Sequence record: AB897757.1 | Origin: Klebsiella phage K64-1 | Direction: 5' to 3' (one strand) | DNA length: 64,000 bases | In this document: positions 1 to 64,000 of the stretch, one piece after another | How the letters are laid out: each line of letters starts with the position of its first letter | Numbering within the stretch: position 1 is the stretch's first letter | The notes under the pieces: generated by a model | What the model saw: only the letters and a program-made list of their open reading frames with translations | Told to the model about the DNA's origin: nothing | The model's database searches: none | Position numbers and translations under genes: made by a program

Positions 1-38
1 CAAAAACGCTACACTGCTTTTGTTGGAGGTAAAAAATA

Positions 39-443
39 ATGTTTGATTATCGTAAACTAATGGAAGCACTTGATGCTATTGAAAATGGTGAAGACGTGCA
101 ACAGGACAGTGCTCCAGCAGCAAAAGAGGATGTGGTGGGGCATCTCAAGGATATCACCAATTCAATTATCGACATTCTTGATAAACTACAAAGTGGTGAT
201 GCCGATATGAATGAGGTTTGTAAAGATTTGCAAAAAACTAGTGACATTCTGTCAGCATTGGCATATAATGATTCTACTGATTCATATGAAGAATCTGATA
301 CAACTGATGATACCAGTACTGATGAAGTAACAGAAGATGTTGGTGTCGATGGTTATGAACCAACAGTGGATAATCAAGAACACCGTTCTTATAAAGAGAA
401 AAGTGCACCATCATATAGTTCTCGCCAAGGCTTTACTGGTTAA
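39..443 (+). CDS. hypothetical acidic protein (D/E/S/T-rich C-terminal half)
   Basis: 134-aa ORF preceded by ggaggtaaaaaataATG RBS; strongly acidic low-complexity tail; no recognisable family. Confidence 0.4.
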   Translation: MFDYRKLMEALDAIENGEDVQQDSAPAAKEDVVGHLKDITNSIIDILDKLQSGDADMNEVCKDLQKTSDILSALAYNDSTDSYEESDTTDDTSTDEVTEDVGVDGYEPTVDNQEHRSYKEKSAPSYSSRQGFTG

Positions 444-455
444 GTGATATGATGT

Positions 456-833
456 ATGATGCCACGAGTTACCGACAGTACAAATTATCAGCTTGATGTA
501 CTTAATAAAGTTAAAGATGTTCATGAGTTAGAAGCTGATATCACTGATAGAATGCTACTAAGAAGCATATTTAACAATTACAGAAGTGGTGCTGGGTTAA
601 GATTAAGCAAGTTTGGATATGAAATTTGTACAGAAAATAATCTTTACGAATTTACAAAAATCCCCTTGCAACGAGAAATAAAAAGCTCTATAATCTTTAC
701 TGCGTTGGACAGAATATGTGTTAGTCCTTATTACTCTGATGGATGTTACATTTATTTGTCTGATGGTATGGTAGTTACTGAATTGACTTTTTGCTGTGAT
801 GATTTTAAAATACTTTTTGAAATGCACATGTAA
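456..833 (+). CDS. hypothetical protein
   Basis: 125-aa ORF immediately downstream of the previous gene; no recognisable motifs; start codon uncertain. Confidence 0.3.
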   Translation: MMPRVTDSTNYQLDVLNKVKDVHELEADITDRMLLRSIFNNYRSGAGLRLSKFGYEICTENNLYEFTKIPLQREIKSSIIFTALDRICVSPYYSDGCYIYLSDGMVVTELTFCCDDFKILFEMHM

Positions 834-864
834 AAAACACTTCGAAAAAAAATTAAAAAAATGT

Positions 865-892
865 TTGACAAAGCTGATTAATGTGATATAAT
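865..892 (+). promoter_or_regulatory. sigma70-type (early) promoter: TTGACA - 16 nt - TGaTATAAT, with A-rich UP-like tract upstream
   Basis: ttgaca at 865-870, extended -10 tgaTATAAT at 884-892; about 200 nt upstream of the ATPase gene. Confidence 0.55.
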
Positions 893-1002
893 GCTCAGCA
901 TAAAGACAAACAACATCAACGAATTTAATGATTGAATAGTTGATGAAATGTCATCATAATTAATGATGTACATTTTAAGTACCAAGGATGAATTACTAAG
1001 TT

Positions 1003-1050
1003 AGGACTGCTAAGTTAAAAATAAAAACTTTCAGTCCTTTACTTTTGCTT
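1003..1050 (+). promoter_or_regulatory. leader hairpin followed by U-rich tract in the 5' UTR of the AAA+ ATPase gene (possible attenuator or processing site)
   Basis: aggactg ... cagtcct 7-bp stem (1003-1009 / 1032-1038) followed by ttacttttgctt; lies between the promoter and the ATG. Confidence 0.25.
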
Positions 1051-1104
1051 ACGGAAAAGCTATCATATAAACGTAACGATTTCTTAAACCAAAAGGAAAA
1101 TACA

Positions 1105-2439
1105 ATGTCTAAAGCTGATCAAAACGATATCCTGAACGTAACTCTGACCCCAAAGAAAGCAAAAATGGCAATTGCTATTGCTGATAAAATCCAAGATTCT
1201 CTGATGATTTGGGGTTCCCCTGGTATCGGTAAATCTGCTATCGCACGTCAGTACGCTGATGAACAGTACCCGCTGCGTAAGGATAATGTTGGTAAACTCG
1301 AATTCATGCGTCAACAAGTTGAAGTTGCCGATGATTCCGAAAAAGCACAACTGCAACGCGAACTGGAAGCATTTGAAGCCAAACTGATTGACCAGGATTC
1401 AAACTTCATCGACTTCCGCCTGTCGCAAATTGAACCATCTGATCTCCGTGGTATTCCAGTACCAGAGAAAGTATATAAAGATGATAAAGGTAATATTCTG
1501 GCTGAATCTGACCTGGATCAAGTTAATAACTACATCGCAGAAACTGCTGTTGTGTGGGCTGCACCAAAAGTACTGAAACTTCCAGAAGACTGGAAAGGTG
1601 TTATCCTGTTTGATGAGATTAACTCTGCTATGCCAATTGTACAGGCTGCGTCTTATCAGCTAATTCTCGACCGCTGTGTTGGCGAAATGAAACTGCCGAA
1701 GACCGCTATGGTACTTGCAGCAGGGAACCGCGAAACTGATGGTGGTGTAACATTCGCACTGGCGACCCCACTGCGTGACCGTATGACCCATATTGAGATG
1801 GTACCATATCATCAGGATTGGATTGACGATTACGCAATTAGTAAGCGTGTTAACCCAGCAACCGTTGCGTTTATCAATAACACTGGTGCTAAGTACTTTA
1901 ACACACTGTCACCAAATGATCCGTCTCATAGCGGTGGTACCTCTCCACGTTCATGGGAAACCGTAGCTCGCTACGAAGATCTGAAAAAACAGGGTGCGAT
2001 TGATAAAGAAGTTTTCCGTGCACTGATTGCTGGTCGTGTTGGTGATGGTATTGCAACCGAGTACATCGAATATGTCGAAAACGTATCTAAACTACCAGAT
2101 ACCATGGCTATTCTGAATGGTGAGATTACCGAAATGGACTCTTCACTGGATATTTCAGCGAACTACTTTGTTTCACTGAACCTGGTGTATAAGATCATCG
2201 ATCTGTACTCAGAAAAACAGGCTAAACGCCTATCTGACAAAGAGTGGGGTCGTCTGGTGAACAATTTCATCCTGTTCCTGGATCACAACTTCAGTAACTG
2301 TCAAGATGAACTGTCTGTAATGGCGATTCGTACAATCACCAAAGCAAACGTCACTGTGAAATTTGCTGATGCTCCAGCGTTCCGTGACTTTGTTAAGAAG
2401 TATGAACAACTGGTTCGTGCAGCACGCTCTCTTGGTTAA
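1105..2439 (+). CDS. MoxR-like AAA+ ATPase (CobS-like)
   Basis: Walker A GSPGIGKS and Walker B-like ILFDEIN; size and motifs fit the MoxR/CobS family; good RBS aaaaggaaaatacaATG at 1105 (ORF track opens at 1045). Confidence 0.7.
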   Translation: MSKADQNDILNVTLTPKKAKMAIAIADKIQDSLMIWGSPGIGKSAIARQYADEQYPLRKDNVGKLEFMRQQVEVADDSEKAQLQRELEAFEAKLIDQDSNFIDFRLSQIEPSDLRGIPVPEKVYKDDKGNILAESDLDQVNNYIAETAVVWAAPKVLKLPEDWKGVILFDEINSAMPIVQAASYQLILDRCVGEMKLPKTAMVLAAGNRETDGGVTFALATPLRDRMTHIEMVPYHQDWIDDYAISKRVNPATVAFINNTGAKYFNTLSPNDPSHSGGTSPRSWETVARYEDLKKQGAIDKEVFRALIAGRVGDGIATEYIEYVENVSKLPDTMAILNGEITEMDSSLDISANYFVSLNLVYKIIDLYSEKQAKRLSDKEWGRLVNNFILFLDHNFSNCQDELSVMAIRTITKANVTVKFADAPAFRDFVKKYEQLVRAARSLG

Positions 2440-2467
2440 TAAAAAGTTGAAATAGTACTTTACAATA

Positions 2468-2497
2468 AGGATACCATTTGGTATCCTTATTTTTATC
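2468..2497 (+). terminator. rho-independent terminator
   Basis: aaggatacc-attt-ggtatcctt stem-loop followed by atttttat. Confidence 0.6.
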
Positions 2498-2532
2498 AAG
2501 AGGAAAGTGTTTTAATATACAAAGGGGTAATT

Positions 2533-3918
2533 ATGTCTGATTTTAAATTTGAAGAACCGAGTGTAGAATTGCAACGAGAGTGTCAGAACCGTATGATCAT
2601 TGCTCGTACTGCACTGATGTTGACTCATCCGTTTTTCGGTGTTCTTGCATCCCGCCTTCGTCCGGTAGCCAATAATACATGGTGCCGCACTATGGCTGTT
2701 GATGGTAAACATCTTTTCTATAACGTTGAATTCGTTATGGGTGTTCAAGATCCAGCAAAAAAAGATATGTACAAAGAAGCAATTCGTGAAAAACTACCAG
2801 ATGTTACAGAAGAGCAACTGGAAGCAATGACGAATGGACTAACGAATGAAAACATCATTGCAGTTATTTGTCATGAAATTCTGCACTGTGCATATGATCA
2901 TTTCCTGCGTCGAGGTATGCGTGATCCAAGACGTTTTAACCGTGCTGCTGACTATGCAATCAACCAAATCATTGATCGTGATGGTATTGGTAAACTACCT
3001 GATGGTTGTCTGCTGGATAAGAAGTTTGAAAACATGACCGCTGAAGAAATCTATCTTCTACTGGAAGAAGAAGAGCAGCAGGGGCAAGGTCAACAACAAA
3101 AACAGCAGGGTGGTTCAGGGGATGGTCAGGGTCAATCCAGGGGTACTATGGGTGATTTGGCTAATGGTAGTCCAAAGGGTTCTACTATTGACCAGCACGA
3201 CGTACCACAAGATGGTGAGAATGGTTCTGATGAAGAAACTCGTAAAGGTTATATGGATGATTTCAAACAAGCAATGATGAATGCTGCTCGTGCTGGTGGT
3301 ACACCCGCTGAAATCGCTCGTATGATTAAGAACTTCAAAGAACCAAAAATTGACTGGCGTTCTAAACTACAGCGTACTCTGCGTAGCTGGCTGAAATCCG
3401 ATGCTACTTATCAGACTCCTTCTCGTCGTTCGTGGAGTACTGGTTTTGGTGCCAAGGGTTCATTCTATGGTTCTCCTATCTATCCGGGTATGAAACCAGA
3501 TGAAGATATTGATATCGCAATTGCACTAGATGCATCCGGTTCAATTTCTGAAGATATGCTACGTGATTTCATCGGGGAAGTACTTGGTATTACCAAACAG
3601 TTTAAACAATTCAAAATTCGTATCATGACTTTTGATACCCAAGTTTATACGGTTAAAGACTATAAAACTGGAGAAGAGAAAAAAATTCTTGAATATCCAA
3701 TTTATGGTGGTGGTGGTACTGATTTCGATGCAGTTTGGGAACATATGAAACAAGACAATTATGTTCCTAAACAACTGATCATGTTTACCGATGGTGAACC
3801 ATGGCAATCATGGGGTGATCCAAACTATTGCAAAACTCTGTTTGTGATTCATAGTAATCCTAACAAAGAAGCACCATTTGGTGAAACAGTACATTACGAG
3901 TACGAGAAAAAACGTTAA
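2533..3918 (+). CDS. vWA-domain protein with N-terminal HExxH putative metallopeptidase domain (CobT/CoxE-like partner of the MoxR ATPase)
   Basis: HEILHCAYDH zinc-peptidase-like motif; Q/G-rich linker; MIDAS-like DASGS plus downstream FTDGEP typical of von Willebrand A domains; RBS aaaggggtaattATG. Confidence 0.65.
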   Translation: MSDFKFEEPSVELQRECQNRMIIARTALMLTHPFFGVLASRLRPVANNTWCRTMAVDGKHLFYNVEFVMGVQDPAKKDMYKEAIREKLPDVTEEQLEAMTNGLTNENIIAVICHEILHCAYDHFLRRGMRDPRRFNRAADYAINQIIDRDGIGKLPDGCLLDKKFENMTAEEIYLLLEEEEQQGQGQQQKQQGGSGDGQGQSRGTMGDLANGSPKGSTIDQHDVPQDGENGSDEETRKGYMDDFKQAMMNAARAGGTPAEIARMIKNFKEPKIDWRSKLQRTLRSWLKSDATYQTPSRRSWSTGFGAKGSFYGSPIYPGMKPDEDIDIAIALDASGSISEDMLRDFIGEVLGITKQFKQFKIRIMTFDTQVYTVKDYKTGEEKKILEYPIYGGGGTDFDAVWEHMKQDNYVPKQLIMFTDGEPWQSWGDPNYCKTLFVIHSNPNKEAPFGETVHYEYEKKR

Positions 3919-3925
3919 TAAACAA

Positions 3926-3962
3926 AAAGACGGACTTTTTAATGTCCGTCTTTGTTTTTTTT
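3926..3962 (+). terminator. rho-independent terminator
   Basis: aaagacggac-tttttaat-gtccgtcttt followed by a T8 run. Confidence 0.7.
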
Positions 3963-3989
3963 GAACAAAATAAATATTCCTGATATAAT
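3961..3989 (+). promoter_or_regulatory. sigma70-type promoter TTGAAC - 17 nt - TGaTATAAT
   Basis: ttgaac 3961-3966, extended -10 tgatataat 3981-3989; heads the five-gene operon ending in td. Confidence 0.55.
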
Positions 3990-4025
3990 TATTATGGAAA
4001 ATCACATTTACAAGGAAAGTGTATT

Positions 4026-4247
4026 ATGGAAAATGAAAATGTCCAACTTGAACTAGTTGATCTAATCAATGCAGCAAAAATTATGGAACACGCAATTAAA
4101 CTAAATGTCTTCACCGTAGAAGAACTGGTTTCTGTTGCTCCAGTAGTATCTAAATTTATCAAATTCGCTAATAATGCATTACAAGACTCTCAGAACCAGG
4201 ATTCTGAAAATTCAGAAACCACAGAAAGTGGTGACGTAAATGAGTAA
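4026..4247 (+). CDS. hypothetical small protein
   Basis: 73-aa ORF, RBS aaggaaagtgtattATG; first gene of a tightly overlapping operon. Confidence 0.45.
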   Translation: MENENVQLELVDLINAAKIMEHAIKLNVFTVEELVSVAPVVSKFIKFANNALQDSQNQDSENSETTESGDVNE

Positions 4248-4890
4248 TGTAGTACGTCATAAAGGCGTGATGCGAAATACTGGTTCACGTGTGTTCGTTG
4301 TTTTTCGTGAACTACCGGGTGAACCAGAATATTGTCTGGTTGTATTTCAAGATTCTCTACCAGAAGTATATACTTGGGCCGTTCGTGATCTAGTTTCAGG
4401 CCCAGGACAAAATAGTACTGAATTACATGAAATCATGAATGCAGTTGGTGTTCTTGATGGTCGTAAAATGCTGAATGTATTACATGAAGGTAAGTACTTA
4501 CGTAAAGTTCGTACTGCTGATGTGGACATGCATACTGGCGGAAATAACATTATTCCTCTTAATGTTCTTAATGAACGATTCAGTGCTAATCTTACCGAAG
4601 AATCAAAAATCAAAGATTACAACCCCTTTAATCCTGAAATGCAGGATACCAAAATCGAGGAAATGACTATTGTTTCTGAACTGATTAAAGAAGCTCAGAA
4701 ATATGAAAAACTTTCTAAAGATTACTACGAGCGTCTTTATAACCTTGAACCTTCTATGCGTCCACAGGGTGAAGTTAAAGAAAGTGAAGGTTTCTTTAGT
4801 ATCGAATTTCCTAACGATATTTCACAAACTAAAGCAATTGAAAAACTGAAAAAAGTATTCTTGGAGCGTAAAAATAATGCCAACGATTAG
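4240..4890 (+). CDS. hypothetical protein
   Basis: 216-aa ORF overlapping its neighbours by a few nt (translational coupling); no recognised motif. Confidence 0.45.
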   Translation: MSNVVRHKGVMRNTGSRVFVVFRELPGEPEYCLVVFQDSLPEVYTWAVRDLVSGPGQNSTELHEIMNAVGVLDGRKMLNVLHEGKYLRKVRTADVDMHTGGNNIIPLNVLNERFSANLTEESKIKDYNPFNPEMQDTKIEEMTIVSELIKEAQKYEKLSKDYYERLYNLEPSMRPQGEVKESEGFFSIEFPNDISQTKAIEKLKKVFLERKNNAND

Positions 4891-5182
4891 TATAGAAGAA
4901 ATTATTCTTATGCTAAAAGAAGAAAGGCAAAAACAAATTCATAGTCCAAATACTTTAGGTGATACAAATAAAACAAAAAATGACTGGACTGCATTATGTG
5001 CTTACTATTTGTTTGAAGGAGCAAGTAGACCAGATAAACATGTATCATTTGATGAATTCAGAACATCATTGATTAAAGCAGGTGCTGTTATTATTGCAGC
5101 ACTTGAAACGAGTTTCGCTTTAGAAGATGAAAAACTAAAAGACTTGATGAATAAGCTTGAGAATAATCATGACGAAGAATGA
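4877..5182 (+). CDS. hypothetical protein
   Basis: 101-aa ORF overlapping upstream and downstream genes. Confidence 0.4.
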   Translation: MPTISIEEIILMLKEERQKQIHSPNTLGDTNKTKNDWTALCAYYLFEGASRPDKHVSFDEFRTSLIKAGAVIIAALETSFALEDEKLKDLMNKLENNHDEE

Positions 5183-5759
5183 ACTTGATTCTTGGATCAG
5201 GTGTCAGACTAATACATTTTATAGTGGCGGAGCAGCAGGTGCTGACCGCCTTTTTACTTTATATGCAATTGAAAACGGTTTTGAATGTATCAATTTCTCT
5301 TTCAGTAAACATGTACATTATGTATCAGAAGAAACTGTACTGAGAATACCAGCAGATATATTAGGTGACAATGAAATATATAATGAATTAGTTAGAGCAT
5401 CCAGAAATTTATCGAAGAAAGTCCCACAAAAAAATACATACGTATATAACTTATTAGCTCGCAATAGCTATCAAATATTCAATACTGAACGTATATATTG
5501 TATTTCTACTTTAGTTTCTCCTAATACAGTTAGTGGTGGTACATCATGGGCTGTACAAATGTTGATTAATAAAGAAGAACACCCAGAAATATATTTGTAC
5601 GACTATTATGATAAATGCGTATATTCATACGATTCAGTACTAAAACAATTCACTGAAGTATTTTTTGTTCCCACCCCTCATGGAAACTGGACTGGAATAG
5701 GGTCAAGAAATGCCGAACCAAAACATTTAGAACATTTTAAAACATTTTTCAAGGATTAA
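5157..5759 (+). CDS. SLOG-like (YpsA/DprA-like Rossmann fold) putative nucleotide-binding protein
   Basis: YSGGAAGADRLF glycine-rich motif and a second G-rich loop VSGGTSWAV reminiscent of the SLOG/YpsA superfamily; directly upstream of thymidylate synthase. Confidence 0.3.
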   Translation: MRIIMTKNELDSWIRCQTNTFYSGGAAGADRLFTLYAIENGFECINFSFSKHVHYVSEETVLRIPADILGDNEIYNELVRASRNLSKKVPQKNTYVYNLLARNSYQIFNTERIYCISTLVSPNTVSGGTSWAVQMLINKEEHPEIYLYDYYDKCVYSYDSVLKQFTEVFFVPTPHGNWTGIGSRNAEPKHLEHFKTFFKD

Positions 5760-5761
5760 AA

Positions 5762-6691
5762 ATGAAACAACTATTAGACTTATATGATAAAATCTTGAAA
5801 GAAGGAGTGAAAAGTACAGACCGAACTGGGGTTGGTACTATTAAACTCGTAGGTCAACAAATGCGATTTGATCTAAATGAAGGCTTTCCAGCCGTAACAA
5901 CTAAACGTCTTGCGTGGAAGGCGATGTTATCAGAACTACTGTGGTTCATTGAAGGTTCCCATGATGAACGTCGTTTGTGTGAAATTCTTCATGGTACTCG
6001 TGACTGGAGTAAAAAAACAATCTGGACAGATAATTATCTCAAACAAGGTGTAGATCTTGGATATAGTGACGGTAATCTTGGTCCAGTATATGGTAAACAA
6101 TGGCGAGATTGGGTAGATTATAAATTTAGTTCTGATCCAAATGAAATTCAATTATTAAAAGATAAAGGTTATAAAGTATTAGATTATACCGGCTCGCATG
6201 GTGTTGTAATGCGTCGCAGTACTGATCAACTCATGAAAGTTATTGATGGTCTAAAAAATGATCCATATGGACGCCGACATATTCTAAGTGCATGGAATGT
6301 TGGTGAGCTTGATGATATGGCTCTTCAACCATGTCATAGTTTTGTTCAATGGGTAGTTAGTGATAATAAACTAAGTTGTATTCTGACCCAACGCTCAGCA
6401 GATACATTCTTGGGAGTTCCACTGAATATCACATCATATTCAGTACTCACCCATATGATAGCACAAATTACTGGATTAGAAGTTGGTGAATTTATCTGGA
6501 ACGGTGGAGATTGTCATATTTACTTGAATCATATCGAACAAGTAAAAGAACAATTATCACGAGATACAAAAGAATTACCAAAATTGTGGATAGACCCAAC
6601 AGTTACAGATATTACAAAATTTACAATGGATTCTGTTAAATTGATTGGATATGATCCACACCCGGTAATCAAAGCACCAATGGCAGTATAA
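5762..6691 (+). CDS. td: thymidylate synthase (ThyA/Td family), with a ~45-aa insertion
   Basis: Near-complete ThyA motif set: DRTGVGT, TTKR, LLWF, DLGPVYGKQWR, ILSAWNVGELD, catalytic ALQPCH, LSCILTQRSADTFLGVPLNITSY (Asn of the dUMP-specificity position retained), GYDPHP..IKAP at C-terminus. Confidence 0.9.
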   Translation: MKQLLDLYDKILKEGVKSTDRTGVGTIKLVGQQMRFDLNEGFPAVTTKRLAWKAMLSELLWFIEGSHDERRLCEILHGTRDWSKKTIWTDNYLKQGVDLGYSDGNLGPVYGKQWRDWVDYKFSSDPNEIQLLKDKGYKVLDYTGSHGVVMRRSTDQLMKVIDGLKNDPYGRRHILSAWNVGELDDMALQPCHSFVQWVVSDNKLSCILTQRSADTFLGVPLNITSYSVLTHMIAQITGLEVGEFIWNGGDCHIYLNHIEQVKEQLSRDTKELPKLWIDPTVTDITKFTMDSVKLIGYDPHPVIKAPMAV

Positions 6692-6696
6692 TATAA

Positions 6697-6727
6697 AAGG
6701 GAGACATTAAGTCTCCCTTTTTTTATA
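6697..6727. terminator. bidirectional rho-independent terminator between td (+) and the 510-aa gene (-)
   Basis: aagggagac-attaa-gtctccctt flanked by A-run and T-run. Confidence 0.7.
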
Positions 6728-8255
6728 CACCTACAACACAACGACCGAGGAATCTCATATCAGGTTCCATCGGAACTTGTAGTTTTACTTTATCCAGTTC
6801 AATTGACATATTCTCTACTGCAACATTTTCATAAAACCCATTTGACATAAGTTCTTGTACCTGTACTGACTTTGGTTCATCTACGGTAATGACCAATTCA
6901 TAGTTGATACCATCACTTGAAGGTACCCATGAAGACATATCAGAAATGTTTATTGTTTCGGAACCACTGATGCGTTTCCATTTACCACTGATTTTTTGAA
7001 TTAATGTATTAAAGCTAGGAGAAAAAGCTAACATACCATTTTCACCTAAAGTATTATTGGATGCATCAATAAATGGTGGTCTAAACCCGATCTCTGTTAA
7101 TTTAGTTTCCCCATTATAGCCATCAACCGTCGGATTTTGTGGGAAAAATAAAATTTCAGTATTTTTCCAACGCTGAACTTCTTTCGATGAGGCAGTTGCA
7201 GAAAACTCACCAGTTACCGAACCCCTGTGATATAAACCAGTACTACTATCAGACCATTTACTTGGGTCAATTCCGGGGTTTTCAGTTGGATCATAGGTCT
7301 TGTTGTTAAATGTAATCGCTGGTTTATCAACAGTACCATATGTTGCTGCAAAACGTCCCTCAGCTTCTGAAATACCATCATCATACATTGCATCACCGGT
7401 TCTACGTAAACCATCTAAACCATATAAATCAAGTACGGATTGTACATCGGAAACTGATGTTGGGAATTGTCGTCCATATGAATTTACTAGTTTATTATCA
7501 AATGTAACACTTGTGGCTGCAATACGGGTAGCATATTGACGAAGACTTTGCCATTTAGTACCAGTACTGATGATCCAGTCACTATCACGTAAGCCTGGGT
7601 CATAACTAGCATTACCAACCTCGAATTGTTCTGTTAGATCTGGGTCTGATGTTAATGATATAAGACCTTCATGACCAGTAGTTGGGATTTGATCTACATT
7701 AAATCTTGCATAAGCAGAGGTAACTGATTTAGAACCATTACCATCTGTGGTAAAATAATATTTAATTTCCAACCAGTCACCCTCACCTGATGGGTTGGTT
7801 GGTGTGAATATAACTGGTGATGTTGAAGGATTTGTAGTACTCATGTGAGTAGTAGCTAGATCAACAATACCACGAGTTACGTAATAATGACCTGAATTGG
7901 TTGAGTCCGTTGGTGGTAGATTATCGTAAACCGAAATTTCTGATGGTGGATCTACATCATCGGTATTTGGATTAAAAGTACCTTTATATGTCATACCATT
8001 CAATAATGTATCTGGTAAATTTGCAATTGAAATTTTACCATTAGCATCTAATTGAACAAAACGTCGATATTCTACTGTATCATCTAATAATTGTAATGTA
8101 CCTTCAAAAGCTTCCCATTCACTATTATAACGAATCATTCCCGGACGTTTAATGTCATTTGGTGGATTTTTCAATAGTGCTTTTGGTAATTCCAAGAAGC
8201 CATTAGTACTATCGATAATAACACCAGAATCACCACGTATTCTATATATACTCAT
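6723..8255 (-). CDS. putative tail fibre / receptor-binding protein
   Basis: 510-aa ORF, S/T/N/G-rich, clustered with the collagen-like fibre gene on the same strand; no specific family recognised. Confidence 0.35.
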   Translation of the reverse strand: MSIYRIRGDSGVIIDSTNGFLELPKALLKNPPNDIKRPGMIRYNSEWEAFEGTLQLLDDTVEYRRFVQLDANGKISIANLPDTLLNGMTYKGTFNPNTDDVDPPSEISVYDNLPPTDSTNSGHYYVTRGIVDLATTHMSTTNPSTSPVIFTPTNPSGEGDWLEIKYYFTTDGNGSKSVTSAYARFNVDQIPTTGHEGLISLTSDPDLTEQFEVGNASYDPGLRDSDWIISTGTKWQSLRQYATRIAATSVTFDNKLVNSYGRQFPTSVSDVQSVLDLYGLDGLRRTGDAMYDDGISEAEGRFAATYGTVDKPAITFNNKTYDPTENPGIDPSKWSDSSTGLYHRGSVTGEFSATASSKEVQRWKNTEILFFPQNPTVDGYNGETKLTEIGFRPPFIDASNNTLGENGMLAFSPSFNTLIQKISGKWKRISGSETINISDMSSWVPSSDGINYELVITVDEPKSVQVQELMSNGFYENVAVENMSIELDKVKLQVPMEPDMRFLGRCVVGV

Positions 8256-8419
8256 TTATATATTTCCTCAATAAGTAATATTGTATATGGTATTTATTTT
8301 TCGATAATAAAAAAAGTTATTCTTGGAATTATATGTTTACACACAAACTACGGTACTTTTTCCATGAAAAATATATTCTTTATTTTTAATAAATTATTAT
8401 ATCAAAATCTTGAACCGTA

Positions 8420-8767
8420 TTATACAGATGGTATACTAATAAGGGGTTTCCATATACCGTTGTCTTTGATAAAAATATTAACGATGTTGGTTGTATCAAT
8501 TTGGTAATATACATTACCATCTTCACCTGTACTGGAATCTGGAATATCTGTTCCTCGTAATATAGTACTGTTTAATTTAGTATTAAGATGGTTTAATGTA
8601 ACCAGATGTTGATCTTTGGTAGGTTCACCAGCTTCCACTGGCAATAATAGTGTGCCTTCGTAATTATAAATTTTTACATCGGTACCATCTGTGCTTAATT
8701 TTGCACCATTTTTACCAAGAACAAAATCCTTCTTCATAGTCCCTTCTAAGTTAGAAAAAATTGCCAT
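8420..8767 (-). CDS. small tail-fibre-associated protein
   Basis: 115-aa ORF between two fibre-like genes; C-terminal GEDGNVYYQID...IWKPL resembles fibre tip/assembly motifs. Confidence 0.3.
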   Translation of the reverse strand: MAIFSNLEGTMKKDFVLGKNGAKLSTDGTDVKIYNYEGTLLLPVEAGEPTKDQHLVTLNHLNTKLNSTILRGTDIPDSSTGEDGNVYYQIDTTNIVNIFIKDNGIWKPLISIPSV

Positions 8768-8779
8768 TATATCATCTCC

Positions 8780-9895
8780 TTAGATATTGTCGCTAATAGG
8801 CAGAGTTGGTGCTTGCCATGATAGTGTACAAATAATTGTCATATTACCATATGAACTTAAATTAACTGATTCATTAAAAATACAAGAAATTATTTCGTCT
8901 TTATCAGAAACAATGTGATTTGTTTCATTGATTACATATCTACTTTGCATTGATATATCAAAATAATCATAACCAGCAATAACAGTACCACCAATATCCT
9001 CATTTGCTTCCCCACTGAAACGAATTTTCATATCAGTTACTGGTGGTTCATACCCCTGTGTTACATTTACTTCGATATTAGTGACAAGATATCCAGCAGG
9101 ACAAGTACCAATAACCAGTACTGTATTAGTGTATGAATGATCGATAGTGTTCACTATAACAACTATATCCTTACCGGCATCTCCTTTATCACCCTTCTCA
9201 CCTTGCAAGCCTTCTTTACCACGAAATTCAATGCCAGTGCTCCATTCTTTTTGTACTGGATCTGTATTTTCCACAATATCTACATAATATAATTTACCAT
9301 CACTTGTGTTATAGAAACAATAATCTTCTGGAAGATTAGTAATATCAGGGAAAGTGCTTCCGGTACTATCAATGTGGAATCTACCGCGTGGACCTACTTC
9401 ACCCCTGAAGCTAATACCGCTCGACCACGTTTGAGTACTGGAATCATAAAAATAAAGTTTTCCATCATTGGTATTATAGAAAGTATAACCATCAAATAAA
9501 CCCGAAGTAGGGAATACCGTACCAGAACTATCTATATGGAATGGTTTACCCTGTTCACCTTGCTCACCTTTTCCAAATTCAACCGAATTCCATGTGCTTG
9601 ACTCACCTGGATTTGAAGTTTTAAAATACAAAACACTTGTGGAATTTGCTAAGCTCAGATAGCTCCACCCAATAGTTTTATCTGTATTAAAATCACTGTC
9701 AGGTATTTCAAAACCAATTTCGTTTGGATAAAAATTACTTCCATCAGAACCGTCATGACCGACAACCAGACCTAAATCTTCAATGGTATTATCTGCATAA
9801 GTTACAATCAAATGACCATCTGTGCTGATTTTCATACTTTTAATACCAGAATTATTACATGAGCAATTGGACCCATTATTAAATGAAATTGTCAT
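8780..9895 (-). CDS. collagen-like repeat fibrous protein (whisker or tail-fibre-like) with three tandem ~50-aa modules
   Basis: G-X-Y tracts GKGEQGEQGKP, GEVGPRGR, GKEGLQGEKGDKGDAGKD each preceded by a repeated module FYNT.DGKLY..D...WS.GI.FRG. Confidence 0.5.
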   Translation of the reverse strand: MTISFNNGSNCSCNNSGIKSMKISTDGHLIVTYADNTIEDLGLVVGHDGSDGSNFYPNEIGFEIPDSDFNTDKTIGWSYLSLANSTSVLYFKTSNPGESSTWNSVEFGKGEQGEQGKPFHIDSSGTVFPTSGLFDGYTFYNTNDGKLYFYDSSTQTWSSGISFRGEVGPRGRFHIDSTGSTFPDITNLPEDYCFYNTSDGKLYYVDIVENTDPVQKEWSTGIEFRGKEGLQGEKGDKGDAGKDIVVIVNTIDHSYTNTVLVIGTCPAGYLVTNIEVNVTQGYEPPVTDMKIRFSGEANEDIGGTVIAGYDYFDISMQSRYVINETNHIVSDKDEIISCIFNESVNLSSYGNMTIICTLSWQAPTLPISDNI

Positions 9896-10012
9896 ATTTA
9901 TATCCTTTAATGAATATCATCTAGAAATATTTATCCAGTACTATACTCTTTTGGTTAGTATATAAAGCACAATAAATAAGTTAAAGTTCATAATAAAAAG
10001 GGCTTAACGATT

Positions 10013-10510
10013 ATGGCATTACGTTCAAAAAATTTTCTATTCAACAGAAAAGACAGAGATGGAGAATATAAAGATTTTCCAAATAGTGATGTGTGGTATC
10101 CAAACAATGTAGATTATTACTGGGATGAGCAATCAACTCCAATGGCAAGTGGTGGATATTATGGAAGTACTACAGGTTTGCACACAATTTCTTTTACACT
10201 ACGCGAATTTACTGGAAGAATTTATGTACTTGCTACACTAGCAAGCAACCCAACAGATCAAGACTGGTTTCCAATTAAATTTAAAGAAAGTTGTAAATAT
10301 TATCTTGAATTTACGGATATGTCGGTTTATAACCCAATTACCGCAGAAATAAACCGCGAACGTGGTACAACTGGTACTTTTGCTGAAACATTAACTGGTA
10401 ATTTTACATACATTAAAATTGGTATCGATAGAGATTATATCAGTGAAAATCCAAGTGATATACAAAAAGGTGCAGTAGGGTACTTAGAATCTATATTAAT
10501 TAATTTTTAA
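10013..10510 (+). CDS. hypothetical (probably structural) protein
   Basis: 165-aa ORF, RBS-like aaaaagggcttaacgattATG; divergent from the fibre cluster. Confidence 0.35.
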   Translation: MALRSKNFLFNRKDRDGEYKDFPNSDVWYPNNVDYYWDEQSTPMASGGYYGSTTGLHTISFTLREFTGRIYVLATLASNPTDQDWFPIKFKESCKYYLEFTDMSVYNPITAEINRERGTTGTFAETLTGNFTYIKIGIDRDYISENPSDIQKGAVGYLESILINF

Positions 10511-10520
10511 GGAATAAGAA

Positions 10521-11126
10521 ATGCTACACAAAGAACAACCAAAATTATTTGTAAAAGGACATGTATTAATAACTGATATCACGGATCCAAATAATGTTAT
10601 TACAGTTTTAGATCGTAGTAATGCGATTCACAGTGAAAATATGTCATATGCAATAGCGAATTCATTATCATATGTTCAAGATAGTACTGGGGTTCCTATT
10701 GGATCTATTAGTTCTATGCATTTTGGTAACGGTGGTAGTACTATCATCGGTACTGGACGTATTTTATATAAGCAGCCAAGAGTAACATCTTTTGGTGGAT
10801 TATATTCAGAAACTTATAAAAAAAATATTAATGCCAGAATTAATCCTGGAATTGATGAACAATACAACTATATTAGTACTGTTCATATCCCAGGTCAATC
10901 ATACTCAGATGTTGTATGTATTTGTACTCTAGGTTTAGGTGAACCAGTTGATCAAAACGCAAGTAGTAGTAATGATTTAGATGGTACCTATGTGTTTGAT
11001 GAATTAGGTCTGTATACTGATGGTGATAGTGGTTCACCACTGTCTCATATTATTTTCCACCCAGTGGAAAAATCAGCCAACCGTGTTTTGCAAATTAAAT
11101 ACACTGTACGCATTCAATTACAATAA
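10521..11126 (+). CDS. hypothetical (probably structural) protein
   Basis: 201-aa ORF, RBS aaggaataagaaATG. Confidence 0.35.
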   Translation: MLHKEQPKLFVKGHVLITDITDPNNVITVLDRSNAIHSENMSYAIANSLSYVQDSTGVPIGSISSMHFGNGGSTIIGTGRILYKQPRVTSFGGLYSETYKKNINARINPGIDEQYNYISTVHIPGQSYSDVVCICTLGLGEPVDQNASSSNDLDGTYVFDELGLYTDGDSGSPLSHIIFHPVEKSANRVLQIKYTVRIQLQ

Positions 11127-11139
11127 TAAGAGGTATATA

Positions 11140-12252
11140 ATGGCAACGGTTAATTATGTAATCAAAAGAAGTGATGGTACTACATATGCTACCATCCCCA
11201 ACGATGTTATACTAGGTCCAAATCAACCTGGTAGCAACCCAGTACCTCTTAATTTTGTAGGAAGGAATAAGGTTGGATATGGTCAGGCATCAAACGAAAA
11301 CTTTCTACACTTAGTTGAAAACTTCACAAGTTCAAATGCACCTTATGGTAACGTTAAAGGGCAATTATGGTATAAAGCCACTGGTAGTACACCTGGTGAA
11401 TTTCTTTTAGCATTACAGGATAATGCTCAACAACCCGTAGATACTGCAACAGAAGGACAATGGGCTTCTATACCAATGATTACATTGTTTAATACCATAC
11501 CAGATGGTACTAACAGTGTGATGGGTAGAATGATCCTCACCAATAATGGTGATACTCTTCGTGTTCTTATGAAAAATAAAGAATGGAGGGAAGTTTTAAC
11601 TCGTAAACCACAAGCAAAAGAATATGAAGCACTGCTTGATATTAATTATGATAGTTCAGTAAATTATATTGAATTCACACAAACTAACAGTACTAAACCT
11701 ATTGCTTATTTTAATACTGGTGGTGATATGAGCATTGACTCAAATGGTTGGGCTAGTTTTGAAACAGGCAATGGTGTGTTCCAATTTGGAACTAACTATT
11801 TTTATGAAATGAAAATAATGTTCAGGGAAGTTTCGATGGATAGTGGATCATTATTATCTGTCCCTTCTAACTACAAAACGTGGAAAATTAATGGTAGCTT
11901 TTATGTTGATAATAAAGGAACCATTACACCGGGTTCTGTTCCGTGCAGTGATTTACCAGATCCACGTCGTATTGCAAGTTTGGAAACTATTAAAGATGTA
12001 ATCACCAGTGCTACGCTACAAAATGACTGGGACGTTAGTATGGTAATTAATGATATAGATTCATCCATTCCTAACCCTACTGGGGTTACTAAAGCAGCAT
12101 ATGAACAATGGGTTATTAATTCACTTAATAGTAGTAAAACGCTAGGTTTTAGAGTAGATGGTACTGTATCAGGATTAAGTACCGGACAAACTGTAAAAAT
12201 TCAACCTAACATTTCAATTAAAATTCTTGGGATCCCGGCACTCGGTGTATAA
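11140..12252 (+). CDS. tail-fibre-like protein
   Basis: Start MATVNYVIKRSDGTTYATIPNDVILGPNQPG resembles conserved fibre N-termini; RBS aagaggtatataATG at 11140 (the ORF track opens further upstream at 11020). Confidence 0.4.
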   Translation: MATVNYVIKRSDGTTYATIPNDVILGPNQPGSNPVPLNFVGRNKVGYGQASNENFLHLVENFTSSNAPYGNVKGQLWYKATGSTPGEFLLALQDNAQQPVDTATEGQWASIPMITLFNTIPDGTNSVMGRMILTNNGDTLRVLMKNKEWREVLTRKPQAKEYEALLDINYDSSVNYIEFTQTNSTKPIAYFNTGGDMSIDSNGWASFETGNGVFQFGTNYFYEMKIMFREVSMDSGSLLSVPSNYKTWKINGSFYVDNKGTITPGSVPCSDLPDPRRIASLETIKDVITSATLQNDWDVSMVINDIDSSIPNPTGVTKAAYEQWVINSLNSSKTLGFRVDGTVSGLSTGQTVKIQPNISIKILGIPALGV

Positions 12253-12260
12253 CAAAAATA

Positions 12261-12290
12261 AAAAAGGAGCCGATTGGCTCCTTTTTTGTT
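12261..12290. terminator. bidirectional rho-independent terminator
   Basis: ggagcc-gatt-ggctcc with A-run upstream and T-run downstream. Confidence 0.7.
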
Positions 12291-12762
12291 AAAAATATGG
12301 TTCACTATTTAAACTGTTGACAAACACAGTCCCTTTCTTTATACTTTCATACAGAGATTTAAAATCCTTCATTAAATTTTCATTAAGTAGTGTGCTTTTA
12401 GCACCCGGATGTAATCTTAGACTTTTATACGAACCAATTTCTACCCAAGAATATCCAGAGCTTTCGTGATTCAGTACAGGAATAAATTCATTTTCAACTA
12501 CTATAACAAATGAATAATATTTGAATTTACCATTTTTAGTACTGAATACATCAAAAGGTATAATATCTTCAATATCGGGAACAGAATTACCTAATTCTTC
12601 TTGTATTTCTCTGTACAATGCTTGTAATGGTGTTTCATTATTTTGAAGTTTTCCTCCTACAAATCCCCAGTTATTACTATAGGTAGCACTTTCCGAACGT
12701 AAATTGAGCATCATTCTTCCTGTATTCTTGGATAGGAATATAGCACCAACTGCTTCATTCAT
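12289..12762 (-). CDS. Nudix hydrolase
   Basis: Nudix box GGKLQNNETPLQALYREIQEELG (GX5EX7REUXEEXGU pattern). Confidence 0.7.
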   Translation of the reverse strand: MNEAVGAIFLSKNTGRMMLNLRSESATYSNNWGFVGGKLQNNETPLQALYREIQEELGNSVPDIEDIIPFDVFSTKNGKFKYYSFVIVVENEFIPVLNHESSGYSWVEIGSYKSLRLHPGAKSTLLNENLMKDFKSLYESIKKGTVFVNSLNSEPYF

Positions 12763-12774
12763 AGAAACTCCTTG

Positions 12775-14100
12775 TTAGTTTTTATCACGAAATGTAATAC
12801 GCCAATAACCAGCAGTGTATTTTGGTTTAACCGATCTAGACCAACCCAAACGCTTATTATATTTGTAATAATGAGTATCATCTCTGTTATAGATATAATT
12901 TGATACAGTTTCTGGATCAATCAAATCTGCACCTGTGTTGGTTATTTTAAATAGCATATTAGGTTCAATTGATGTATCTTTGTATTGAATAGAACATTTT
13001 GAATTATTAACATAATATTGTTCTGGTATAGCATTATTTAGTTCAGAAATTTTAGATACTAATTTGATAATATTAAAATTCGTACTATACTGCAAAGGAT
13101 CAATTTCAACTGTTAACTTATTTGCATCATCACCACTACCAATAGATGTTACTATCCCCTTTAATGGGTTAGTTTCTTCGATTGCAGTTTGGAATCTTAT
13201 GGTGATTTCTTTATCTTCATAATCTGGATCTAAATACTGGAAATATTTTTTCCATGAATAAATCCCACCAGTATCTGCTTTTGGACTTCCTGATTGAGAG
13301 ATTAAAGTAATTTCAAAAATATTATCCGTTTGTTCTTCAGTACCTATACCCAAATTCTTTGGTGTAAAAACATCAACGATTGGATCTTCAAAATCAAAGT
13401 TCATATCCTTTTCAGGAACATACGTTGTCATATTAGTGTTTATTTGGTTAATTAGTTTTGGTTTTTCAACCCTAGCAGGTAAAGAAAACCATATAGTAGT
13501 TTCGAATTTAAATACTGCAATATCCAAATCAGTATCATTACCCTGTGGTACACCCCTTGTACTAAATGTTGTATCTACCAATTCCACATTTTCAATACTA
13601 GTCCAATCAAGTGGGTTATTGGACATTTGCATTTGTACGCTTGGTGCAAAGAGTGTACAAATTTGTTCCCACAATTCCATTTTAGCTTGCAATTGTGTAG
13701 TCCATATGTTAAGATTGAATACAAATTTATATGGTACTGGATTGTGTCGTGTAACTTTGTACATTTTATCGATTTCGTGTATATAATTACCATTATCATC
13801 AGTTTTATTAGTTGCGAATACAGAAATATCATCTGCATTAGAACGCGTTGATTTTCTATCAACATTTAAGCTTTCTACACTGATAGTCATGATAGGTGCT
13901 GAATTTATGATATTTTCACTACCACTATTAATAATATAAGCAGCCATTTTTGAAATATCTGCATAACGCACCGGAACTTCTCTGTATCGTGGTTTGCCTT
14001 CATCATCAACACCATTTTGTACAGTAAAACCACTGAATAAACGAATAAGATGAGTTAATTCTCTATGAAATTGTCCATCATAATAATAATCTAGTTTCAT
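12775..14100 (-). CDS. gp15: gp15-like tail sheath stabiliser / tail completion (connector) protein
   Basis: Segment PVPYKFVFNLNIWTTQLQAKMELWEQICTLFAPSVQMQM parallels T4 gp15 PIKMIYELSIFTRYEDDMFQIVEQILPYFQPHFNTTM (recalled from memory); position after a neck-like gene. Confidence 0.5.
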   Translation of the reverse strand: MKLDYYYDGQFHRELTHLIRLFSGFTVQNGVDDEGKPRYREVPVRYADISKMAAYIINSGSENIINSAPIMTISVESLNVDRKSTRSNADDISVFATNKTDDNGNYIHEIDKMYKVTRHNPVPYKFVFNLNIWTTQLQAKMELWEQICTLFAPSVQMQMSNNPLDWTSIENVELVDTTFSTRGVPQGNDTDLDIAVFKFETTIWFSLPARVEKPKLINQINTNMTTYVPEKDMNFDFEDPIVDVFTPKNLGIGTEEQTDNIFEITLISQSGSPKADTGGIYSWKKYFQYLDPDYEDKEITIRFQTAIEETNPLKGIVTSIGSGDDANKLTVEIDPLQYSTNFNIIKLVSKISELNNAIPEQYYVNNSKCSIQYKDTSIEPNMLFKITNTGADLIDPETVSNYIYNRDDTHYYKYNKRLGWSRSVKPKYTAGYWRITFRDKN

Positions 14101-14102
14101 TG

Positions 14103-15566
14103 TTATTCTTTCCTATATTTTGGTGTACTTGCAATATCATGCAATGGCATTCTATCTGAACTGTTGACGAAATTTACAAGTTCTGGGTCTGAACCTAACC
14201 ATGGAATTCTGTTACCATAATCGAATACTACCCATGATTGACTGTCGGCATTGTATTTCCAACATGTGACAGGATTATAGTCAGTTCTGAAAAAATATTC
14301 TCCATCAGTTGGTGTAGATGGAAACTCGGTACCTTCTGGTACTGAACCCCTTTGTGGTGGAATTTCCGGTCTGTAGTTATTAGGATCATCAATAATATCA
14401 TTAATATTAGAAGTATTGAAATTAAATTTTCCTGGGAAATTAGATGGAATAATCCACGAATCATCTTTGTATTGATATACTTGTGAATCACTATATTTTA
14501 CATAAAACTCTATGTTGTTCTTAGGTTGTTTATCTTCCTTACTATATTCAACATCACATAGCAACCAACTATTACTTGAGTTATCGTACTGGTACAATGA
14601 AAAACCACTTACATTAGTACTATCTTCTTTAAAGAAGAAATCACCATCAGTTGGATTGGATGGGAAGTTAATATCATACCCAGTACTGACAACATTCCAC
14701 ACATCATCAACATTCTCTTTAAGTACAGGTTTAGTCTTTTTAAGATATAGCATATTATTAGCTGGTTCTTCTGGGAAGTCATATCCATTTAGCATACTTT
14801 TAGATAGGTCTACATAGTCAATTCGTGGATCATAAAACTGTTCATTATCAAAATTGAGATAAGGTACATCATTTTCAGCTATTGTGATTATTTTATTCAT
14901 TATATCCATTTCATTTTGATAATTACTGTTGTTATTACCATTACCGTTGCCATTATTTGGATCATCTGGGTTATCTGGATAACTATTGTTTTGTAGTAAA
15001 TCTGAGTATTCAGGTGAATCAGTAATGGGTTTGACTCGAATTTTCCATATATGAGCTTGCCACGTAGCAGAATATCCTTCATATGTTTTAAAAGCATCCT
15101 GAACTACATAAAAACGGTTTATACCACTATCTTTACCAATAACATCGAAATCACGTAAATTTGGTAGTTCAATAACATCACCCGGAAGAATCTTTCTTCC
15201 TAAACGTTTCATCATATCGTTATAATGAACAGTTATATCCATTGTATTAAAATCAAAAAACAGGCCAGGGAGTTTCATGTCGGGAGTTGCTTCTTGCACT
15301 TGATAGACACATGAAAATGTGATAGCCTCTAGATTATATTTTCTATTCGAGGTGTCACCAAAAACCCAATCGCTAACACTGTTGATATCAAAACTTGACT
15401 CTGAACTGGAAGTTGTTGTATAATCACCAGTACTGGACGTTGGTTTTTCACCACAGTACGCGTAAAGCCACATGTCAACGCCACCTATGTTGTATTGTTC
15501 GGCAATGGCAGAATCAATAAAAGAGTAATCATTCGTTCTGCCTTTTTTCCACATCTTATAAGCCAT
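14103..15566 (-). CDS. putative neck protein (gp13/gp14-like by synteny) with an N/D/P-rich low-complexity insert
   Basis: 487-aa ORF immediately upstream of the gp15-like gene on the same strand; assignment by position only. Confidence 0.3.
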   Translation of the reverse strand: MAYKMWKKGRTNDYSFIDSAIAEQYNIGGVDMWLYAYCGEKPTSSTGDYTTTSSSESSFDINSVSDWVFGDTSNRKYNLEAITFSCVYQVQEATPDMKLPGLFFDFNTMDITVHYNDMMKRLGRKILPGDVIELPNLRDFDVIGKDSGINRFYVVQDAFKTYEGYSATWQAHIWKIRVKPITDSPEYSDLLQNNSYPDNPDDPNNGNGNGNNNSNYQNEMDIMNKIITIAENDVPYLNFDNEQFYDPRIDYVDLSKSMLNGYDFPEEPANNMLYLKKTKPVLKENVDDVWNVVSTGYDINFPSNPTDGDFFFKEDSTNVSGFSLYQYDNSSNSWLLCDVEYSKEDKQPKNNIEFYVKYSDSQVYQYKDDSWIIPSNFPGKFNFNTSNINDIIDDPNNYRPEIPPQRGSVPEGTEFPSTPTDGEYFFRTDYNPVTCWKYNADSQSWVVFDYGNRIPWLGSDPELVNFVNSSDRMPLHDIASTPKYRKE

Positions 15567-15620
15567 TTGAATTCTCCAAATGCATTTTTTATATAGTATT
15601 TAGAGAAGATAAAAAAAGAG

Positions 15621-15650
15621 TTGACATTGCAATTTAATTTCTGATATAAT
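15621..15650 (+). promoter_or_regulatory. sigma70-type promoter TTGACA - 18 nt - TGaTATAAT
   Basis: ttgaca 15621-15626, tgatataat 15642-15650; upstream of the ClpA-like gene. Confidence 0.55.
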
Positions 15651-15697
15651 GTAATCATAGTTCAATACAAAAGAGACATTTTACAAAAGGAAAATCA

Positions 15698-16195
15698 ATG
15701 AATCTACAAAAACTATTTAAAGTAAGCGATGATCTGGCAACTTCTCTTGGTCATACATATCTTACTATTGACCATATTAGTGCTACACTTCTTGAAGTTG
15801 ATAGTATTGTAGAACTATTCAATACCATGAATATTGATACAAATAAACTTCACAGTCGTGTGATGAATTTTCTGAAAAGTACTGAATATCCAAATCAACC
15901 GGCTAGTATGTCAGCTAATGGGACTAACAGTAGTTCTTTGTTGGTAAATCGCGTATTCAATGAACTGTCAAAAAAATCAGTTATTGAACAACTTAAACGT
16001 GATGATTTTACAATTGATTCATACTTTGTACTATTTGAATGCTTGTCTTTCCCAAATACAGCAAAGGCGTGTCTCGCACTGAAGCAGCACGTGCATTACA
16101 AAAACATGTGGCGAAAATCGATAGTTCCATCAATCTACAAAGTATTGCTGAAGATCCTAATTCATCAGATAAGAAAGCGACGGCGGGACAAATGA
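15698..16195 (+). CDS. ClpA-like N-terminal domain segment (frame A of a split ClpA-like gene)
   Basis: Residues resemble the Clp N-domain repeat; the frame ends at 16195; it overlaps the AAA+ body ORF, which is in the -1 frame. Confidence 0.5.
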   Translation: MNLQKLFKVSDDLATSLGHTYLTIDHISATLLEVDSIVELFNTMNIDTNKLHSRVMNFLKSTEYPNQPASMSANGTNSSSLLVNRVFNELSKKSVIEQLKRDDFTIDSYFVLFECLSFPNTAKACLALKQHVHYKNMWRKSIVPSIYKVLLKILIHQIRKRRRDK

Positions 16196-17985
16196 ATGCA
16201 ATTAAACAAAAAACTCTAGAAGATTTTACTGTAAACCTGACTAAACTTGCACAGGAAGGTAAACTTGACCCAATGATCGGTCGCCAAAAAGAACTTCAAT
16301 CACTAATTGAAGTAATGGCACGTAAAAACAAAAAGAATGCTATTCTTACTGGTGATGCAGGAGTCGGTAAAACTCAGATCGTCGATGGTTTTGCACAAGC
16401 CATTGCTGATGGTGACGTACCTGACTATCTGAAAGGTGTTGAGGTATTATCTCTTAACGTTTCTGCTGTAACTGCTGGTACAAAATACCGTGGTGAATTC
16501 GAAGAACGTATGGAAGGTATTATTAAAGAACTTAAAAAACGAGAAAATGTAATTTTGTTCATTGATGAAGTACATATTATGATGGGTGCTGGTGGTAGCA
16601 GCACTGGATCTATGGATATGAGCAATATCATGAAACCTGCACTTTCACGTGGTGATATTCGTGTTATCGGTGCAACAACTTATGAGGAATATCGCCAGAA
16701 CATTGAAAAAGATGCTGCATTTTCCCGCCGCTTCACTAAAATTGATGTAGTTGAACCTAGTATTAACGAAACACGTGAAATTATTAATGGTCTGAAAGGT
16801 ACTTATGAAAAATATCATAACGTAACATTCAGTACTGAAACAATTAACTCAATTATTAATCTGAGTTCTAAATTTTTACAAAATAAAAAGTTTCCAGATA
16901 AAGCAATTGATCTGATGGATAGTGCTGCTGCTAAAATTCGTTCAGAAAAACGTTCAGATCTAAAAGTGACGGTACGTGATATTGAAGAAGTTGTGTCCAG
17001 AATCACAAACCTTGATATTAGTGTTATTTCTTGTACTGAAAGTGAACGCATGAATAATCTACCAGATGTTCTACGTTCGCGTGTATTTGGTCAAGATGAA
17101 GCAATCGAAAAATTGGTCGATAACGTTATGGTTGCACGTGCTGGGCTACGTGATAAATCAAGTGTTCAGGGTGCTTTCATGTTTGTTGGACCATCTGGTA
17201 CTGGTAAAACTGAAATCACAAAAGCACTTGCTGAAGCAATGGGTTCTGAGCTAATTCGTTTTGATATGTCAGAGTTTTCGCAAGACCACACTGTATCTAA
17301 ACTTATTGGTTCACCTCCTGGATATGTAGGACATGAAACAGGAAATGGTCAGCTTCTTGATAAAGTTGAACAATTCCCTAATGCAGTACTTCTACTGGAT
17401 GAAATTGAAAAAGCACATCCAAAAGTACTGCTGACATTCCTACAAGTATTGGATGAAGGGCGTTTGACTGGTTCACAAGGAAAAACAGTTTACTTTAATA
17501 ATATTACTGTTATTATGACTACAAACCTTGGAGCAGCAGATTCCAATAAACGTAGTATCGGTGTAAGTACAGTGGATTCTGCACAAGAAAAAGCTATTAA
17601 AGCATTTTTACCACCAGAATTCATCAATCGCATTGATAGTATTGTTAAATTCAATGAACTATCATCAGAAGCAATTGATAGTGTAATTGACAAGTTTATG
17701 GGGGCATTGCGTGAACAAGTTAAAGAACGTGGAATTGAAGTGGTACTGACCAAACGTGCACGAGAATATCTTGCAGAGAATGGTGTTCAGAACGGCATGG
17801 GTGCTCGTCCAATGAAACGTTTGATTGAACAATGCATTCGTGTACCTTTGGCAAAAGAAATGCTTCTAGGCTCTCTGGTGAACGGTGGTAAGGTAACGTT
17901 TGATGTGATTGATGGTAAGATTGCAATTAAACAAAAAGTTAAAAAATCCACAAAGGAAATTGATTCAGCAGAATTAGAGGCGTAA
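16039..17985 (+). CDS. ClpA-like double AAA+ ATPase body (D1+D2), frame B
   Basis: Two Walker A motifs LTGDAGVGKT and FVGPSGTGKTE; no long ClpB-type middle domain; KRSIGVSTVDS...FLPPEFINRID aligns with the E. coli ClpA IGL ClpP-docking loop region. Confidence 0.75.
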   Translation: MLVFPKYSKGVSRTEAARALQKHVAKIDSSINLQSIAEDPNSSDKKATAGQMNAIKQKTLEDFTVNLTKLAQEGKLDPMIGRQKELQSLIEVMARKNKKNAILTGDAGVGKTQIVDGFAQAIADGDVPDYLKGVEVLSLNVSAVTAGTKYRGEFEERMEGIIKELKKRENVILFIDEVHIMMGAGGSSTGSMDMSNIMKPALSRGDIRVIGATTYEEYRQNIEKDAAFSRRFTKIDVVEPSINETREIINGLKGTYEKYHNVTFSTETINSIINLSSKFLQNKKFPDKAIDLMDSAAAKIRSEKRSDLKVTVRDIEEVVSRITNLDISVISCTESERMNNLPDVLRSRVFGQDEAIEKLVDNVMVARAGLRDKSSVQGAFMFVGPSGTGKTEITKALAEAMGSELIRFDMSEFSQDHTVSKLIGSPPGYVGHETGNGQLLDKVEQFPNAVLLLDEIEKAHPKVLLTFLQVLDEGRLTGSQGKTVYFNNITVIMTTNLGAADSNKRSIGVSTVDSAQEKAIKAFLPPEFINRIDSIVKFNELSSEAIDSVIDKFMGALREQVKERGIEVVLTKRAREYLAENGVQNGMGARPMKRLIEQCIRVPLAKEMLLGSLVNGGKVTFDVIDGKIAIKQKVKKSTKEIDSAELEA

Positions 17986-17990
17986 AAACA

Positions 17991-18023
17991 AAAGGAGAGC
18001 ATAAAAGCTCTCCTTTTTTTTAT
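17991..18023. terminator. bidirectional rho-independent terminator
   Basis: ggagagc-ataaaa-gctctcc followed by a T8 run; A-run on the other side. Confidence 0.7.
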
Positions 18024-21000
18024 TATATAACATTTAACAAGTTATTGAGTACCAAACCGTCAATTTTCAATGAATTAGCATACACACTTACATCAATTGG
18101 TTTGTAATAATTTTTATAAACACTAAAATTAAGTTCAACACCAAGATTGATACCAGTGAATGTATATGTTTCACCTTTAGCAAAATAGTGTTCAGCACTA
18201 TACATATCTGAACGAAGGATATTGTTATTATTTCGCACATGAACTTTTTCATATCCAAGTACGATAATATCATCATAACTAGTACTACCAGTAATGATAT
18301 TATCCTTAACACTATATGTACCAACTGAAACTGGCTCCACCACATAAGTGGTATTTTCATTCTCAACTTTAGTAACACTGGTTACTGTACAAGTTGTATC
18401 ACCGATATACACTTTATCTGTTAAATCATATGAGTAAGTCCATCTTACACCATCGAACACAGGTTTAATATCATCGACGTCATATTCATATACAGTAAAC
18501 TCTAAACTTTCTGGAGTTCCAATACGAACCAGTTCATCTAATGTACCAACACCGGTATTTGGCATGAAATATCCACTATCAACCACACCATCAGAAGTTT
18601 CAACTAACTCATTAGAGATTAGCCAAACATCCAAATCTAATGGATCTATTTCATCCGTGTAATCACCATTATTCAAAGAAATATCATAGAATACATCATA
18701 GTCCATAACATCAACTCTGTAATTTCTTATACTTTCATACAACAAATCACCATTGTTATTGAACTCATGGTCTGCAAAACTTCTAATACGAATAACATTT
18801 ATACTTGTTTTTGTATAAGGTTCACCAGTATTATTAGTGGTTAAATTATTAAACTCAAGTTTATTTCCATTTAAATCAACCAAAGAATAAACTCCGTTGT
18901 TAAGCTCAACTTCAAACATAATAGGTCGATCATTCTCTTTGATTTTATCAGTACTGAGAATAAGTTCATGAGTAAAGTTCTGGTATCTGTAATAATCATC
19001 ACCATCTGGGGTAAACACCATAACTTTATCACCACTATTGAGATTACTATTTTTCATCAAGAATTCAGTACTGCTTATAATACTATCAATAGTACTGATA
19101 TAATTATAAGAGTCTTTCTTAATTACTGTGCGGTTTACATAGTTTTGTACCAGACTATATGGAGGAATGCTCACAATAGCTTCTGTACGCTTGTATGGAT
19201 TGAGAACAACAAAACCCTCTATCTGGAATCGACTAAAGTCTTTAATCTGCTGTAGAGATGTAGAATCGTTACTATAACCATCTACTGTAAAACGCATTTG
19301 TGAAATAGCATTAGCACTTGGGTTCAACTCGGAAATATCAATGAAAACTGATTCAGTCAAATCACCTTCGTAGCTCAGTGCGACAGTTTTATATTGAGAT
19401 TCCAAACCTAAATTATCATAAGCATTCATATCATTATAATACTTCTGCCCCTTGATTCCCTCAAGTACAACCATGTAGTCACTGTACATTGGATTATTAT
19501 CATCCATTTCCAGATCATCCATATCAATCTCAACTGCTGTAACTACTGAACCATCAGTAATGAAAAGATCTTCCATATATTCATCAATGCTACGATCATC
19601 AGGAATACTAACATAACTACCGTTAATATTGAATCTAATATATTTTCTCGGGATCATTACAAATGCCTGAATATCCATTGATTTACGATTACTATTCAGA
19701 ATATCCTCTGCATATGCATAAGGATCATCACTGTCTTTATCAAACGTGTTACGAATAGCAGTTAGTACATGGATAGCATCTTTGTAATAACGACCCTGAG
19801 AATCAATATCATATTTGAAACAATAGATACCGTATTCAATTTCCATTACGCTTCTGATGGTTTCTTCATCAGCATCTGGTGTTTCTTCCAAAATAAGTTC
19901 TCTATAATGGGCGAATAAATCCTCACTAATTTCAAAATATCCCATGTTGAAGTCAGAACTTGAACTAAAACCAAAAGGTAATCTCGTATTCGGATTATCA
20001 TTGTAAATTTCACCACTCAGACCACAACCAATGGTATCATGGATTACATCTGAACTCATTGAACTATAAAGTTTTAATCTATTACTCAATGTATTATATT
20101 GTGAATACATTCTAACATCTTGTGTTAAGTTAGAAGTACTATACAATTCAGAAGTGATTCTGTCTAAATCAGAAGTGAAACTTTCAGTTCTTTCAGCATC
20201 ATCAACGTTCAATTTATACCATGCATTGATAGCATCAACTAAATCCAGACTTGTATCAAAATCAGAATATAGTTCAAACATATCAACAGAAATCTGAGTA
20301 TAAATTTCATCTACCTCAACAACTGGTAGTGTATACTTGAAACGCTGGATTTCATAGTACTGTACATTATCATCAGAATTACTTACATACTTAGCATTGT
20401 TCTCTTCCAGACTTGTAACATCATATAAATCACTATCAGGCTGGCATTGAACATTATCAAATTGCATTGAGATATCAATTTCCTGGAATTTTCTATCTGG
20501 GTAAACGAAGTCGTTTGGTATTGAACCAACTACCACCCATTGTCCAGTACTTTCATTATATTCAGCATATTCATGATCCCAAATATCAGATTGTGTTTTA
20601 ACCCAAATTGTACCGTTATATTCATAACCATTTGGATCTAAATCATTACAAACACCATAAACATAATCAGTGTCGGATGTTTTCTGTTCAATTTGAGAAC
20701 GAATTTTAGTCCTGTACGGTTTAACTTCATTGAAATATTCAATAATCTGATTAATCAATTCGTCATTAGTGTAATTTTGTTTAAGTGATTGTTCTAACCC
20801 AACAATATAAATGTATGAAGTTTTGAATACCCAATCAACCACACCCTGTTCAACGTGTACGTATTTAACCATGTCAAATACAATATTACTTTGAGCTAAA
20901 TCGAATGTATTTTTGATTAAATCTAATGCACTTCTTACATTAATTTCCTTGTTGCTTAAAGAACCATCACTGTTATAAACTTCATACCCATCATATAAAG

Positions 21001-23011
21001 ATGAATTAAGAGCGATTGTGCTGTTTTGACGCCCAATAGCATTCCAGAATACAGTATTACGTGATGATGTTTTCACATACATTGTCCATCCATCTGAATC
21101 AGTGATTCGAATAACATCACCAACTTGATAGTTTTTGGTATTAGCTATATCCAGGCTGGCTTCCTGAGTATAATCAGTATTTTCATCATACCCATCACTA
21201 TACCAGTCAGCATATTCCCAGTACTGGGTCATGTCAAGAGAAGTACCAAGTGATTCAACATAATCACTCTGTTTAATCATACTATGTTGTCCTTCACCTA
21301 GACCTTCCAGTGTGATTGTTGATGGATTAGCATCAATACTCTTTGTAGTCATGAATCTTATATAACCATTACTATCGTAGTGGACGAAATATACTGAAGT
21401 TGTATCTAGCGGGGATGGTAATACACCAGTACTACTCAAAATTACTGCATCGTTTTCATCGAATTTATCAAAATCAGTTGAGACAACAAATTCGTTATTG
21501 TATGCCAGAACCCTGAATGTAACTGAATTTTCATTCACCTCAGTAGTTTTAACATTGAAAACTTCACTCATTAATACCGTATCAGTTATGATATTTTGTG
21601 TTTTGTAATAATTATTTGCACTATCTACAAACGTTCTGCGAGCTTCAATCAAATCCATAAACCAGGTTTTAGATGAACCCAACCCTAATTCTACATCAGG
21701 ATAAACAATTTCATTTACTACACCACTCTTCGTGGTTTCGTGTCCTTTCAGAGAATTCCACAGAGAATTCCATATATCTGAATTGAAATTATAGCTATCT
21801 CCTTCTTTACATAGCTGATATTGTTCATGTTTAATAATATCAACACTATCTTCATGATAAGAAACTGTCAAAATGCTGGTATCATCAGTAATTTCATATT
21901 GCATATTACTAAGAATGAATGAATTCTCGTTAATTGGTGCAAACCAAGGAACGTCCAGTAAATGTGGATCTTTAATAATACGTGCAATATCAGTACATGA
22001 TTTACTTCTGGTGTTAATTGGTGGTACATAAATTGTATCTCTTACCCAGAAATAATAATACGTAACATATGAATCAGTTGTTTCATCATACTCAATGAAT
22101 GAAGTATAATTATCCATGATTGCAGTACCAGAAGGTATATACATAGTGTTATTTTTATTATTTTTAGTTTGTTCCTGACAGTATTTGTCCCAATTATATG
22201 GCTGTACTGGAGATTTAACCCACTCAAGAACATTAATATCACTATGTGGTAGCAATCTACCCCAGTTATAACGACGATATTCATTTGTAGCATCTTCATC
22301 AATGTCACCATTCTCATCCAGTACTGGGCGAGTGTAATCCAAATAAAATGCAGTACTGGTGTCCCACCATACTTGACCAACTTTCTCAGAACCCCATGCT
22401 TGAAGAGTTTCTCCATTGCTATTGTACTGAGCAGGGTCTACTGGAGAGATATAAGATACATCTTTCATTGCAGTCCCAGGTAAAACACCATTAATTGGGT
22501 CAAATATATTAAGATATAATTCAGTAATGTTTGTTTTTGAATTATAAGTAGATGGTCTATCAAATAAAGTACTATCTGGAACATCAAAACTGTATTTTTT
22601 ATCAATATATGCCTGACGTTCGGTTGTATCACTGAATCTGGATGTATATTTGTACAGTTTTGGTCTTGTATCTGGATCAGTGAAATTAATTGTGATACTT
22701 GTATCAAACGGAACAACAATTTTAGTTTTATCATCCCCTGCCGTGAAATATTGACTTTCTACTGTTAATGCATCTGGCATAAAATATGTATCATCAACAA
22801 AATAATAATAATCACCATCATCTAATGGAGCTTCGGCATCTAATTGAACAGTACAGTACTGTTCAGCATAAGTATCAGTATTTTCAATTGGAGTAATTGA
22901 TAACATAGATACACCAGTATCAACTAAATCAAAAATGTTCCATTCCTGATTCATATCAACGAACATCCACACTGAATCTGGATTTTCACCATTATTTTTA
23001 ATATAATTCAT
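18023..23011 (-). CDS. giant baseplate / tail-fibre structural protein (1662 aa; gp8-gp12-equivalent region by synteny)
   Basis: Lies on the late minus strand between the gp7-like giant and the terminator; open frame continues upstream to an in-frame TGA at 23108-23110. Confidence 0.45.
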   Translation of the reverse strand: MNYIKNNGENPDSVWMFVDMNQEWNIFDLVDTGVSMLSITPIENTDTYAEQYCTVQLDAEAPLDDGDYYYFVDDTYFMPDALTVESQYFTAGDDKTKIVVPFDTSITINFTDPDTRPKLYKYTSRFSDTTERQAYIDKKYSFDVPDSTLFDRPSTYNSKTNITELYLNIFDPINGVLPGTAMKDVSYISPVDPAQYNSNGETLQAWGSEKVGQVWWDTSTAFYLDYTRPVLDENGDIDEDATNEYRRYNWGRLLPHSDINVLEWVKSPVQPYNWDKYCQEQTKNNKNNTMYIPSGTAIMDNYTSFIEYDETTDSYVTYYYFWVRDTIYVPPINTRSKSCTDIARIIKDPHLLDVPWFAPINENSFILSNMQYEITDDTSILTVSYHEDSVDIIKHEQYQLCKEGDSYNFNSDIWNSLWNSLKGHETTKSGVVNEIVYPDVELGLGSSKTWFMDLIEARRTFVDSANNYYKTQNIITDTVLMSEVFNVKTTEVNENSVTFRVLAYNNEFVVSTDFDKFDENDAVILSSTGVLPSPLDTTSVYFVHYDSNGYIRFMTTKSIDANPSTITLEGLGEGQHSMIKQSDYVESLGTSLDMTQYWEYADWYSDGYDENTDYTQEASLDIANTKNYQVGDVIRITDSDGWTMYVKTSSRNTVFWNAIGRQNSTIALNSSLYDGYEVYNSDGSLSNKEINVRSALDLIKNTFDLAQSNIVFDMVKYVHVEQGVVDWVFKTSYIYIVGLEQSLKQNYTNDELINQIIEYFNEVKPYRTKIRSQIEQKTSDTDYVYGVCNDLDPNGYEYNGTIWVKTQSDIWDHEYAEYNESTGQWVVVGSIPNDFVYPDRKFQEIDISMQFDNVQCQPDSDLYDVTSLEENNAKYVSNSDDNVQYYEIQRFKYTLPVVEVDEIYTQISVDMFELYSDFDTSLDLVDAINAWYKLNVDDAERTESFTSDLDRITSELYSTSNLTQDVRMYSQYNTLSNRLKLYSSMSSDVIHDTIGCGLSGEIYNDNPNTRLPFGFSSSSDFNMGYFEISEDLFAHYRELILEETPDADEETIRSVMEIEYGIYCFKYDIDSQGRYYKDAIHVLTAIRNTFDKDSDDPYAYAEDILNSNRKSMDIQAFVMIPRKYIRFNINGSYVSIPDDRSIDEYMEDLFITDGSVVTAVEIDMDDLEMDDNNPMYSDYMVVLEGIKGQKYYNDMNAYDNLGLESQYKTVALSYEGDLTESVFIDISELNPSANAISQMRFTVDGYSNDSTSLQQIKDFSRFQIEGFVVLNPYKRTEAIVSIPPYSLVQNYVNRTVIKKDSYNYISTIDSIISSTEFLMKNSNLNSGDKVMVFTPDGDDYYRYQNFTHELILSTDKIKENDRPIMFEVELNNGVYSLVDLNGNKLEFNNLTTNNTGEPYTKTSINVIRIRSFADHEFNNNGDLLYESIRNYRVDVMDYDVFYDISLNNGDYTDEIDPLDLDVWLISNELVETSDGVVDSGYFMPNTGVGTLDELVRIGTPESLEFTVYEYDVDDIKPVFDGVRWTYSYDLTDKVYIGDTTCTVTSVTKVENENTTYVVEPVSVGTYSVKDNIITGSTSYDDIIVLGYEKVHVRNNNNILRSDMYSAEHYFAKGETYTFTGINLGVELNFSVYKNYYKPIDVSVYANSLKIDGLVLNNLLNVI

Positions 23012-23107
23012 GCGGTCTTCATATGAATCCTGATAAGTCCATGTAGTATAAGATACTTCATTTAAATTAACTGGGCCAATATCAGGTAAATGGATATTAT
23101 CACTCTT

Positions 23108-26100
23108 TCAGCGGAATTTACCTTTAGGACGAGTAATCCATCTGGAATCTTCACCTTGTGAACCATAATAAACTATTTCAGTACTACTTGTACTTGTATT
23201 AACATCTTTATTAAACGTAACCAGTTGTGGTTCTTGTTTAAAATCACTGTTAATTAATTGAAATTGTAAATTTTTCTTGGCATTAACGTTTCCATAAGTA
23301 CCAACTTTAAAAGCCCACTCTTGTAGTGCTTTATATTCATCAGTATTATATGATTTAGATACACGAAGAACGCGTTCCATTACCAAATTAGAGCCTTTAT
23401 CTCTAATAAAACCACGATAAAAATCAACACGGTTGGGATTATTAGTGATCATTTGCTGTAAGTAATCACGAGTTTGATATCCAATAACATGAGTACTTAG
23501 ATCATACAGTTGAACATCAGAAACAGGATCATTTGAATCATAATAATGTTGGAAATTAGTAACTAATGTTTCAAATGATGGTAATGTACCAGCTTCAAGA
23601 ATTATAAATCCGGGTGCTTGTAGGCGACCAACCCAGTTATCAGTGATATAACCGTACATTTTCACCAATTCCTGAATAGAACCGAATGTAGGTTGATAAA
23701 TGCTATCACCAAAAATAGTTTTATCATCAAATACCACTGCATGTTCCCATGAACATACACCTAAACGAACCAACGCCATGCGTTTATCGGCATCTTCATT
23801 AACTCTAACAGTGAAAACATTACCAATTCTTGATGTTTCAACTTCATATGGGTAGATACCACTGTTATCATCGTCCAACAGACTCCAGACACCACCATTT
23901 GTTTCACTAATACTTTGTACTGAGCCAAAATAAGTTCCGAATTTGGCATTTTTAGAGCTTGGTGTACATGAAATGTAATCACCAATGGTTAAATCTGTGG
24001 TACTCCATTGTAAAAAGTACTTAGCAATAGTAGACCAGTCCTGTTGTACCCCAGTGTCATCAACATCTTCAAAAATCCATCCATGTTCAACAAGATATTG
24101 ACCATATCCACACAGGAATGTATAAACATCCTGGAATGTGTTAAGAATAGATCCATATTCAAGCGTATCATCTTCTTTCCATTCCATATAATGAACAACA
24201 GTGCGATTTCCTTCAGTTACGGTTACTTTTTTACCATTTTTAACTGGTAATTTATAAGTAAACGTAGCATTAACCAAATCATAACCTTTAATAATATAAT
24301 TACTACCATTGAAAGTGATTTTAACTGCACTAAGAACTTCATTTTTGATATTATTAGAGCGTACCAGTCCGATTGTTTGGTTTTCTTGTGAAATTAAACC
24401 AAACGATTCAGATGTAAATGTTAATTCATTGCTCTTTGTAAATCCACCAAGCTTGTGTGCAATACTGATGTATGAAGTTCTAACTAAATCACCATATTTT
24501 GAAGTAATATTCTTACTTTGATAGGTTAAGTAGTTACTAACAGCCATTTGATAACCAAGAACACGAGTATTATTTTCACCATGAACCACCGTATCTGAAT
24601 TAAAATTCAGTCGAGTTCTGGTTTCTTTGTACTGCAATTGTAAACCACCATTTTTTACAGTTTTTAGTGTATCATTTAGTGTATCCCAGAAATAATTACA
24701 GAATTGTGCTGGTTTTGCACGATATATCTGCATCATTACATCATAACTAAACATTGCGTTATTCATATAGGTGAATTCGTTGTCACCCATATCACCATAA
24801 GACCATGGTGCACTGCGTTCTTTGATCGTACCTTTTACTAAACCAAGAACGTCAGGTTGAATATAATCAACGGTACAAATTTCTTTACCATTAGTTGAAT
24901 ATTCACCTGTTTTAGTAATTACAAATGGTTGAGTACCAAAACGCTTGTACTTATCATGCTGTCCCTTACGATCTCCATATAAAATGGTACCAGTACTGGC
25001 ATCACCTTTAACACCATTAACATCCCAAAGACCACTTGGTACTAATTCACCACTTTCATTAACAACCAATGCTTCATATACATATAAAATGTCATCTTCA
25101 TTTGTGCCTACCTGAACTTCAGTTGGTTCATATTCCTGATTCCACCAGGTTGGACGAACACCAAAGCCAAACATTTCCCATGGATGAGTTGCAGGGCGAT
25201 AAGTCCCGAACTGATCAGTATATATGGCACGCCAAGAACCACGTGCAGGAAAATCGGTAATTACACCATTAACTGTATAATAGGTACCACTATAATTCCA
25301 CGTCATCCAGTTTTGTTGGTCATAATTATGAGTAGTACTGTCAATTCCGTTGGTTGCAATGAAGTTAATATACCCACGTAGTAATAATTCATCACGTTCT
25401 TCTGCACTATACTCAGTATCCCTGTAATATGGTGTTGGAAACAGATCTGAACTATCAAGTTCAGGTTGATAATCTTCATCTTTGAAAGTATTATCAATAC
25501 TGTTATAAATTCTATTCTCAAGTTCATAGATAACATCATCCATTTTATCTACACCGTTAATAACACGATAAGATTTGGTAATTTCACCAGTATGACGAAT
25601 ATTATACGGTACTTGTTTGGATGCAGCAGTCAGGTATACAGTTTTTTCTGGCTTATGTACTTTAAGAACACCCATAAATTGTGGTGTAGGTGGAATAAAA
25701 GTACGAATTGTAGTTGTAGTACTCCCTACGCCATCGTAATAGAACGCAAAAGTAGAATCTTTACCAACATTAATGTTACTCAAAATAGTATCACAAATAT
25801 CACTACTTGAAGTGCTTAAAAATTTACTTGGGTCTTCTTTATACATATTAAGCATGTAGTTTTCAAATCTGTTATTAAAACGAAGATATTCACCTTGTAA
25901 AAACATTAATGCTTCAAAAAGATCAATATCACTATTAGCAGTATGTGCCATTAGTGGAAGTAGTGATCCTTCGTTTTGAATAATTTTAGTACCAACAGCA
26001 TTATCAACTAACCCTTGTTCAAGACGTTCTTCATAATCATTGATATTATCCACGGCACCAGATGTGATATTTTTTTGTACAATTTCCTGAAAATGTAAAG

Positions 26101-27988
26101 TATAATTACTTTGATCAATATAAGAAATATTATCACTATATGGGTTATTTTGTAAATTTACTGGAATTTCATAACTACCAAGATCGGTATCTGGTACTTC
26201 AGTACTACTATAAGTTCTGATTTGAATCACACTTTCAGAGTCCAAATCAACAGAGTCACCAATGGTGATGCTTTGTACTTTACCATTAGACACATTTCTT
26301 GTATAATCTTCAACTACAACACCATTGACCTGAATTTCAATGATATCTGAACTTCCATCAATGACTTTTTGTGCCAGTTCATAACTGCGGTTATACAATT
26401 CACTCTGAATACCTTCAGTGTTTACCATATGCCAGTCATAATAAGTTTCAGATTCTTCTTTGTAGTATTGATAGGTTGCATTGGTTTCAATAACATATGC
26501 ATACATACCATCAATGGCTTGACTGGAAAAGCTTTCCATTTCATATACAGTACTGAACACTCTGTACATATCAGTGCGTTCAACTTGAGGTGTTTGTTTT
26601 ACAAATTGTTTAGAAAATTCAGTACTACGAACCCAGTCAGTTTTTAATACACTATCTTCATCACCAATGATATTGTAATAATAAAATCCAGGGATTTCTT
26701 TAGTTTCACCAGAACTGATGTATTCATAACGAGTACTTTCAATAAAATTTTCGTATATATAATAATTATAATCACCCAATTCTACATTATATCCATAATA
26801 ACTATCAACTTTGTAGTTGTAGTTAATTTTTAGTCCAAACAGAGAAGAACCACTGAAGGTACTTGACGGATATACAGTACTATCTTGTAATTTTACACCA
26901 TTTCGATCATATAACTGGAAAAGAGGGAATGCATTTGTTCCATTCTTTTTCTGAGTTGCAATCCAGTTATGCCCATTCCAGTACATAGTGGTATTTCCAT
27001 AAACTTTACCACTTTTAATTAATACAACATCACCATCAAGTGGTTCACCACTTACACGTTCTGGTGTTTCTTCATCTGGGTCTAATGCTAAACCATAAAC
27101 GCGAGTACCATCCTGCATTTGGTTGATGTATACTTTATAAATTCTGTTATTTTCACCACTGTTACCAATGCTGGTAAAAAGAATACGCATTCCGTCTAAT
27201 GGGATTTGTCCATCAATACGAATACCCTGATTAATATCTTTTTGTACGATATCTTCTGGTTTTAATGAATCACTTAGTAGATCCACCACACCACGGAACT
27301 GTGTACCAAAATTGATTAGTTCGATATCTTTGTTATATTCAATAATTGGTACTTGTGCACGTACAAAACGATTATCATATGATAATTCATCATTCAGTAC
27401 TGAACCATCTGGTAAAGTATCACCAATGGTATACCAGAAGTTTTGTAATGACCATAAGTTTCCGTTTTTAGCATTACGTTGCATTACAACATAATCAGGA
27501 CTAGCGATACCATATTCATTTTCAGTATCCCAAAGATATGAACTAAAATTAATCATTTTATTTGGATTAATTGGTGGAGTCCATGAATAAATTCTTGAAT
27601 TAAACAGTCGGCTTTGATTATCAGTAATTGCACCATAATGATTCATATAAGAAACCAGATCATCATAGAATTCAATACTACGAATACTTTGATCTACATT
27701 ACGGGAGACATAAGCTGGAGATAACTGATATGCTTGGCGTGGTTGTGTTGATTCATTAACGAAAATCTTACCACTCGCTGCTGGAGAACCCATATCACCA
27801 AGATACCCATCAACGATTTTTTGTTCAGTGGGATTAAAGAATTGTTGAATAACATCATCACATACCTTTTGGATATCTTCCAAGCCTTGCATCCATTCTG
27901 GTAATCTCTTAATGAACAACTTTTGTTGTACTGCTTCAGCCGTTTTTGTTGGTTGAAACTTAAAATCATTAGCCATGTTTAGCTCCAT
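23108..27988 (-). CDS. giant baseplate wedge protein (1626 aa; gp7-like by position)
   Basis: Follows the gp6-like gene on the late strand; ends with TGA at 23108-23110; probable true start MANDFKF at 27976 (ggag RBS). Confidence 0.45.
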   Translation of the reverse strand: MELNMANDFKFQPTKTAEAVQQKLFIKRLPEWMQGLEDIQKVCDDVIQQFFNPTEQKIVDGYLGDMGSPAASGKIFVNESTQPRQAYQLSPAYVSRNVDQSIRSIEFYDDLVSYMNHYGAITDNQSRLFNSRIYSWTPPINPNKMINFSSYLWDTENEYGIASPDYVVMQRNAKNGNLWSLQNFWYTIGDTLPDGSVLNDELSYDNRFVRAQVPIIEYNKDIELINFGTQFRGVVDLLSDSLKPEDIVQKDINQGIRIDGQIPLDGMRILFTSIGNSGENNRIYKVYINQMQDGTRVYGLALDPDEETPERVSGEPLDGDVVLIKSGKVYGNTTMYWNGHNWIATQKKNGTNAFPLFQLYDRNGVKLQDSTVYPSSTFSGSSLFGLKINYNYKVDSYYGYNVELGDYNYYIYENFIESTRYEYISSGETKEIPGFYYYNIIGDEDSVLKTDWVRSTEFSKQFVKQTPQVERTDMYRVFSTVYEMESFSSQAIDGMYAYVIETNATYQYYKEESETYYDWHMVNTEGIQSELYNRSYELAQKVIDGSSDIIEIQVNGVVVEDYTRNVSNGKVQSITIGDSVDLDSESVIQIRTYSSTEVPDTDLGSYEIPVNLQNNPYSDNISYIDQSNYTLHFQEIVQKNITSGAVDNINDYEERLEQGLVDNAVGTKIIQNEGSLLPLMAHTANSDIDLFEALMFLQGEYLRFNNRFENYMLNMYKEDPSKFLSTSSSDICDTILSNINVGKDSTFAFYYDGVGSTTTTIRTFIPPTPQFMGVLKVHKPEKTVYLTAASKQVPYNIRHTGEITKSYRVINGVDKMDDVIYELENRIYNSIDNTFKDEDYQPELDSSDLFPTPYYRDTEYSAEERDELLLRGYINFIATNGIDSTTHNYDQQNWMTWNYSGTYYTVNGVITDFPARGSWRAIYTDQFGTYRPATHPWEMFGFGVRPTWWNQEYEPTEVQVGTNEDDILYVYEALVVNESGELVPSGLWDVNGVKGDASTGTILYGDRKGQHDKYKRFGTQPFVITKTGEYSTNGKEICTVDYIQPDVLGLVKGTIKERSAPWSYGDMGDNEFTYMNNAMFSYDVMMQIYRAKPAQFCNYFWDTLNDTLKTVKNGGLQLQYKETRTRLNFNSDTVVHGENNTRVLGYQMAVSNYLTYQSKNITSKYGDLVRTSYISIAHKLGGFTKSNELTFTSESFGLISQENQTIGLVRSNNIKNEVLSAVKITFNGSNYIIKGYDLVNATFTYKLPVKNGKKVTVTEGNRTVVHYMEWKEDDTLEYGSILNTFQDVYTFLCGYGQYLVEHGWIFEDVDDTGVQQDWSTIAKYFLQWSTTDLTIGDYISCTPSSKNAKFGTYFGSVQSISETNGGVWSLLDDDNSGIYPYEVETSRIGNVFTVRVNEDADKRMALVRLGVCSWEHAVVFDDKTIFGDSIYQPTFGSIQELVKMYGYITDNWVGRLQAPGFIILEAGTLPSFETLVTNFQHYYDSNDPVSDVQLYDLSTHVIGYQTRDYLQQMITNNPNRVDFYRGFIRDKGSNLVMERVLRVSKSYNTDEYKALQEWAFKVGTYGNVNAKKNLQFQLINSDFKQEPQLVTFNKDVNTSTSSTEIVYYGSQGEDSRWITRPKGKFR

Positions 27989-28017
27989 AAATTCTTTCTT
28001 ATATCATATGTTTTTAT

Positions 28018-28046
28018 TTATTACATAAAAAGGCGTCCACAGTGGA
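28018..28046. terminator. rho-independent terminator (bidirectional hairpin)
   Basis: ggcgtcca-cag-tggacgcc perfect stem with A/T runs on both sides. Confidence 0.65.
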
Positions 28047-28055
28047 CGCCTTAAA

Positions 28056-31000
28056 TTATGAACCAATATTGATATTAGTCTTAGCAAGGGATTTGACAAT
28101 TTGTACATTATCAACTGTTGCAGTACTAATAAAAATCTGATCACTTTGAGATGGTATTTCAAATAAAGAACCAAATTTAGAATCTGGATTTTGTGATACA
28201 ATAACGATTGTACTAATATACCTACCTAAATTACTTTGAATATAAGTACACAAATCAGTATAATAAAAACTTTCACCAAAGTCCCAGTTATCTATACTGA
28301 AGTATTCATTACAAAGAGAAATAACATTTTGTCTTATTTCATCATCACTCATAGTAGTATTTGGTAGTGGTACCACTTTGAAATCAGCCCTGTATGATTC
28401 ATCTGCACTATCACCAAATAAAGGAAGATATCTTGCACTGTGCCAAATTAAACTATCACTGATTACACTCCTTAACTCAACATCGCTAAATGTTTGTTTA
28501 AGTTCAACTGAAGTTGGTGGTTTAGGAATAGTACCACTTGCACCATTCTTAATCCACAATTGTACTTCATCATGATAAGATGTTGTTAATACATACATAT
28601 CAATTAGGTTAGTTTTACTTGGATCTATGCGATTATCATCTGGTGCATAATGTTTCCAGTGGAAATATACCCCGCTTCTTGCACCAACTTTAACATCGTA
28701 TTGAGTACTTACATCATCATATCCATAATAACTGAGTTTTTGGTTTTCATCAACATCGGATGAACCGTTATTCATAATAGCTCTATAAAACGCAGTTTCT
28801 GGTGTAATAGCCGAAGTATCATCAGATGAAGTCATATTTGTAATTAAATTATTAAGACGATCATTGTTATTTCCCACATTTTGTTCAATGAAGTAATAAT
28901 TATCATTGTACGCAAATCCAATAACAAAACCTGAACCTTTATTGAACAAATCACTCAATAAGGTACTTCTGATTTCCACGTTTCTGGTAAATTCTTTTCG
29001 TTTATATGCATTGGTTTCTGCTAATGCATCAGAATTAGTATATTTCCATGAAGAATCTAATAAAGTAAAATCATCATCTGGTAAATTTAATGCTTCTACC
29101 GTGAAATCTTCATTTTGCTGGAATATCAAAATTGCACCATATTTTTTGAGATCAGTTGATTCCCAGTCCGGTACTATATTACTGAATTGATTTGGCTCAA
29201 GTGGGATACCATTGGTATCTATTTTAGTACTACTGATAACTACACGAGAACCATCTATATAACCATTATCCTGTTCAATATTATCAATAATCTGGAACTG
29301 GATATCACTAGACAGACCCAAATTACTGGTATCAGTAGTATTTGAACTTAAAATTGTTATTTTATCGTTCTGTACTGTACCACTGTTGATATCATTAATT
29401 TTATTTGGGTTAACAAAATAAAAACGAACTTTAGAACCACCAACGAAGATATATTCAATACCATTTGATTCAAAACTCCATGATTCAGATGTGTACTTGA
29501 TATTAACCATTACTGGAACAGTAATACCCTGATATGAGATTTCTTCTTCATCAGTACTGATTTCAACTGGAACCCAGCGTGAAATAGATGTATCATAAAT
29601 GAGTACAAAATCCGTTTTTTTATCCAGTTCAGCGGAAATAGATTGAATTTCGACTGAATTGAAACTAATTCGGTAAGGTTTGATATATTCCTGAATATAC
29701 ATAGATGTAGGAACAGTAGTACTTAAAATATAATATCCATTCTCAAGGACATTAGTGATACTACTCCATATCGTCGTGTTTCCATCAGTGAATAAAATTA
29801 AAGTACCAACTTGGTAATCATACAAGGTCTTTCCTGTACTATCAAGTATTTTACCATATGTATTGTTTGTATAATTTGAATTATATTCAGGAGTCCAGAT
29901 ATTTCTCAATTCAAGTGTGACAGTATTACTTGGATATGATTGATATTTCTGTATAACTGCATTTTCACCAATTAATGGTTGGATACTATCAACTACTATA
30001 CTTGCATTTGGTTTAGATGTTGGCAATGATACTGTATTTTTATAAGTAACTTTATCTTTATACATACTACCATCATCACTGAATACATCAGTGTTTTGAT
30101 ATTTCCCGGTTGGGTCATTAATGTCAATGAATCGTGACTGACCACTATATATTCGGTTAATAGCTTTTGCTTTTTGAACCAAATTACCCTGACTTAATGG
30201 TGCAATATCATAATCCTCACCATTGACAAATCGGTTTTGGGTGTAATATAATTGTGGAGCACGAGCTTTAATCTGTTCCAGAGTTTCAGCACTTTGTGCA
30301 CGACTACTTTCGTACTGTAATGTAAATTTAACTTCAAGGATACTCTGTTCGTAGTTTGATTGTGCATTAGTTCTGTACTGATATTTTATACTTTTATTTT
30401 GGATATCAGTTGTTTTAATACTGTATGTCATCCCATTACTAACACGATACCACGTTCTGAATGTTCCACGTGGAACAACACCACTTCTTGAATCAGGAAA
30501 CTTAATACTAATTTGATCATTATCACGCGTGGTTACAGCGAAAATAGTTTGTTTTTTTCTGTCTACACTGTTATAAGCAACACTTTCCATTGCAGGAACT
30601 TTAGTCCATTTGGTTCTTACTAAACCGTCCTGATTAATTTCTTGTACCCAAACATCTGTTTCATTAATATTATTAACATTAATATCCTGTAAACGATTTT
30701 CAATACTCACACTATAATCGAAGTCTTGTTTAGAAAGTGTGCCTTGTTTGAAATAAACGAAAAATCCAGTATTGATTGAATTAAAACCATTACCATCATT
30801 CTGATAAATGATATATTTTTGTTCTTGTGGTTCAGGATGGCGTTCATCGACACCAGAAGAGCTAATATCAGGGTTTACTACTTCAAATTTCATACTTTCA
30901 CCATTTACGTTTGCACTAAATGGGATAGCTGGTGATTGCATTTGATTAGTATTCATTTTATACAAATGAGTACTCAACCCATTCACATTAGTTTTCTTAA

Positions 31001-31520
31001 CTGGATTGCCAAACTGGTTGGTACTCACAAAAACATTGTTCATAACCAGAATAAAGTTCTCGTACCAGTTAGGATCAGTAGGGTCATTCCATCTAATCGT
31101 TTTATCTTTAAGTGATTTATTAAAACTATTTCGTACATCCTGGTTTGTTTTTATTTCAGTGACTTTAGCTAATGCACGACCTGGATATGAACGCCTTGGA
31201 GCATAAGAGATCATTTTAGCAAGTTTAAGTACCGAAGCCCTGCGGGTTGCAGTATCCATAAAGTTTTCACGAGTGTTCATGTCCATACGAAATGCAAGGT
31301 TTTGACCAAGCATGGCAATCGTGTCCAGAATGAATAAAAATTCATCATTTGCAATCCAGTCATTGAATGTATCAGGATAGTTAGTACTAAGATAGTCAAC
31401 CATACTTTGACGTATACTATCGAAATCATATGAATTCAATGAAATTTGATAAAAACTTTCATATATTTGCGACCAGTCTTCACCAGCGTATAAATTAGAT
31501 TGTCTTCTTTGCTGAGACAT
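28056..31520 (-). CDS. baseplate wedge protein, gp6-like by synteny (1154 aa)
   Basis: Second gene after gp25 on the late strand, as in gp25-gp6-gp7 clusters; size only, no sequence-level recognition. Confidence 0.4.
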   Translation of the reverse strand: MSQQRRQSNLYAGEDWSQIYESFYQISLNSYDFDSIRQSMVDYLSTNYPDTFNDWIANDEFLFILDTIAMLGQNLAFRMDMNTRENFMDTATRRASVLKLAKMISYAPRRSYPGRALAKVTEIKTNQDVRNSFNKSLKDKTIRWNDPTDPNWYENFILVMNNVFVSTNQFGNPVKKTNVNGLSTHLYKMNTNQMQSPAIPFSANVNGESMKFEVVNPDISSSGVDERHPEPQEQKYIIYQNDGNGFNSINTGFFVYFKQGTLSKQDFDYSVSIENRLQDINVNNINETDVWVQEINQDGLVRTKWTKVPAMESVAYNSVDRKKQTIFAVTTRDNDQISIKFPDSRSGVVPRGTFRTWYRVSNGMTYSIKTTDIQNKSIKYQYRTNAQSNYEQSILEVKFTLQYESSRAQSAETLEQIKARAPQLYYTQNRFVNGEDYDIAPLSQGNLVQKAKAINRIYSGQSRFIDINDPTGKYQNTDVFSDDGSMYKDKVTYKNTVSLPTSKPNASIVVDSIQPLIGENAVIQKYQSYPSNTVTLELRNIWTPEYNSNYTNNTYGKILDSTGKTLYDYQVGTLILFTDGNTTIWSSITNVLENGYYILSTTVPTSMYIQEYIKPYRISFNSVEIQSISAELDKKTDFVLIYDTSISRWVPVEISTDEEEISYQGITVPVMVNIKYTSESWSFESNGIEYIFVGGSKVRFYFVNPNKINDINSGTVQNDKITILSSNTTDTSNLGLSSDIQFQIIDNIEQDNGYIDGSRVVISSTKIDTNGIPLEPNQFSNIVPDWESTDLKKYGAILIFQQNEDFTVEALNLPDDDFTLLDSSWKYTNSDALAETNAYKRKEFTRNVEIRSTLLSDLFNKGSGFVIGFAYNDNYYFIEQNVGNNNDRLNNLITNMTSSDDTSAITPETAFYRAIMNNGSSDVDENQKLSYYGYDDVSTQYDVKVGARSGVYFHWKHYAPDDNRIDPSKTNLIDMYVLTTSYHDEVQLWIKNGASGTIPKPPTSVELKQTFSDVELRSVISDSLIWHSARYLPLFGDSADESYRADFKVVPLPNTTMSDDEIRQNVISLCNEYFSIDNWDFGESFYYTDLCTYIQSNLGRYISTIVIVSQNPDSKFGSLFEIPSQSDQIFISTATVDNVQIVKSLAKTNINIGS

Positions 31521-31723
31521 ATATGTTATTCCTTTAAAATTATGTTGAATGTATTTTTAAAGTGCTGTATAAGTACTGAAATATGATTTTCATCATATCT
31601 AATTCTCAATAGTCATTCTTTATACACGTAATTATGTTTTCTAATGATTCATTATTACTTTGGTATTGTAAATTGATTCATTTAACCATATAAAATACTA
31701 TCCAGTACTATATTCTATGAAGA

Positions 31724-31731
31724 TATTTATA
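31724..31731 (-). promoter_or_regulatory. T4-type late promoter motif TATAAATA (minus strand)
   Basis: Plus-strand tatttata at 31724-31731, just downstream of the gp25 terminator hairpin and upstream of the gp6-like gene. Confidence 0.45.
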
Positions 31732-31737
31732 AAATAA

Positions 31738-31760
31738 TAAAGGCTCCATATCGGAGCCTT
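31738..31760 (-). terminator. rho-independent terminator after gp25
   Basis: ggctcc-atatc-ggagcc hairpin with T-run on the minus strand. Confidence 0.55.
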
Positions 31761-31768
31761 TAATGTTA

Positions 31769-32158
31769 TTATGAAACAACATAAGATGACATTTTATCAG
31801 TGTTTCTGTTATCAAATACCATACGAAGAGTTTCAACTGAATTTAGAATTACATACTTCAGTTGTAATTCAACTACATAACCGTAATCAATTTTTTCGGC
31901 CGCAATATTCAATAGTTCAACTCTTGGTTCTTCATACACAATTCTCCTACAGTCAGCTTCAATAAGATTGAGTGTGTTGTAGCTATCCAGTGAGAAGATT
32001 AAATCCCAACCAATAAACCCGTAGTTAGCATCAAATGCTCTCTCTCCTTTTCTGGTATTGAAGTGATTGAGAAGGTCTTGACGAATCAATTCTTCATTGT
32101 ATAATGTTTTTGTTCTACCCTGTGATGGAGTAGAGAATCCTTTAAAAACAACAGCCAT
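31769..32158 (-). CDS. gp25: baseplate wedge protein gp25 (GPW/gp25 family)
   Basis: 129 aa versus 132 aa for T4 gp25; TRKGERAFDANYG matches the T4 gp25 TRKGSRPFDPEFG core. Confidence 0.7.
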   Translation of the reverse strand: MAVVFKGFSTPSQGRTKTLYNEELIRQDLLNHFNTRKGERAFDANYGFIGWDLIFSLDSYNTLNLIEADCRRIVYEEPRVELLNIAAEKIDYGYVVELQLKYVILNSVETLRMVFDNRNTDKMSSYVVS

Positions 32159-32172
32159 ATATTAATTTCCTG

Positions 32173-32661
32173 TTATGCAGCAGATTCGACGATTTTAGCC
32201 ATTTTATCTGCACGAGATGTAGTTTGACGATACCACAGTGAATCACGCATCTGACGTCCTGCTTCTTTATAATCAGCACGACCTAAAGCAGCAAGTGCTT
32301 TTTTGAAGTTAAGCACTTTTGATTTACCCATTTGAAATACCATTAGCCATAGAACACGCTGTACGCTCTCTGGAGCAGTCATACCGAATTGTTGATAGAT
32401 TGCCTTAGCATCATTGTATGCTTGCTTAGCGTCCTTCAGGAGCAGTGCATCAGCCTCTTTTTCAGTTAGTCCGTTTTTAAAGTTCTCGTCTTTTAAAACC
32501 AGATGACCATAACCAATAGTATCTAGACCTAAACTGTCTTTGTATACCCAGAATTTGTTATTTTTAAAATAACCAAGTTTAGACTGATACGCGATAGTAC
32601 CTTCAAACTCTTTGACTTCAGTAAAAAACTGTTTATCATCACTAGAAATAGACCAGCCCAT
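32173..32661 (-). CDS. e: T4-type lysozyme (GH24 endolysin, gene e-like)
   Basis: 162 aa; KEFEGTIAYQSKLGYF...DTIGYGHL catalytic region typical of T4 lysozyme; paralogous to the C-terminus of the gp5-like protein. Confidence 0.85.
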   Translation of the reverse strand: MGWSISSDDKQFFTEVKEFEGTIAYQSKLGYFKNNKFWVYKDSLGLDTIGYGHLVLKDENFKNGLTEKEADALLLKDAKQAYNDAKAIYQQFGMTAPESVQRVLWLMVFQMGKSKVLNFKKALAALGRADYKEAGRQMRDSLWYRQTTSRADKMAKIVESAA

Positions 32662-32771
32662 ATTTTTACCTCTTTTACTTAAATTTACTTGACTTTGTAT
32701 TTATATTAGAGTACATTTGTGTAGTAAAAATATTTGAATACTAAAAGTTGTTAATTATTTAAGGTGTTTAA

Positions 32772-33194
32772 ATGAGATATGATGTTATAAATGATGTTAG
32801 ATCTGTTTCTGTGGTTAATAAAAAGTACTTCTATAAACCAAAAGGTAAAAACAATAAGAAGTATGAAACCATGATTGATGAATACGGAACAGAAGTGATT
32901 TGTAGTGATGTACCACTTGATTTACCAGAATTATCATATGAATACAATTCTTCAATTGAATACAATGGTGTTGAATTTATTTATAGAACGTATATTCGTG
33001 ATAATTATGAAATAGAAGATGATGTAATATACAGACGTATGACAGATTACACTGAAATGGATGAAGATGAGCTATTCCAGTACTCATTGGTATTCGAGAA
33101 TGATAATTTTTCATTTCATGATGCAGTTAAAATACAAAAATGGTTAATTATGAGATATCGTGTTGTTAATACCACGATTAATGTGGATTTATAA
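32772..33194 (+). CDS. hypothetical protein
   Basis: 140-aa ORF on the opposite strand inside the baseplate block; RBS aaggtgtttaaATG. Confidence 0.4.
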   Translation: MRYDVINDVRSVSVVNKKYFYKPKGKNNKKYETMIDEYGTEVICSDVPLDLPELSYEYNSSIEYNGVEFIYRTYIRDNYEIEDDVIYRRMTDYTEMDEDELFQYSLVFENDNFSFHDAVKIQKWLIMRYRVVNTTINVDL

Positions 33195-33205
33195 GAGAGA
33201 TTATA

Positions 33206-33664
33206 ATGCCTGGAAAACCAGAGAAAATTTATGACAATACAGAATTAACCATTATACTGAAAAATGTAAACAATTACAAGAATCTAAGTCCAGAAGCAAG
33301 GGAGATATTCAAAGAAACGAATATCAAGTACAAACCGAGCGGTGCTGAAAGACCCTATGATATGGATCATATTTACTATATGATTAGAGTTCTAACTGAG
33401 GTGTCACTTGATTCAGTACGAAAGAGTTTAATTCTAAGGACAGGTGTCGTATTATCTAACAAGTCAATACAAAGATATAAGCGTGTTGTAATAGAAGTAT
33501 CAAAAGCATTGTTATGTACACACAGAAATGGTATTGCTTTGCATATCAAAAAAGAAGAAGGAAAACACTATTTGACAGATCAACAAAGTTCCAGATTGAA
33601 CACTTTAAGGAAAAAGGGTGTCCCTATTGAGGACATGATAAATTACCTACAGAAACTGCTCTAG
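33206..33664 (+). CDS. hypothetical protein
   Basis: 152-aa ORF, RBS agagagattataATG. Confidence 0.4.
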   Translation: MPGKPEKIYDNTELTIILKNVNNYKNLSPEAREIFKETNIKYKPSGAERPYDMDHIYYMIRVLTEVSLDSVRKSLILRTGVVLSNKSIQRYKRVVIEVSKALLCTHRNGIALHIKKEEGKHYLTDQQSSRLNTLRKKGVPIEDMINYLQKLL

Positions 33665-33783
33665 CCCAGTATTCATGCGGGTTGTAGGAATTAGGGACAC
33701 CTTTTTGTGTGTTTTTTTGATGCAGTGTCCCTAATTCAGACCAAGAACCCAGTATTCATGCGGGTTGTAGGAATTAGGGACAC
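33665..33783. repeat. two direct copies of a 36-nt element (33665-33700, 33748-33783) flanking an inverted partial copy (33726-33738)
   Basis: cccagtattcatgcgggttgtaggaattagggacac occurs twice; gtgtccctaattc between them is the reverse complement of its 3' end, forming a long-loop hairpin. Confidence 0.7.
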
Positions 33784-33789
33784 TCTATT

Positions 33790-34078
33790 ATTAAATTCAT
33801 ACTTTTTCCTGTCCTTAATTCAATAGGTCGCTACGCTCAAATATTGATCTTCGTCACTCCGTTCCTCGATCAATATTAAAATCGGCAATTTGCGTTTTGT
33901 TCTCGATTCGCAAGCGAACCAATCACAAACCCGCAGCGAATTGCGAATCTCCCTTCGGTCAGTCAGTAATACTGCTTTTGGGAGAAAGCAACTCTCGGAG
34001 TGATGAAAAACGAATTCCATTCGGCTCATGAAAAACCAACGAATAGTCGGTTCTGTTGAATTACTTGAATTATAATTG
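33790..34078. other. GC-enriched noncoding segment packed with local hairpins (candidate structured RNA or origin-like element)
   Basis: aatattgatc/gatcaatatt 10-bp stem, gattcgcaa/ttgcgaatc 9-bp stem, ctccc-ttcgg...gggag, cgaat-tcc-attcg; no convincing ORF or RBS; noticeably GC-richer than its surroundings. Confidence 0.35.
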
Positions 34079-34079
34079 T

Positions 34080-34386
34080 CTGTATTCACTTCTAAGGAGT
34101 TTTATACACTTCCTTAGTGGTTCTATGTCTTAAACAAGAAAACACATCAGAATGCGATACAGGAATTCTCGTAGCTATTATCAAAGCAGTTACTATCCAT
34201 TGTAATATCTGCTCCATTAAAAGGACGCCCAATTCAGTACTGAAAAACTTTTGTGAGTAAGTCATTTCAAACTGATTAATTTAAGGACACCCATTTAAAT
34301 TAACTGTATCCACTTCTAAGAAGTTTTATACAATTCCTTAGTGGTTTTATGTCTTAAACAAGAAAACGCCTCAAAATGCGATACAG
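34080..34386. repeat. two ~83-nt direct repeats (34080-34162 and 34304-34386, about 90% identical) separated by ~140 nt
   Basis: ctgtattcacttctaaggagttttatacacttccttagtggttctatgtcttaaacaagaaaac...atgcgatacag recurs; each copy holds an internal ctaagga/tccttag hairpin. Confidence 0.7.
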
Positions 34387-34406
34387 AGCGTTTTATGTGG
34401 TGTTAC

Positions 34407-34431
34407 AGAAATAACAAAAGGAGCACAAGGC
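34407..34431. terminator. weak bidirectional terminator downstream of the gp5-like gene
   Basis: ggagc-acaag-gctcc with ctttgtt on plus and A-run on minus. Confidence 0.4.
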
Positions 34432-34445
34432 TCCCTTTGTTATTA

Positions 34446-37106
34446 TTACTGACATGCCTCAAGACGACGTGCCATAAACTCAGCACGTCTTGTTGTTTGA
34501 CCATACCATGCAGAGTTGCGAATGTGTGCTGCTGCCAGGCGATAGTTTCCCTGTGCCATAGCACCAAGCATACCCGTAAATTGTTGTACGCCCCCTTTAC
34601 CCATCTGGAATACCATCTCGACTAGTACAAGTTGAGCCATATATGGTGTTTTCATCTTATAAGATGCATAGATAGAACTTGCATCGTTGATTGCCTTTGT
34701 ACTATCACGAACCAACATTGCATCAGCTTGTTCTTCAGTAATACCTGAACTGAAGTTTTCACCACGTAATACTAGGTGTCCATAACCAATAGTTGGGAAT
34801 CCTCTACTATCAGTATAAGTCCAGAATTTATCATTTCTAAAGTACCCTTTTGCTTGTTGATATTGTTTAGTACCTTCAAACTCTTTGAGTTCTGGCATTA
34901 ATGTAGAATCACCTGGTTTGATTTGCCAATCCACCGCAGTTTTATCTACTGTACCAATATTCATTTCTTGTGGGGAGTAATTAACCACTGTACTGCTTTT
35001 TGATGTTCTTGGTCGTCTAACCGGAACATGACGAGACCCACGTTGTGCATAACCAGAACCAATTGTTTGTATCTTGGTACTAACAACCAGTTCATTACTA
35101 TCATTACCAGACACCACTACTGTGTTAGATGATGTTTCTTTAGTAGCTTTACCTTGTATTAGTGTTTTATTTGCACATTCTGAACCCGTACCAGTTTGGG
35201 TAGCATAGAATAGACCAGGATCTACCGTACCACTAAAACCATATAAATTGGCTGAATCGACGCGAATTTCAAATTTCAAAATACCACTTGCAGTACCAAT
35301 TTCTTGTCCTTTTTGTACTACATCTTTACTATACAATGAAGTTTTCAAACCATAAAATACTGATTTATACCCAGAATTATGTACAATATACACTGCATTA
35401 TTATATATACCAACTGTACCGGCATCAGGTGCAACTACAGTAGAATTACATTGTATTTCCCAGCCATTATGATCTGTTGTACTTCCTTTATTATCAGTTA
35501 TATTTTTACCCCAATACCCGTACTGACGAATAATACCATTACATGGCATTAACATGTGAAGACCTTCATATGTTTGGGAATAACCATTCATACCAGTGTC
35601 AGTCATTAAATCTTGTGTCTGCACTTGAGATGTTTCTGGGGCGTATGAGATGAACTGTACGGCCTCCTGTTGTTGAGCCTGTACCACCTGTGGCTGGACG
35701 TCATTAGCAGGTTGTGGATGTACTGGTGCCGTAGTTGAACCACTCCCTGAACCATTGTAACCTGTATCTACGGTACTACCATGATTTGATGCATCCTGCC
35801 AGTTTGAAATATTATGAATATGTTCATTAAGTCCAGCATTTGGTGTTTTAAAGTCCGGTGCCATGAATTCAGCAGTACCCTTATTACCTGAAGCATCAAC
35901 TGTAAGATTCTGTCCACCACCACTGATATTAGTGGATGAATCACCGATGATGTTAGCAGTTGAACCTTTCATGGAAACATTACTACCCGCAGTCACATCA
36001 GTACTACTACCGCTTTGTAAACGTAAAGAAGCAGCCGTCACCAATCGTAAATCTGCACCACTATTGATAACTACTTGTCCTTCTATTTTAGAATCCAATG
36101 AACCAAGTAATTCAAGTTTAGTATTACCACTAATACGAGCATTAAGATCCTGTCCAGTTTCTATATTACATGATCTACCAGCAACCATATTAATATCCTG
36201 ACCAGCACGAATGTTAATATTTTTATCGCAGTGAATATTAATATCTCCATCACCGGTAAATGATATACGAGCAGTACCATCACGATTGATTAATAAAATA
36301 TCACCAGTTGCCTCAGATAACATCAACTGAGCACCACTACGAGTACGCAAAACAATACCTTCATTGGTTCTTGCTCCCACCCTGGTATCATTCACTGGGT
36401 TATTGAATTGTGTATCCTGATAAGTATCTGGATCATCATCCCATGAAGGAACATTAAGTTCATCATCGGTATATCCATCATCTAGTACAAAACTATTACC
36501 CCTTGGTGTACTCATACCATATACTGTACTAATCATTTGTCTGGTACTACTTCTGTTAGCTACACCAGCTTCTTTGTCGTATAAAAGGTTTTGTTTTTTT
36601 AAACCTTCAACGATAGGAACATTGACATATTTTTCATTTTGATCAGTACTGATGGTATTTCTGTCATAATCGGTAACTGGTAATGGAGAATCTGTACCAC
36701 TATATTGTGATGTAGTGGAAGTTGCCATACCTGGAACCATTGTGTTCATTCGTTGTTCGTATATACAACCAATCCAGTAAGCTTCATGTGATCTACCCTG
36801 AATGAATATAACAATTACTGGACAGCCTACATCGGGAGGTACCGCCCAGAATCCATAACCTTTTGGATACTGACCGTATGCATCAGCACTCGGTACACCT
36901 GGGGTTTTACCTGCAAATGGAGACATATAAGAACATTCAATCCATGATTTCTTATCGTCTCGTTCACTTTGTGAACCCTGAACCCATACTTTAATTTTAC
37001 CACTCATAGTAGGATCTCGGTTGTCCATAACAATCGCTACCTGTGGATAAGCTGGGTCAAAACGACCCAACTGTTCTTTTGCATACTGTTTACTTGTATC
37101 TACCAT
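34446..37106 (-). CDS. gp5: gp5-like baseplate central spike with OB-fold N-domain, beta-helix repeats, M23-like peptidase domain and C-terminal GH24 lysozyme domain
   Basis: N-terminus KIKVWVQGSQ...GFWAVPPDVGCPVIVIF is OB-fold/VgrG-like; GDGDINIHCDKNINIRAGQDINMVAGRSCNIETGQD is beta-helical; HNGWE..YIVHNSGYKSVFYGL resembles M23/LytM; the C-terminal ~160 aa are about 55% identical to the free lysozyme. Confidence 0.7.
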   Translation of the reverse strand: MVDTSKQYAKEQLGRFDPAYPQVAIVMDNRDPTMSGKIKVWVQGSQSERDDKKSWIECSYMSPFAGKTPGVPSADAYGQYPKGYGFWAVPPDVGCPVIVIFIQGRSHEAYWIGCIYEQRMNTMVPGMATSTTSQYSGTDSPLPVTDYDRNTISTDQNEKYVNVPIVEGLKKQNLLYDKEAGVANRSSTRQMISTVYGMSTPRGNSFVLDDGYTDDELNVPSWDDDPDTYQDTQFNNPVNDTRVGARTNEGIVLRTRSGAQLMLSEATGDILLINRDGTARISFTGDGDINIHCDKNINIRAGQDINMVAGRSCNIETGQDLNARISGNTKLELLGSLDSKIEGQVVINSGADLRLVTAASLRLQSGSSTDVTAGSNVSMKGSTANIIGDSSTNISGGGQNLTVDASGNKGTAEFMAPDFKTPNAGLNEHIHNISNWQDASNHGSTVDTGYNGSGSGSTTAPVHPQPANDVQPQVVQAQQQEAVQFISYAPETSQVQTQDLMTDTGMNGYSQTYEGLHMLMPCNGIIRQYGYWGKNITDNKGSTTDHNGWEIQCNSTVVAPDAGTVGIYNNAVYIVHNSGYKSVFYGLKTSLYSKDVVQKGQEIGTASGILKFEIRVDSANLYGFSGTVDPGLFYATQTGTGSECANKTLIQGKATKETSSNTVVVSGNDSNELVVSTKIQTIGSGYAQRGSRHVPVRRPRTSKSSTVVNYSPQEMNIGTVDKTAVDWQIKPGDSTLMPELKEFEGTKQYQQAKGYFRNDKFWTYTDSRGFPTIGYGHLVLRGENFSSGITEEQADAMLVRDSTKAINDASSIYASYKMKTPYMAQLVLVEMVFQMGKGGVQQFTGMLGAMAQGNYRLAAAHIRNSAWYGQTTRRAEFMARRLEACQ

Positions 37107-37117
37107 TATTATTTCCT

Positions 37118-39451
37118 TTAATTGGTATCAGAATTAGAATTTGATGTAGAATCTGAACGTTTTAATGCACGAACTACTAATGCTGCCTGAAGTTGTTGTG
37201 TAAATGAACCACCATTAGAGAACGTACTAACTACTTTATTAACTCTATAAAAAGAACTATTAAAAATTGTTGGGGTACTTACATCCAAAATACCGGTATT
37301 ATCATTAATAGAAACAACTGGTTTAATATTAAGTAAAAGATATGCTTCAGTATCCAGATAGTTAGCATAATAAAAATCATCAACATCCAATGATATTTCT
37401 TGTCCATCCTGAACAATTTGTTTAATGTATTTTAAAAAAGAATAATCACTCCATCCCAACCAGTAAGGATCTCCAACAACTTTCATGTCAAGATTCATTA
37501 GAAAAGGGCGAACATAATAATTATCACGCATGTTACGCCTAACCATTTCTTCTGAACTACTATTATCATTAACGGAAGCACTTGTGGTAGTGTAGTTATT
37601 CTCTGCTTCAGTAGGAACTGCGTAAATTAAATTATCACGAGTGGTAATATTACCAGTATCGCTTCCAGTACCACTGTGCTCAGATGAAACGTTGTCATTG
37701 TAATCTTCTACGTATTCTCGGTTAACTTGAACTTTGAAGTTATTAAGTTCATCCTGTTCTTCTTGTGCTCCAACTTTTTGTAATGGAATAAGTGATTCAT
37801 TAACTTTTTTAACGAATTGTTTTTGTTCATCTGTTAATACAGTACCAAGTTTTTCTTTTGTTTTTAAATCATAAGCAACTTCCCATGCATCCGGTAGTGT
37901 TTTGTACTGAACACCGTCCAGAATAAACGGAGTACTGGCATGAGTACCACCAATATTTTTAGTGTCTTGTATTGGTGTGGGGTTACGTGTTGTAGCAACA
38001 AAAAACTGTTGATCGAATTTTAAATCTAAATTTAAAATTTCCTGGTTAAGACCCGTAAAATGATAATTATAAGTTTTCGCTTTTATTTTTGTTTTGTTAT
38101 CACTTGGATCTATATATTTCTTAGCCTCATTAAAAAATGTTTCAAAATTAAATCTTTCTTTTTCCAAATCTTTCTCATGAACAATATCACCGAGTTTATA
38201 TGGTAAAATATTAAAAATAACTTTATATACAGTAGTATTTCGATATGGATCAAACCCCACATATTCCTGTACTGGAATGATATTAACAAATTGACGAACA
38301 CTTTGTACATCTGCTGGATTACCACAGTTATCAAGTACATCATCGATTATTCTTGAAATTGGTGTACTGGCATTCCATGACAAATACTTTGAACCTTGTT
38401 GACCTGTACTTGTCTTACCTACTTCGGAACTTTGTTTAGAATCATAATTGATATATAAATCTTTAAGAGAAGGAGTGACTCTTAATTCAAAGAATTTTTG
38501 ATCAGAAAGTTCACTAAACAATGGGACAAGATAACCATATTGTCTCATTGACATTTCATTTAATTTATCTTCTAAATCAGCACATAATTCGTCAAAATAT
38601 GCAGCAGTGCAGTTATATTGTTCTTTTAGTGTCCATGAATTATTATCAATTAAACTTCTTGTGTTAGCCACTAATTGCATATTGTATTTCATTACGCTAC
38701 CAGTTTGAGAAGCCTGTGCCAGTACTTTAATCATACGAACCGACCATTTTCTGGTAATATCAGGAATAACTGTTGGTGCTCCATCTTTATATCCAATAAA
38801 TTTTAATTCGAGAATAAGAGGTACATCACCAAATTTCTTATAGCCAAGTTTGTTGCTTAATACAATTAATGTATCATATAAACTCATACTATTATTTTCA
38901 GTAACAGAAATTTCATATGTATTAGAACTATAACAAGTGGTTAAACCTGGAGAAGCTGGAACTGCGTTAGTAATTTTAACATCAGTAATACTATAATTAG
39001 AGGTAACACCACTTTCAGCAATAATATATTCTTGTGATTCCCAGTTTGGCTCTTTGTTAAACATTTTGAAATCATCCGGTGATAATGCATAAAGGGAAAA
39101 ATGCCATGTGTAATTATCATACTGTAATAGAACATTTTCATAATTAACTACATAGTCATTAAAATCTTTTCCATAAAATACACCATCTAATGGTCTATCT
39201 GTGCCATTATTTTCTGGTTGTGGGTTCGCCGCAAATTTGTTATTACTAATAGCACTAACATCATTTTTAAAAGAATTTACTTTATTTTGTAATATAGAAG
39301 AAATGTCTTTTGTAGCACTACTTTCGGATGTTGTAGTACTTGTTGAGTTTGATACACTGCTTGTAGTACTACTTGATGCTGTTTTAGCTTGTTCTACATC
39401 ATCAGCAAATGTTTGTGCTTGTTTTGCTAGATTACTTAAATTGAATGCCAT
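37118..39451 (-). CDS. putative baseplate hub protein (gp27-like by position), S/T-rich N-terminus
   Basis: 777-aa ORF directly upstream of the gp5-like gene with a 12-nt gap; assignment by synteny only. Confidence 0.3.
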   Translation of the reverse strand: MAFNLSNLAKQAQTFADDVEQAKTASSSTTSSVSNSTSTTTSESSATKDISSILQNKVNSFKNDVSAISNNKFAANPQPENNGTDRPLDGVFYGKDFNDYVVNYENVLLQYDNYTWHFSLYALSPDDFKMFNKEPNWESQEYIIAESGVTSNYSITDVKITNAVPASPGLTTCYSSNTYEISVTENNSMSLYDTLIVLSNKLGYKKFGDVPLILELKFIGYKDGAPTVIPDITRKWSVRMIKVLAQASQTGSVMKYNMQLVANTRSLIDNNSWTLKEQYNCTAAYFDELCADLEDKLNEMSMRQYGYLVPLFSELSDQKFFELRVTPSLKDLYINYDSKQSSEVGKTSTGQQGSKYLSWNASTPISRIIDDVLDNCGNPADVQSVRQFVNIIPVQEYVGFDPYRNTTVYKVIFNILPYKLGDIVHEKDLEKERFNFETFFNEAKKYIDPSDNKTKIKAKTYNYHFTGLNQEILNLDLKFDQQFFVATTRNPTPIQDTKNIGGTHASTPFILDGVQYKTLPDAWEVAYDLKTKEKLGTVLTDEQKQFVKKVNESLIPLQKVGAQEEQDELNNFKVQVNREYVEDYNDNVSSEHSGTGSDTGNITTRDNLIYAVPTEAENNYTTTSASVNDNSSSEEMVRRNMRDNYYVRPFLMNLDMKVVGDPYWLGWSDYSFLKYIKQIVQDGQEISLDVDDFYYANYLDTEAYLLLNIKPVVSINDNTGILDVSTPTIFNSSFYRVNKVVSTFSNGGSFTQQLQAALVVRALKRSDSTSNSNSDTN

Positions 39452-39460
39452 AATAACCTC

Positions 39461-39787
39461 TTATTGGACGTTTCTCGAAGTCCCAAGATACGTTTGAATT
39501 CTTTGTGGTGTGGGTACTTTAATAACTAAACCACTTTTAAAATTATAAATTGGATCTTCACCTAATAAATCTGGATTAAGAAGTGCAAAAATATAATACA
39601 AACGTTCATTGCCGTATAATTCATATGATAATCTCCACGGCTGTTCATCGTATTTGGCAGGAATTTCGTAATCCTGATCACTATCCGCCGCCACCATATC
39701 TCTTGGTAAATTATAATCCAGATACCATGTCTTTTCAGTCTTTGCATAAGGAGAAAATTGACTTGGACTTGCATTAGAATTAGACAT
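39461..39787 (-). CDS. gp53: gp53-like baseplate wedge protein
   Basis: SYELYGNERLYYIFALLNPDLLGEDPIY parallels T4 gp53 AIYGNPQLYWVLLMCNDNYDPYYG (recalled from memory); lies upstream of the spike cluster as gene 53 does in T4. Confidence 0.4.
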   Translation of the reverse strand: MSNSNASPSQFSPYAKTEKTWYLDYNLPRDMVAADSDQDYEIPAKYDEQPWRLSYELYGNERLYYIFALLNPDLLGEDPIYNFKSGLVIKVPTPQRIQTYLGTSRNVQ

Positions 39788-40518
39788 TAAATAAATCCTC
39801 CTTTGCGTAATAAGTCTCCACGCTTAAATGAATTGAGATTGAAATTCTTGGTAACATAATCCGATGTGGGTTGCTCTTCTAATTGGATAGTTACAGGGAC
39901 TTTGTGTGGAACCCATACTTCGTTTTGTTGATTCATATAACCATTACTTCTTAATTGATCAAAAAAAGTTCTGGTATCCGCATCACTTAAATTAAATGTA
40001 GTAGTGCTACTATCAACTGGAACCTGAATATAATCAACATCGTTGGTTAAAGAAAAATTATAACTTTTTAAAATAACAGGAATATCATTATATACATATC
40101 TTCCATAAGCACTTAGTAGTAAAATCGGTGGAGGTGCACCAGCAACAGCATAATCGTTATTACTACTCATAGCAGCCTGTCTACCAAAATCCATCAATGA
40201 TACGCTTCTTATGAAATGCATACATGCTAAAGTATACAGTGCTTCTGTTGGTGTATTACTAACGAACTCACCTTGAATATTAAAAATAGTATTACTCGTA
40301 TTTTTATAATTATTATAATTTGAATTTGAATGTACAGGTGATTGTGTTTCATAAACTACTGAACGTTGTTCAGTGATAGTTGGGGTAACATTCCATACTA
40401 AACCATTAGAACTTCTAAGAAAGGATAGTAACGTTGGTGTGGAAGCATCTCCATAATCACCGTATACATAATTCGCACCCGCATCCTTTGGTCTTAATCT
40501 TACACGGCGGTCAATCAT
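39787..40518 (-). CDS. hypothetical late structural protein (first gene of the minus-strand baseplate operon)
   Basis: 243-aa ORF with ggagaaataaaaATG RBS and a TATAAATA late motif about 30 nt upstream. Confidence 0.35.
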   Translation of the reverse strand: MIDRRVRLRPKDAGANYVYGDYGDASTPTLLSFLRSSNGLVWNVTPTITEQRSVVYETQSPVHSNSNYNNYKNTSNTIFNIQGEFVSNTPTEALYTLACMHFIRSVSLMDFGRQAAMSSNNDYAVAGAPPPILLLSAYGRYVYNDIPVILKSYNFSLTNDVDYIQVPVDSSTTTFNLSDADTRTFFDQLRSNGYMNQQNEVWVPHKVPVTIQLEEQPTSDYVTKNFNLNSFKRGDLLRKGGFI

Positions 40519-40546
40519 TTTTATTTCTCCATTAGGACATTTATAA

Positions 40547-40554
40547 TATTTATA
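40547..40554 (-). promoter_or_regulatory. T4-type late promoter motif TATAAATA (minus strand) for the baseplate operon
   Basis: Plus-strand tatttata at 40547-40554, about 30 nt upstream of the 40518 start. Confidence 0.45.
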
Positions 40555-40555
40555 T

Positions 40556-40585
40556 TTGAATAAAAACTATTTTTTGTACTATAAT
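40556..40585 (+). promoter_or_regulatory. sigma70-type promoter TTGAAT - 18 nt - TATAAT for the gp55-like gene
   Basis: ttgaat 40556-40561, tataat 40580-40585; divergent from the late motif. Confidence 0.45.
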
Positions 40586-40635
40586 ATATACAATGATCCA
40601 TATTATGGACAACGTGCAATCAAAAGGATTTGTAA

Positions 40636-41514
40636 ATGACACGCCCACGCAGAAAAAAATATCTCAATAATGCAGATCTATTGAGAGAAATTCAAAAAAG
40701 CAAAATGACATATTGTTCTGTAATAGATCCTATATACAATATGTATGATTTCATTGTTTTTGATGAATCAGAAATCGATGAAGAGATTCTACAAAAAGCA
40801 AAAACTGCAAGAATCAAACGTCTAAATAATGAAATCCTCGAAAATACAAGGAATGTTCTGAATTGTGGAACTAAAAAGGCTCGTGAACATTGCATTGAAC
40901 AGGATTTATTCTTAAAAGATGTACCAGATGATGAAGTTGTTATTAGAGTAATCACAAATGAACACATTCCAGAAGGAACACGTACAAATTTCGAAGCATT
41001 TAAGCAATATATTATCAGTACTGATGGTGAATTGATTGAAGTTGCTAGAAGTCACTGGAAAGGTGATTTTGAAACCGGAGAATTCACTGTTAATGGTGGT
41101 AAGTTAACTAATGAGCTTGGTAAAATGTTCATTAAGCTGGTTGAAGAGATTTCACATAAAGCTAATTTTAGAAATTATACATACTTAGATGAAATGCAAG
41201 GTGAAGCACGAATTCAGTTGGTAAAAAATGCTCTACTTTTCAAAGAAAGTATGTTGTACAAAAAAGATAAACCTACTAATCAACTAAATCCATTTTCTTA
41301 TTATACAAGTTTCGTAACTAATTCGTTTCGTTCTGTTCTTAATAGTGAAAAAACTGTTCGTAATATCCGAGATGATTTATTGGAAATCAACGGTTTCACT
41401 CCATCACATACACGTCAATTGGAAATTGAAGTACAAATGATTGAACGAAAGAAAGAAGAAGAACAGGAACAAGAAGAAGAGAAAAATATCGATGAAAACC
41501 GACATTTTATTTGA
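40636..41514 (+). CDS. gp55: late-transcription sigma factor gp55 homologue with a ~100-aa internal insertion and an acidic C-terminal tail
   Basis: [11 protein letters not shown] ~ T4 [57 protein letters not shown] ~ T4 [64 protein letters not shown] ~ T4 NPHAYITQACFNAFVQR (all from memory). Confidence 0.7.
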   Translation: [292 protein letters not shown]

Positions 41515-42532
41515 TAAAGCGATAACATTCACCGATATTCATTTCGGAATGAAGAATAACAGTAAACAACACAATGAAGATTGTGTTAATTTTGTCAAAT
41601 TTATGATTGAAGAAGCAAAAAAGAATGAAATAAGAGTTGCTATTTTCATGGGTGACTATTTTCACAACAGAAGCAATATTAATATTCAAACACTTAATTA
41701 TGGTCTTGAAGTTCTTCAGATGCTTAATGATAATTTTGATAAAGTTTATTTTATTGTAGGTAATCATGATATGTATCACAAAAATAAACGAGATATAACC
41801 AGTATTAATATGGCTAAAGTATACAATAATATTGTATTCATTAATGAAATTACAACAATTAAAGATTGTACTTTTATCCCGTTTATGATTGATGATGAAT
41901 ATAAACAACTACCGCATATTAAATCCAAATATGTATTTGGTCATCTGGAATTACCTGGATATTTGTTGAATAAAATGGTAGAAATGCCCGATTGTGGAAA
42001 AGAGAACGAAGATTCTTTCAGTTCATGTGAATATGTTTTTAGTGGACATTTTCACAAACGTCAGGCTAAATTAACCAGACATGGTACTAAAATTGTATAC
42101 ACTGGAAATTGTTTCCCTCATAACTTTTCTGATACATGGGACGATGCTCGTGGTGTTATGATTCTTGAACACGGAAAAGAACCACAATTTAAAGCATGGG
42201 AACACGCACCAAAATACAGAACATTCACATTATCTGAATTTTTGTCCAACCCACAATATTATGTCCAAAATGATACCATCAACAAAGTGTTAATTGATGT
42301 TAATATCAGTACTGATGAAATTAGTTTCATTCGTGAAATATTCAGTTCTCAATATAATATCAGAGAATTTAATGCTGTTGCTAATAAACAAAATATAAAA
42401 GAATTACTTGAATCTGAACAGGAATTTGAAAATACAGAATCAGTCGATGAAATTGTAATTCAACAAATTATGGAACTTGATAGTACAATGTTCGATAAAT
42501 CACTACTTATACAAATATATAATTCTTTATAA
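41492..42532 (+). CDS. gp47: recombination endonuclease subunit gp47 (SbcD/Mre11-like)
   Basis: Phosphoesterase motifs FTDIHFG, FMGDYFH, VGNHD, GHLE, SGHFH; start at ATG 41492 (MKTDILF) overlapping the end of gp55. Confidence 0.8.
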   Translation: MKTDILFDKAITFTDIHFGMKNNSKQHNEDCVNFVKFMIEEAKKNEIRVAIFMGDYFHNRSNINIQTLNYGLEVLQMLNDNFDKVYFIVGNHDMYHKNKRDITSINMAKVYNNIVFINEITTIKDCTFIPFMIDDEYKQLPHIKSKYVFGHLELPGYLLNKMVEMPDCGKENEDSFSSCEYVFSGHFHKRQAKLTRHGTKIVYTGNCFPHNFSDTWDDARGVMILEHGKEPQFKAWEHAPKYRTFTLSEFLSNPQYYVQNDTINKVLIDVNISTDEISFIREIFSSQYNIREFNAVANKQNIKELLESEQEFENTESVDEIVIQQIMELDSTMFDKSLLIQIYNSL

Positions 42533-42541
42533 GGAAATAAA

Positions 42542-44686
42542 GTGTTAACATTTAAACGTATTACTATGCGAAATTTTTTCTCCTTTGGTAATGCACCACA
42601 AACAATTGATCTAGATAGTTCAGATATTACACTTGTTCTTGGTCAAAATAATGATGCAGTTATTGAAGGAAATGATAGTTCAGGAAGAAGAAATGGTGTT
42701 GGTAAATCCGCTATTATTCAGGGAATTGTTTTTGGTTTGTACGGAAAAAGTATTGCAAATGAAATTAAAATTCCCAATTTAGTGAATAAAATAAACGGAA
42801 AGAACTGTGAAGTAAAAATTGAATTTGAAAAAGATGGAATTTCTTATATTGTAGAACGTGGGCGTAATCCTGCGTTTTTTAATTTCATTAAACTCAGTGA
42901 TGATCAAATAAATGACGAAAGTCGTGGTGAAAAGAAAGATACACAAGAAGATTTAAATGAAATTTTGGGTATTTCACAATTTCTGTTTGAACACATTGTA
43001 GTGCTGAATGCTAACGTAGAACCTTTTCTTTCCATGTCTGCACAAAAACAACGTGATATGATCGAAGAACTTCTCGGTATTACACAATTAACCGAAAAAG
43101 CACAGCTTCTTAAAGATATGCAAAAGGAAACTAAGCGTTTAGCAGAGCAAGAACGTTTTAAAAATGAAACTATACAAGCAAGTAATGAACGAATTCAAAA
43201 AAGTATAGAAACTCTTCAGGAACAGGCAAATAAATTCGAAATTGACAAGTCAAACCGAATCAGTGAACTAGAAAAACAGATTGAAACCTATTCTGTTCTA
43301 AATTTCGAAGAACTATATGAACAAGCCAATATAAAAGAAGAATCATTAATTCATAATGCTAAGAAATCCAATTTAGAAAATCGCGTATCTGATTTAGTAC
43401 TTAAATATGAATCGTATAAACGAGATATTGAACATAATAAAGCAATACTAAAGATTAATATCGAACGCCTTCAACAAGTTGACATTGTAAGTGAATTAAA
43501 GAATCATGAAGAACTTGAATTGTGGAAACAACTTGAATCTATACTAAAAGAGAACATAACACAAAAGAATTATAAAGAACAAAAAATAAATTTATTAAAA
43601 AGTACGTTACAAAGTTCTAAATCTTCTCTTGAATTGGAAAAAAACAAACTAGATGTGGTACTCAATAGCAAATGCCCACTGTGTAAATCAAGTCTGGAGC
43701 ATAATGAGCATAGTTCTGATATTAAATCAAAAATTCTGAAAACAATTACTGATATTGAGAACTCGATATTAACTATTGAATATGATATTAGTATACTTCA
43801 TGAAGAAGTTGATTCAATTGACGTGTTTGATATGCCTCATAAACCAGAAACTGTGTATAATACACTTACTGAAGCACAAATGCATGAGCATAAGTTACAG
43901 GAGTTAATTAAACAGTACGAAATTGATCAAATCAATATTTTTGAATCAGAATTAATGTCATCATATGAAGAATTAAATTCTTTTGAACTAAAAGATGTAC
44001 CAGATGCACTAACCAAGACTGAAGTTCGTGAACTGGAACTTGCTTATGATTCATTAAAACAACAATTACAACGAGAATTTAGTACAGTAAACACATATAT
44101 TAGTCAAATTAACACACTTCAGAATGAATCCATTGTTGTGGTTAATTATGACTCTTATAATGAACTGGATAAGCTACAAAATCATCAAGATTTTATGGTT
44201 AAACTTCTTCTCAATAAAGATTCATACTTGAGAAAACGTATCATCGAACAAAATATTTCATTTTTAAACAACAGACTTCAGTACTATATTGATATGTGTG
44301 GTTCAGAGCACAATGTTAAGTTCTTGACTGATTTGAGTGTTGAAATTGAAAAGAATGACCAGTACTTTGACTATAAACAGCTTAGTCGCGGTGAACGTAC
44401 TCGTGTTAATATCGCACTGTCTTGTGCCTTCAGGGATACATATGAATCATTATATCAAAATATCAATTTAATTTGTTGTGATGAGGCATTAGAAACTGGC
44501 TTGGATGCTAGTGGTGTATTGAGAGCATGGATGATATTTCAGGACATGGCATCAATCAGAAATAAAAATGTCTTTGTTATTTCACACAGAGATGAACTTA
44601 TTTCAAAAACCGAAAATATCATGAAAGTTACTAAAGAGGATGGATTCAGTACTGTTCAGTACTGTACATTAGACGATATATATTAA
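42542..44686 (+). CDS. gp46: recombination ATPase gp46 (SbcC/Rad50-like)
   Basis: N-terminal FSFGN...LVLGQNNDAV and Walker A GRRNGVGKSA; long coiled-coil middle; C-terminal signature/D-loop region LICCDEALETGLD; RBS taaggaaataaaGTG. Confidence 0.8.
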   Translation: MLTFKRITMRNFFSFGNAPQTIDLDSSDITLVLGQNNDAVIEGNDSSGRRNGVGKSAIIQGIVFGLYGKSIANEIKIPNLVNKINGKNCEVKIEFEKDGISYIVERGRNPAFFNFIKLSDDQINDESRGEKKDTQEDLNEILGISQFLFEHIVVLNANVEPFLSMSAQKQRDMIEELLGITQLTEKAQLLKDMQKETKRLAEQERFKNETIQASNERIQKSIETLQEQANKFEIDKSNRISELEKQIETYSVLNFEELYEQANIKEESLIHNAKKSNLENRVSDLVLKYESYKRDIEHNKAILKINIERLQQVDIVSELKNHEELELWKQLESILKENITQKNYKEQKINLLKSTLQSSKSSLELEKNKLDVVLNSKCPLCKSSLEHNEHSSDIKSKILKTITDIENSILTIEYDISILHEEVDSIDVFDMPHKPETVYNTLTEAQMHEHKLQELIKQYEIDQINIFESELMSSYEELNSFELKDVPDALTKTEVRELELAYDSLKQQLQREFSTVNTYISQINTLQNESIVVVNYDSYNELDKLQNHQDFMVKLLLNKDSYLRKRIIEQNISFLNNRLQYYIDMCGSEHNVKFLTDLSVEIEKNDQYFDYKQLSRGERTRVNIALSCAFRDTYESLYQNINLICCDEALETGLDASGVLRAWMIFQDMASIRNKNVFVISHRDELISKTENIMKVTKEDGFSTVQYCTLDDIY

Positions 44687-44720
44687 AAAAAGGGGAGCAT
44701 ATTAGCTCCCCTTTTTTATT
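44687..44720. terminator. bidirectional rho-independent terminator; the stop codon of the minus-strand GIY-YIG gene lies in its loop
   Basis: ggggagc-atatta-gctcccc with A8 upstream and T6 downstream. Confidence 0.7.
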
Positions 44721-45733
44721 ATTGTCATAATTTCATTCAACGATGCAGGTGATACGGTTTCAGTCCACCCATCACCGAATAATTCTTTTGTTAAGTGTCT
44801 TGCTTTTATGGTTCTTTTTATTTCTTTTTCTATGTTAAATGCATCATTACAATTTTCATATACTTTGTGGTATACAACATTCAATTTGTACTTACATTTA
44901 TTTTTATATGAACCCATTCTGTGTTTGATATTCTTTGTTATACCGAATTTATAACCAACTATATTATTATAATCATCAGATACTTCTAAAATGTATATAC
45001 CTGAACTAAAATCAGAAGATTTATAACCATTTTTGTAACTAACAGAATTACACAAAGGACACCCTTTATCTCGCATAAAATTGTCATATGTCATAGACCA
45101 TGTATAATTGCATTTACAAGTTAAAATGACTTTACTAAAAACACCATTAAAGTTCTTTTCATCTATTAATTCAAATTTAATGCCAGTTTCTTTGCTTTTA
45201 ATTTTTAAATTCTCATTTAATTCATTTATACTGTATTTGTGAGTACCTGAACATTTCAAACAACCAATATTATTACTGAAAAATGAATCATAAGTGGTAG
45301 TATTCCATTCGTATGCTTCAGAATGTTTAGTATTGTCATTGCATTTTAGTTTTAAATATGTTTTTGTTTTATTATATTCATCAAACCCGAGGAATTCCAG
45401 TGTCCCACCTCGTTTAATGCATTCATTTTCCACATTTTGAATTAAAATTTCAGGTGTTAACTTATTCAATGAAGGCTTTCTGAACTTTTTTGATTCTATA
45501 TTTCTCAGATATCTATATAATTTGTTAATTCTGTAATTATTATAAGTTATATTATCATGTGTTATTGAAGTAAGTGTATTATTACCTAACCATTTTTCTT
45601 CAATAATGAATCCATTGAATTTTATATTAAATTTGGATAACCTTTTCGATAAATCGTTGAAATATTCCCATGGAGTTCTGGAATTATAGTTAACGTGAAC
45701 TAAAATAATATCATCTGGTAAAGATATTATCAT
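44702..45733 (-). CDS. zinc-ribbon-repeat protein with C-terminal GIY-YIG nuclease domain (homing-endonuclease-like)
   Basis: C-terminal GIYILE...GYKFGIT...R...E...FGDGWTET; N-terminal repeated CLKCSG / CPLCNS cysteine pairs; paralogue of 55731-56957. Confidence 0.55.
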   Translation of the reverse strand: MIISLPDDIILVHVNYNSRTPWEYFNDLSKRLSKFNIKFNGFIIEEKWLGNNTLTSITHDNITYNNYRINKLYRYLRNIESKKFRKPSLNKLTPEILIQNVENECIKRGGTLEFLGFDEYNKTKTYLKLKCNDNTKHSEAYEWNTTTYDSFFSNNIGCLKCSGTHKYSINELNENLKIKSKETGIKFELIDEKNFNGVFSKVILTCKCNYTWSMTYDNFMRDKGCPLCNSVSYKNGYKSSDFSSGIYILEVSDDYNNIVGYKFGITKNIKHRMGSYKNKCKYKLNVVYHKVYENCNDAFNIEKEIKRTIKARHLTKELFGDGWTETVSPASLNEIMTIIKKGS

Positions 45734-46224
45734 TTTTGATCTCTTTTTATATCATTCATATTCAATTGACCACTTTGTATTAGCTTTCTGGCTTGTTTGG
45801 AACGTTCTTTGATGTTACTACCGGGTACTAACCCCAAATCACTAAGAATTTCGCTCTGTTGGTTTGCTGGAAGTCGTTTGAAGCGATTTACATCAACGGT
45901 AAGTGCCGTGTGATGTATAACTTGTTCATCTGGTGAAACAGAATCGTGGTATTCCAGATAATCTGCTAAATTTCTCAATACTTCGTATAACGGTTTATCC
46001 GTTAAATGCTTACAATATTGGTGGAAGCTATTATAAACTTTACCTTCGAACGCATTCACCTCATTTTGTAATACTCCCCTGCAACTCTGTGTATCATAAT
46101 GTCTGTGGTCAAGAACGGGTCTTATTATTTTAATTCCAATAATTGGATCAATACCATTTTGTTCCTTCAGTTTTCCATTTCTATATTTGGCAGCTTCATT
46201 GCTATTTTTTAATCTACGTTTCAT
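45730..46224 (-). CDS. gp49: endonuclease VII-like Holliday junction resolvase (gp49)
   Basis: PVLDHRHYDTQSCRGVLQNEVNAFEG matches T4 endo VII HLDHDHE...GKVRGLLCNLCNAAEG (from memory). Confidence 0.6.
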   Translation of the reverse strand: MKRRLKNSNEAAKYRNGKLKEQNGIDPIIGIKIIRPVLDHRHYDTQSCRGVLQNEVNAFEGKVYNSFHQYCKHLTDKPLYEVLRNLADYLEYHDSVSPDEQVIHHTALTVDVNRFKRLPANQQSEILSDLGLVPGSNIKERSKQARKLIQSGQLNMNDIKRDQK

Positions 46225-46342
46225 GATATAATCTCTTATATTATATATCTAATAAATTTATTTACTTCAATAAATACCTATGTAAATAATCTTTCTGTAT
46301 AATGCATAATTCAATACATAATTTCTTGATACGTTAGATACG

Positions 46343-46380
46343 GAATAGCAAAATAGGTCAGTACTTTTCAGTACTGACCT
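46343..46380. terminator. bidirectional rho-independent terminator
   Basis: aggtcagtact-tttc-agtactgacct 11-bp stem, T7 run downstream and A-run upstream. Confidence 0.75.
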
Positions 46381-46588
46381 ATTTTTTTCTGATTTTATCG
46401 CCCCTCATTTTGTTTACGGACTTTCTTGTTGTATGCTTTAACCATCAAGTCTCGTTCAGTTACTGGCATATTAAGTAACATTTCATACGAGGTATTATCA
46501 ATATATACAGCAGCTTCCATTAATGCTTGTTTAATTTCTTGCTGATTAAACTCTATGTCTCGTATGTATTTTTCTATTTCAGTTGCCT

Positions 46589-47464
46589 CTAACTGGAGAA
46601 GCTGAGATCGAAAAAACGGGTAATATCATACACCAAATCTTCAATAACCCATTCATGATTACATTCACTACATTCAACCTGCATCGTGTGTTCAACACCA
46701 GTATTTTGCATTGTGTTGATTTCATCCTGAATAGTTTTAAGAACGTCTTTTGACTGATCTCCTACCCATTCTGAAATAAATTCTCGTTCAGTCACTTCAT
46801 CCCCGTCTGGAGTGATAATTTTAGAGATACTATAAACAATACCGTCGAAGTTAATTTTAGTGATAGGTTCAAAAATATCAGAAATGAATAGTTTTGCTCG
46901 GTCTTCATCACTTAACGACTCATCTAAATCGAGATATTTGGATTTGGACTGAATATTGAACATTCGCTCATTTATATCACATTGTTCTTTCCATGTAAGT
47001 GGTTTAAGTTCAATACTTAATCCATTATTTAAAACTACAGTAGGGATTTCTTTAATATATTTTACTGTATTCAATAGCACATTCAAATCACGTTCGATAC
47101 GACCTTCATGGTCACATTCGGGACATTTTACATTAATATCATAAGTATATTCTTTGGTTGCAACTTTAATTGCAATAAGCAGTTGTTCGATATCATTGAT
47201 GTATAATTCATCTGCATTAAGGACGTTCGGGCAGCAATTTTCAATAACTCGTGATACCGCATCCCCGGACATAAGCATATCAGGAGTATTCAGTACTATT
47301 TCATCACGAGCACTGCGAGCACATACCCCAACTTTAATACCTTTATTTCCTAATACACCATCGGGATATTTAATTACATCATTTGAAATAAGTTTAGCAC
47401 TAAGTACTTCAATTTTTGTGTACTTGGCTAGTGGGTTCATCTTACTCATAAAGACTCCAATCAA
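46589..47464 (-). CDS. hypothetical protein with two CxxC...CxxC zinc-ribbon-like pairs
   Basis: CPECDHEGR and CSECNHEW motifs; probable start MSKMNPLAKY at 47447; TATAAATA late motif about 30 nt upstream. Confidence 0.4.
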   Translation of the reverse strand: MIGVFMSKMNPLAKYTKIEVLSAKLISNDVIKYPDGVLGNKGIKVGVCARSARDEIVLNTPDMLMSGDAVSRVIENCCPNVLNADELYINDIEQLLIAIKVATKEYTYDINVKCPECDHEGRIERDLNVLLNTVKYIKEIPTVVLNNGLSIELKPLTWKEQCDINERMFNIQSKSKYLDLDESLSDEDRAKLFISDIFEPITKINFDGIVYSISKIITPDGDEVTEREFISEWVGDQSKDVLKTIQDEINTMQNTGVEHTMQVECSECNHEWVIEDLVYDITRFFDLSFSS

Positions 47465-47491
47465 TGAACAAAATAAATAATCTATATGACA

Positions 47492-47499
47492 TATTTATA
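47492..47499 (-). promoter_or_regulatory. T4-type late promoter motif TATAAATA (minus strand); the plus strand shows the variant TATAAATG 17 nt before the 47520 start
   Basis: tatttataaatg at 47492-47503 sits in a divergent intergenic region. Confidence 0.4.
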
Positions 47500-47519
47500 A
47501 ATGTTTAAAAGGATAAAAA

Positions 47520-49682
47520 ATGGCTGGTACAAGTACGGATTATCTATTACAACAATTGTTAACCAGTAATGAAAAAGCTAATGATAATTTATCTGCGATG
47601 AGAGATTTATTATCAGAAAATTTGAAAAAAAACGGTTCAAATAATAACAATAATAATAATCCAGGAAACGGAAATAATAGAAGAAAGAAAGAAAAGATAT
47701 CATTAAATGATGCTTTAAAAAATATATCCAGAGATGTTAGTGGATTTAGTAGAACTCTCATTAACGGTAGTGCGGATGTTGGAACTGTTACGAATTCGCT
47801 TGGTACCGGAATGAGTAGTGTAATCGGTACATTAGGAAAGGCTGTTCCAGCTATTAGTGGTGTAACTACTGCATTCCAGTTACTAATTGAAGCAGGACTA
47901 TCTGTTTATAATTATCTAAATCAACAACTGGAAATGTATAATAAAATTAATTCCAGTGGTGTTAGTTTATCAAATGGTATGAACTCTATTCGTACTGGTA
48001 GTGCTAATGCGTTAATGAGTATGGACAAATTCGGTAATTCCGTAGTAAAACATGCTGGTGTTATTGCACAATTAAATGGTATATACGGTGATGGTGTTAA
48101 GGAATATGGTGATTTGCTTGGAACATTACAATTAGCACAGGATAAAATAGGTATATATGGTGTATCACAGGAACAAATGGCAGACTTAACCGCGAGGAAT
48201 ATTAAATTCCAGAAACAATTTGGTGGTGCAGAATTAATTAGACAAACTAACCAGGAAAAAAGCACACAAGAATTTATTAAAAATATGACAACTTTTAGTA
48301 AATCAATGGGTGAATCAGTTGATGCAATTTTAAAGAAAACTCAGGATTTTGATAATTCACTTGATGCTCGTGGTTTAGAAGCTGCATTGGAAAACTGGGC
48401 TGGATTAAGTAATAAAGCTGCTACATTAACTACTGATGCATTTATTCAAGCTGCTGCCGGTATGGGTGACGCAGGAAAATCTTTTTTTAAAATAATTTCA
48501 TCACAAGCTGTAACTGGTGCATTACCTACTGAATATATGACTGGTGTTATTGCAGAATTTGCCGAAGAAAACAAAAAAATGTTTATGGGTGGTATTACTG
48601 ATGCAAAGGAAATACGCTCAGCTAACATCAAATGGGTTAGAATGCATAAAGATCAGATTAAGCGTGACATGATGAACCAGATACAACTTGGAAACATCGA
48701 AGCTGCTAACTTCAACCGAAATCTTCTTGATCTGGAAGCGTCTGCAAATGATCCAAAAAATGGACCAAAACAACGTTTAGAGGAATTAACTAATAGATTT
48801 AATAATTGGATTAGTAATACATTTATAAAGCCATTTAATCTTTTAATGGATGCTGGGGTTACATGGTTATTAGATATTTCAGATCAAACAACATCATTTA
48901 ACCAATTTATATCTACTGTATTCAGTCAGGGAATCGACAAAATAATGAGTATGGTAACTAACTTTTTTAAGAACTTTCCAGTACTTAGTGATATAGGAAA
49001 AACTTTATTCGGTGATTCTTATAATACATTGGTTGATAATGTTGGTGGTTTTATTGGTAATTTAGTAAAAATACCTATACAACTGATATCAGTTGTAACC
49101 GATATATGGAATGGTAATTTAGCTGGTGCAAGGGAAACTGTACAAAATGCAATTGCTTCATTTAAACAGAATTTCTTGGGTATGTGGGAAGGTATAAAAG
49201 ATATCAAATTCAGTTTCAGTGACGTTAAAGACCGCTTGGTTAATATTGTAGAAACACTAAAAAATAAATTAATTAATGCATTTGACATTCTTAAATATGT
49301 TTTCGGTGTCAGTGATGAAATGCCAAAAACTGAAAATACAAAAACACCAAGTGCTGAAAAACCAAAAAATGAAAACATAAATACACCCAGTAACAGTAAA
49401 CCGACTGTTAATGATAATAACAGAAAACAACCACAAGTTGATCAAAATGCTTCTAATTATACCCCACCAACTCGTGTGGATGAAGCTCAAGATAATTACA
49501 AAAAATCTCCTGATGATGAAAAAGTTGATAATAATTTACAACCAGTAAATTACGATGAATCAATGGTTGAATTATTAGGACGTGTAACATCTGCGTTAGA
49601 AAAAGCTAACGAATACAATGTACAGAATTCAAATTATCTTAGAACTATATCTGATAATACTCAAATACAACGTAATAGTTAA
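47520..49682 (+). CDS. Q/N-rich 720-aa virion protein (possible tape-measure-like or ejected internal protein)
   Basis: Poly-Asn tract NNNNNNNPGNGNN; G/S/N-rich, largely helical-looking sequence; immediately upstream of and overlapping the portal gene; no family recognised. Confidence 0.35.
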   Translation: MAGTSTDYLLQQLLTSNEKANDNLSAMRDLLSENLKKNGSNNNNNNNPGNGNNRRKKEKISLNDALKNISRDVSGFSRTLINGSADVGTVTNSLGTGMSSVIGTLGKAVPAISGVTTAFQLLIEAGLSVYNYLNQQLEMYNKINSSGVSLSNGMNSIRTGSANALMSMDKFGNSVVKHAGVIAQLNGIYGDGVKEYGDLLGTLQLAQDKIGIYGVSQEQMADLTARNIKFQKQFGGAELIRQTNQEKSTQEFIKNMTTFSKSMGESVDAILKKTQDFDNSLDARGLEAALENWAGLSNKAATLTTDAFIQAAAGMGDAGKSFFKIISSQAVTGALPTEYMTGVIAEFAEENKKMFMGGITDAKEIRSANIKWVRMHKDQIKRDMMNQIQLGNIEAANFNRNLLDLEASANDPKNGPKQRLEELTNRFNNWISNTFIKPFNLLMDAGVTWLLDISDQTTSFNQFISTVFSQGIDKIMSMVTNFFKNFPVLSDIGKTLFGDSYNTLVDNVGGFIGNLVKIPIQLISVVTDIWNGNLAGARETVQNAIASFKQNFLGMWEGIKDIKFSFSDVKDRLVNIVETLKNKLINAFDILKYVFGVSDEMPKTENTKTPSAEKPKNENINTPSNSKPTVNDNNRKQPQVDQNASNYTPPTRVDEAQDNYKKSPDDEKVDNNLQPVNYDESMVELLGRVTSALEKANEYNVQNSNYLRTISDNTQIQRNS

Positions 49683-49694
49683 GGAAGTTAATAA

Positions 49695-51428
49695 ATGTCA
49701 TGGAAACGTCACATGAGTACTGCTCGACCACGAGTATCAGTACAAAAAAATACAAGTTCAGATAAAGCGGCAGGAAGCAAGTCAAATTTTGCTTCTTATC
49801 TTCCACAAGTATATCAAGGATTACCAAATCGAACTGATCGATATCGACAATATGAAGAAATGGATCAAGATCCTGAAATCAGAACTGCATTGAATATCAT
49901 TGCTGATTTCTGTACTCAGAGTGATGTTGATTTTGGATTACCTTACAAAATTAAGTACAAAGATAATATCGGTGATACTGAAGTTACTACAATCGAAGAC
50001 CGCCTGGATGCATGGACTGACCAGAATGATTTTAAAATCAGAATGTATGAAATTGTACGCGGTTTGTTGAAATATGGTGATCAATTTTTTATTCGTGATC
50101 CAGAAACTTATGATTGGTACTGGGTTGATCCTAGTAATGTTGAACAGGTATTTGTAAACCAGGCAACAGGTAAAAACCCTGTGGTTTATTATATCAGGGA
50201 TGTATCTTTGAATCTAAAAGATAAAGTACTTAGTAATGTACATATTGGATTTAACCAAAGTGCTTATACTGGTGCTGCACCTAATTTACTTGGTTCTAAT
50301 TCATCCGCTGCATCAGTTGGTGGATTGGCTGGGATTACAAGTTCTGGCTCTTCTGGTTCATCAGATCCATTTAATACAAGTGGTAGAATGGATGTATTAC
50401 CAGTTGCTGCTGAACACGTCATTCATTTTAGTCTAAACACAGGACAAGATGGTGTGTGGCCATTTGGTACCAGTATTCTGGAAAATGTTTTTAAAACATA
50501 TAAGCAAAAATCACTTCTTGAAGACAGCATTATTATATATCGAGTACAACGTGCACCTGAACGAAGGGTATTCCGTATTGATGTAGGTGATATGCAAACT
50601 CATCAGGCAATGGCTTATGTTGAACGTTTTAAAAATGAAATTCATCAACGAAGAATTCCTTCAAATAAAGGAGGAAGTACTTCAATGATGGATGCAGCAT
50701 ATAACCCATTAAGTATTTTAGAAGATTACTACTTCCCACAAACTGCTGATGGTCGTGGTTCATCCGTTGATACATTACCAGGTGGCGACAATCTTGGGCA
50801 GATTGATGATTTGAGATACTTTAATAATAAACTTATTAGGGGATTACAAATTCCTTCATCATATCTACCACAAGGTCCAGATGATGGAGGTGTTTCATTA
50901 TTTGGTGATGGTGCAACTCAGGCAATGGCAAGTGAAATTCGTTTTAATAATGAATGTATGCGTTATCAACGTCTGGTAGCAAAAGTATTCGATGCTGAAT
51001 TTAAACGATTTATGCTACATAACGGTTATAACATAAGTACTGCATCATTTGAGGTAGTATTGAATGCACCAATTAACCTTGCAACTTATCGTAGAGCAGA
51101 ACTGGATGCTAAATTGATTACTACCTACTTACCTCTTAATGATTTACCATATATGGCAAAACAAACCATTCTACAAAAAATGGGCTTTGAACAGAAAGAT
51201 ATTGTACAGAATGAAGAATTACTTCGTCAGGAACTTGGTATGGATATTAACACCGCTAATAGTACTGAACAAGCATCACTTCAATCAGTCGGTATTGAAG
51301 CACCAAATAATTCTGAACAAGATCTCGGTGTAGATGAAAATGGTGAGCTAGAAAGTGCAGATAAAGAATATCAGGATTCACAAGAAACATCAAATTTTAA
51401 CCCAAATGGTTTAGGTGATTCTTTTTAA
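49695..51428 (+). CDS. gp20: portal vertex protein gp20
   Basis: IIYRVQRAPERRVFRIDVGDM...MMDAAYNPLSILEDYYFPQTADGRGSSVDTLPGGDNLGQIDDLRYF parallels T4 gp20 [21 protein letters not shown]...[21 protein letters not shown]. Confidence 0.85.
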   Translation: MSWKRHMSTARPRVSVQKNTSSDKAAGSKSNFASYLPQVYQGLPNRTDRYRQYEEMDQDPEIRTALNIIADFCTQSDVDFGLPYKIKYKDNIGDTEVTTIEDRLDAWTDQNDFKIRMYEIVRGLLKYGDQFFIRDPETYDWYWVDPSNVEQVFVNQATGKNPVVYYIRDVSLNLKDKVLSNVHIGFNQSAYTGAAPNLLGSNSSAASVGGLAGITSSGSSGSSDPFNTSGRMDVLPVAAEHVIHFSLNTGQDGVWPFGTSILENVFKTYKQKSLLEDSIIIYRVQRAPERRVFRIDVGDMQTHQAMAYVERFKNEIHQRRIPSNKGGSTSMMDAAYNPLSILEDYYFPQTADGRGSSVDTLPGGDNLGQIDDLRYFNNKLIRGLQIPSSYLPQGPDDGGVSLFGDGATQAMASEIRFNNECMRYQRLVAKVFDAEFKRFMLHNGYNISTASFEVVLNAPINLATYRRAELDAKLITTYLPLNDLPYMAKQTILQKMGFEQKDIVQNEELLRQELGMDINTANSTEQASLQSVGIEAPNNSEQDLGVDENGELESADKEYQDSQETSNFNPNGLGDSF

Positions 51429-51461
51429 AAATAAATAAAAGAGTACAAAAGGAATACTATC

Positions 51462-51692
51462 ATGCTTTTTAAAGATATTTTTGAGAGTACCAATGATTCA
51501 ATGTACGATCCAGAAGACGATAAAAGTGTATATAAAATTACAGATACTCGCAAACCAAAATTAACTTTGCAGGCTCTGAATAATCTACGCAAGTACAGAG
51601 AATTTAAAGCTAAAGAAGACCAAAACCGAGATGCAAATGTAGCTGCTCTGTATAAATCTTCTCATGCTGCACCGAATAACGGTGAAATGTAA
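51462..51692 (+). CDS. small head-module protein (gp67-like prohead core candidate by position)
   Basis: 76-aa ORF between portal and protease genes, RBS aaaaggaatactatcATG. Confidence 0.35.
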   Translation: MLFKDIFESTNDSMYDPEDDKSVYKITDTRKPKLTLQALNNLRKYREFKAKEDQNRDANVAALYKSSHAAPNNGEM

Positions 51693-51697
51693 TATAT

Positions 51698-51741
51698 AAA
51701 AATGGCATTTTTTAAGCTCTTTTAATAATGCCATTTTTCAT
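51698..51741 (+). terminator. hairpin with U-tract (weak terminator/attenuator)
   Basis: aaaatggcatt ... aatgccatttt 11-bp stem with a 17-nt loop followed by tcatt. Confidence 0.35.
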
Positions 51742-51788
51742 TAAACTAAATACTACATATTAATGATTAAAATCATTAGGAGAATATA

Positions 51789-52562
51789 ATGGCTAATCTA
51801 AAACTACTACAAGAAGCGATTCAGGCTTTTGCAAATGGCGAGCAAGAAGTCGCGGATACTAAAATGCGTCAATATTTCATTGAAGCTGCAAGTGATATTA
51901 ATAAAAAACTTGAAGAAGAAATGGAAGACGAAACTGACGATGAAGTAATGGAAGACTTCTCTATGTCTCCATCTCAAGATCTGAATACCGATGTACAATA
52001 CCCAATGGAAGAAGCTGAAGAAGAACCAACTGACGTTGAAGTTGATTTCCAAGCTGATGATGAAGGTGCAGATGATTCTGCTGAAGCAGAACTACCAAGT
52101 GCTGATCAATGGGCTGATATCCAGGATGCATATCGCGGTCTACAGAAAATGTTTGATGAAATCGCTGGTTCCGACGAAGTTGAACTAGGTGACGAAGAAG
52201 AACCTACTGAAGACGGTTTCGAAGATGTTTCTTTTGGTGACGAAAAAGTTGGTGAATCTTATAAAATGAAAGATGCTCCAAGTGTAGATAAAACTGAAAA
52301 ACCAGGAGTTAACAAAAAGTCTCCAATTGCTTCTACTGCTAAGTCTCCAGTACAAGGTGTTGAACCAATTAAAACTGGTAAAAACACCACTCCAGTAGTT
52401 GACGATACTTTTGACGGTGCTGATGCTGAATCTTTCACTATCCCACGTGATAATGACAATGTTCTTAATAAAGCAACTGATGCAATGAAAGATGCTAAGC
52501 AACCAAAAAATACCGCTACTAAAGCTAGTTCAGTACTACCTAAAAAAGCACCTAAACTATAA
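51789..52562 (+). CDS. highly acidic protein (prohead core / internal protein candidate)
   Basis: 257 aa, D/E-rich throughout; lies between the portal and prohead protease genes, where T4 has core and internal protein genes. Confidence 0.45.
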   Translation: MANLKLLQEAIQAFANGEQEVADTKMRQYFIEAASDINKKLEEEMEDETDDEVMEDFSMSPSQDLNTDVQYPMEEAEEEPTDVEVDFQADDEGADDSAEAELPSADQWADIQDAYRGLQKMFDEIAGSDEVELGDEEEPTEDGFEDVSFGDEKVGESYKMKDAPSVDKTEKPGVNKKSPIASTAKSPVQGVEPIKTGKNTTPVVDDTFDGADAESFTIPRDNDNVLNKATDAMKDAKQPKNTATKASSVLPKKAPKL

Positions 52563-52586
52563 TCATAAAAGGGAGATCATTTAAAT

Positions 52587-53207
52587 ATGAGTATGCTACG
52601 TGAATGGTCTTCATTCGAGGATTCTAAAGTACTAACTGAATACAGAGATAATGGTGTAGGTGGTAAAGATTGTTATCTGCGTGGAATTGCTATTCAGGCA
52701 GATAAAAGAAATCACAACGAACGTGTATATCCACTGAACGAAATTACTAAAGCAGTCCAAAACATGCAACAGCGTATTGCCAGTACTGGTGGTATTGCTG
52801 TTGAATGTGATCACCCAGAATCATTGAACATTAATATGGATCGTGTTGCTGGTATGATTACTAAAGTGTGGATGGAAGGTTCTAATGGTATGGCTGAAAT
52901 TAAACTATTCAATACTGATCATGGAAAAAATATTCGTGCGATGATTGAAGGTGGTCTTCGTCCTGGTGTTAGTTCCCGTGGCTCTGGTAATGTTGATTAT
53001 AATGGTGTTGTTAGTGATTTCGAAATTGTTACTATTGATATTGTAGCTCAACCTAGTGCTCCTGATGCTTATCCAATGGCAGTATTTGAGTCTCTTAATA
53101 ATAAGTATGGATATGGACAAACGCAGAAACCTGTTAATGAATCAAAGTCAGTTTCTAAAAATATGGATTCTGAAATCTATGATTTTTTCAAGAAATTAAA
53201 AGGTTAA
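52587..53207 (+). CDS. gp21: prohead core protease gp21
   Basis: ERVYPLNEITKAV, ECDHPES, GLRPGVSSRGSG and AQPSAPDAYP parallel T4 gp21 KRLYPKRILEKAV, GELNHP, GVSSRGLG, GPSAPDAW. Confidence 0.8.
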   Translation: MSMLREWSSFEDSKVLTEYRDNGVGGKDCYLRGIAIQADKRNHNERVYPLNEITKAVQNMQQRIASTGGIAVECDHPESLNINMDRVAGMITKVWMEGSNGMAEIKLFNTDHGKNIRAMIEGGLRPGVSSRGSGNVDYNGVVSDFEIVTIDIVAQPSAPDAYPMAVFESLNNKYGYGQTQKPVNESKSVSKNMDSEIYDFFKKLKG

Positions 53208-53251
53208 TATTTTTATAAACATAAATATTTGTATATTAAAGGAGATGTAAA

Positions 53252-54364
53252 ATGACTAAATTGGAAAAGCTTCTAAAAGAATCATCCCTTTCTGATGAAG
53301 CAAAACAACTCATCCAGGAAGCATGGAATGAAGAAAAAAATAATCTAGCCGCAGAAATGCGTCAGGAAATGAAAGAACGTTATAAACAAGATCTTGCTGA
53401 ACTAACTGAAGGTCTTGATCAGATGATGAGTACTGTTATCGCTGAAGAAATGAATGCGGTATATGATGAAAAACGCAAACTCGTTGAAGATCGCGTAACT
53501 CTTCGTAAAACTCTGAGTAATTTCTCTGGTTTTGCTAATTCAGTACTAGCTGAAGAAGTGAAACAAATGCGTAATGAACGTAAACTTATTAAAGAAAGTA
53601 TGAATAAATTCGTCAATTTCTCTAATAACATTCTTGCAGAAGAACTTAAAGAATTCCACGTTGAAAAACGTCAACTGGTAGAAAGTCGTGTTAAATTGCT
53701 TGCTGAAGGTTCTAAAAAAATCAATGAAGCTCGTGATAATTTTATTAAACGTACTTCCGAAAGTGCTGCAAAATATATTACTGAAACTACACAGAAACAT
53801 CTTAGTGCACTAAAACAGGATATCGCTGAAGCTAAGCAAAATACTTTCGGGCGTAAACTATATGAAGCATTTTCTAATGAATTTTATTCACAACAATTCA
53901 ATGAAAATGTTCTACTACGTTCACTGAATGAATCTCTGAAAACTAAAGAAGATGAAATTGTTCAAGTTAAACAAGCTCTTTCAGAAAGTACCAAAGCAGT
54001 TAAAGAAGTTCAACATAAACTTCGTGTTATGGAAGATACTCAAGCACGAAATGCAATTATCTCTGAACTAACTAAACCGCTTAATGTACAACAAAAGCAA
54101 ATTATGGAATCACTTCTGGCTACTTCTCCAACTGAAAAGCTAAAAGACGATTTCAATAAGTACCACAAGTCAGTACTTAATGGTACTAAAGTAACAGAAT
54201 CTGTAAAAGACGTTCAACCTAAAAAGAAAACTCTTTCAGAAGGTTCAGTTGTTACCGGCAATCGCCAACAAGCAAAAGTTATCGTTGAAAATTCAGAAAT
54301 TGATGAAGACGATATGAAGTACCTCGAAGAACTATCTATTCTAAGTGGTATTATTAAAAAGTAA
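53252..54364 (+). CDS. gp22: prohead scaffold protein gp22-like (coiled-coil)
   Basis: 370 aa, charged heptad-like sequence throughout; position between the protease and the major capsid gene. Confidence 0.6.
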   Translation: MTKLEKLLKESSLSDEAKQLIQEAWNEEKNNLAAEMRQEMKERYKQDLAELTEGLDQMMSTVIAEEMNAVYDEKRKLVEDRVTLRKTLSNFSGFANSVLAEEVKQMRNERKLIKESMNKFVNFSNNILAEELKEFHVEKRQLVESRVKLLAEGSKKINEARDNFIKRTSESAAKYITETTQKHLSALKQDIAEAKQNTFGRKLYEAFSNEFYSQQFNENVLLRSLNESLKTKEDEIVQVKQALSESTKAVKEVQHKLRVMEDTQARNAIISELTKPLNVQQKQIMESLLATSPTEKLKDDFNKYHKSVLNGTKVTESVKDVQPKKKTLSEGSVVTGNRQQAKVIVENSEIDEDDMKYLEELSILSGIIKK

Positions 54365-54459
54365 TATTTTTAACGCATATTTTAACCACCTTTTTCAGTA
54401 CTGATAAATAACTTTATATTGAAAAAGATTTTAATAAAATTATCTAAAGGAGACTTTAA

Positions 54460-54765
54460 ATGTCTAATAAACTACTAACTGAATCTCAATGGGCCGCGAC
54501 CAAAGAACGTATTACCGAAGGTCTAAAAGGCAGTCGTAAACGTGTGATGGATATTACTATGGATAACTATCGTCGTGAGCGTGCATTATTTGAATCTGCT
54601 ACTGCTGGTGCTACCACTGCTGGTAACATTGCTTCTGTTAACAAAGTAATTCTACCAATCATGCGTCGTGTATATTGGTGTACAACCAATGACTGGTCCA
54701 TACTGCCAGATTCATACTCTACGTGTTCAATATGCAACCAATGCTCCAGGTGTTGCTGCTGGTGA
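54460..54765 (+). pseudogene. gp23: major capsid protein gp23, N-terminal segment (frame A); the frame is lost after IMRRVY
   Basis: TTAGNIASVNKVILPIMRRVY parallels T4 gp23 AAGQTSGAVTQIGPAVMGMVRRAIP; the remaining residues of this ORF are nonsense (Cys/Trp-rich) before a TGA. Confidence 0.6.
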
Positions 54766-55615
54766 AGAAGCTCTATCTCCATACAAAATCGCCAAATCTT
54801 ATACTGGTGAACTGAATTCTGATAACACTAGCCCACAAGCCGCTCCTACTTCTCAACTAGAAGGTACTATGGGTCGTCAGGTAAATATCAACATTCTACG
54901 TGAAATCGTTGAAGCCAAATCCCGTCGTCTCTCTGCTCGTTGGACTGTTGAATCTATGCAAGATGCACAATCTCAACACGGTGTTGATATTGAAGCTGAA
55001 CTGGTTAACGCAATTGCTCAAGAAATTACTGTAGAAATCGACCAAGAACTACTTTCTCGTCTACGTGCACTACCTGGTGCTCCAGCAGTGACCTATGACC
55101 AAACCAAAGTAACTGGTGTTGCTACTTTTATTGCTGATGAACACGCTTCTCTGGCAATTCTAATCAACCGTCAGGCAAACGAAATTGCTCGTCGTACCAA
55201 ACGTGGTGCAGCTAACTGGGCTGTTGTTTCTCCAGAAGCACTATCTATTATTCAGTCTGCAACTACTTCTAGTTTTGCACGCAGTACTGAAGGTACTTTC
55301 GAAGCACCAACCAACGTTAAATTTGCTGGTACTCTAAATGGTACTATGCGTATCTACGTTGATACCTATGCTTCTGATCTGGAAGATATCCTGATTGGTT
55401 ATAAAGGTGCTAACGAAACTGACGCTGGTGCATTCTATTGCCCATACGTTCCACTGATGGCTACCGGTACTGTAATGGATCCAAATACCTCCGAGCTAGT
55501 GACTTCCTTCCTGACTCGTTACGGTTATCTGGAATTCGTGGATTCATCCTCTTCCTTTGCAAACTCAGCCGATTACTTCAGCAAAATTGCTGTTCGTAAC
55601 GTTACTTTCATGTAA
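54668..55615 (+). CDS. gp23: major capsid protein gp23, main body (frame B, +1 relative to the N-terminal segment)
   Basis: GVQPM, INILREIVEAKSRRLSARWTVESMQDAQSQHGVDIEAELVNAIAQEI, IARRTKRGAANWAVVSPEAL, MRIYVDTYASD...IGYKGANETDAGAFYCPYVPLM match T4 gp23 blocks. Confidence 0.8.
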   Translation: MYIGVQPMTGPYCQIHTLRVQYATNAPGVAAGEEALSPYKIAKSYTGELNSDNTSPQAAPTSQLEGTMGRQVNINILREIVEAKSRRLSARWTVESMQDAQSQHGVDIEAELVNAIAQEITVEIDQELLSRLRALPGAPAVTYDQTKVTGVATFIADEHASLAILINRQANEIARRTKRGAANWAVVSPEALSIIQSATTSSFARSTEGTFEAPTNVKFAGTLNGTMRIYVDTYASDLEDILIGYKGANETDAGAFYCPYVPLMATGTVMDPNTSELVTSFLTRYGYLEFVDSSSSFANSADYFSKIAVRNVTFM

Positions 55616-55659
55616 TAAAATAAAAAAACTAAAAATAATATAAAATATTGTATTTTTTA

Positions 55660-55690
55660 TGGGACTTCACTTTGAAGTCCCATTTTTTAT
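55660..55690 (+). terminator. rho-independent terminator after the capsid gene
   Basis: tgggacttca-ctt-tgaagtccca followed by a T6 run. Confidence 0.75.
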
Positions 55691-55730
55691 AGCATTAATT
55701 TGTTGAACAAAGTAACAAGGATGTTTTATA

Positions 55731-56957
55731 ATGATGACATTTGATGAAGTGCATGAACAATTTATTAAAATTGGTAATAAGAGAGAACCATCTTATTTTA
55801 AAAAAATAATTTTAAAAGAAATTGAAATGTATAATTTAAATTATGAATTTATTGGGTTTAATATTAATTCTATTATTGAATTTAAAGGAGCAAGAACGAA
55901 GTTAGTACTAAAATGTCCAGTACATGGTATTTTTTCTGATTGTACTTTCAATAATTTTACAAAATCTAATGCACAGGGTCGCCGCTGTCCTGAATGTGCT
56001 AAAGAATCTAAAGCTTTGAAACAACGTTGTTGTACTGAAGAATTTATTGAAAAATGTAAAAGAGTACATAATGATTTTTATGATTACAGTAAGACTATAT
56101 ACGGAAAAAATGCTCATGAACACGTTGTTGTTACCTGTAAATTACCAAATCATGGAGATTTCAAAATACGTCCTTCATGTCATTATAATAAAGCACAAGG
56201 TTGTCCTATATGTGCAAAAGAAAAAAGAAAAATTGATGAACAGGATATAATAACCAGATTAAATGAAATACATAATAATCACTTTGGATTTGATAAATTC
56301 GTATATAATGGATCGGAAAATAAATCTATAGTAACTTGTTTAGTGCATAATAAAAATTATGAAGTTAAAGTTGGGAGTTTACTTTATGATCATGGCTGTG
56401 CATTGTGTTCAACAAGAGCAAAACACACAAAAGAATCATTCATATCGATGGCAGTACTGAAACATGGTAATGTATATGATTACAGTAAAGTACAATATGT
56501 AGATTTATTCACTAAAGTTGAAGTTGTTTGTAATAAAGATAATCATGGTTCATTCTTTATTACTCCAACAAGTCATATACATGGTTTAAAACCAAATGCA
56601 TGTCCAAAATGTTCAAAATATGGATTTCAACCAAATAAACCTGGATTCTTTTATATTCAAAAAATAACTAATTCATGTAAAGAAGTTATATCTTATAAGT
56701 ACGGTATTACATGTGATTTAATAAGACGATTGAATGAGCATAACAGAAATTCTATATATGTGCATGAATATATTTTTCATGAATACTTTGATAATGGGTA
56801 TGAAGCAATTGAACTTGAAAAGCTTATAAAAAAATCAATTCCTTCTTGGTATTTGAATTCTAATGAATTTGGTGATGGTTTCACTGAAACATACGATCCT
56901 AAATACCACAAAGATGTTATTAATATAATCAAAAAACAACAAAGGAGAAATCCATGA
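55731..56957 (+). CDS. zinc-ribbon-repeat protein with C-terminal GIY-YIG nuclease domain (homing-endonuclease-like), paralogue of 44702-45733
   Basis: Five cysteine-pair modules (CPVHG..C, RCPECAKE, GCPICAKE, CALCSTR, CPKCSKYG) then GFFYIQK...SYKYGIT...R...NEH...E...FGDGFTET. Confidence 0.55.
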   Translation: MMTFDEVHEQFIKIGNKREPSYFKKIILKEIEMYNLNYEFIGFNINSIIEFKGARTKLVLKCPVHGIFSDCTFNNFTKSNAQGRRCPECAKESKALKQRCCTEEFIEKCKRVHNDFYDYSKTIYGKNAHEHVVVTCKLPNHGDFKIRPSCHYNKAQGCPICAKEKRKIDEQDIITRLNEIHNNHFGFDKFVYNGSENKSIVTCLVHNKNYEVKVGSLLYDHGCALCSTRAKHTKESFISMAVLKHGNVYDYSKVQYVDLFTKVEVVCNKDNHGSFFITPTSHIHGLKPNACPKCSKYGFQPNKPGFFYIQKITNSCKEVISYKYGITCDLIRRLNEHNRNSIYVHEYIFHEYFDNGYEAIELEKLIKKSIPSWYLNSNEFGDGFTETYDPKYHKDVINIIKKQQRRNP

Positions 56958-57307
56958 AAACTGTAGTAGTATTCAAAACAATTAAGGAAGAATACATAAA
57001 AAGCTCAGTATCTAATATGAAAACGTTTGTTCCACAAGGAACACTTGTTGCATTTGATGAGAATGATTCAATACTGTATTATTCGGATGATAGATTAGAA
57101 TTCAGTACAGAAAAATTTATAGATATTGCAATGATAGTTGATACTGAAGAAATGGAATACTCAGAGTACATGAAAAAGTACAAAGATTACCTTATGAAGT
57201 TTCATGGTAATGCACCTGTGATTAAATTACATGAATCCAGTGAATTCTCCCCACATAACCCGTTTCAACGTTTGGTTGATTTGGGTGTGTCCTTCAAACT
57301 TTTCTGA
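56954..57307 (+). CDS. hypothetical protein
   Basis: 117-aa ORF overlapping the previous stop codon (ATGA). Confidence 0.35.
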   Translation: MKTVVVFKTIKEEYIKSSVSNMKTFVPQGTLVAFDENDSILYYSDDRLEFSTEKFIDIAMIVDTEEMEYSEYMKKYKDYLMKFHGNAPVIKLHESSEFSPHNPFQRLVDLGVSFKLF

Positions 57308-57332
57308 ACAAAAATTACCCATATGATATAAT
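57304..57332 (+). promoter_or_regulatory. sigma70-like promoter with extended -10 (TGaTATAAT)
   Basis: ctgaac - 17 nt - tgatataat at 57324-57332. Confidence 0.35.
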
Positions 57333-57366
57333 TTGCGAGAATAAAATTAAAAAAAGGAAATTTTAT

Positions 57367-58101
57367 ATGGGTACTTATATACTAAAACATACGTTGTTTG
57401 ATAATCAGATAAACAAAGGATATACTTATCTTCCATCTTGTATCATTGAACTTTATAAAGAAACAGAAAATAATTCATTTCTGAGTATTCGTTATCAGGG
57501 AAAATATGATAATAAGGTAAAAATAAAAAATGAACTGATTATTGATGATTTAATTAAACAAAACATCATTACACAAGATATTCTATCTGAACTGTTTATT
57601 GACAGATTTTTATTGAATGCATCCAAAACATTATCATCCTCAGTCAAGTCTATACTGAACACCGATAACAGAACTATTTGTATTAACCCGTTTCTGGTGA
57701 AAGAGTTTTTGAAATACAAAAAACAATATAACATTGATATTAATAATACGATACTTAATAATGCAATGCTTGAAAATGTTAAGTATGAATTCATGGAAGT
57801 GGTAACGTATAACAATTCACATGTAGGTAAAACTGCAAAACAAATTAGCAAAACTTCTGAAGAAAAACGATTCACATCTTTACTTGATGATAATTTTATT
57901 GATTACGATGGAATAGAAAAATATCTACCTTTGGTGTTTGATGTATTCAAATTTTCATTATCTGATAATGAATTCACCTCAAACGGTAGATTGAAACATA
58001 ATGGATATTATTATTCTAATAAAGCCAGAGTTATCAAATTCAGGATTAATGATGATTCATCCATTGAATATGTCAAATTATCAAATGAAGAAATTAAATA
58101 G
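57367..58101 (+). CDS. hypothetical protein
   Basis: 244-aa ORF, RBS aaaaaaggaaattttatATG. Confidence 0.4.
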   Translation: MGTYILKHTLFDNQINKGYTYLPSCIIELYKETENNSFLSIRYQGKYDNKVKIKNELIIDDLIKQNIITQDILSELFIDRFLLNASKTLSSSVKSILNTDNRTICINPFLVKEFLKYKKQYNIDINNTILNNAMLENVKYEFMEVVTYNNSHVGKTAKQISKTSEEKRFTSLLDDNFIDYDGIEKYLPLVFDVFKFSLSDNEFTSNGRLKHNGYYYSNKARVIKFRINDDSSIEYVKLSNEEIK

Positions 58102-58114
58102 ATTAATATCTTGT

Positions 58115-58122
58115 TATAAATA
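58115..58122 (+). promoter_or_regulatory. T4-type late promoter motif TATAAATA upstream of the tail fibre gene
   Basis: tataaata at 58115-58122, 32 nt before the ATG at 58154. Confidence 0.5.
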
Positions 58123-58153
58123 ATTAATATACATATCGAAAAGGATTTTAATA

Positions 58154-59941
58154 ATGAGTATTAGTTTTAATCACCCCCAGAATACTATAACTAGTACTGG
58201 AAATTCTGGATCATTAAATCTAGTGGTTCTTGGTGGTTCTCCTACAAACCCAAGACCAATACGTTTTAATTCTTCATCCGTTATTATGCCTGTGCAATCA
58301 CTACCCACAGGTGAAGCTGGTGCTATTGTTTTTGACAAAAGCACAAAAACCATGAAATATCATGATGGCTCTAACTGGGTTGAATTATTAAGTGCTTCCG
58401 ATGTTGTAGCACCCCTTAATGTTCAAATCAATAACATTATCAATTCAATGGGAACAAAAATTGATACTGTTAATTATTCAAGTGCTGCAATACCGATGGC
58501 TAGTATTAGTGGTACTAATTTGAATATAGTATTTCCCAATTCCAATCCAACTGTTGGTAGTACCGGATTGTATACCAGTGCAAAAACTGGTAGTATTATG
58601 TACTATAGTTTAGCGTCAGGCCAAACATATGCCAGTATTCGTGAACAAATGTCAGGAAAAACCAATGGTCAAAGTGGTAGAACCGGTTCTCAAACTTCTC
58701 CGTGGTTAACTTCAGATGGATGGTGTTTGGCTGATGGTATGTGGTGGACGTGGCAAGGAGAGAATGGTACAGTACTAAAACAAACACCAAACCTGAATCA
58801 AAGTGCATATTTTAAGGGTTTATCTTCTGGTGGAATTACAAAAACTGATTCACCAATTGGGCAAAGTGGTTCTCTTGATACCTATACATTCACAATCCCA
58901 GATCATTATCACGGTGTAGGACAAATGAATGGAAATTCTGGACCTACTGGTGACGATGGTTCATTTATATTTGGAAGATCTTGGAATGATGGAAATTCAT
59001 ATAGAGGACTTACTATTACTGGAGATCTCAACCGACGTGAAGAACGTTCGATTAATGGGAGTGATCCAAATATTGCATTGAGTACAACGAATTCTATTTA
59101 TTTAAATGCATCTCAACGTACAATTTCACACTCACATAACTTACAGAACTTCGACGTAGCACACTTCAATGTTGCAGTACTGTATAATATTGCTGAACCA
59201 AGCTTGGCATTATCGGAAAGTGTGGCAAATACAAAATTCGTACTAAAATCCGGTGATACTATGACTGGCAACTTGAATGTAGCCAACACTCTTAGAATCG
59301 CAGGTAATAGTACTAACATTCAGTTATATTTTACCAACTCTACTTTATCTGAAAGAGCAGCAATTTATCACCAAAGTACAACAAATACATTAAGACTGCG
59401 TTCAAATGGTGGTTCTGAAGTATATATTAATGGTGATGGTTCTCTGTATGTTCCAGGTTCCACAACCGTTACTGGTAATTTTGTATCACAAGGTTCCGCA
59501 ACTGTTTCTGGTAACATTATATCACAGGGTTCTGCAACAGTTTCTGGTAACATTACATCACAAGGTTCTGCAACTGTCTCTGGTAACATTACATCACAAG
59601 GTAGAAATGTAGTAAGAGCTATTAATGGGATAACTGCTGATGGTAATGGAAACTTAAATGTAACGAATTCTAGTGGTACTACTTCCGGCTGGCATAAAGA
59701 TGAAGGTACCGGTATTATCACACAATGGGGTTACATCCAAAGTACTGGTAATGATATCCATGTAAACTTTCCACGAACTTTCAGTTCAGCATGTTACTGT
59801 GTAACATTGGGTCAAATTTTCAACTCTCATGCTGACCAAGGACGAACTGCACGTTTATTAGCACCTGCGTCAGTTTCTGGATTTGATTTTTATATCGGTT
59901 CATCAGAAACTGGGTGTTACTGGCAAGCAATCGGTCGATAA
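58154..59941 (+). CDS. distal tail fibre / adhesin-like protein with internal 11-aa tandem repeats
   Basis: GEAGAIVFDKSTKTMKYHDGSNWVEL fibre-type motif; C-terminal domain ITQWGYIQSTG...; three SQGSATVSGNI(T/I) repeats. Confidence 0.55.
   Translation: MSISFNHPQNTITSTGNSGSLNLVVLGGSPTNPRPIRFNSSSVIMPVQSLPTGEAGAIVFDKSTKTMKYHDGSNWVELLSASDVVAPLNVQINNIINSMGTKIDTVNYSSAAIPMASISGTNLNIVFPNSNPTVGSTGLYTSAKTGSIMYYSLASGQTYASIREQMSGKTNGQSGRTGSQTSPWLTSDGWCLADGMWWTWQGENGTVLKQTPNLNQSAYFKGLSSGGITKTDSPIGQSGSLDTYTFTIPDHYHGVGQMNGNSGPTGDDGSFIFGRSWNDGNSYRGLTITGDLNRREERSINGSDPNIALSTTNSIYLNASQRTISHSHNLQNFDVAHFNVAVLYNIAEPSLALSESVANTKFVLKSGDTMTGNLNVANTLRIAGNSTNIQLYFTNSTLSERAAIYHQSTTNTLRLRSNGGSEVYINGDGSLYVPGSTTVTGNFVSQGSATVSGNIISQGSATVSGNITSQGSATVSGNITSQGRNVVRAINGITADGNGNLNVTNSSGTTSGWHKDEGTGIITQWGYIQSTGNDIHVNFPRTFSSACYCVTLGQIFNSHADQGRTARLLAPASVSGFDFYIGSSETGCYWQAIGR
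59486..59593 (+). repeat. three tandem 33-nt repeats (plus a partial fourth) inside the tail fibre gene
   Basis: tcacaaggttc(c/t)gcaac(t/a)gt(t/c)tctggtaacatt(a/t)(t/c)a repeated head to tail, encoding SQGSATVSGNI(I/T). Confidence 0.8.
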
Positions 59942-59947
59942 TTTTTT

Positions 59948-59977
59948 TTGAACGAAAATAACATATAACGATATAAT
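59948..59977 (+). promoter_or_regulatory. sigma70-type promoter TTGAAC - 18 nt - TATAAT
   Basis: ttgaac 59948-59953, tataat 59972-59977. Confidence 0.4.
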
Positions 59978-59981
59978 TAAA

Positions 59982-60010
59982 GCATCTGACACACAGTCAG
60001 GTGCTTTTTA
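59982..60010 (+). terminator. hairpin with T5 run (terminator/attenuator) immediately downstream of the promoter
   Basis: gcatctgac-acaca-gtcaggtgc (one G-U pair) followed by ttttt. Confidence 0.45.
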
Positions 60011-60039
60011 TATAATAATGACAAAGAAGGAAATTAATT

Positions 60040-60333
60040 ATGGCTAAACATGAAGACAAAGTACAAATTGAAGATCTAAATAATGAACAACGCAAACGTC
60101 TTAGTGACGGTCTGAACAATGCAGTAGTTCAACTTACTTTTATTGATGATACCAAAGCCTCACTGAAAGATTTTATTGATTCACTGGCTGACGAACTCGG
60201 TATCGATGCAAGTGATATCAAACAAGCCGCCAATACTATCTATAAACAAAACTTCTTCGATAAATCCAGTAAGCATGATAAAATCGAAACTATTCTAAGT
60301 ATTACTGGTAATCTTCCACAAGCCGACGATTAA
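60040..60333 (+). CDS. hypothetical protein
   Basis: 97-aa ORF, RBS aagaaggaaattaattATG. Confidence 0.4.
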   Translation: MAKHEDKVQIEDLNNEQRKRLSDGLNNAVVQLTFIDDTKASLKDFIDSLADELGIDASDIKQAANTIYKQNFFDKSSKHDKIETILSITGNLPQADD

Positions 60334-60346
60334 TACATTATAAATA

Positions 60347-60372
60347 AAAGCCTCCTTTTCTGGAGGCTTTTT
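60347..60372 (+). terminator. rho-independent terminator/operator hairpin upstream of DNA polymerase
   Basis: gcctcc-ttttct-ggaggc followed by a T5 run; preceded by a TATAAATA motif at 60339-60346. Confidence 0.6.
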
Positions 60373-60408
60373 CTATCTGTTAAGTGCAATTAAAAATAAG
60401 GAAATTTA

Positions 60409-63400
60409 ATGTATATTGATGCATATATGGAACGAAAACGTAGTGGTGATGTGTTGCATGTAGTAGAACGAAAAAATGGAAAGCGTATTCTACGAGAATT
60501 ACAACCACTATATGAGTATTATGTAGAAAATGTTAATGGTAATCACAAAACCATTTATGGTACTAAAGCAGAAAAACTGGAATTCGATACTGCATCTGAA
60601 CTAAAACGAAGTATAGAAAAAAATGTAGCAAATGGAATCAGAACATTTGAAGGTAAATTCAATGTTGTATTCAAAACACTTGCTCAATATTATATGGGTA
60701 CTGAATCACCAGATTTAAACATTGTATTCTTCGATATAGAAACTGATTTTCATAAGAAATTTGGTTATGCATCTCCATCTAATCCCTTTAATCGTGTAAC
60801 AGCCATTTCATTATATCAGTCATGGACAGGTAAAGATTATGTACTTACCCTTGCTCCAGAAGATATGACAACAACAGAAGCACAGGATATTGTCAATAAA
60901 CTAAATGCGGAAACTAATGATCCAAATTCAAGTGTAATTCTTTATACTGATGAAAAGGAAATGTTCATGGATTTCTTTAGTCTAATTGATGATAGTGATG
61001 TATTATCTGGATGGAATAGTGAATTTTTTGATATTCCTTACATGATTAACAGAACCAAAATTATCTTCAATGAAGCCATGACTGCTCGTTGGTGTTTATG
61101 GAATAAAAAACCAATTGCACGTGAAGCGGATAACTTTGGTAAATTGGTACAGACTTATGATTTGGTTGGTCGAGTTCATCTTGATTATCTTGCTCTTTAT
61201 AAGAAACACGCTGCTCAGGTAGAGCAATCGTATAAACTTGATTATATCGCAGAAAAAATCACAAAAGAAAATAAAGTACAGTACGAAGGATCTCTGGATA
61301 AATTATATAGAGAAGATTATATGACTTTCCTTCGATATTCTAAACAGGATAGCATTCTTCTCAAAAAAATCGATTCTATTCTTGACTATATTAGTCTGCA
61401 TAACCGACTTGCACATAAAGAATGTGTTCTCATCAAAACTACTATGGGTTCAGTAGCACTGATTGACACTTCAATTATCAATCTAGCACACAAACGTGGT
61501 GAAGTGGTATTTGATAAAAAAGAAGAGGTTGAAATTGATCCAGAACTTGAGTACTATGATGGATACGATGATGATGAAGACAATAATGATTCAAAACTCA
61601 GTGCAAAAGCAGCAGGTGCATGGGTACAAGACCCAATATTAGGATTAGTTGAATACTTGGGTTGTACTGACTTTAACTCACTTTACCCAACTGTACTTCG
61701 AACTCTAGGAATGAGTACTGAATGTATTCTTGGGCAAATTAGACAAGATTATACAGAAAAATACTTAGAAGAACGTATATCTGAACAAAAAGCAAAGTCT
61801 AAATCAAAATCATTTGAACCGGAGTGGACAGCAGCATGGCATGGTTTATTCGCCGCCGTGGAGTTTACGATGGTACATGAAAGAAGTGAAAAACTACTGA
61901 CTATTGATTTAGAAGATGGTAGTTCTTTCCAGGCAACGGGTTCACAGTTATATGATATTATATTCAGTCCAGAAAGTACTATTGTACTTAGTGCAAATGG
62001 AACACTATTTGATAAATCAAAATATGGTGTTATTCCAGATATCCTAACGCAATGGTATTCTGAGCGTAAAGCCCAGCAAAAAATGGTAATTGATTATAAA
62101 CATATGGCTTCAGATGGTTGGGAAATTCCATCACCTGATATTGTTCAAAATATGTTTTCACAATTCAGTACTAAATCATACTATAAAACAAACCTTCATG
62201 AAGAAGATCCAGTATATCTTCTACGTAAAGCTATAGGTGATAATAATCTTGAAGAAATTTCTCGTCTTATTGTAGAAAATAATTTAGTACTAAAAGATGG
62301 ACGTATTTTTTGTTCAGATGAGGATAAAAAATATTTCAAACAACAAAGTGCTTTCTGGAAACAAAACCAACAAATTCGTAAAATTCTTCTAAACAGTCTT
62401 TATGGTGCACTATTGAACAAAGGAAGTACTTTCTTTGATAAACGACTTGGACAATCAGTAACACTAACTGGCCGCTCAATGACAAAACACATGGCAAGTC
62501 GCATTAATGAAATTACTACTGGGGTTTATAATCACACTGGTGGTAGTGTTATATATGGTGATACCGATTCTGTGTACTTCAGCGTTGTTCATTATTTAAA
62601 AGAACAAAACATTCCATGTGATCTAAGTAAAGAAGAGATTGTGGATATGTATATAAAAATTGGCGATGAAGTGGGTGAATCTTTTCCTGAATTTATGGAC
62701 AAAATGTTCAATACTGGAATTGAAAAAGGTAAAATTGTAGGTGCTGATCTGGAAATGGTTGGCTCCCGAGGGCTGTTCCTTAAAAAGAAACGTTATGCTA
62801 TACTGAAATATTGGGAAGATGGGTTCCGTAAAGATGTTGATGGTAAACCTGGTGAAATCAAAGCAATGGGGCTTGAGATTAAGCGTTCAGATACACCAAA
62901 ATACATCCAGAACTTCCTTGAAGAGACTTTAATGGCATTACTGGTAGGGGAGTCCGAGAGTGAATTAAAACAGCGTGTACGTGATTTTAAGGCGGTATTT
63001 AAGGACAAACCAGCACACGAAAAGGGTTCGCCTAGAACAGTGAAAAATTATTCAAACCTTGAAGCTGATTTTAAAAATACTGGTAAATGTCATGTAGGTC
63101 ACGTCCTCGCTGGTATTCAATGGAATATGTTACGCAATGCATATGATGATAAAACTGTGCCAGAAGTTACTGATGGTACTAAAGTGATTGTATGTGATTT
63201 GAAACCAAATCCACTTGGAATTACTAAAATTGGTTATCCAATTGATTGTGTTGAGTACTTACCTGAGTGGTTCCTTGAATTACCGTTCGATACAGATAAA
63301 ATGGAAGAAATTATCTTAACTAAAAAACTGGATAATATCTTTGGTATTCTTGATATGGATATTGGTATTCATGAAAAAAGTACTGCACAGGATTTTGGAT

Positions 63401-63411
63401 TTTTCTCGTAA
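60409..63411 (+). CDS. gp43: family B DNA polymerase (gp43-like), exonuclease plus polymerase domains
   Basis: Exo I FFDIETD, Exo II-like YSKQDS, Pol motifs NSLYG (motif A region), KILLNSLYGAL and YGDTDS (motif C); 1000 aa. Confidence 0.9.
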   Translation: MYIDAYMERKRSGDVLHVVERKNGKRILRELQPLYEYYVENVNGNHKTIYGTKAEKLEFDTASELKRSIEKNVANGIRTFEGKFNVVFKTLAQYYMGTESPDLNIVFFDIETDFHKKFGYASPSNPFNRVTAISLYQSWTGKDYVLTLAPEDMTTTEAQDIVNKLNAETNDPNSSVILYTDEKEMFMDFFSLIDDSDVLSGWNSEFFDIPYMINRTKIIFNEAMTARWCLWNKKPIAREADNFGKLVQTYDLVGRVHLDYLALYKKHAAQVEQSYKLDYIAEKITKENKVQYEGSLDKLYREDYMTFLRYSKQDSILLKKIDSILDYISLHNRLAHKECVLIKTTMGSVALIDTSIINLAHKRGEVVFDKKEEVEIDPELEYYDGYDDDEDNNDSKLSAKAAGAWVQDPILGLVEYLGCTDFNSLYPTVLRTLGMSTECILGQIRQDYTEKYLEERISEQKAKSKSKSFEPEWTAAWHGLFAAVEFTMVHERSEKLLTIDLEDGSSFQATGSQLYDIIFSPESTIVLSANGTLFDKSKYGVIPDILTQWYSERKAQQKMVIDYKHMASDGWEIPSPDIVQNMFSQFSTKSYYKTNLHEEDPVYLLRKAIGDNNLEEISRLIVENNLVLKDGRIFCSDEDKKYFKQQSAFWKQNQQIRKILLNSLYGALLNKGSTFFDKRLGQSVTLTGRSMTKHMASRINEITTGVYNHTGGSVIYGDTDSVYFSVVHYLKEQNIPCDLSKEEIVDMYIKIGDEVGESFPEFMDKMFNTGIEKGKIVGADLEMVGSRGLFLKKKRYAILKYWEDGFRKDVDGKPGEIKAMGLEIKRSDTPKYIQNFLEETLMALLVGESESELKQRVRDFKAVFKDKPAHEKGSPRTVKNYSNLEADFKNTGKCHVGHVLAGIQWNMLRNAYDDKTVPEVTDGTKVIVCDLKPNPLGITKIGYPIDCVEYLPEWFLELPFDTDKMEEIILTKKLDNIFGILDMDIGIHEKSTAQDFGFFS

Positions 63412-63423
63412 TGATGGTGATAT

Positions 63424-63786
63424 ATGTTTGAAGATGAAATTCAAAGGAATAATGAATTGTATGAAGAGTATAAAAAAATGAAATCTGAAACAAAACAAAA
63501 GAACATTAACATAAGAATTACAGAATGTCTAATGAGTAATACTATCGATTCAGTACTGGCATATGATGCAATAGATGAGGACATTCTAACCAAGAATGGT
63601 TTCGTTAGAACAGGAACTATTTCTTTGTGTAATGAGATTGTTGGTGTTTATAGAAACCCAGTAAATAAAAAAACTTTTACTATAGAAATTGGTGATGATG
63701 TAGAACATCCATCAAATTTCATTGAAAAGGTTAACAATGAAATAATTAAAAAATCAGATAAACACTATCTGTACAACTGGAAATAA
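63424..63786 (+). CDS. hypothetical protein (RegA-sized; candidate only by size and position after gene 43)
   Basis: 120-aa ORF directly after the polymerase; no convincing motif match. Confidence 0.3.
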   Translation: MFEDEIQRNNELYEEYKKMKSETKQKNINIRITECLMSNTIDSVLAYDAIDEDILTKNGFVRTGTISLCNEIVGVYRNPVNKKTFTIEIGDDVEHPSNFIEKVNNEIIKKSDKHYLYNWK

Positions 63787-63900
63787 TTATTTTTTTTATT
63801 AAAAAATCTGAACAAGACAAGCATTTGTGATAAAATGCTTGTGTTGGAAAAGCAAAGAAACAACGATTAAATTTATAAAATAACAAAGAGGAATTAAATA

Positions 63901-64000
63901 TGGATCTACGCAGTGTACTACGCGATCTGATGAACACTACTTCTAGTATGAATTTTGATAAAATTTCCATTACTAAAGAAGATCGTGGTGATGGTGAAAA
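63901..64000 (+). CDS. 5' end of a gp45-like sliding clamp gene (partial, runs off the window)
   Basis: MDLRSVLRDLMNTTSSMNFDKISI parallels T4 gp45 N-terminus MKLSKDTTALLKNFATINSGIML (from memory); RBS aagaggaattaaatATG. Confidence 0.35.

Follow-up and report, generated by a model that had tools for sequence, protein, structure and literature searches.

Klebsiella phage K64-1 (Alcyoneusvirus) is a RaK2-like jumbo phage, and the window we analysed is the whole 64-kb stretch of its deposited sequence (AB897757.1; 64,000 nucleotides). On the plus strand of this window a ClpA-like gene is spread over two overlapping open reading frames, ORF1 and ORF2, laid out as follows.

15621..15650, plus strand: predicted sigma-70-like promoter, TTGACA-18-TG-TATAAT, 12/12 by consensus match only
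15698-16195, plus strand: ORF1 (Clp_N), 165 aa, frame 0
15698..16063, plus strand: codons 1-122 of the clpA-like gene, the Clp N-domain in the ancestral frame (Pfam Clp_N), collinear with RaK2 codons 1-122
16039-17985, plus strand: ORF2 (D1+D2 AAA+), 648 aa, frame -1 relative to ORF1
16064..16195, plus strand: out-of-frame tail of ORF1, 43 non-native codons and then TGA at 16193-16195
16066..17985, plus strand: rest of the clpA-like gene, RaK2 codons 131-769, in frame -1 (linker, D1, D2, D2-small)
16192..17985, plus strand: N-truncated 597-aa product, the RefSeq annotation for K64-1; its start codon and the ORF1 stop share bases as ATGA
16351-16374, plus strand: Walker A of D1, GDAGVGKT
17188-17211, plus strand: Walker A of D2, GPSGTGKT
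17548-17565, plus strand: KRSIGV loop, matching residue for residue the ClpP-docking loop KSIGL (ERKSIGL) of E. coli ClpA
17557..17565, plus strand: IGV tripeptide at the ClpA IGL ClpP-docking position, aligned to E. coli ClpA SIGL
17990..18017, neither strand in particular: bidirectional hairpin terminator (11-bp stem, a T run on each strand) separating the clpA-like gene from a convergent giant virion protein gene

A preliminary description of this DNA had placed the two reading frames at exactly these coordinates and in different frames; their overlap, put at about 150 nt, measures 157 nt. It had also stated that unshifted translation stops at 16195 to give 165 aa, which we confirm, with the qualification that these comprise 122 native and 43 out-of-frame residues, the alignment of ORF1 past codon 122 yielding no similarity to orthologues. 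The product of 16066..17985, by comparison with RaK2 residues 130-769, has 99.8% amino-acid identity and returns both Pfam and NCBIfam matches. A protein-cluster look-up showed that the 597-aa product is identical to YP_010842962.1, "ATP-dependent protease [Klebsiella phage K64-1]", from a 346,602-bp contig; the gene-position index held no exact match to the 165-aa, 648-aa or 597-aa products.

The encoded protein

The preliminary description had proposed a ClpA-like double-AAA+ protein with an N-domain, D1 and D2 modules and two Walker A motifs, and the Pfam, NCBIfam and motif matches bear this out. Residues 11-59 of ORF1 match Pfam Clp_N (PF02861) at 25.4 bits against a cutoff of 20.7 (the RaK2 protein scores 23.8 bits), although the N-domain is divergent and its first Clp_N repeat alone is detected. 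ORF2 matches AAA, AAA_lid_9, AAA_2 and ClpB_D2-small, and all catalytic motifs are intact, including Walker B (ILFIDEVH in D1, LLLDEIEKA in D2) and the pore loops (KYRG in D1, GYVG in D2). The best full-length match, together with E. coli ClpA structures, is TIGR02639 (ClpA), at 760.1 bits over profile positions 4-733 of 734. The curated NCBIfam equivalog cut-offs lie higher (993.15 for TIGR02639; 1350 for NF008263, which scores 646.7), so that, with ClpA as the top family and scores below cut-off, the protein is best regarded as a divergent ClpA-like relative and not an equivalog. The coiled-coil middle domain is absent: the ClpA alignment runs unbroken, and those to ClpB, ClpC and Hsp104 each fall into two stretches.

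The KRSIGV loop, as had been suggested, aligns with KSIGL of E. coli ClpA and so appears to occupy the position of the IGL loop; orthologues carry the variants SIGV, SIGM, SLGM, AVGM and SMNM (MNM in Munch). Taken together, the domain and motif content supports assignment as a putative ClpA-like double-AAA+ unfoldase with an IGL-type loop. By homology, such an unfoldase would thread proteins through its pore and probably dock on host ClpP.

Genomic setting

As described previously, the gene has its own sigma70-like promoter, with a perfect consensus, and a terminator hairpin within a minus-strand structural block. Extended -10 promoters of a comparable kind precede the 121Q and GAP32 orthologues, and equivalent hairpins accompany the same two genes; the K64-1 gene is presumably transcribed from its own sigma-70-type promoter. 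Two further statements about the setting did not hold. The gene had been called unusual for a T4-like phage; it occurs in 77 phage records and is normal for the clade, and the phage is RaK2-like rather than strictly T4-like. It had also been called a moron, an idea we reject because synteny, promoters and terminators are conserved across genera, the comparison taking in Asteriusvirus, Mimasvirus, Eneladusvirus and one Vibrio phage. Earlier work reports high conservation of the ClpA-like gene among RaK2-like phages (PMC6102473) and treats its product as a jumbo-phage AAA+ chaperone (PMC7824862). In RaK2-like jumbo phages the gene is already annotated and discussed.

A 22-nt deletion unique to the K64-1 record

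Alignment with relatives places the change of frame exactly at the following junction.

16063..16064, plus strand: junction of a 22-nt deletion; CTAGAAGCTGCGTTAAAAGAAG is missing here and present in all relatives, by alignment

It is because these 22 nt are missing after 16063 that the rest of the clpA-like gene lies in the -1 frame and the gene is split into two ORFs. The missing nucleotides correspond to codons 123-130 (LEAALKEE), which belong to an N-domain helix conserved across genera; the block containing the deleted residues, FVLFECLSFPNTALEAALKEEGVSR, is conserved from Klebsiella phages to Cronobacter and Serratia phages. Only the K64-1 window is without the 22 nt: a single ORF of 2310 nt (769 aa) is carried by the 8 close relatives (RaK2, KP13-7, phiKp_21, RCIP0023, Muenster, OU509535, W12-3 and one Logan contig; 97-99% identity). 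The stretch from the N-domain to D1 (residues 1-230) is recovered as one tblastn piece in 76 of the 77 phage records, and is 100% conserved in all 8 close records. A search of viral, metagenome and genome contig collections with the junction 22-mer gave no second occurrence, so the deletion receives no independent support.

The MAFFT alignment resolves the region into one clean 22-nt gap and one substitution, a T>A at 16054, where BLAST had split the gap into eight pieces; an alternative alignment in which the T>A and the deletion merge as one event was therefore rejected. The T>A lies only 10 nt from the deletion, a coincidence that counts against a record error, though it would be equally compatible with a stretch of low quality or a single complex event. 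Variation among the relatives falls nearly all at third codon positions and, the deletion apart, the K64-1 window has three unique changes in the gene, all synonymous, with no other decay.

The preliminary description had offered, as its fallback to recoding, a homopolymer indel in the ttt/ccc/aaa run; the homopolymer was wrong, and an indel error is nevertheless close to the answer, given the 22-nt deletion after 16063. Against an error speaks the kind of lesion, since classic error types, of which homopolymer indels are one, do not include a deletion of 22 nt.

Other deletions in the window

Two more deletions unique to the window were found.

23109..23110, minus strand: 15-nt deletion, CTGAACGCATCGGGA, with a new minus-strand TGA at the junction
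54673..54674, plus strand: 26-nt deletion, ATGCCAACCGTTATCGCTAACGAAAT, which frameshifts the major capsid protein gene

Through the 15-nt deletion the giant virion protein gene falls into two parts, 23108-27988 and 18023-23011; its counterparts in RaK2, KP13-7 and RCIP0023 are unbroken and encode 3322-3326 aa. The 26-nt deletion is reflected in the RefSeq K64-1 major capsid protein, YP_010843009.1, of 308 aa with its start at 54689, as compared to 393 aa for that of RaK2. Otherwise 47 of the 51 RaK2 genes in the window are intact at 97-100% amino-acid identity, and the total for these 51 genes is three discrete deletions of 15-26 nt and one homopolymer indel. Neither junction microhomology nor direct repeats, as a sign of replication slippage, were present at any of the three deletions.

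Three deletions of 15-26 nt, with no microhomology, in no relative, and each breaking a strongly conserved gene, argue for errors in the record, the more so because no phage is viable unless its capsid gene is whole. We consider it most likely, on these sequence comparisons, that the 22-nt deletion and the split gene are an error of the deposited sequence, that no recoding is involved and that the real gene encodes a single unfoldase of 769 aa, as in RaK2. The 22 nt after 16063 would have been lost in assembly or consensus building, which would have thrown the rest of the gene into the -1 frame.

The heptamer is not a recoding site

The preliminary description had based its interpretation on a slippery-type heptamer.

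16051..16057, plus strand: C_CCA_AAT heptamer, read as ttC CCA AAT, in the X_XXY_YYZ register of ORF1

The register is as had been claimed, and it had been further claimed that the frame can switch only around 16049-16060. This stands insofar as 16039-16063 is the sole interval that keeps homology on both sides; the change itself, however, is at 16063/16064, 6 nt downstream of the heptamer. On such a reading, a programmed or compensatory -1 slip at C_CCA_AAU, helped by a hairpin at 16067-16092, would yield a near-full-length product of 762 aa and fix how much N-fragment is made relative to full-length protein, with the T>A at 16054 as a suppressor selected after the deletion. Besides the correct register within the homology-keeping interval, this reading can point to a small imperfect hairpin that begins 9 nt downstream and to the origin of the heptamer itself, which arises from the window-unique synonymous T>A at 16054 (CCT>CCA), 10 nt from the deletion.

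The comparison with orthologues speaks against it. The 8 close relatives read CCCTAAT at this position, which is not slippery; no orthologue shares the heptamer or the two-frame layout, and all are single-frame (one piece in 76 of 77 records). Uninterrupted orthologues without the heptamer were precisely what the preliminary description had named as evidence against recoding. In addition, the shifted product would be without the conserved N-domain helix, NTALEAALKEEG being replaced by NYSKG. Nor does the GC-rich palindrome, noted earlier as following the heptamer, fare better: the downstream RNA folds at -11.7 kcal/mol (z = +1.17), with 179 of 200 shuffles folding at least as well, and synonymous changes in relatives disrupt three predicted hairpin pairs. 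The Rfam search gave no significant element, only sub-threshold sRNA matches over the terminator hairpin, and no upstream Shine-Dalgarno stimulator was identified for C_CCA_AAT.

We judged the strength of the heptamer by the general rules established in E. coli, where AAY A-site codons and motifs with mixed pyrimidine/purine at X and Z are poor shifters, and where even the best heptamers shift only ~0.3% without a stimulator (PMC4066793). By these rules the A-site codon AAU, which is heterogeneous, shifts poorly, and the X/Z pair C/A is heterogeneous as well. Such heptamers are also common by chance: the long ORFs of the window contain 100 in-frame X_XXY_YYZ motifs in 18,003 codons (0.0056 per codon, or about 1 per 180 codons), so that ~0.3 would be expected in the 52-codon overlap. 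Since the sibling deletions also point to record errors, we regard recoding as extremely improbable. C_CCA_AAT is, to judge from its sequence context, a chance motif, created by the neighbouring synonymous substitution, and recoding at this gene is unsupported. The preliminary interpretation of the split is therefore only partly supported; its underlying observation of a ClpA-like gene broken across two frames is real, and partly confirmed in its particulars.

Could the deletion be real?

Alternatively, the deletion might be real and recent in the K64-1 stock, with ORF1 ending at TGA 16193-16195 and reinitiation at ATG 16192 giving the 597-aa, N-less unfoldase. The stop and start overlap as ATGA, a weak Shine-Dalgarno sequence, GGGA, lies 3 nt upstream, and RefSeq annotates exactly this product, in which D1, D2 and all motifs are intact, the unique changes being synonymous only. 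Moreover, the start (Met173) is in the N-D1 linker, 8 residues ahead of the one that aligns with residue 169 of E. coli ClpA, and E. coli ClpA65 is a natural internal-start product from Met169. An N-less unfoldase of this kind would, like ClpA65, still hexamerise and dock on ClpP and would lose N-domain-dependent binding of adaptors and substrates. We nevertheless think it unlikely: the sibling deletions hit the major capsid and giant virion proteins and are not plausibly real in a propagating phage, the complete conservation of residues 1-230 in the 8 close records argues that the N-domain is needed, and the junction is seen nowhere else.

A real deletion could also have inactivated the gene, leaving a young pseudogene in a laboratory stock that makes only the 165-aa fragment (122 native residues, then 43 out of frame). 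Loss of accessory genes during passage is common, and the clpA-like gene, unlike the capsid gene, might be dispensable; the frame break with its junk tail and the ATG at 16039 without a Shine-Dalgarno sequence would fit. This we hold to be quite improbable, as the argument from the capsid and giant virion protein deletions applies equally and at least 76 phage genomes, from many genera, keep the gene in conserved synteny, which indicates that its loss is not commonly tolerated. The gene is also free of further decay, an observation of low power with three unique changes only.

We note separately that the frameshifted ORF1 ends in ATGA over a Met codon of the N-D1 linker; were the deletion real, a functional protein lacking the N-domain could plausibly be made in this way. 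One could even speculate that, after a real deletion, selection favoured the T>A at 16054 for making C_CCA_AAU, a trickle of -1 rescue shifting then accompanying N-less reinitiation. The outcome, to which we give hardly any credence, would be a compensatory recoding site newly evolved by a jumbo phage.

Implications and comparison with known systems

With a record error as the preferred reading, the value of this analysis is one of curation. Within these 64 kb, at least three short deletions disrupt genes of the public K64-1 record and, with them, its RefSeq proteins; the affected models are the 597-aa "ATP-dependent protease", the 308-aa "major capsid protein" and the split giant virion protein. 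Truncated models of this kind spread into protein databases and could mislead comparative, structural and recoding screens. A slippery heptamer in register beside a frame break is likewise weak evidence before orthologues have been compared.

The nearest counterparts of the K64-1 gene are its orthologues RaK2 ORF069/gp466 (YP_007007224.1), 121Q gp581 ("ClpA-like") and GAP32_229, which share its position, with a structural gene adjoining the tail-sheath stabiliser on one side and the convergent gene for the giant virion protein on the other. The N-terminal 122 residues are identical to those of RaK2 ORF069; as compared to RaK2 and the other orthologues, the K64-1 record alone is without the 22 nt, hence its two ORFs, and has the unique CCT>CCA. 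The Escherichia phage CMSTMSU (MH494197, UNVERIFIED_ORG) also has its clpA-like gene in several annotated pieces through sequence errors, but is fragmented throughout, whereas the K64-1 window has discrete lesions only.

With dnaX and IS911/IS3, both using A_AAA_AAG, the K64-1 locus has in common an in-register X_XXY_YYZ motif and a downstream ORF in the -1 frame. It differs from them in that its heptamer is of a weak type, without a stimulator and unconserved in orthologues, and in that the layout is explained by the deletion.

Lastly, the protein resembles E. coli ClpA (PDB 1KSF, 6W1Z and others) in one continuous alignment over residues 20-734 (E = 2.7e-177), and the two have in common the N-domain, the D1/D2 rings, Walker A and B, KYRG/GYVG, D2-small and the lack of a middle domain. 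The K64-1 protein is set apart by being phage-encoded, by its divergent N-domain, by scores below the ClpA equivalog cut-offs and by IGV in place of IGL, with ClpP as its putative partner.

Layout of the clpA-like gene

The split gene occupies two overlapping plus-strand frames, and the preliminary description of it holds at the level of the sequence: on recomputation its coordinates, frames and overlap (157 nt) are correct, the heptamer C_CCA_AAT does lie in register with the upstream frame, and the gene has, as stated there, its own terminator and promoter, the latter sigma-70-like by consensus match. The features are:

15621-15650, plus strand: sigma-70-like promoter TTGACA-18-TG-TATAAT, 12/12 consensus match
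15698-16195, plus strand: ORF1, 165 aa, Pfam Clp_N match
16039-17985, plus strand: ORF2, 648 aa, -1 frame; Pfam AAA, AAA_lid_9, AAA_2 and ClpB_D2-small
16051-16057, plus strand: heptamer cccaaat, in the X_XXY_YYZ register of ORF1
17548-17565, plus strand: KRSIGV loop, in exact alignment with the E. coli ClpA KSIGL ClpP-docking loop
17990-18017: bidirectional hairpin terminator

The reported ClpA-like domains and IGL-type loop are likewise upheld by the Pfam matches, the loop alignment and motifs that are all intact, namely the Walker A and Walker B pairs and both pore loops.

A record-specific deletion

The region is 97-99% identical to that of the Alcyoneusvirus Klebsiella jumbo phages RaK2, KP13-7, Muenster, RCIP0023, phiKp_21, W12-3 and OU509535; K64-1 is thus a RaK2-like jumbo phage, and of its earlier designation as T4-like only a distant likeness stands. 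A single CDS of 2310 nt (769 aa) is annotated in RaK2, KP13-7, phiKp_21, RCIP0023 and Muenster, and the unannotated OU509535 and W12-3, as well as a Logan contig from SRR27235262, also have one open frame. Alignment with these relatives reveals that 22 nt, CTAGAAGCTGCGTTAAAAGAAG, are absent from the window between 16063 and 16064, and because 22 = 21 + 1 the sequence after this junction is in the -1 frame. The gene is therefore split by a 22-nt deletion specific to this record.

The deleted residues, LEAALKEE (123-130), fall in a block, FVLFECLSFPNTALEAALKEEGVSR, that aligns with a second-repeat helix of the E. coli ClpA N-domain and is kept even in orthologues approximately 40% identical across the N-terminal 230 residues. 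By tblastn the gene is present in 77 phage records, with hosts including Escherichia, Salmonella, Erwinia, Yersinia, Cronobacter, Pectobacterium, Serratia, Xanthomonas, Vibrio and Agrobacterium, and residues 1-230 form a single piece across the junction in 76 of them. The sole exception, CMSTMSU, is an UNVERIFIED record broken up along its whole length. In this Escherichia phage (MH494197, 319040-324691; UNVERIFIED_ORG) the annotation divides the clpA-like gene and the genes around it into many small CDS, an example of poor sequence quality fragmenting a gene.

Ribosomal frameshifting

Programmed -1 recoding, as proposed in the preliminary description, is refuted by the relatives: the orthologues are uninterrupted and the heptamer is not conserved, an outcome which that description had itself named as refuting. 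All eight relatives compared (8/8) carry CCCTAAT as against CCCAAAT in the window, where alone the heptamer is found; it owes its existence to a synonymous substitution, CCT>CCA, at 16054, which lies 10 nt from the deletion. A second heptamer, T_TTC_CCA, directly adjoins it, and the relatives carry a T_TTC_CCT version. Over the 18,003 codons of the window's long ORFs we counted 100 in-frame X_XXY_YYZ heptamers (0.0056 per codon), such that about 0.3 would be expected in the ORF overlap.

The palindromic stretch noted downstream of the heptamer folds no better than shuffled sequence: the RNA after the heptamer (16058-16140) has a folding energy of -11.7 kcal/mol (z = +1.17, with 179 of 200 shuffles equal or better). 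Its predicted pairs are hit by the relatives' synonymous differences at 16068, 16077 and 16089, and an Rfam search returned nothing relevant. In E. coli heptamer assays, A-site codons of mixed purine/pyrimidine type (e.g., AAU) and heptamers with mixed X/Z classes are poorer shifters, and without a stimulator the best heptamers reach only ~0.3% (Sharma et al. 2014, PMC4066793). The -1 product would moreover have NYSKG where NTALEAALKEEG stands, and hence a damaged N-domain. We regard recoding of any kind at the split gene as extremely improbable.

Record error or true deletion

When all 64 kb were aligned to RaK2 (99.3% identity), with KP13-7, RCIP0023 and OU509535 also checked, two further window-unique deletions of like kind were found, and microhomology was absent from the junctions of all three:

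after 23109 (23109/23110): 15-nt deletion; the junction makes a minus-strand TGA and splits the giant virion protein
after 54673 (54673/54674): 26-nt deletion in the major capsid protein gene (~54460-55615), which it frameshifts

In relatives the giant virion protein has 3322-3326 aa; here its minus-strand gene (18023-27988) is left as ORFs 23108-27988 and 18023-23011 (1626 and 1662 aa). The capsid deletion sits in the conserved segment ...LPIMRRV[MPTVIANEI]IGVQPMTGP..., and the RefSeq K64-1 capsid protein, YP_010843009.1, has 308 aa from ATG 54689 versus 393 aa in RaK2, so the lesions belong to the public record. A plaque-forming phage cannot carry a frameshifted major capsid protein; since a viable phage needs it intact, the 26-nt deletion almost certainly arose as an error in the sequence or its assembly.

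The clpA deletion has the same signature. Beyond it, the unique changes in the gene are three synonymous substitutions, and this absence of other decay is consistent with an error in the record. Nearly all of the relatives' variation in the gene falls at third codon positions, a sign of strong purifying selection. Of the window's 51 RaK2 genes, 47 remain whole, with amino-acid identities of 97-100%, the four broken ones being the clpA-like, giant protein and capsid protein genes and ORF101. The ORF101 homologue has a 1-nt A-run deletion at 63667 relative to RaK2 that alters its last five residues; this may be a homopolymer error or may be genuine variation. In the ORF060w homologue, paired -1/+1 indels at 7296-7299, 3 nt apart, compensate each other and leave the ORF intact (97.5% amino-acid identity).

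We consider it probable that the 22-nt deletion is an artefact, and unlikely that it is true. Were it real, ORF1 would yield 122 native and 43 junk residues, and the most reasonable biological rival would be termination-reinitiation at the ATGA where the ORF1 TGA (16193-16195) overlaps the main-frame ATG 16192, giving a 597-aa N-less unfoldase, as RefSeq annotates. RefSeq entry YP_010842962.1, "ATP-dependent protease [Klebsiella phage K64-1]", of a 346,602-bp contig, has exactly the sequence of that product. The ATG is Met173 of the intact protein, in the N-D1 linker, and residue 169 of E. coli ClpA aligns eight residues further on; the ATG lies near the internal-start position of E. coli ClpA and is also the start codon chosen by RefSeq. 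The split gene nonetheless most likely reflects an error of the record, and the practical result is that the K64-1 record and the truncated proteins derived from it in RefSeq can be flagged.

A conserved ClpA-like protein

Asteriusvirus, Mimasvirus, Eneladusvirus, Salmonella phage Munch and a Vibrio phage all carry the gene at an equivalent position: a tail-sheath stabiliser, then a structural gene, then the plus-strand clpA-like gene, convergent with the minus-strand giant virion protein. In 121Q and GAP32 too, the locus has a sigma-70-like promoter of the extended -10 type and a terminator hairpin. Given this conserved slot and these promoters and terminators, the clpA-like gene is not the moron it had been called, being a long-standing gene of the clade that is conserved and transcribed on its own. 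Throughout these jumbo phages, from those of Klebsiella to those of Vibrio, the clpA-like gene lies on the plus strand, with a sigma-70-like promoter, inside the minus-strand late block. The gene is already known in the literature. Jumbo-phage ClpA and ClpX chaperones have been proposed as translocases or assembly aids (PMC7824862).

The intact protein matches E. coli ClpA end-to-end in one stretch over 20-734 (E = 2.7e-177), whereas ClpB, ClpC and Hsp104 align only in two pieces, which implies that it has no middle domain. Its top NCBIfam family is ClpA, at a score of 760 that falls below the equivalog cut-off of 993 bits; the protein is ClpA-like, not a ClpA equivalog. E. coli ClpA has a natural internal-start form, ClpA65, which the 597-aa N-less K64-1 form, if made, would resemble. 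The docking tripeptide is IGV in K64-1 and IGM, LGM or VGM in its orthologues (MNM in Munch), a pattern in keeping with putative docking to a ClpP ring.

Follow-up and report, generated by a model that had tools for sequence, protein, structure and literature searches.

Two giant ORFs and the TGA codon between them

In Klebsiella phage K64-1 (AB897757.1), two giant ORFs share one reading frame and are separated by a single TGA codon. The question is whether this arrangement represents one gene with a recoded stop, two adjacent genes, or one gene damaged by mutation or by an error in the record. The window, which is the 64,000-nt stretch of DNA that was analysed, comes from a RaK2-like Klebsiella jumbo phage (Alcyoneusvirus). 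Look-ups through its gp5-like and gp098 proteins gave only relatives, at 99.1-99.5% identity; its gp098 is 100% identical to that of RaK2 and, according to the literature, to that of phiK64-1, which fits this phage but is not diagnostic. The two ORFs are one giant gene that lacks 15 nt here, with the TGA created by chance, and the loss most probably occurred in the sequence record rather than in a viable phage.

Both ORFs are on the minus strand. The upstream ORF (23108-27988; 1626 aa) is the N-terminal fragment of a gene for a giant virion structural protein and corresponds to residues 1-1626 of RaK2 gp465/ORF070w, based on the ORF list, the profile phrog_10938 and the RaK2 alignment. The downstream ORF (18023-23011; 1662 aa), the C-terminal fragment, corresponds to RaK2 residues 1665-3326, based on the ORF list and phrog_10938. 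The minus strand reads ...GGT AAA TTC CGC TGA AAG AGT GAT... across the break. The TGA (23108-23110), placed by alignment with RaK2 and 121Q, is followed by 96 nt (23107-23012) with no stop in the same frame, and then by the ATG at 23011-23009. The earlier note had described two ORFs of these lengths in one frame, the GKFR-TGA ending and the stop-free 32 codons up to the ATG. All of these statements are correct.

The 32 codons (23012-23107; KSDN...YEDR) are translated as KSDNIHLPDIGPVNLNEVSYTTWTYQDSYEDR. They are identical to RaK2 residues 1633-1664 and are conserved in 121Q, GAP32, CBB and XaC1. Thus, they are internal coding sequence and not a spacer. The weak GAAG noticed before the ATG at 23011 is the only Shine-Dalgarno-like motif nearby, and an AGGA is found 16 nt upstream. 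There is no Shine-Dalgarno sequence at functional spacing (5-10 nt), where the real genes of the window have AGGA, GGAG or GAGGT. The Met encoded by this ATG is internal and unconserved; other genera have Ile, Leu, Leu, Thr or Lys.

Because both ORFs match the same profile, phrog_10938 (3324 positions), their shared frame is not a coincidence. Positions 1-1624 are covered by the upstream ORF (3015 bits) and positions 1663-3324 by the downstream one (2628 bits). TGA is the true stop of three other long ORFs (55731-56957, 40636-41514 and 45730-46224), and the earlier view that a global reassignment of TGA is unlikely holds.

The giant gene in related phages

The relatives examined range from 18 near-identical assemblies to the distant phages PA5oct and Atu_ph07. 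RaK2 and all of them have a single gene here, coding for 3,322-4,449 aa and preceded by the gene for a gp6-like wedge protein. RaK2 gp465/ORF070w (YP_007007225.1) is a single CDS of 9981 nt and 3326 aa, and 121Q gp582 is a single CDS of 3323 aa. RCIP0023, KP13-7 and Muenster also have a single CDS. Of ten independent assemblies, eight have one 3322-aa product called; in the other two, the gene meets a scaffold gap of Ns (L013) or a contig end. PA5oct gp355 (3857 aa) and Atu_ph07 gp180 (4449 aa) are one gene each, though the match fades near the break.

A 401-aa RaK2 segment across the break matched 89 phage records in tblastn, and in 71 of them it aligned in one piece under one gene. The same segment had no match in a homologous-protein index, which is considered a limitation of that index given the tblastn result. 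Neither the 18 close relatives nor the 71 wider records have a stop at the site; they have FPMRSG or a near variant there. The only records in which the giant gene is fragmented are those of Salmonella phages SD-1_S14 and SD-6_S16. Their splits are out of frame and at varying positions other than the break in the window, a pattern typical of assembly errors.

The window resembles the RaK2 gp465 group in sequence, in collinearity and in the gp6-like and ClpA-like neighbours. Its two ORFs are collinear with RaK2 gp465 at 99.5% nucleotide identity. They match phrog_10938 collinearly over its full length and follow the gp6-like gene, but do not form a single ORF, as the TGA interrupts them. The difference from gp465 is the absence of the 15 nt coding for FPMRSG, with a TGA at the junction, giving 1626 and 1662 aa instead of 3326 aa. 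The earlier note had proposed comparing related phages for one ORF versus two, and one ORF was found throughout the relatives examined. Its reading of a ~3320-aa protein interrupted by one opal codon is right about the single gene, as RaK2, 121Q and phrog_10938 indicate, but the event was not a point change.

The 15-nt deletion and its origin

Pairwise BLAST of the window against close relatives revealed that the window lacks 15 nt (TCCCGATGCGTTCAG), which are found in RaK2 and 121Q by alignment and retained in all 18 close relatives. The ancestral TTC CCG ATG CGT TCA GGA was reduced to T plus GA, and the hexapeptide FPMRSG was removed. The junction is between 23110 and 23109. The T (23110) comes from the ancestral TTC (Phe1627), and the GA (23109-23108) from the ancestral GGA (Gly1632). 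Against the 18 close relatives, this loss is the sole indel in the ~10-kb giant gene. Down to ~50% identity (XaC1), FPMRSG shows no variation, and a Vibrio phage has FPMVS. The junction sequence had no match in viral, genome or metagenome collections, where the sole metagenome match was the intact version. Exact-protein look-ups of the two ORF fragments, with two alternative starts, found neither in protein and gene indexes. By sequence comparison, the ancestral state is a single gene, and the deletion is private to this sequence.

Since the number of nucleotides lost is divisible by three, both halves are still in frame. Only 2.6% of possible 15-nt deletions in the giant gene generate a stop at the junction, which indicates that the TGA is an accidental by-product. 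As far as sequence can tell, the deletion fully explains the "clean" gap, in frame and free of stops.

Two more private deletions were found by comparison with relatives. The second junction (16063/16064, plus strand) lacks 22 nt (CTAGAAGCTGCGTTAAAAGAAG) in the gene for a ClpA-like ATP-dependent protease, and the resulting frameshift splits the gene into ORFs 15698-16195 and 16039-17985. The third junction (54672/54673, plus strand) lacks 26 nt (ATGCCAACCGTTATCGCTAACGAAAT) in the single major capsid (gp23) gene, which is frameshifted and split into ORFs 54460-54765 and 54668-55615. The bases lost at these two sites are kept in all eight relatives compared, and no record of the resulting protein fragments was found. 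The capsid frameshift should be lethal. At all three junctions, microhomology is 0 nt, no significant hairpin was detected, and no mismatch clusters were found beside the deletions.

Apart from these three deletions, the window is clean, and it is thus not a generally error-prone assembly. Genes in the rest of the window have no homopolymer frameshifts, and the other indels are 1-3 nt and all intergenic. There are only six private substitutions in 9.9 kb. The clade has a natural coding indel of 9 nt in ORF091, which is in frame and common to several isolates.

A defect in the record is favoured because the two additional private deletions of a similar kind break the ClpA-like and capsid genes. 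The lesion in the giant gene is private to one record while near-identical genomes are intact, and it is accompanied by lesions that a viable phage should not carry, namely the 22-nt ClpA-like and the 26-nt capsid deletions. "Sequencing error" was among the explanations listed in the earlier note; once broadened to a deletion at the level of assembly, consensus or record, it is the best supported of them. The artefact would most likely have originated between the DNA and its text, during assembly, consensus calling, contig joining or later editing. The loss runs from after the first base of the Phe codon through the first base of the Gly codon; FPMRSG disappears, an opal codon arises by chance, and the downstream frame is unchanged. 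In the real phage, an intact giant ORF, translated conventionally and with no recoding, is to be expected. Against an artefact stand the cleanness of the rest of the window and the fact that, on none of the major sequencing platforms, clean deletions of 15-26 nt are the most frequent kind of error.

Moreover, of the three deletions only the 15-nt one has a length divisible by three, and considered by itself it may represent an allele that is tolerated or leaky. If it were real in the phage stock, two outcomes can be considered. Either an N-terminal protein of 1626 aa and a C-terminal protein of 1662 aa would be made, the latter by re-initiation at the ATG at 23011, 96 nt past termination, or low-level read-through of UGA-A by near-cognate Trp would yield the full-length protein minus FPMRSG. 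Among stop codons, UGA is the one most prone to leak in enterobacteria, and as the length lost is divisible by three, the read-through product would be full length. If the protein is a baseplate component, a few copies per virion would be sufficient, and its homologue is of low abundance in virions (7 peptides with 2.2% coverage in RaK2, and 17 peptides in phAPEC6). The otherwise clean assembly of the window also speaks for a real allele. Against this, a hexapeptide invariant across genera is lost, the Met for the restart is unconserved, and it has no Shine-Dalgarno sequence at usable spacing. No suppressor tRNA was found in the window or in the RaK2 set: ARAGORN detected no tRNA genes in the 64-kb window, and the published tRNA set of RaK2 (Asn, Arg, Thr, two Ser and two pseudo-tRNAs) does not contain one. 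The allele was seen in none of the 18 close relatives and in no public collection searched. Since two private deletions of the same style accompany it, one of them breaking the capsid gene, a technical process is needed anyway. A real allele in the stock is therefore unlikely. That a viable phage makes this essential, baseplate-associated 382-kDa protein by UGA read-through, or in two ~185-kDa pieces held together non-covalently, is more doubtful still. Such an allele would mean that the largest protein of Rak2-like jumbo phages is modular, or dispensable, to an unexpected degree. A real allele would also mark a natural place to split this uncharacterised protein of ~3,300 residues, which is conserved across jumbo myoviruses, when its domains are studied.

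All three deletions could also be real in a defective, non-propagating population of genomes, derived from defective particles or from a degraded or mixed sample. Three private lesions in important genes are consistent with such a population. However, genomes in which the single-copy capsid gene is broken cannot predominate in a plaque-forming stock, and no other decay is observed; every other gene is intact, and private substitutions are few. It is very unlikely that the deletions originated in this way.

Programmed UGA read-through, in which an evolved stop would give a short and an extended product, was the first candidate raised by the earlier note. The in-frame, stop-free continuation after the UGA is the one observation in its favour. 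A stop at the site is absent from all relatives examined, near or distant, and the stop in the window is a deletion junction and not an evolved codon, which contradicts the proposal and makes it hardly credible. A fission into two genes with a short spacer is just as improbable. In its favour, each of the two ORFs exceeds 1600 aa, but the "spacer" consists of coding sequence that is conserved, a single family profile takes in both halves, and no lineage has a gene boundary at the site. The downstream ORF has neither its own ribosome-binding site nor a conserved start, and even the fragmented Salmonella records are split elsewhere and out of frame. A nonsense mutation suppressed in the propagation host does not fit either, as the lesion is a 15-nt deletion and not a single-base change from sense to stop.

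Significance and comparison with known systems

The read-through-like split in the window is likely to be no real biological feature, and its significance would be mainly for curation. The two ORFs should be annotated as one merged gene or flagged as disrupted. The capsid and ClpA-like genes need similar treatment, rather than reports of recoding or of new gene boundaries. The case is also a caution: an in-frame stop with an open continuation can mimic read-through, and near-identical genomes can expose it as a deletion junction.

UGA read-through in phages is represented by the coat/A1 proteins of Q-beta. In the window, too, the frame stays open after a UGA. The resemblance is superficial, as the stop in the window is unconserved and was made by a deletion in what was ancestrally plain sense sequence. 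The records of SD-1_S14 and SD-6_S16 are similar to the window in that the same giant gene is broken in single records and intact in close relatives. They contain multiple overlapping out-of-frame pieces (frameshift-type noise), whereas the window has three clean deletions of 15-26 nt in otherwise accurate sequence.

The gp6-like baseplate wedge gene (28056-31520, minus strand) is directly upstream of the giant gene and is annotated as such in RaK2, 121Q and Muenster. It is also the neighbour of the giant gene in PA5oct and Atu_ph07, and because of this conserved neighbour the giant gene is placed in the baseplate module. Downstream, a ClpA-like gene is found in both the window and RaK2. Orthologues of the giant protein are RaK2 gp465, 121Q gp582, phAPEC6 gp245, GAP32_230, CBB_236, XaC1_312, PA5oct gp355 and Atu_ph07 gp180. 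The phrog_10938 family represents the "largest gene" of Rak2-like jumbo phages. Orthologues have been verified as virion proteins by mass spectrometry, and for RaK2, phAPEC6 and CBB the reported size of the protein is the full ~382 kDa predicted.

No Pfam domain was found in the giant protein, and neither half, nor a four-sequence N-terminal profile, matched any PDB entry at E<=1. Sequence and profile comparison detected no similarity to T4 gp7 or to proteins of solved structure. The giant gene nevertheless occupies the position of T4 gp7: it directly follows a gp6-like gene, within a gp5/gp25/gp6 baseplate module, and likewise encodes a virion component. It is three to four times larger than the T4 gene.

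The split giant gene and its counterparts in relatives

The giant gene of the window is read on the minus strand as two ORFs in the ORF list, an N-terminal piece of 1626 aa (23108..27988) and a C-terminal piece of 1662 aa (18023..23011). At the break the minus strand reads ...GGT AAA TTC CGC TGA AAG AGT GAT..., with the TGA at 23110-23108, followed by 96 nt in the same frame without a stop and then by the ATG at 23011. This is the arrangement that the earlier note described, here placed on the minus strand. The 32 codons between the TGA and the ATG translate to KSDNIHLPDIGPVNLNEVSYTTWTYQDSYEDR and correspond to residues 1633-1664 of the protein from Klebsiella jumbo phage vB_KleM_RaK2. The apparent start of the downstream half is the internal Met1665, a variable position occupied by Ile, Leu, Leu, Thr, and Lys in other genera. 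No Shine-Dalgarno sequence precedes the ATG at the 5-10-nt spacing found before genuine genes in the window.

The window shows 99.3-99.5% identity to RaK2 and its Alcyoneusvirus relatives (Muenster, RCIP0023, KP13-7, OU509535, W12-3, and phiKp_21) and matches none of these sequences exactly. The homologue of RaK2 gp098 is identical at 595/595 residues, and identity to RaK2 gp098 is described in the literature for phiK64-1 S2-8; the match fits phiK64-1 as the source and is no proof of it. The RaK2 counterpart of both halves is one CDS, gp465/ORF070w (9981 nt, 3326 aa), annotated as "virion structural protein", with a gp6-like baseplate wedge gene on one side and a ClpA-like protease gene on the other. 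A single CDS is likewise present in 121Q (3323 aa), RCIP0023, KP13-7, and Muenster, in agreement with the proposal of one interrupted protein of ~3320 aa. Among 10 independent metagenome or SRA assemblies encoding an identical wedge protein, eight have one 3322-aa product; in the other two, the gene is interrupted by a run of Ns at a scaffold gap and by the end of a contig, respectively. Both halves match a single PHROG profile, phrog_10938 (3324 positions), the upstream half at 1-1624 and the downstream half at 1663-3324.

A 401-aa segment centred on the break aligned by tblastn as one continuous piece, within one annotated gene, in 71 phage records, which include Asteriusvirus, Mimasvirus (GAP32 and CBB), Yersinia, Erwinia, and Serratia phages, and Xanthomonas phage XaC1. 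The giant genes in these phages encode 3332-3771 aa. The comparison of related phages that the earlier note had called for thus finds one gene, out to the most distant homologues, PA5oct gp355 (3857 aa) and Atu_ph07 gp180 (4449 aa), each directly after the wedge gene. The two ORFs together represent a disrupted version of a giant virion gene that is already catalogued, and not a real biological feature of the kind proposed.

Mass spectrometry of virions detected RaK2 gp070w (382 kDa, 7 peptides), phAPEC6 gp245 (381.9 kDa, 17 peptides), and CBB_236 (21 peptides), and the giant protein is accordingly a low-abundance virion component. No Pfam domain was found in it, and searches with the sequence or a 4-sequence profile detected no resemblance to T4 gp7 or to any protein of solved structure. 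It is thus conserved synteny and virion proteomics, and not homology, that support the "baseplate" label.

The public records of Salmonella phages SD-1_S14 and SD-6_S16 break up the giant gene into 3-4 CDSs that overlap out of frame; the breaks lie at different positions in the two records, which indicates error-prone assemblies. A word-indexed protein search with the 401-aa segment of RaK2 gp465 returned no match, while tblastn located it in 89 phage records; the index used may not reach the giant proteins of this family.

A 15-nt deletion at the break

Alignment with RaK2 and 121Q shows that 15 nt, TCCCGATGCGTTCAG, are missing from the window. RaK2 reads AAA TTC CGC TTC CCG ATG CGT TCA GGA AAG (K F R F P M R S G K) where the window reads AAA TTC CGC T|GA AAG. 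The first base of the Phe codon is now followed directly by the second and third bases of the Gly codon, which generates the TGA and removes F-P-M-R-S-G. Because 15 is a multiple of three, the downstream sequence is still in the ancestral frame, and this alone accounts for the stop-free "gap" in the same frame. Only 2.6% of possible 15-nt deletions in the giant gene would create a stop at the junction; the TGA is thus an accidental by-product.

No part of the region is more conserved than the stretch that contains FPMRSG. The hexapeptide is invariant in RaK2, 121Q, GAP32, CBB, and XaC1 (~50% overall identity), and its counterpart in a Vibrio phage (~38% identity) is FPMVS. Close relatives show synonymous variants within the 15 nt (TCCCG/TTCCG and GGA/GGG), the signature of purifying selection on the peptide. 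The 15 nt are kept in 18/18 near-identical sequences examined, and their deletion is the sole indel in the ~10-kb giant gene in each pairwise comparison. Private substitutions in this gene number only 6 in 9.9 kb. Viral, genome, and metagenome collections do not contain the junction sequence; the only metagenome match proved to be the intact form. Neither half-protein was found in a 15-billion-protein collection or in a gene-position index.

Two further deletions and the origin of the TGA

When the window was compared with RaK2 over its full length, two more short deletions within genes came to light, both frameshifts on the plus strand. One, of 22 nt (CTAGAAGCTGCGTTAAAAGAAG), lies at 16063|16064 in the ClpA-like ATP-dependent protease gene (769 aa in RaK2) and leaves pieces of 165 aa (15698-16195) and 648 aa (16039-17985). 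The other, of 26 nt (ATGCCAACCGTTATCGCTAACGAAAT), lies at 54672|54673 in the major capsid gene gp23 and leaves out-of-frame pieces of 101 aa (54460-54765) and 315 aa (54668-55615). Queries of 801 nt span 827 nt (capsid) and 823-824 nt (protease) in 8/8 close relatives, so both deletions are private to the window. The capsid gene is intact (393 aa) in the same eight relatives and in three further assemblies, and the frameshifted protein fragments are nowhere on record. All three junctions show zero microhomology and no significant hairpin, unlike slippage-type natural deletions.

The other indels of the window are intergenic and 1-3 nt long. The single natural coding indel of the clade is an in-frame 9-nt indel (GACGAAACT) at window position 51926, in the homologue of the virion structural protein gene ORF091, and is shared between isolates; the window and RaK2 lack the 9 nt (257 aa), and RCIP0023 and an SRA assembly have them (260 aa).

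A plaque-forming phage cannot have a frameshifted single-copy major capsid gene, and at least the capsid lesion must therefore stem from the way the sequence was produced. The 15-nt deletion has the same character. The best explanation, and a probable one, is that the TGA marks the junction of a deletion that arose in the sequence record. Such a deletion could have entered during assembly, in consensus calling, when contigs were joined, or through later editing, and the giant gene of the real phage would be read as one ordinary, uninterrupted protein of ~3,326 aa.

It is unlikely that the deletion is a genuine allele, expressed through leaky UGA read-through or as two fragments: such an allele would have lost the invariant FPMRSG motif, would leave the downstream half without a ribosome-binding site, and would be accompanied by the lesions in the protease and capsid genes, and no suppressor tRNA is found in the window or in the published RaK2 tRNA set. 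Comparison with relatives contradicts programmed UGA read-through and a true two-gene arrangement, both candidates in the earlier note. Global TGA reassignment, which that note already held to be unlikely, is excluded, as three other long ORFs stop at a genuine TGA; stop usage in the window is TAA 30, TAG 4, and TGA 5, with two of the five TGAs made by deletions. Annotators should mark the giant, capsid, and ClpA-like genes as disrupted.

Other differences among the relatives

Around 6000-8000, the window has 85 mismatches to RaK2 in 2 kb, several in tight clusters, where the background is about 5-10 per 2 kb. The RaK2 ORF060w homologue in this region (6723-8255, minus strand) looks hypervariable or recombinationally mosaic, judging from the mismatch pattern. 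DNA polymerase is one 1000-aa gene in the window (60409-63411) and RaK2. On the Logan contig of SRR21837329 (12256-17019) the called gene has only 842 aa and two extra ORFs (325 and 404 aa) come after it, which suggests a mobile element (intron or homing endonuclease) inserted in the polymerase gene of this isolate. At 63666, near the 3' end of the small hypothetical gene homologous to RaK2 ORF101, the window differs from RaK2 by 1 nt in length; since it agrees with RCIP0023 (120-aa product), RaK2 is the outlier.

Follow-up and report, generated by a model that had tools for sequence, protein, structure and literature searches.

A private 26-nt deletion interrupts the major capsid protein gene in the deposited Klebsiella phage K64-1 genome and very probably reflects an error in the record

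Introduction

The major capsid proteins (MCPs) of the Klebsiella jumbo phage RaK2 (gp23, AFA44367.1) and of phage Muenster (QOE32504.1) belong to the T4 gp23 family. In both phages, and likewise in RCIP0023, the protein is specified by a single 1182-nt ORF encoding 393 amino acids, and hundreds of homologues in our search were between 387 and 395 amino acids long. T4 gp23 sheds its first 65 residues on maturation. Programmed recoding signals, such as that of T4 gene 60, are conserved between related phages and preserve an intact protein.

The genome of Klebsiella phage K64-1 (AB897757) comprises 346,602 bp, and its GenBank file is incompletely annotated (PMC5259590). ΦK64-1 is infective and attacks 10 capsular types (PMC6872550). 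Here, we analysed a stretch of 64,000 nt of this record, referred to as the window, which is ~99.3% identical to RaK2 across all 64 kb and similarly close to RCIP0023, Muenster, KP13-7 and other phages over the stretches searched. The MCP gene of the window is the same gene as that of RaK2 and Muenster and lies in the same gene order (portal, protease gp21, scaffold, MCP, endonuclease-like ORF and tail fibre), but it is 26 nt shorter and consists of two overlapping ORFs instead of one ORF of 393 codons.

Results and discussion

The MCP gene of the window is split into two reading frames

The MCP gene and its flanking signals contain the following features:

54447-54452, plus strand: Shine-Dalgarno-like AAGGAG, 7 nt before the MCP start codon, read directly from the sequence
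54460-54765, plus strand: ORF A, 101 amino acids, made up of 71 genuine MCP residues and a 30-aa out-of-frame tail (YWCTTND...CCCW)
54460-54672, plus strand: 5' part of the MCP gene, codons 1-71 (MSNKLL...IMRRV) in the original frame, identical to Muenster MCP residues 1-71
54668-55615, plus strand: ORF B, 315 amino acids from a GTG, frame +1 relative to ORF A
54673-55615, plus strand: 3' part of the MCP gene, third base of codon 80, codons 81-393 and stop, +1 relative to the 5' part and with 100% identity to Muenster MCP residues 81-393
54689-55615, plus strand: 308-aa remnant, exactly RefSeq YP_010843009.1, 'major capsid protein [Klebsiella phage K64-1]'
55659-55690, plus strand: intrinsic-terminator-like hairpin (11-bp stem, 3-nt loop) followed by a T run, 3' of the MCP gene

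ORF A and ORF B jointly are one T4 gp23-type MCP. Both ORFs match PHROG 138 (major head protein), with E-values of 4.6e-06 for ORF A and 8.7e-77 for ORF B, which confirms the claim of the first-pass annotation that two gp23-matching ORFs lie in frames differing by +1. ORF B additionally matches the Pfam family Gp23 (PF07068) with an E-value of 6e-80, and membership in the T4 gp23-type MCPs is thus established by family profile. Residues 6-72 of ORF A correspond to PHROG 138 positions 5-72 and residues 3-311 of ORF B to positions 81-430; the eight profile positions in between (73-80) are absent. For the 101-aa product of ORF A, no exact match was found in a collection of 15 billion proteins. 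In the Muenster record, a ribosome-binding site is annotated at the place equivalent to 54447-54452 and a terminator at the counterpart of the hairpin at 55659-55690. The sequence GATAAATA at 54403-54410, ~50 nt 5' of the MCP start, resembles the T4 late-promoter consensus TATAAATA, and a gp55-like late sigma factor is also encoded in the window (40636-41514).

Exactly 26 nt are missing from the gene

Alignment with RaK2, RCIP0023 and Muenster showed that exactly 26 nt (ATGCCAACCGTTATCGCTAACGAAAT) are missing from the MCP gene of the window between positions 54672 and 54673, with no further differences near this junction. The missing bases represent codons 72-79 (M-P-T-V-I-A-N-E) and two bases of codon 80 (I), and without them the reading frame moves by +1 modulo 3. 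The first-pass annotation had bracketed the join at 54668-54680, described about nine residues as absent and named a short deletion as one possible explanation; these statements were correct and can now be given to the nucleotide. Two of its coordinates need a minor adjustment, namely IMRRVY, which spans 54658-54675 and does not begin at 54661, and the G of GVQPM, which starts at 54677 and not at 54680.

When the 26 nt are restored, a 1182-nt ORF is obtained, the 393-aa product of which is identical, residue for residue, to the Muenster MCP. The expected sequence of the intact allele is ...CGTCGTGTA-ATGCCAACCGTTATCGCTAACGAAAT-TATTGGTGTA.... A continuous ORF spanning the whole profile, including the RRxxPxxIAxxIxGVQPM block, is absent from the deposited sequence and present once the 26 nt have been added back. 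The single continuous ORF envisaged upon correction of the sequence is in effect recovered in this way, and alignment with gp23 of relatives does restore one frame, but through 26 nt rather than the indel of 1-2 nt that had been considered. A displaced copy of the 26-mer was not found elsewhere in the window, with up to three mismatches allowed. There are no amino acid changes in either half compared with the Muenster MCP. The gene carries no private substitutions, and a decaying pseudogene is not supported as an explanation, as both remnants are 100% identical to the Muenster protein.

The 26 nt are present in all eight other Alcyoneusvirus records of the phage collection. They are also present in seven further assemblies from Logan, ENA and NCBI, which were selected for encoding an intact MCP of identical sequence. 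A probe of 27-37 nt covering the junction had no match in viral, metagenome or genome contig collections. The MCP gene is single-copy, with one tblastn place per complete relative, which makes a back-up copy unlikely; the separate intact gp23 gene that the first-pass annotation had allowed for did not appear in these complete genomes.

The deleted residues belong to the mature capsid protein

In a gap-free alignment with the mature gp23* chains of solved T4 capsid structures, the deleted residues and those upstream of them correspond to positions 15-46. Within this block, MPTVIANEI aligns with T4 IPNLIAFDI, immediately before the conserved GVQPM. The deletion therefore affects the mature protein and not merely the propeptide, and it would be lethal if real.

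These alignments bear on the status of the 308-aa RefSeq product. YP_010843009.1 is frame B from its first ATG and treats the remnant as the gene, whereas our comparison shows it to be the 3' 79% of a gene that is disrupted in the record. One could argue that RefSeq is right in calling this product the MCP and that a frame-B protein of 308-315 amino acids is a real subunit, the lost N-terminus being a dispensable propeptide, in keeping with the maturation of T4 gp23. We consider this highly improbable: besides the match to mature gp23*, a T4-type cleavage motif, LFE/S, inferred at residue 45, would leave ~35 mature residues missing from such a subunit, and the hundreds of homologues of 387-395 amino acids also speak against it. 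Inspection by eye revealed nothing resembling a Shine-Dalgarno sequence (AGGAG or GGAGG) just 5' of either possible start, at 54668 or 54689.

Alternatively, the two frames might be joined during translation. A ribosomal +1 shift or hop within 54650-54676 would give an MCP of ~384 amino acids lacking ~9 residues, and recoding was among the explanations put forward in the first-pass annotation. Frame B opens at 54650, directly behind a TAA at 54647-54649, and the two frames overlap over 54650-54765, so that a +1 shift is geometrically possible. The frame change is not conserved, though: relatives at ~99% DNA identity have an uninterrupted frame and no conserved recoding site, and the eight Alcyoneusvirus records and the seven assemblies selected for an intact MCP are all single-frame. 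No recognisable +1 or slippery motif, and no shift site that would preserve the protein, was seen in the 27 nt available (54650-54676), as judged by eye. The product would also lose most of the RRv-MPTVIANEI-iGVQPM block, which is gap-free against T4 gp23, and recoding would explain neither the in-frame TGA in a giant virion protein gene nor the 22-nt loss in a Clp-like gene described below. The likeness to T4 gene 60-type bypassing or to +1 frameshifting, one protein spread over two frames, is only superficial: here, the reading frame of the relatives is unbroken, the window lacks bases instead of carrying additional ones, and a conserved motif has disappeared. With neither a frame change in relatives nor an evident shift-prone site, the chance that recoding accounts for the split gene appears practically negligible. 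The two cases can be told apart at the peptide level: the tryptic peptide VMPTVIANEIIGVQPMTGPYCQIHTLR is diagnostic of an intact MCP, and recoding would instead predict a junction peptide containing VYGVQPM or VYIGVQPM.

The neighbouring endonuclease-like gene

The gene following the MCP gene is listed here:

55731-56957, plus strand: putative endonuclease, starting 116 nt 3' of the MCP stop, matching PHROG 681 'endonuclease' (E 9e-84)

Its product contains zinc-finger repeats (Pfam DUF723, CapR) and a weak C-terminal T5orf172/MUG113 domain, for which the Pfam match stays below threshold (E 0.027-0.11). The first-pass annotation had named a GIY-YIG nuclease at this place; the ORF and its endonuclease character by PHROG 681 hold, but the domain assignment does not reach significance in Pfam. 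In UniRef, this protein and its paralogue encoded at 44702-45733 are both called 'GIY-YIG domain-containing'. The paralogue, which lies on the minus strand and is likewise a putative endonuclease with zinc fingers, has significant T5orf172/MUG113-type Pfam matches (E 1.7e-08).

The position of this gene gave rise to the earlier suggestion that the lesion is a scar left after the nuclease had cut near the MCP gene and the break had been repaired imprecisely. Proximity of the two genes is the point in its favour, but the lesion itself is 1,059 nt away from the endonuclease gene. RaK2 and Muenster encode a 100% identical nuclease-like protein, and in these phages an ORF of 408 amino acids occupies the equivalent position behind an intact MCP gene, so that the lesion does not co-occur with the nuclease gene. 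Nor is there a co-conversion tract or any flanking tract of polymorphism, the nearest private substitution being at 54178, 494 nt off. Two equivalent deletions are found in unrelated genes 31 and 38 kb away, and the nearest other recognised nuclease-like gene (44702-45733) is more than 20 kb from those two. Finally, a lethal scar in the single-copy MCP gene would not persist. We thus see only a very slight chance for a repair scar, and the endonuclease-like gene is a neighbour and not the cause of the lesion.

The thymidylate synthase gene (5762-6691) is continuous in the window, RaK2 and SRR31188223 and split in RCIP0023 and ERZ1305919 by an insert encoding an I-TevI-like GIY-YIG endonuclease (td intron-like element; L006, L007: 11565-13522).

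Two further private deletions break conserved genes

All 51 RaK2 genes were mapped onto the window and, besides the MCP gene, four differ. Two of these carry deletions:

16063/16064, plus strand: 22-nt deletion (CTAGAAGCTGCGTTAAAAGAAG), splitting a ClpA-like ATPase gene into 15698-16195 and 16039-17985
23109/23110, minus strand: 15-nt deletion (CTGAACGCATCGGGA on the plus strand), the junction of which makes an in-frame TGA (23108-23110)

The ClpA-like AAA+ ATPase is intact, with 769 amino acids, in relatives. The 15-nt deletion cuts the gene of a ~3326-aa virion protein (18023-27988, minus strand), named 'virion structural protein' in the RefSeq entry of RaK2, into two halves. At both sites, the missing bases are present in eight of eight relatives. 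For the two Clp fragments and the 1662-aa fragment, no exact match was found in the protein collection. A private T-to-A substitution lies at 16054, 9 nt 5' of the 22-nt deletion.

In the 41.8 kb of the window that are covered by at least three relatives, these three deletions (26, 22 and 15 nt) are the only private indels, next to 35 private substitutions. All three break long conserved ORFs, and two of the three affect virion proteins. The deleted segments have only a trivial CGTT tetranucleotide in common, as judged by eye. Microhomology amounts to zero bases at each of the three junctions, including that in the MCP gene, and replication slippage was rejected on this ground.

Could the phage stock itself contain these deletions? 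The 26-nt deletion is unambiguous in the record, and three lesions of this sort would in principle be compatible with a single defective lineage. This would be the case if the majority or a large fraction of the genomes in the lysate were defective and propagated by a helper through co-infection. Such genomes would be unable to form plaques on their own, whereas the ΦK64-1 isolate is infective, and they would have to outnumber the helper to become the consensus. In addition, neither half of the MCP has acquired an amino acid change, slippage-type microhomology is lacking and the junction occurs in no other assembly. A real deletion carried by defective genomes is, in our judgement, clearly unlikely. 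It is very unlikely, too, that the stock truly carries all three deletions, be it as a helper-maintained defective population or with an unprecedented recoding to a shortened capsid protein.

An error in the deposited record as the most probable cause

We propose that the deletion in the MCP gene was introduced into the deposited record by faulty assembly or consensus building and is very probably not a property of the phage, which makes the assembly error mentioned in the first-pass annotation the best-supported of its explanations. Only this one record shows the lesion, which independent assemblies of close relatives lack, and the same record contains two further ORF-breaking lesions of the same kind, of 22 and 15 nt, that are otherwise unexplained. 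The preference for a record error rests on the combination of three private, non-slippage, ORF-breaking deletions with perfectly conserved remnants in a phage that is infective, and on the restored product of an essential single-copy gene being identical to the Muenster MCP. It has to be said that a clean loss of 15-26 nt is atypical of a base-calling error and calls for an explanation by contig joining or consensus building, and that the sequence quality elsewhere in the window is good, as the low number of private substitutions shows. The missing bases may well have been left out when contig ends were abutted or a gap in coverage was closed; in that case, the actual phage would produce an intact 393-aa MCP.

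If so, the biological weight of the split gene is small, since the capsid gene of the phage is almost certainly intact and ordinary. The consequences for users of the record are more tangible. RefSeq propagates a truncated 308-aa 'major capsid protein' for ΦK64-1, a member of the genus Alcyoneusvirus with a RefSeq entry, and at least two other genes in the 64-kb stretch, those for the ClpA-like ATPase and the ~3326-aa virion protein, are broken as well. Phylogenies, core-genome counts and structural models built on the K64-1 record inherit these errors, and the record needs correction or re-sequencing.

The original annotation is of little help in deciding the matter. In the original record, the scaffold protein (BAQ02803) is followed directly by the downstream ORF (BAQ02804) in the accession series, showing that no product was annotated between them; as several intact small genes were likewise skipped, the missing MCP product says little. 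The MCP lesion is not discussed in the papers mentioning K64-1 that our search covered. Exact matches to the DNA polymerase (BAQ02806.1) and to the ORF at 44702-45733 (BAQ02800.1) were found only in K64-1. Two contigs, from the Logan assemblies of ERR7847573 and ERR7847536, match the window with 100% identity over 5.8 and 2.1 kb, respectively (within 3462-9308), so that a phage very close to ΦK64-1 has been sequenced independently. None of the contigs retrieved with the intact MCP as query came from these two data sets, and none was identical to the window.

Other differences between the window and its relatives

ORF101 (63424-63695) has a run of seven A residues near its 3' end (~63660-63667), where RaK2 has eight, and its C-terminus is changed accordingly; the length of its counterpart also varies among relatives (84 versus 120 amino acids). 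Natural variation of the homopolymer may account for this difference, as may a sequencing error. ORF068w is one codon longer owing to a harmless TAA-to-GAA change. The acidic protein encoded between the portal and prohead protease genes (51789-52562) has 257 amino acids in the window, RaK2 and DRR569829 and 260 in most other relatives, so that a low-complexity acidic region varies in length while the frame is kept. The DNA polymerase gene (60409-63411) encodes 1000 amino acids in the window, RaK2, Muenster and RCIP0023, and its product is annotated with 842 amino acids in KP13-7 and phiKp_21. KP13-7 matches the polymerase region in three pieces spanning ~2.9 kb more, which suggests an insertion, perhaps of a mobile element, in or near the polymerase gene of that phage.
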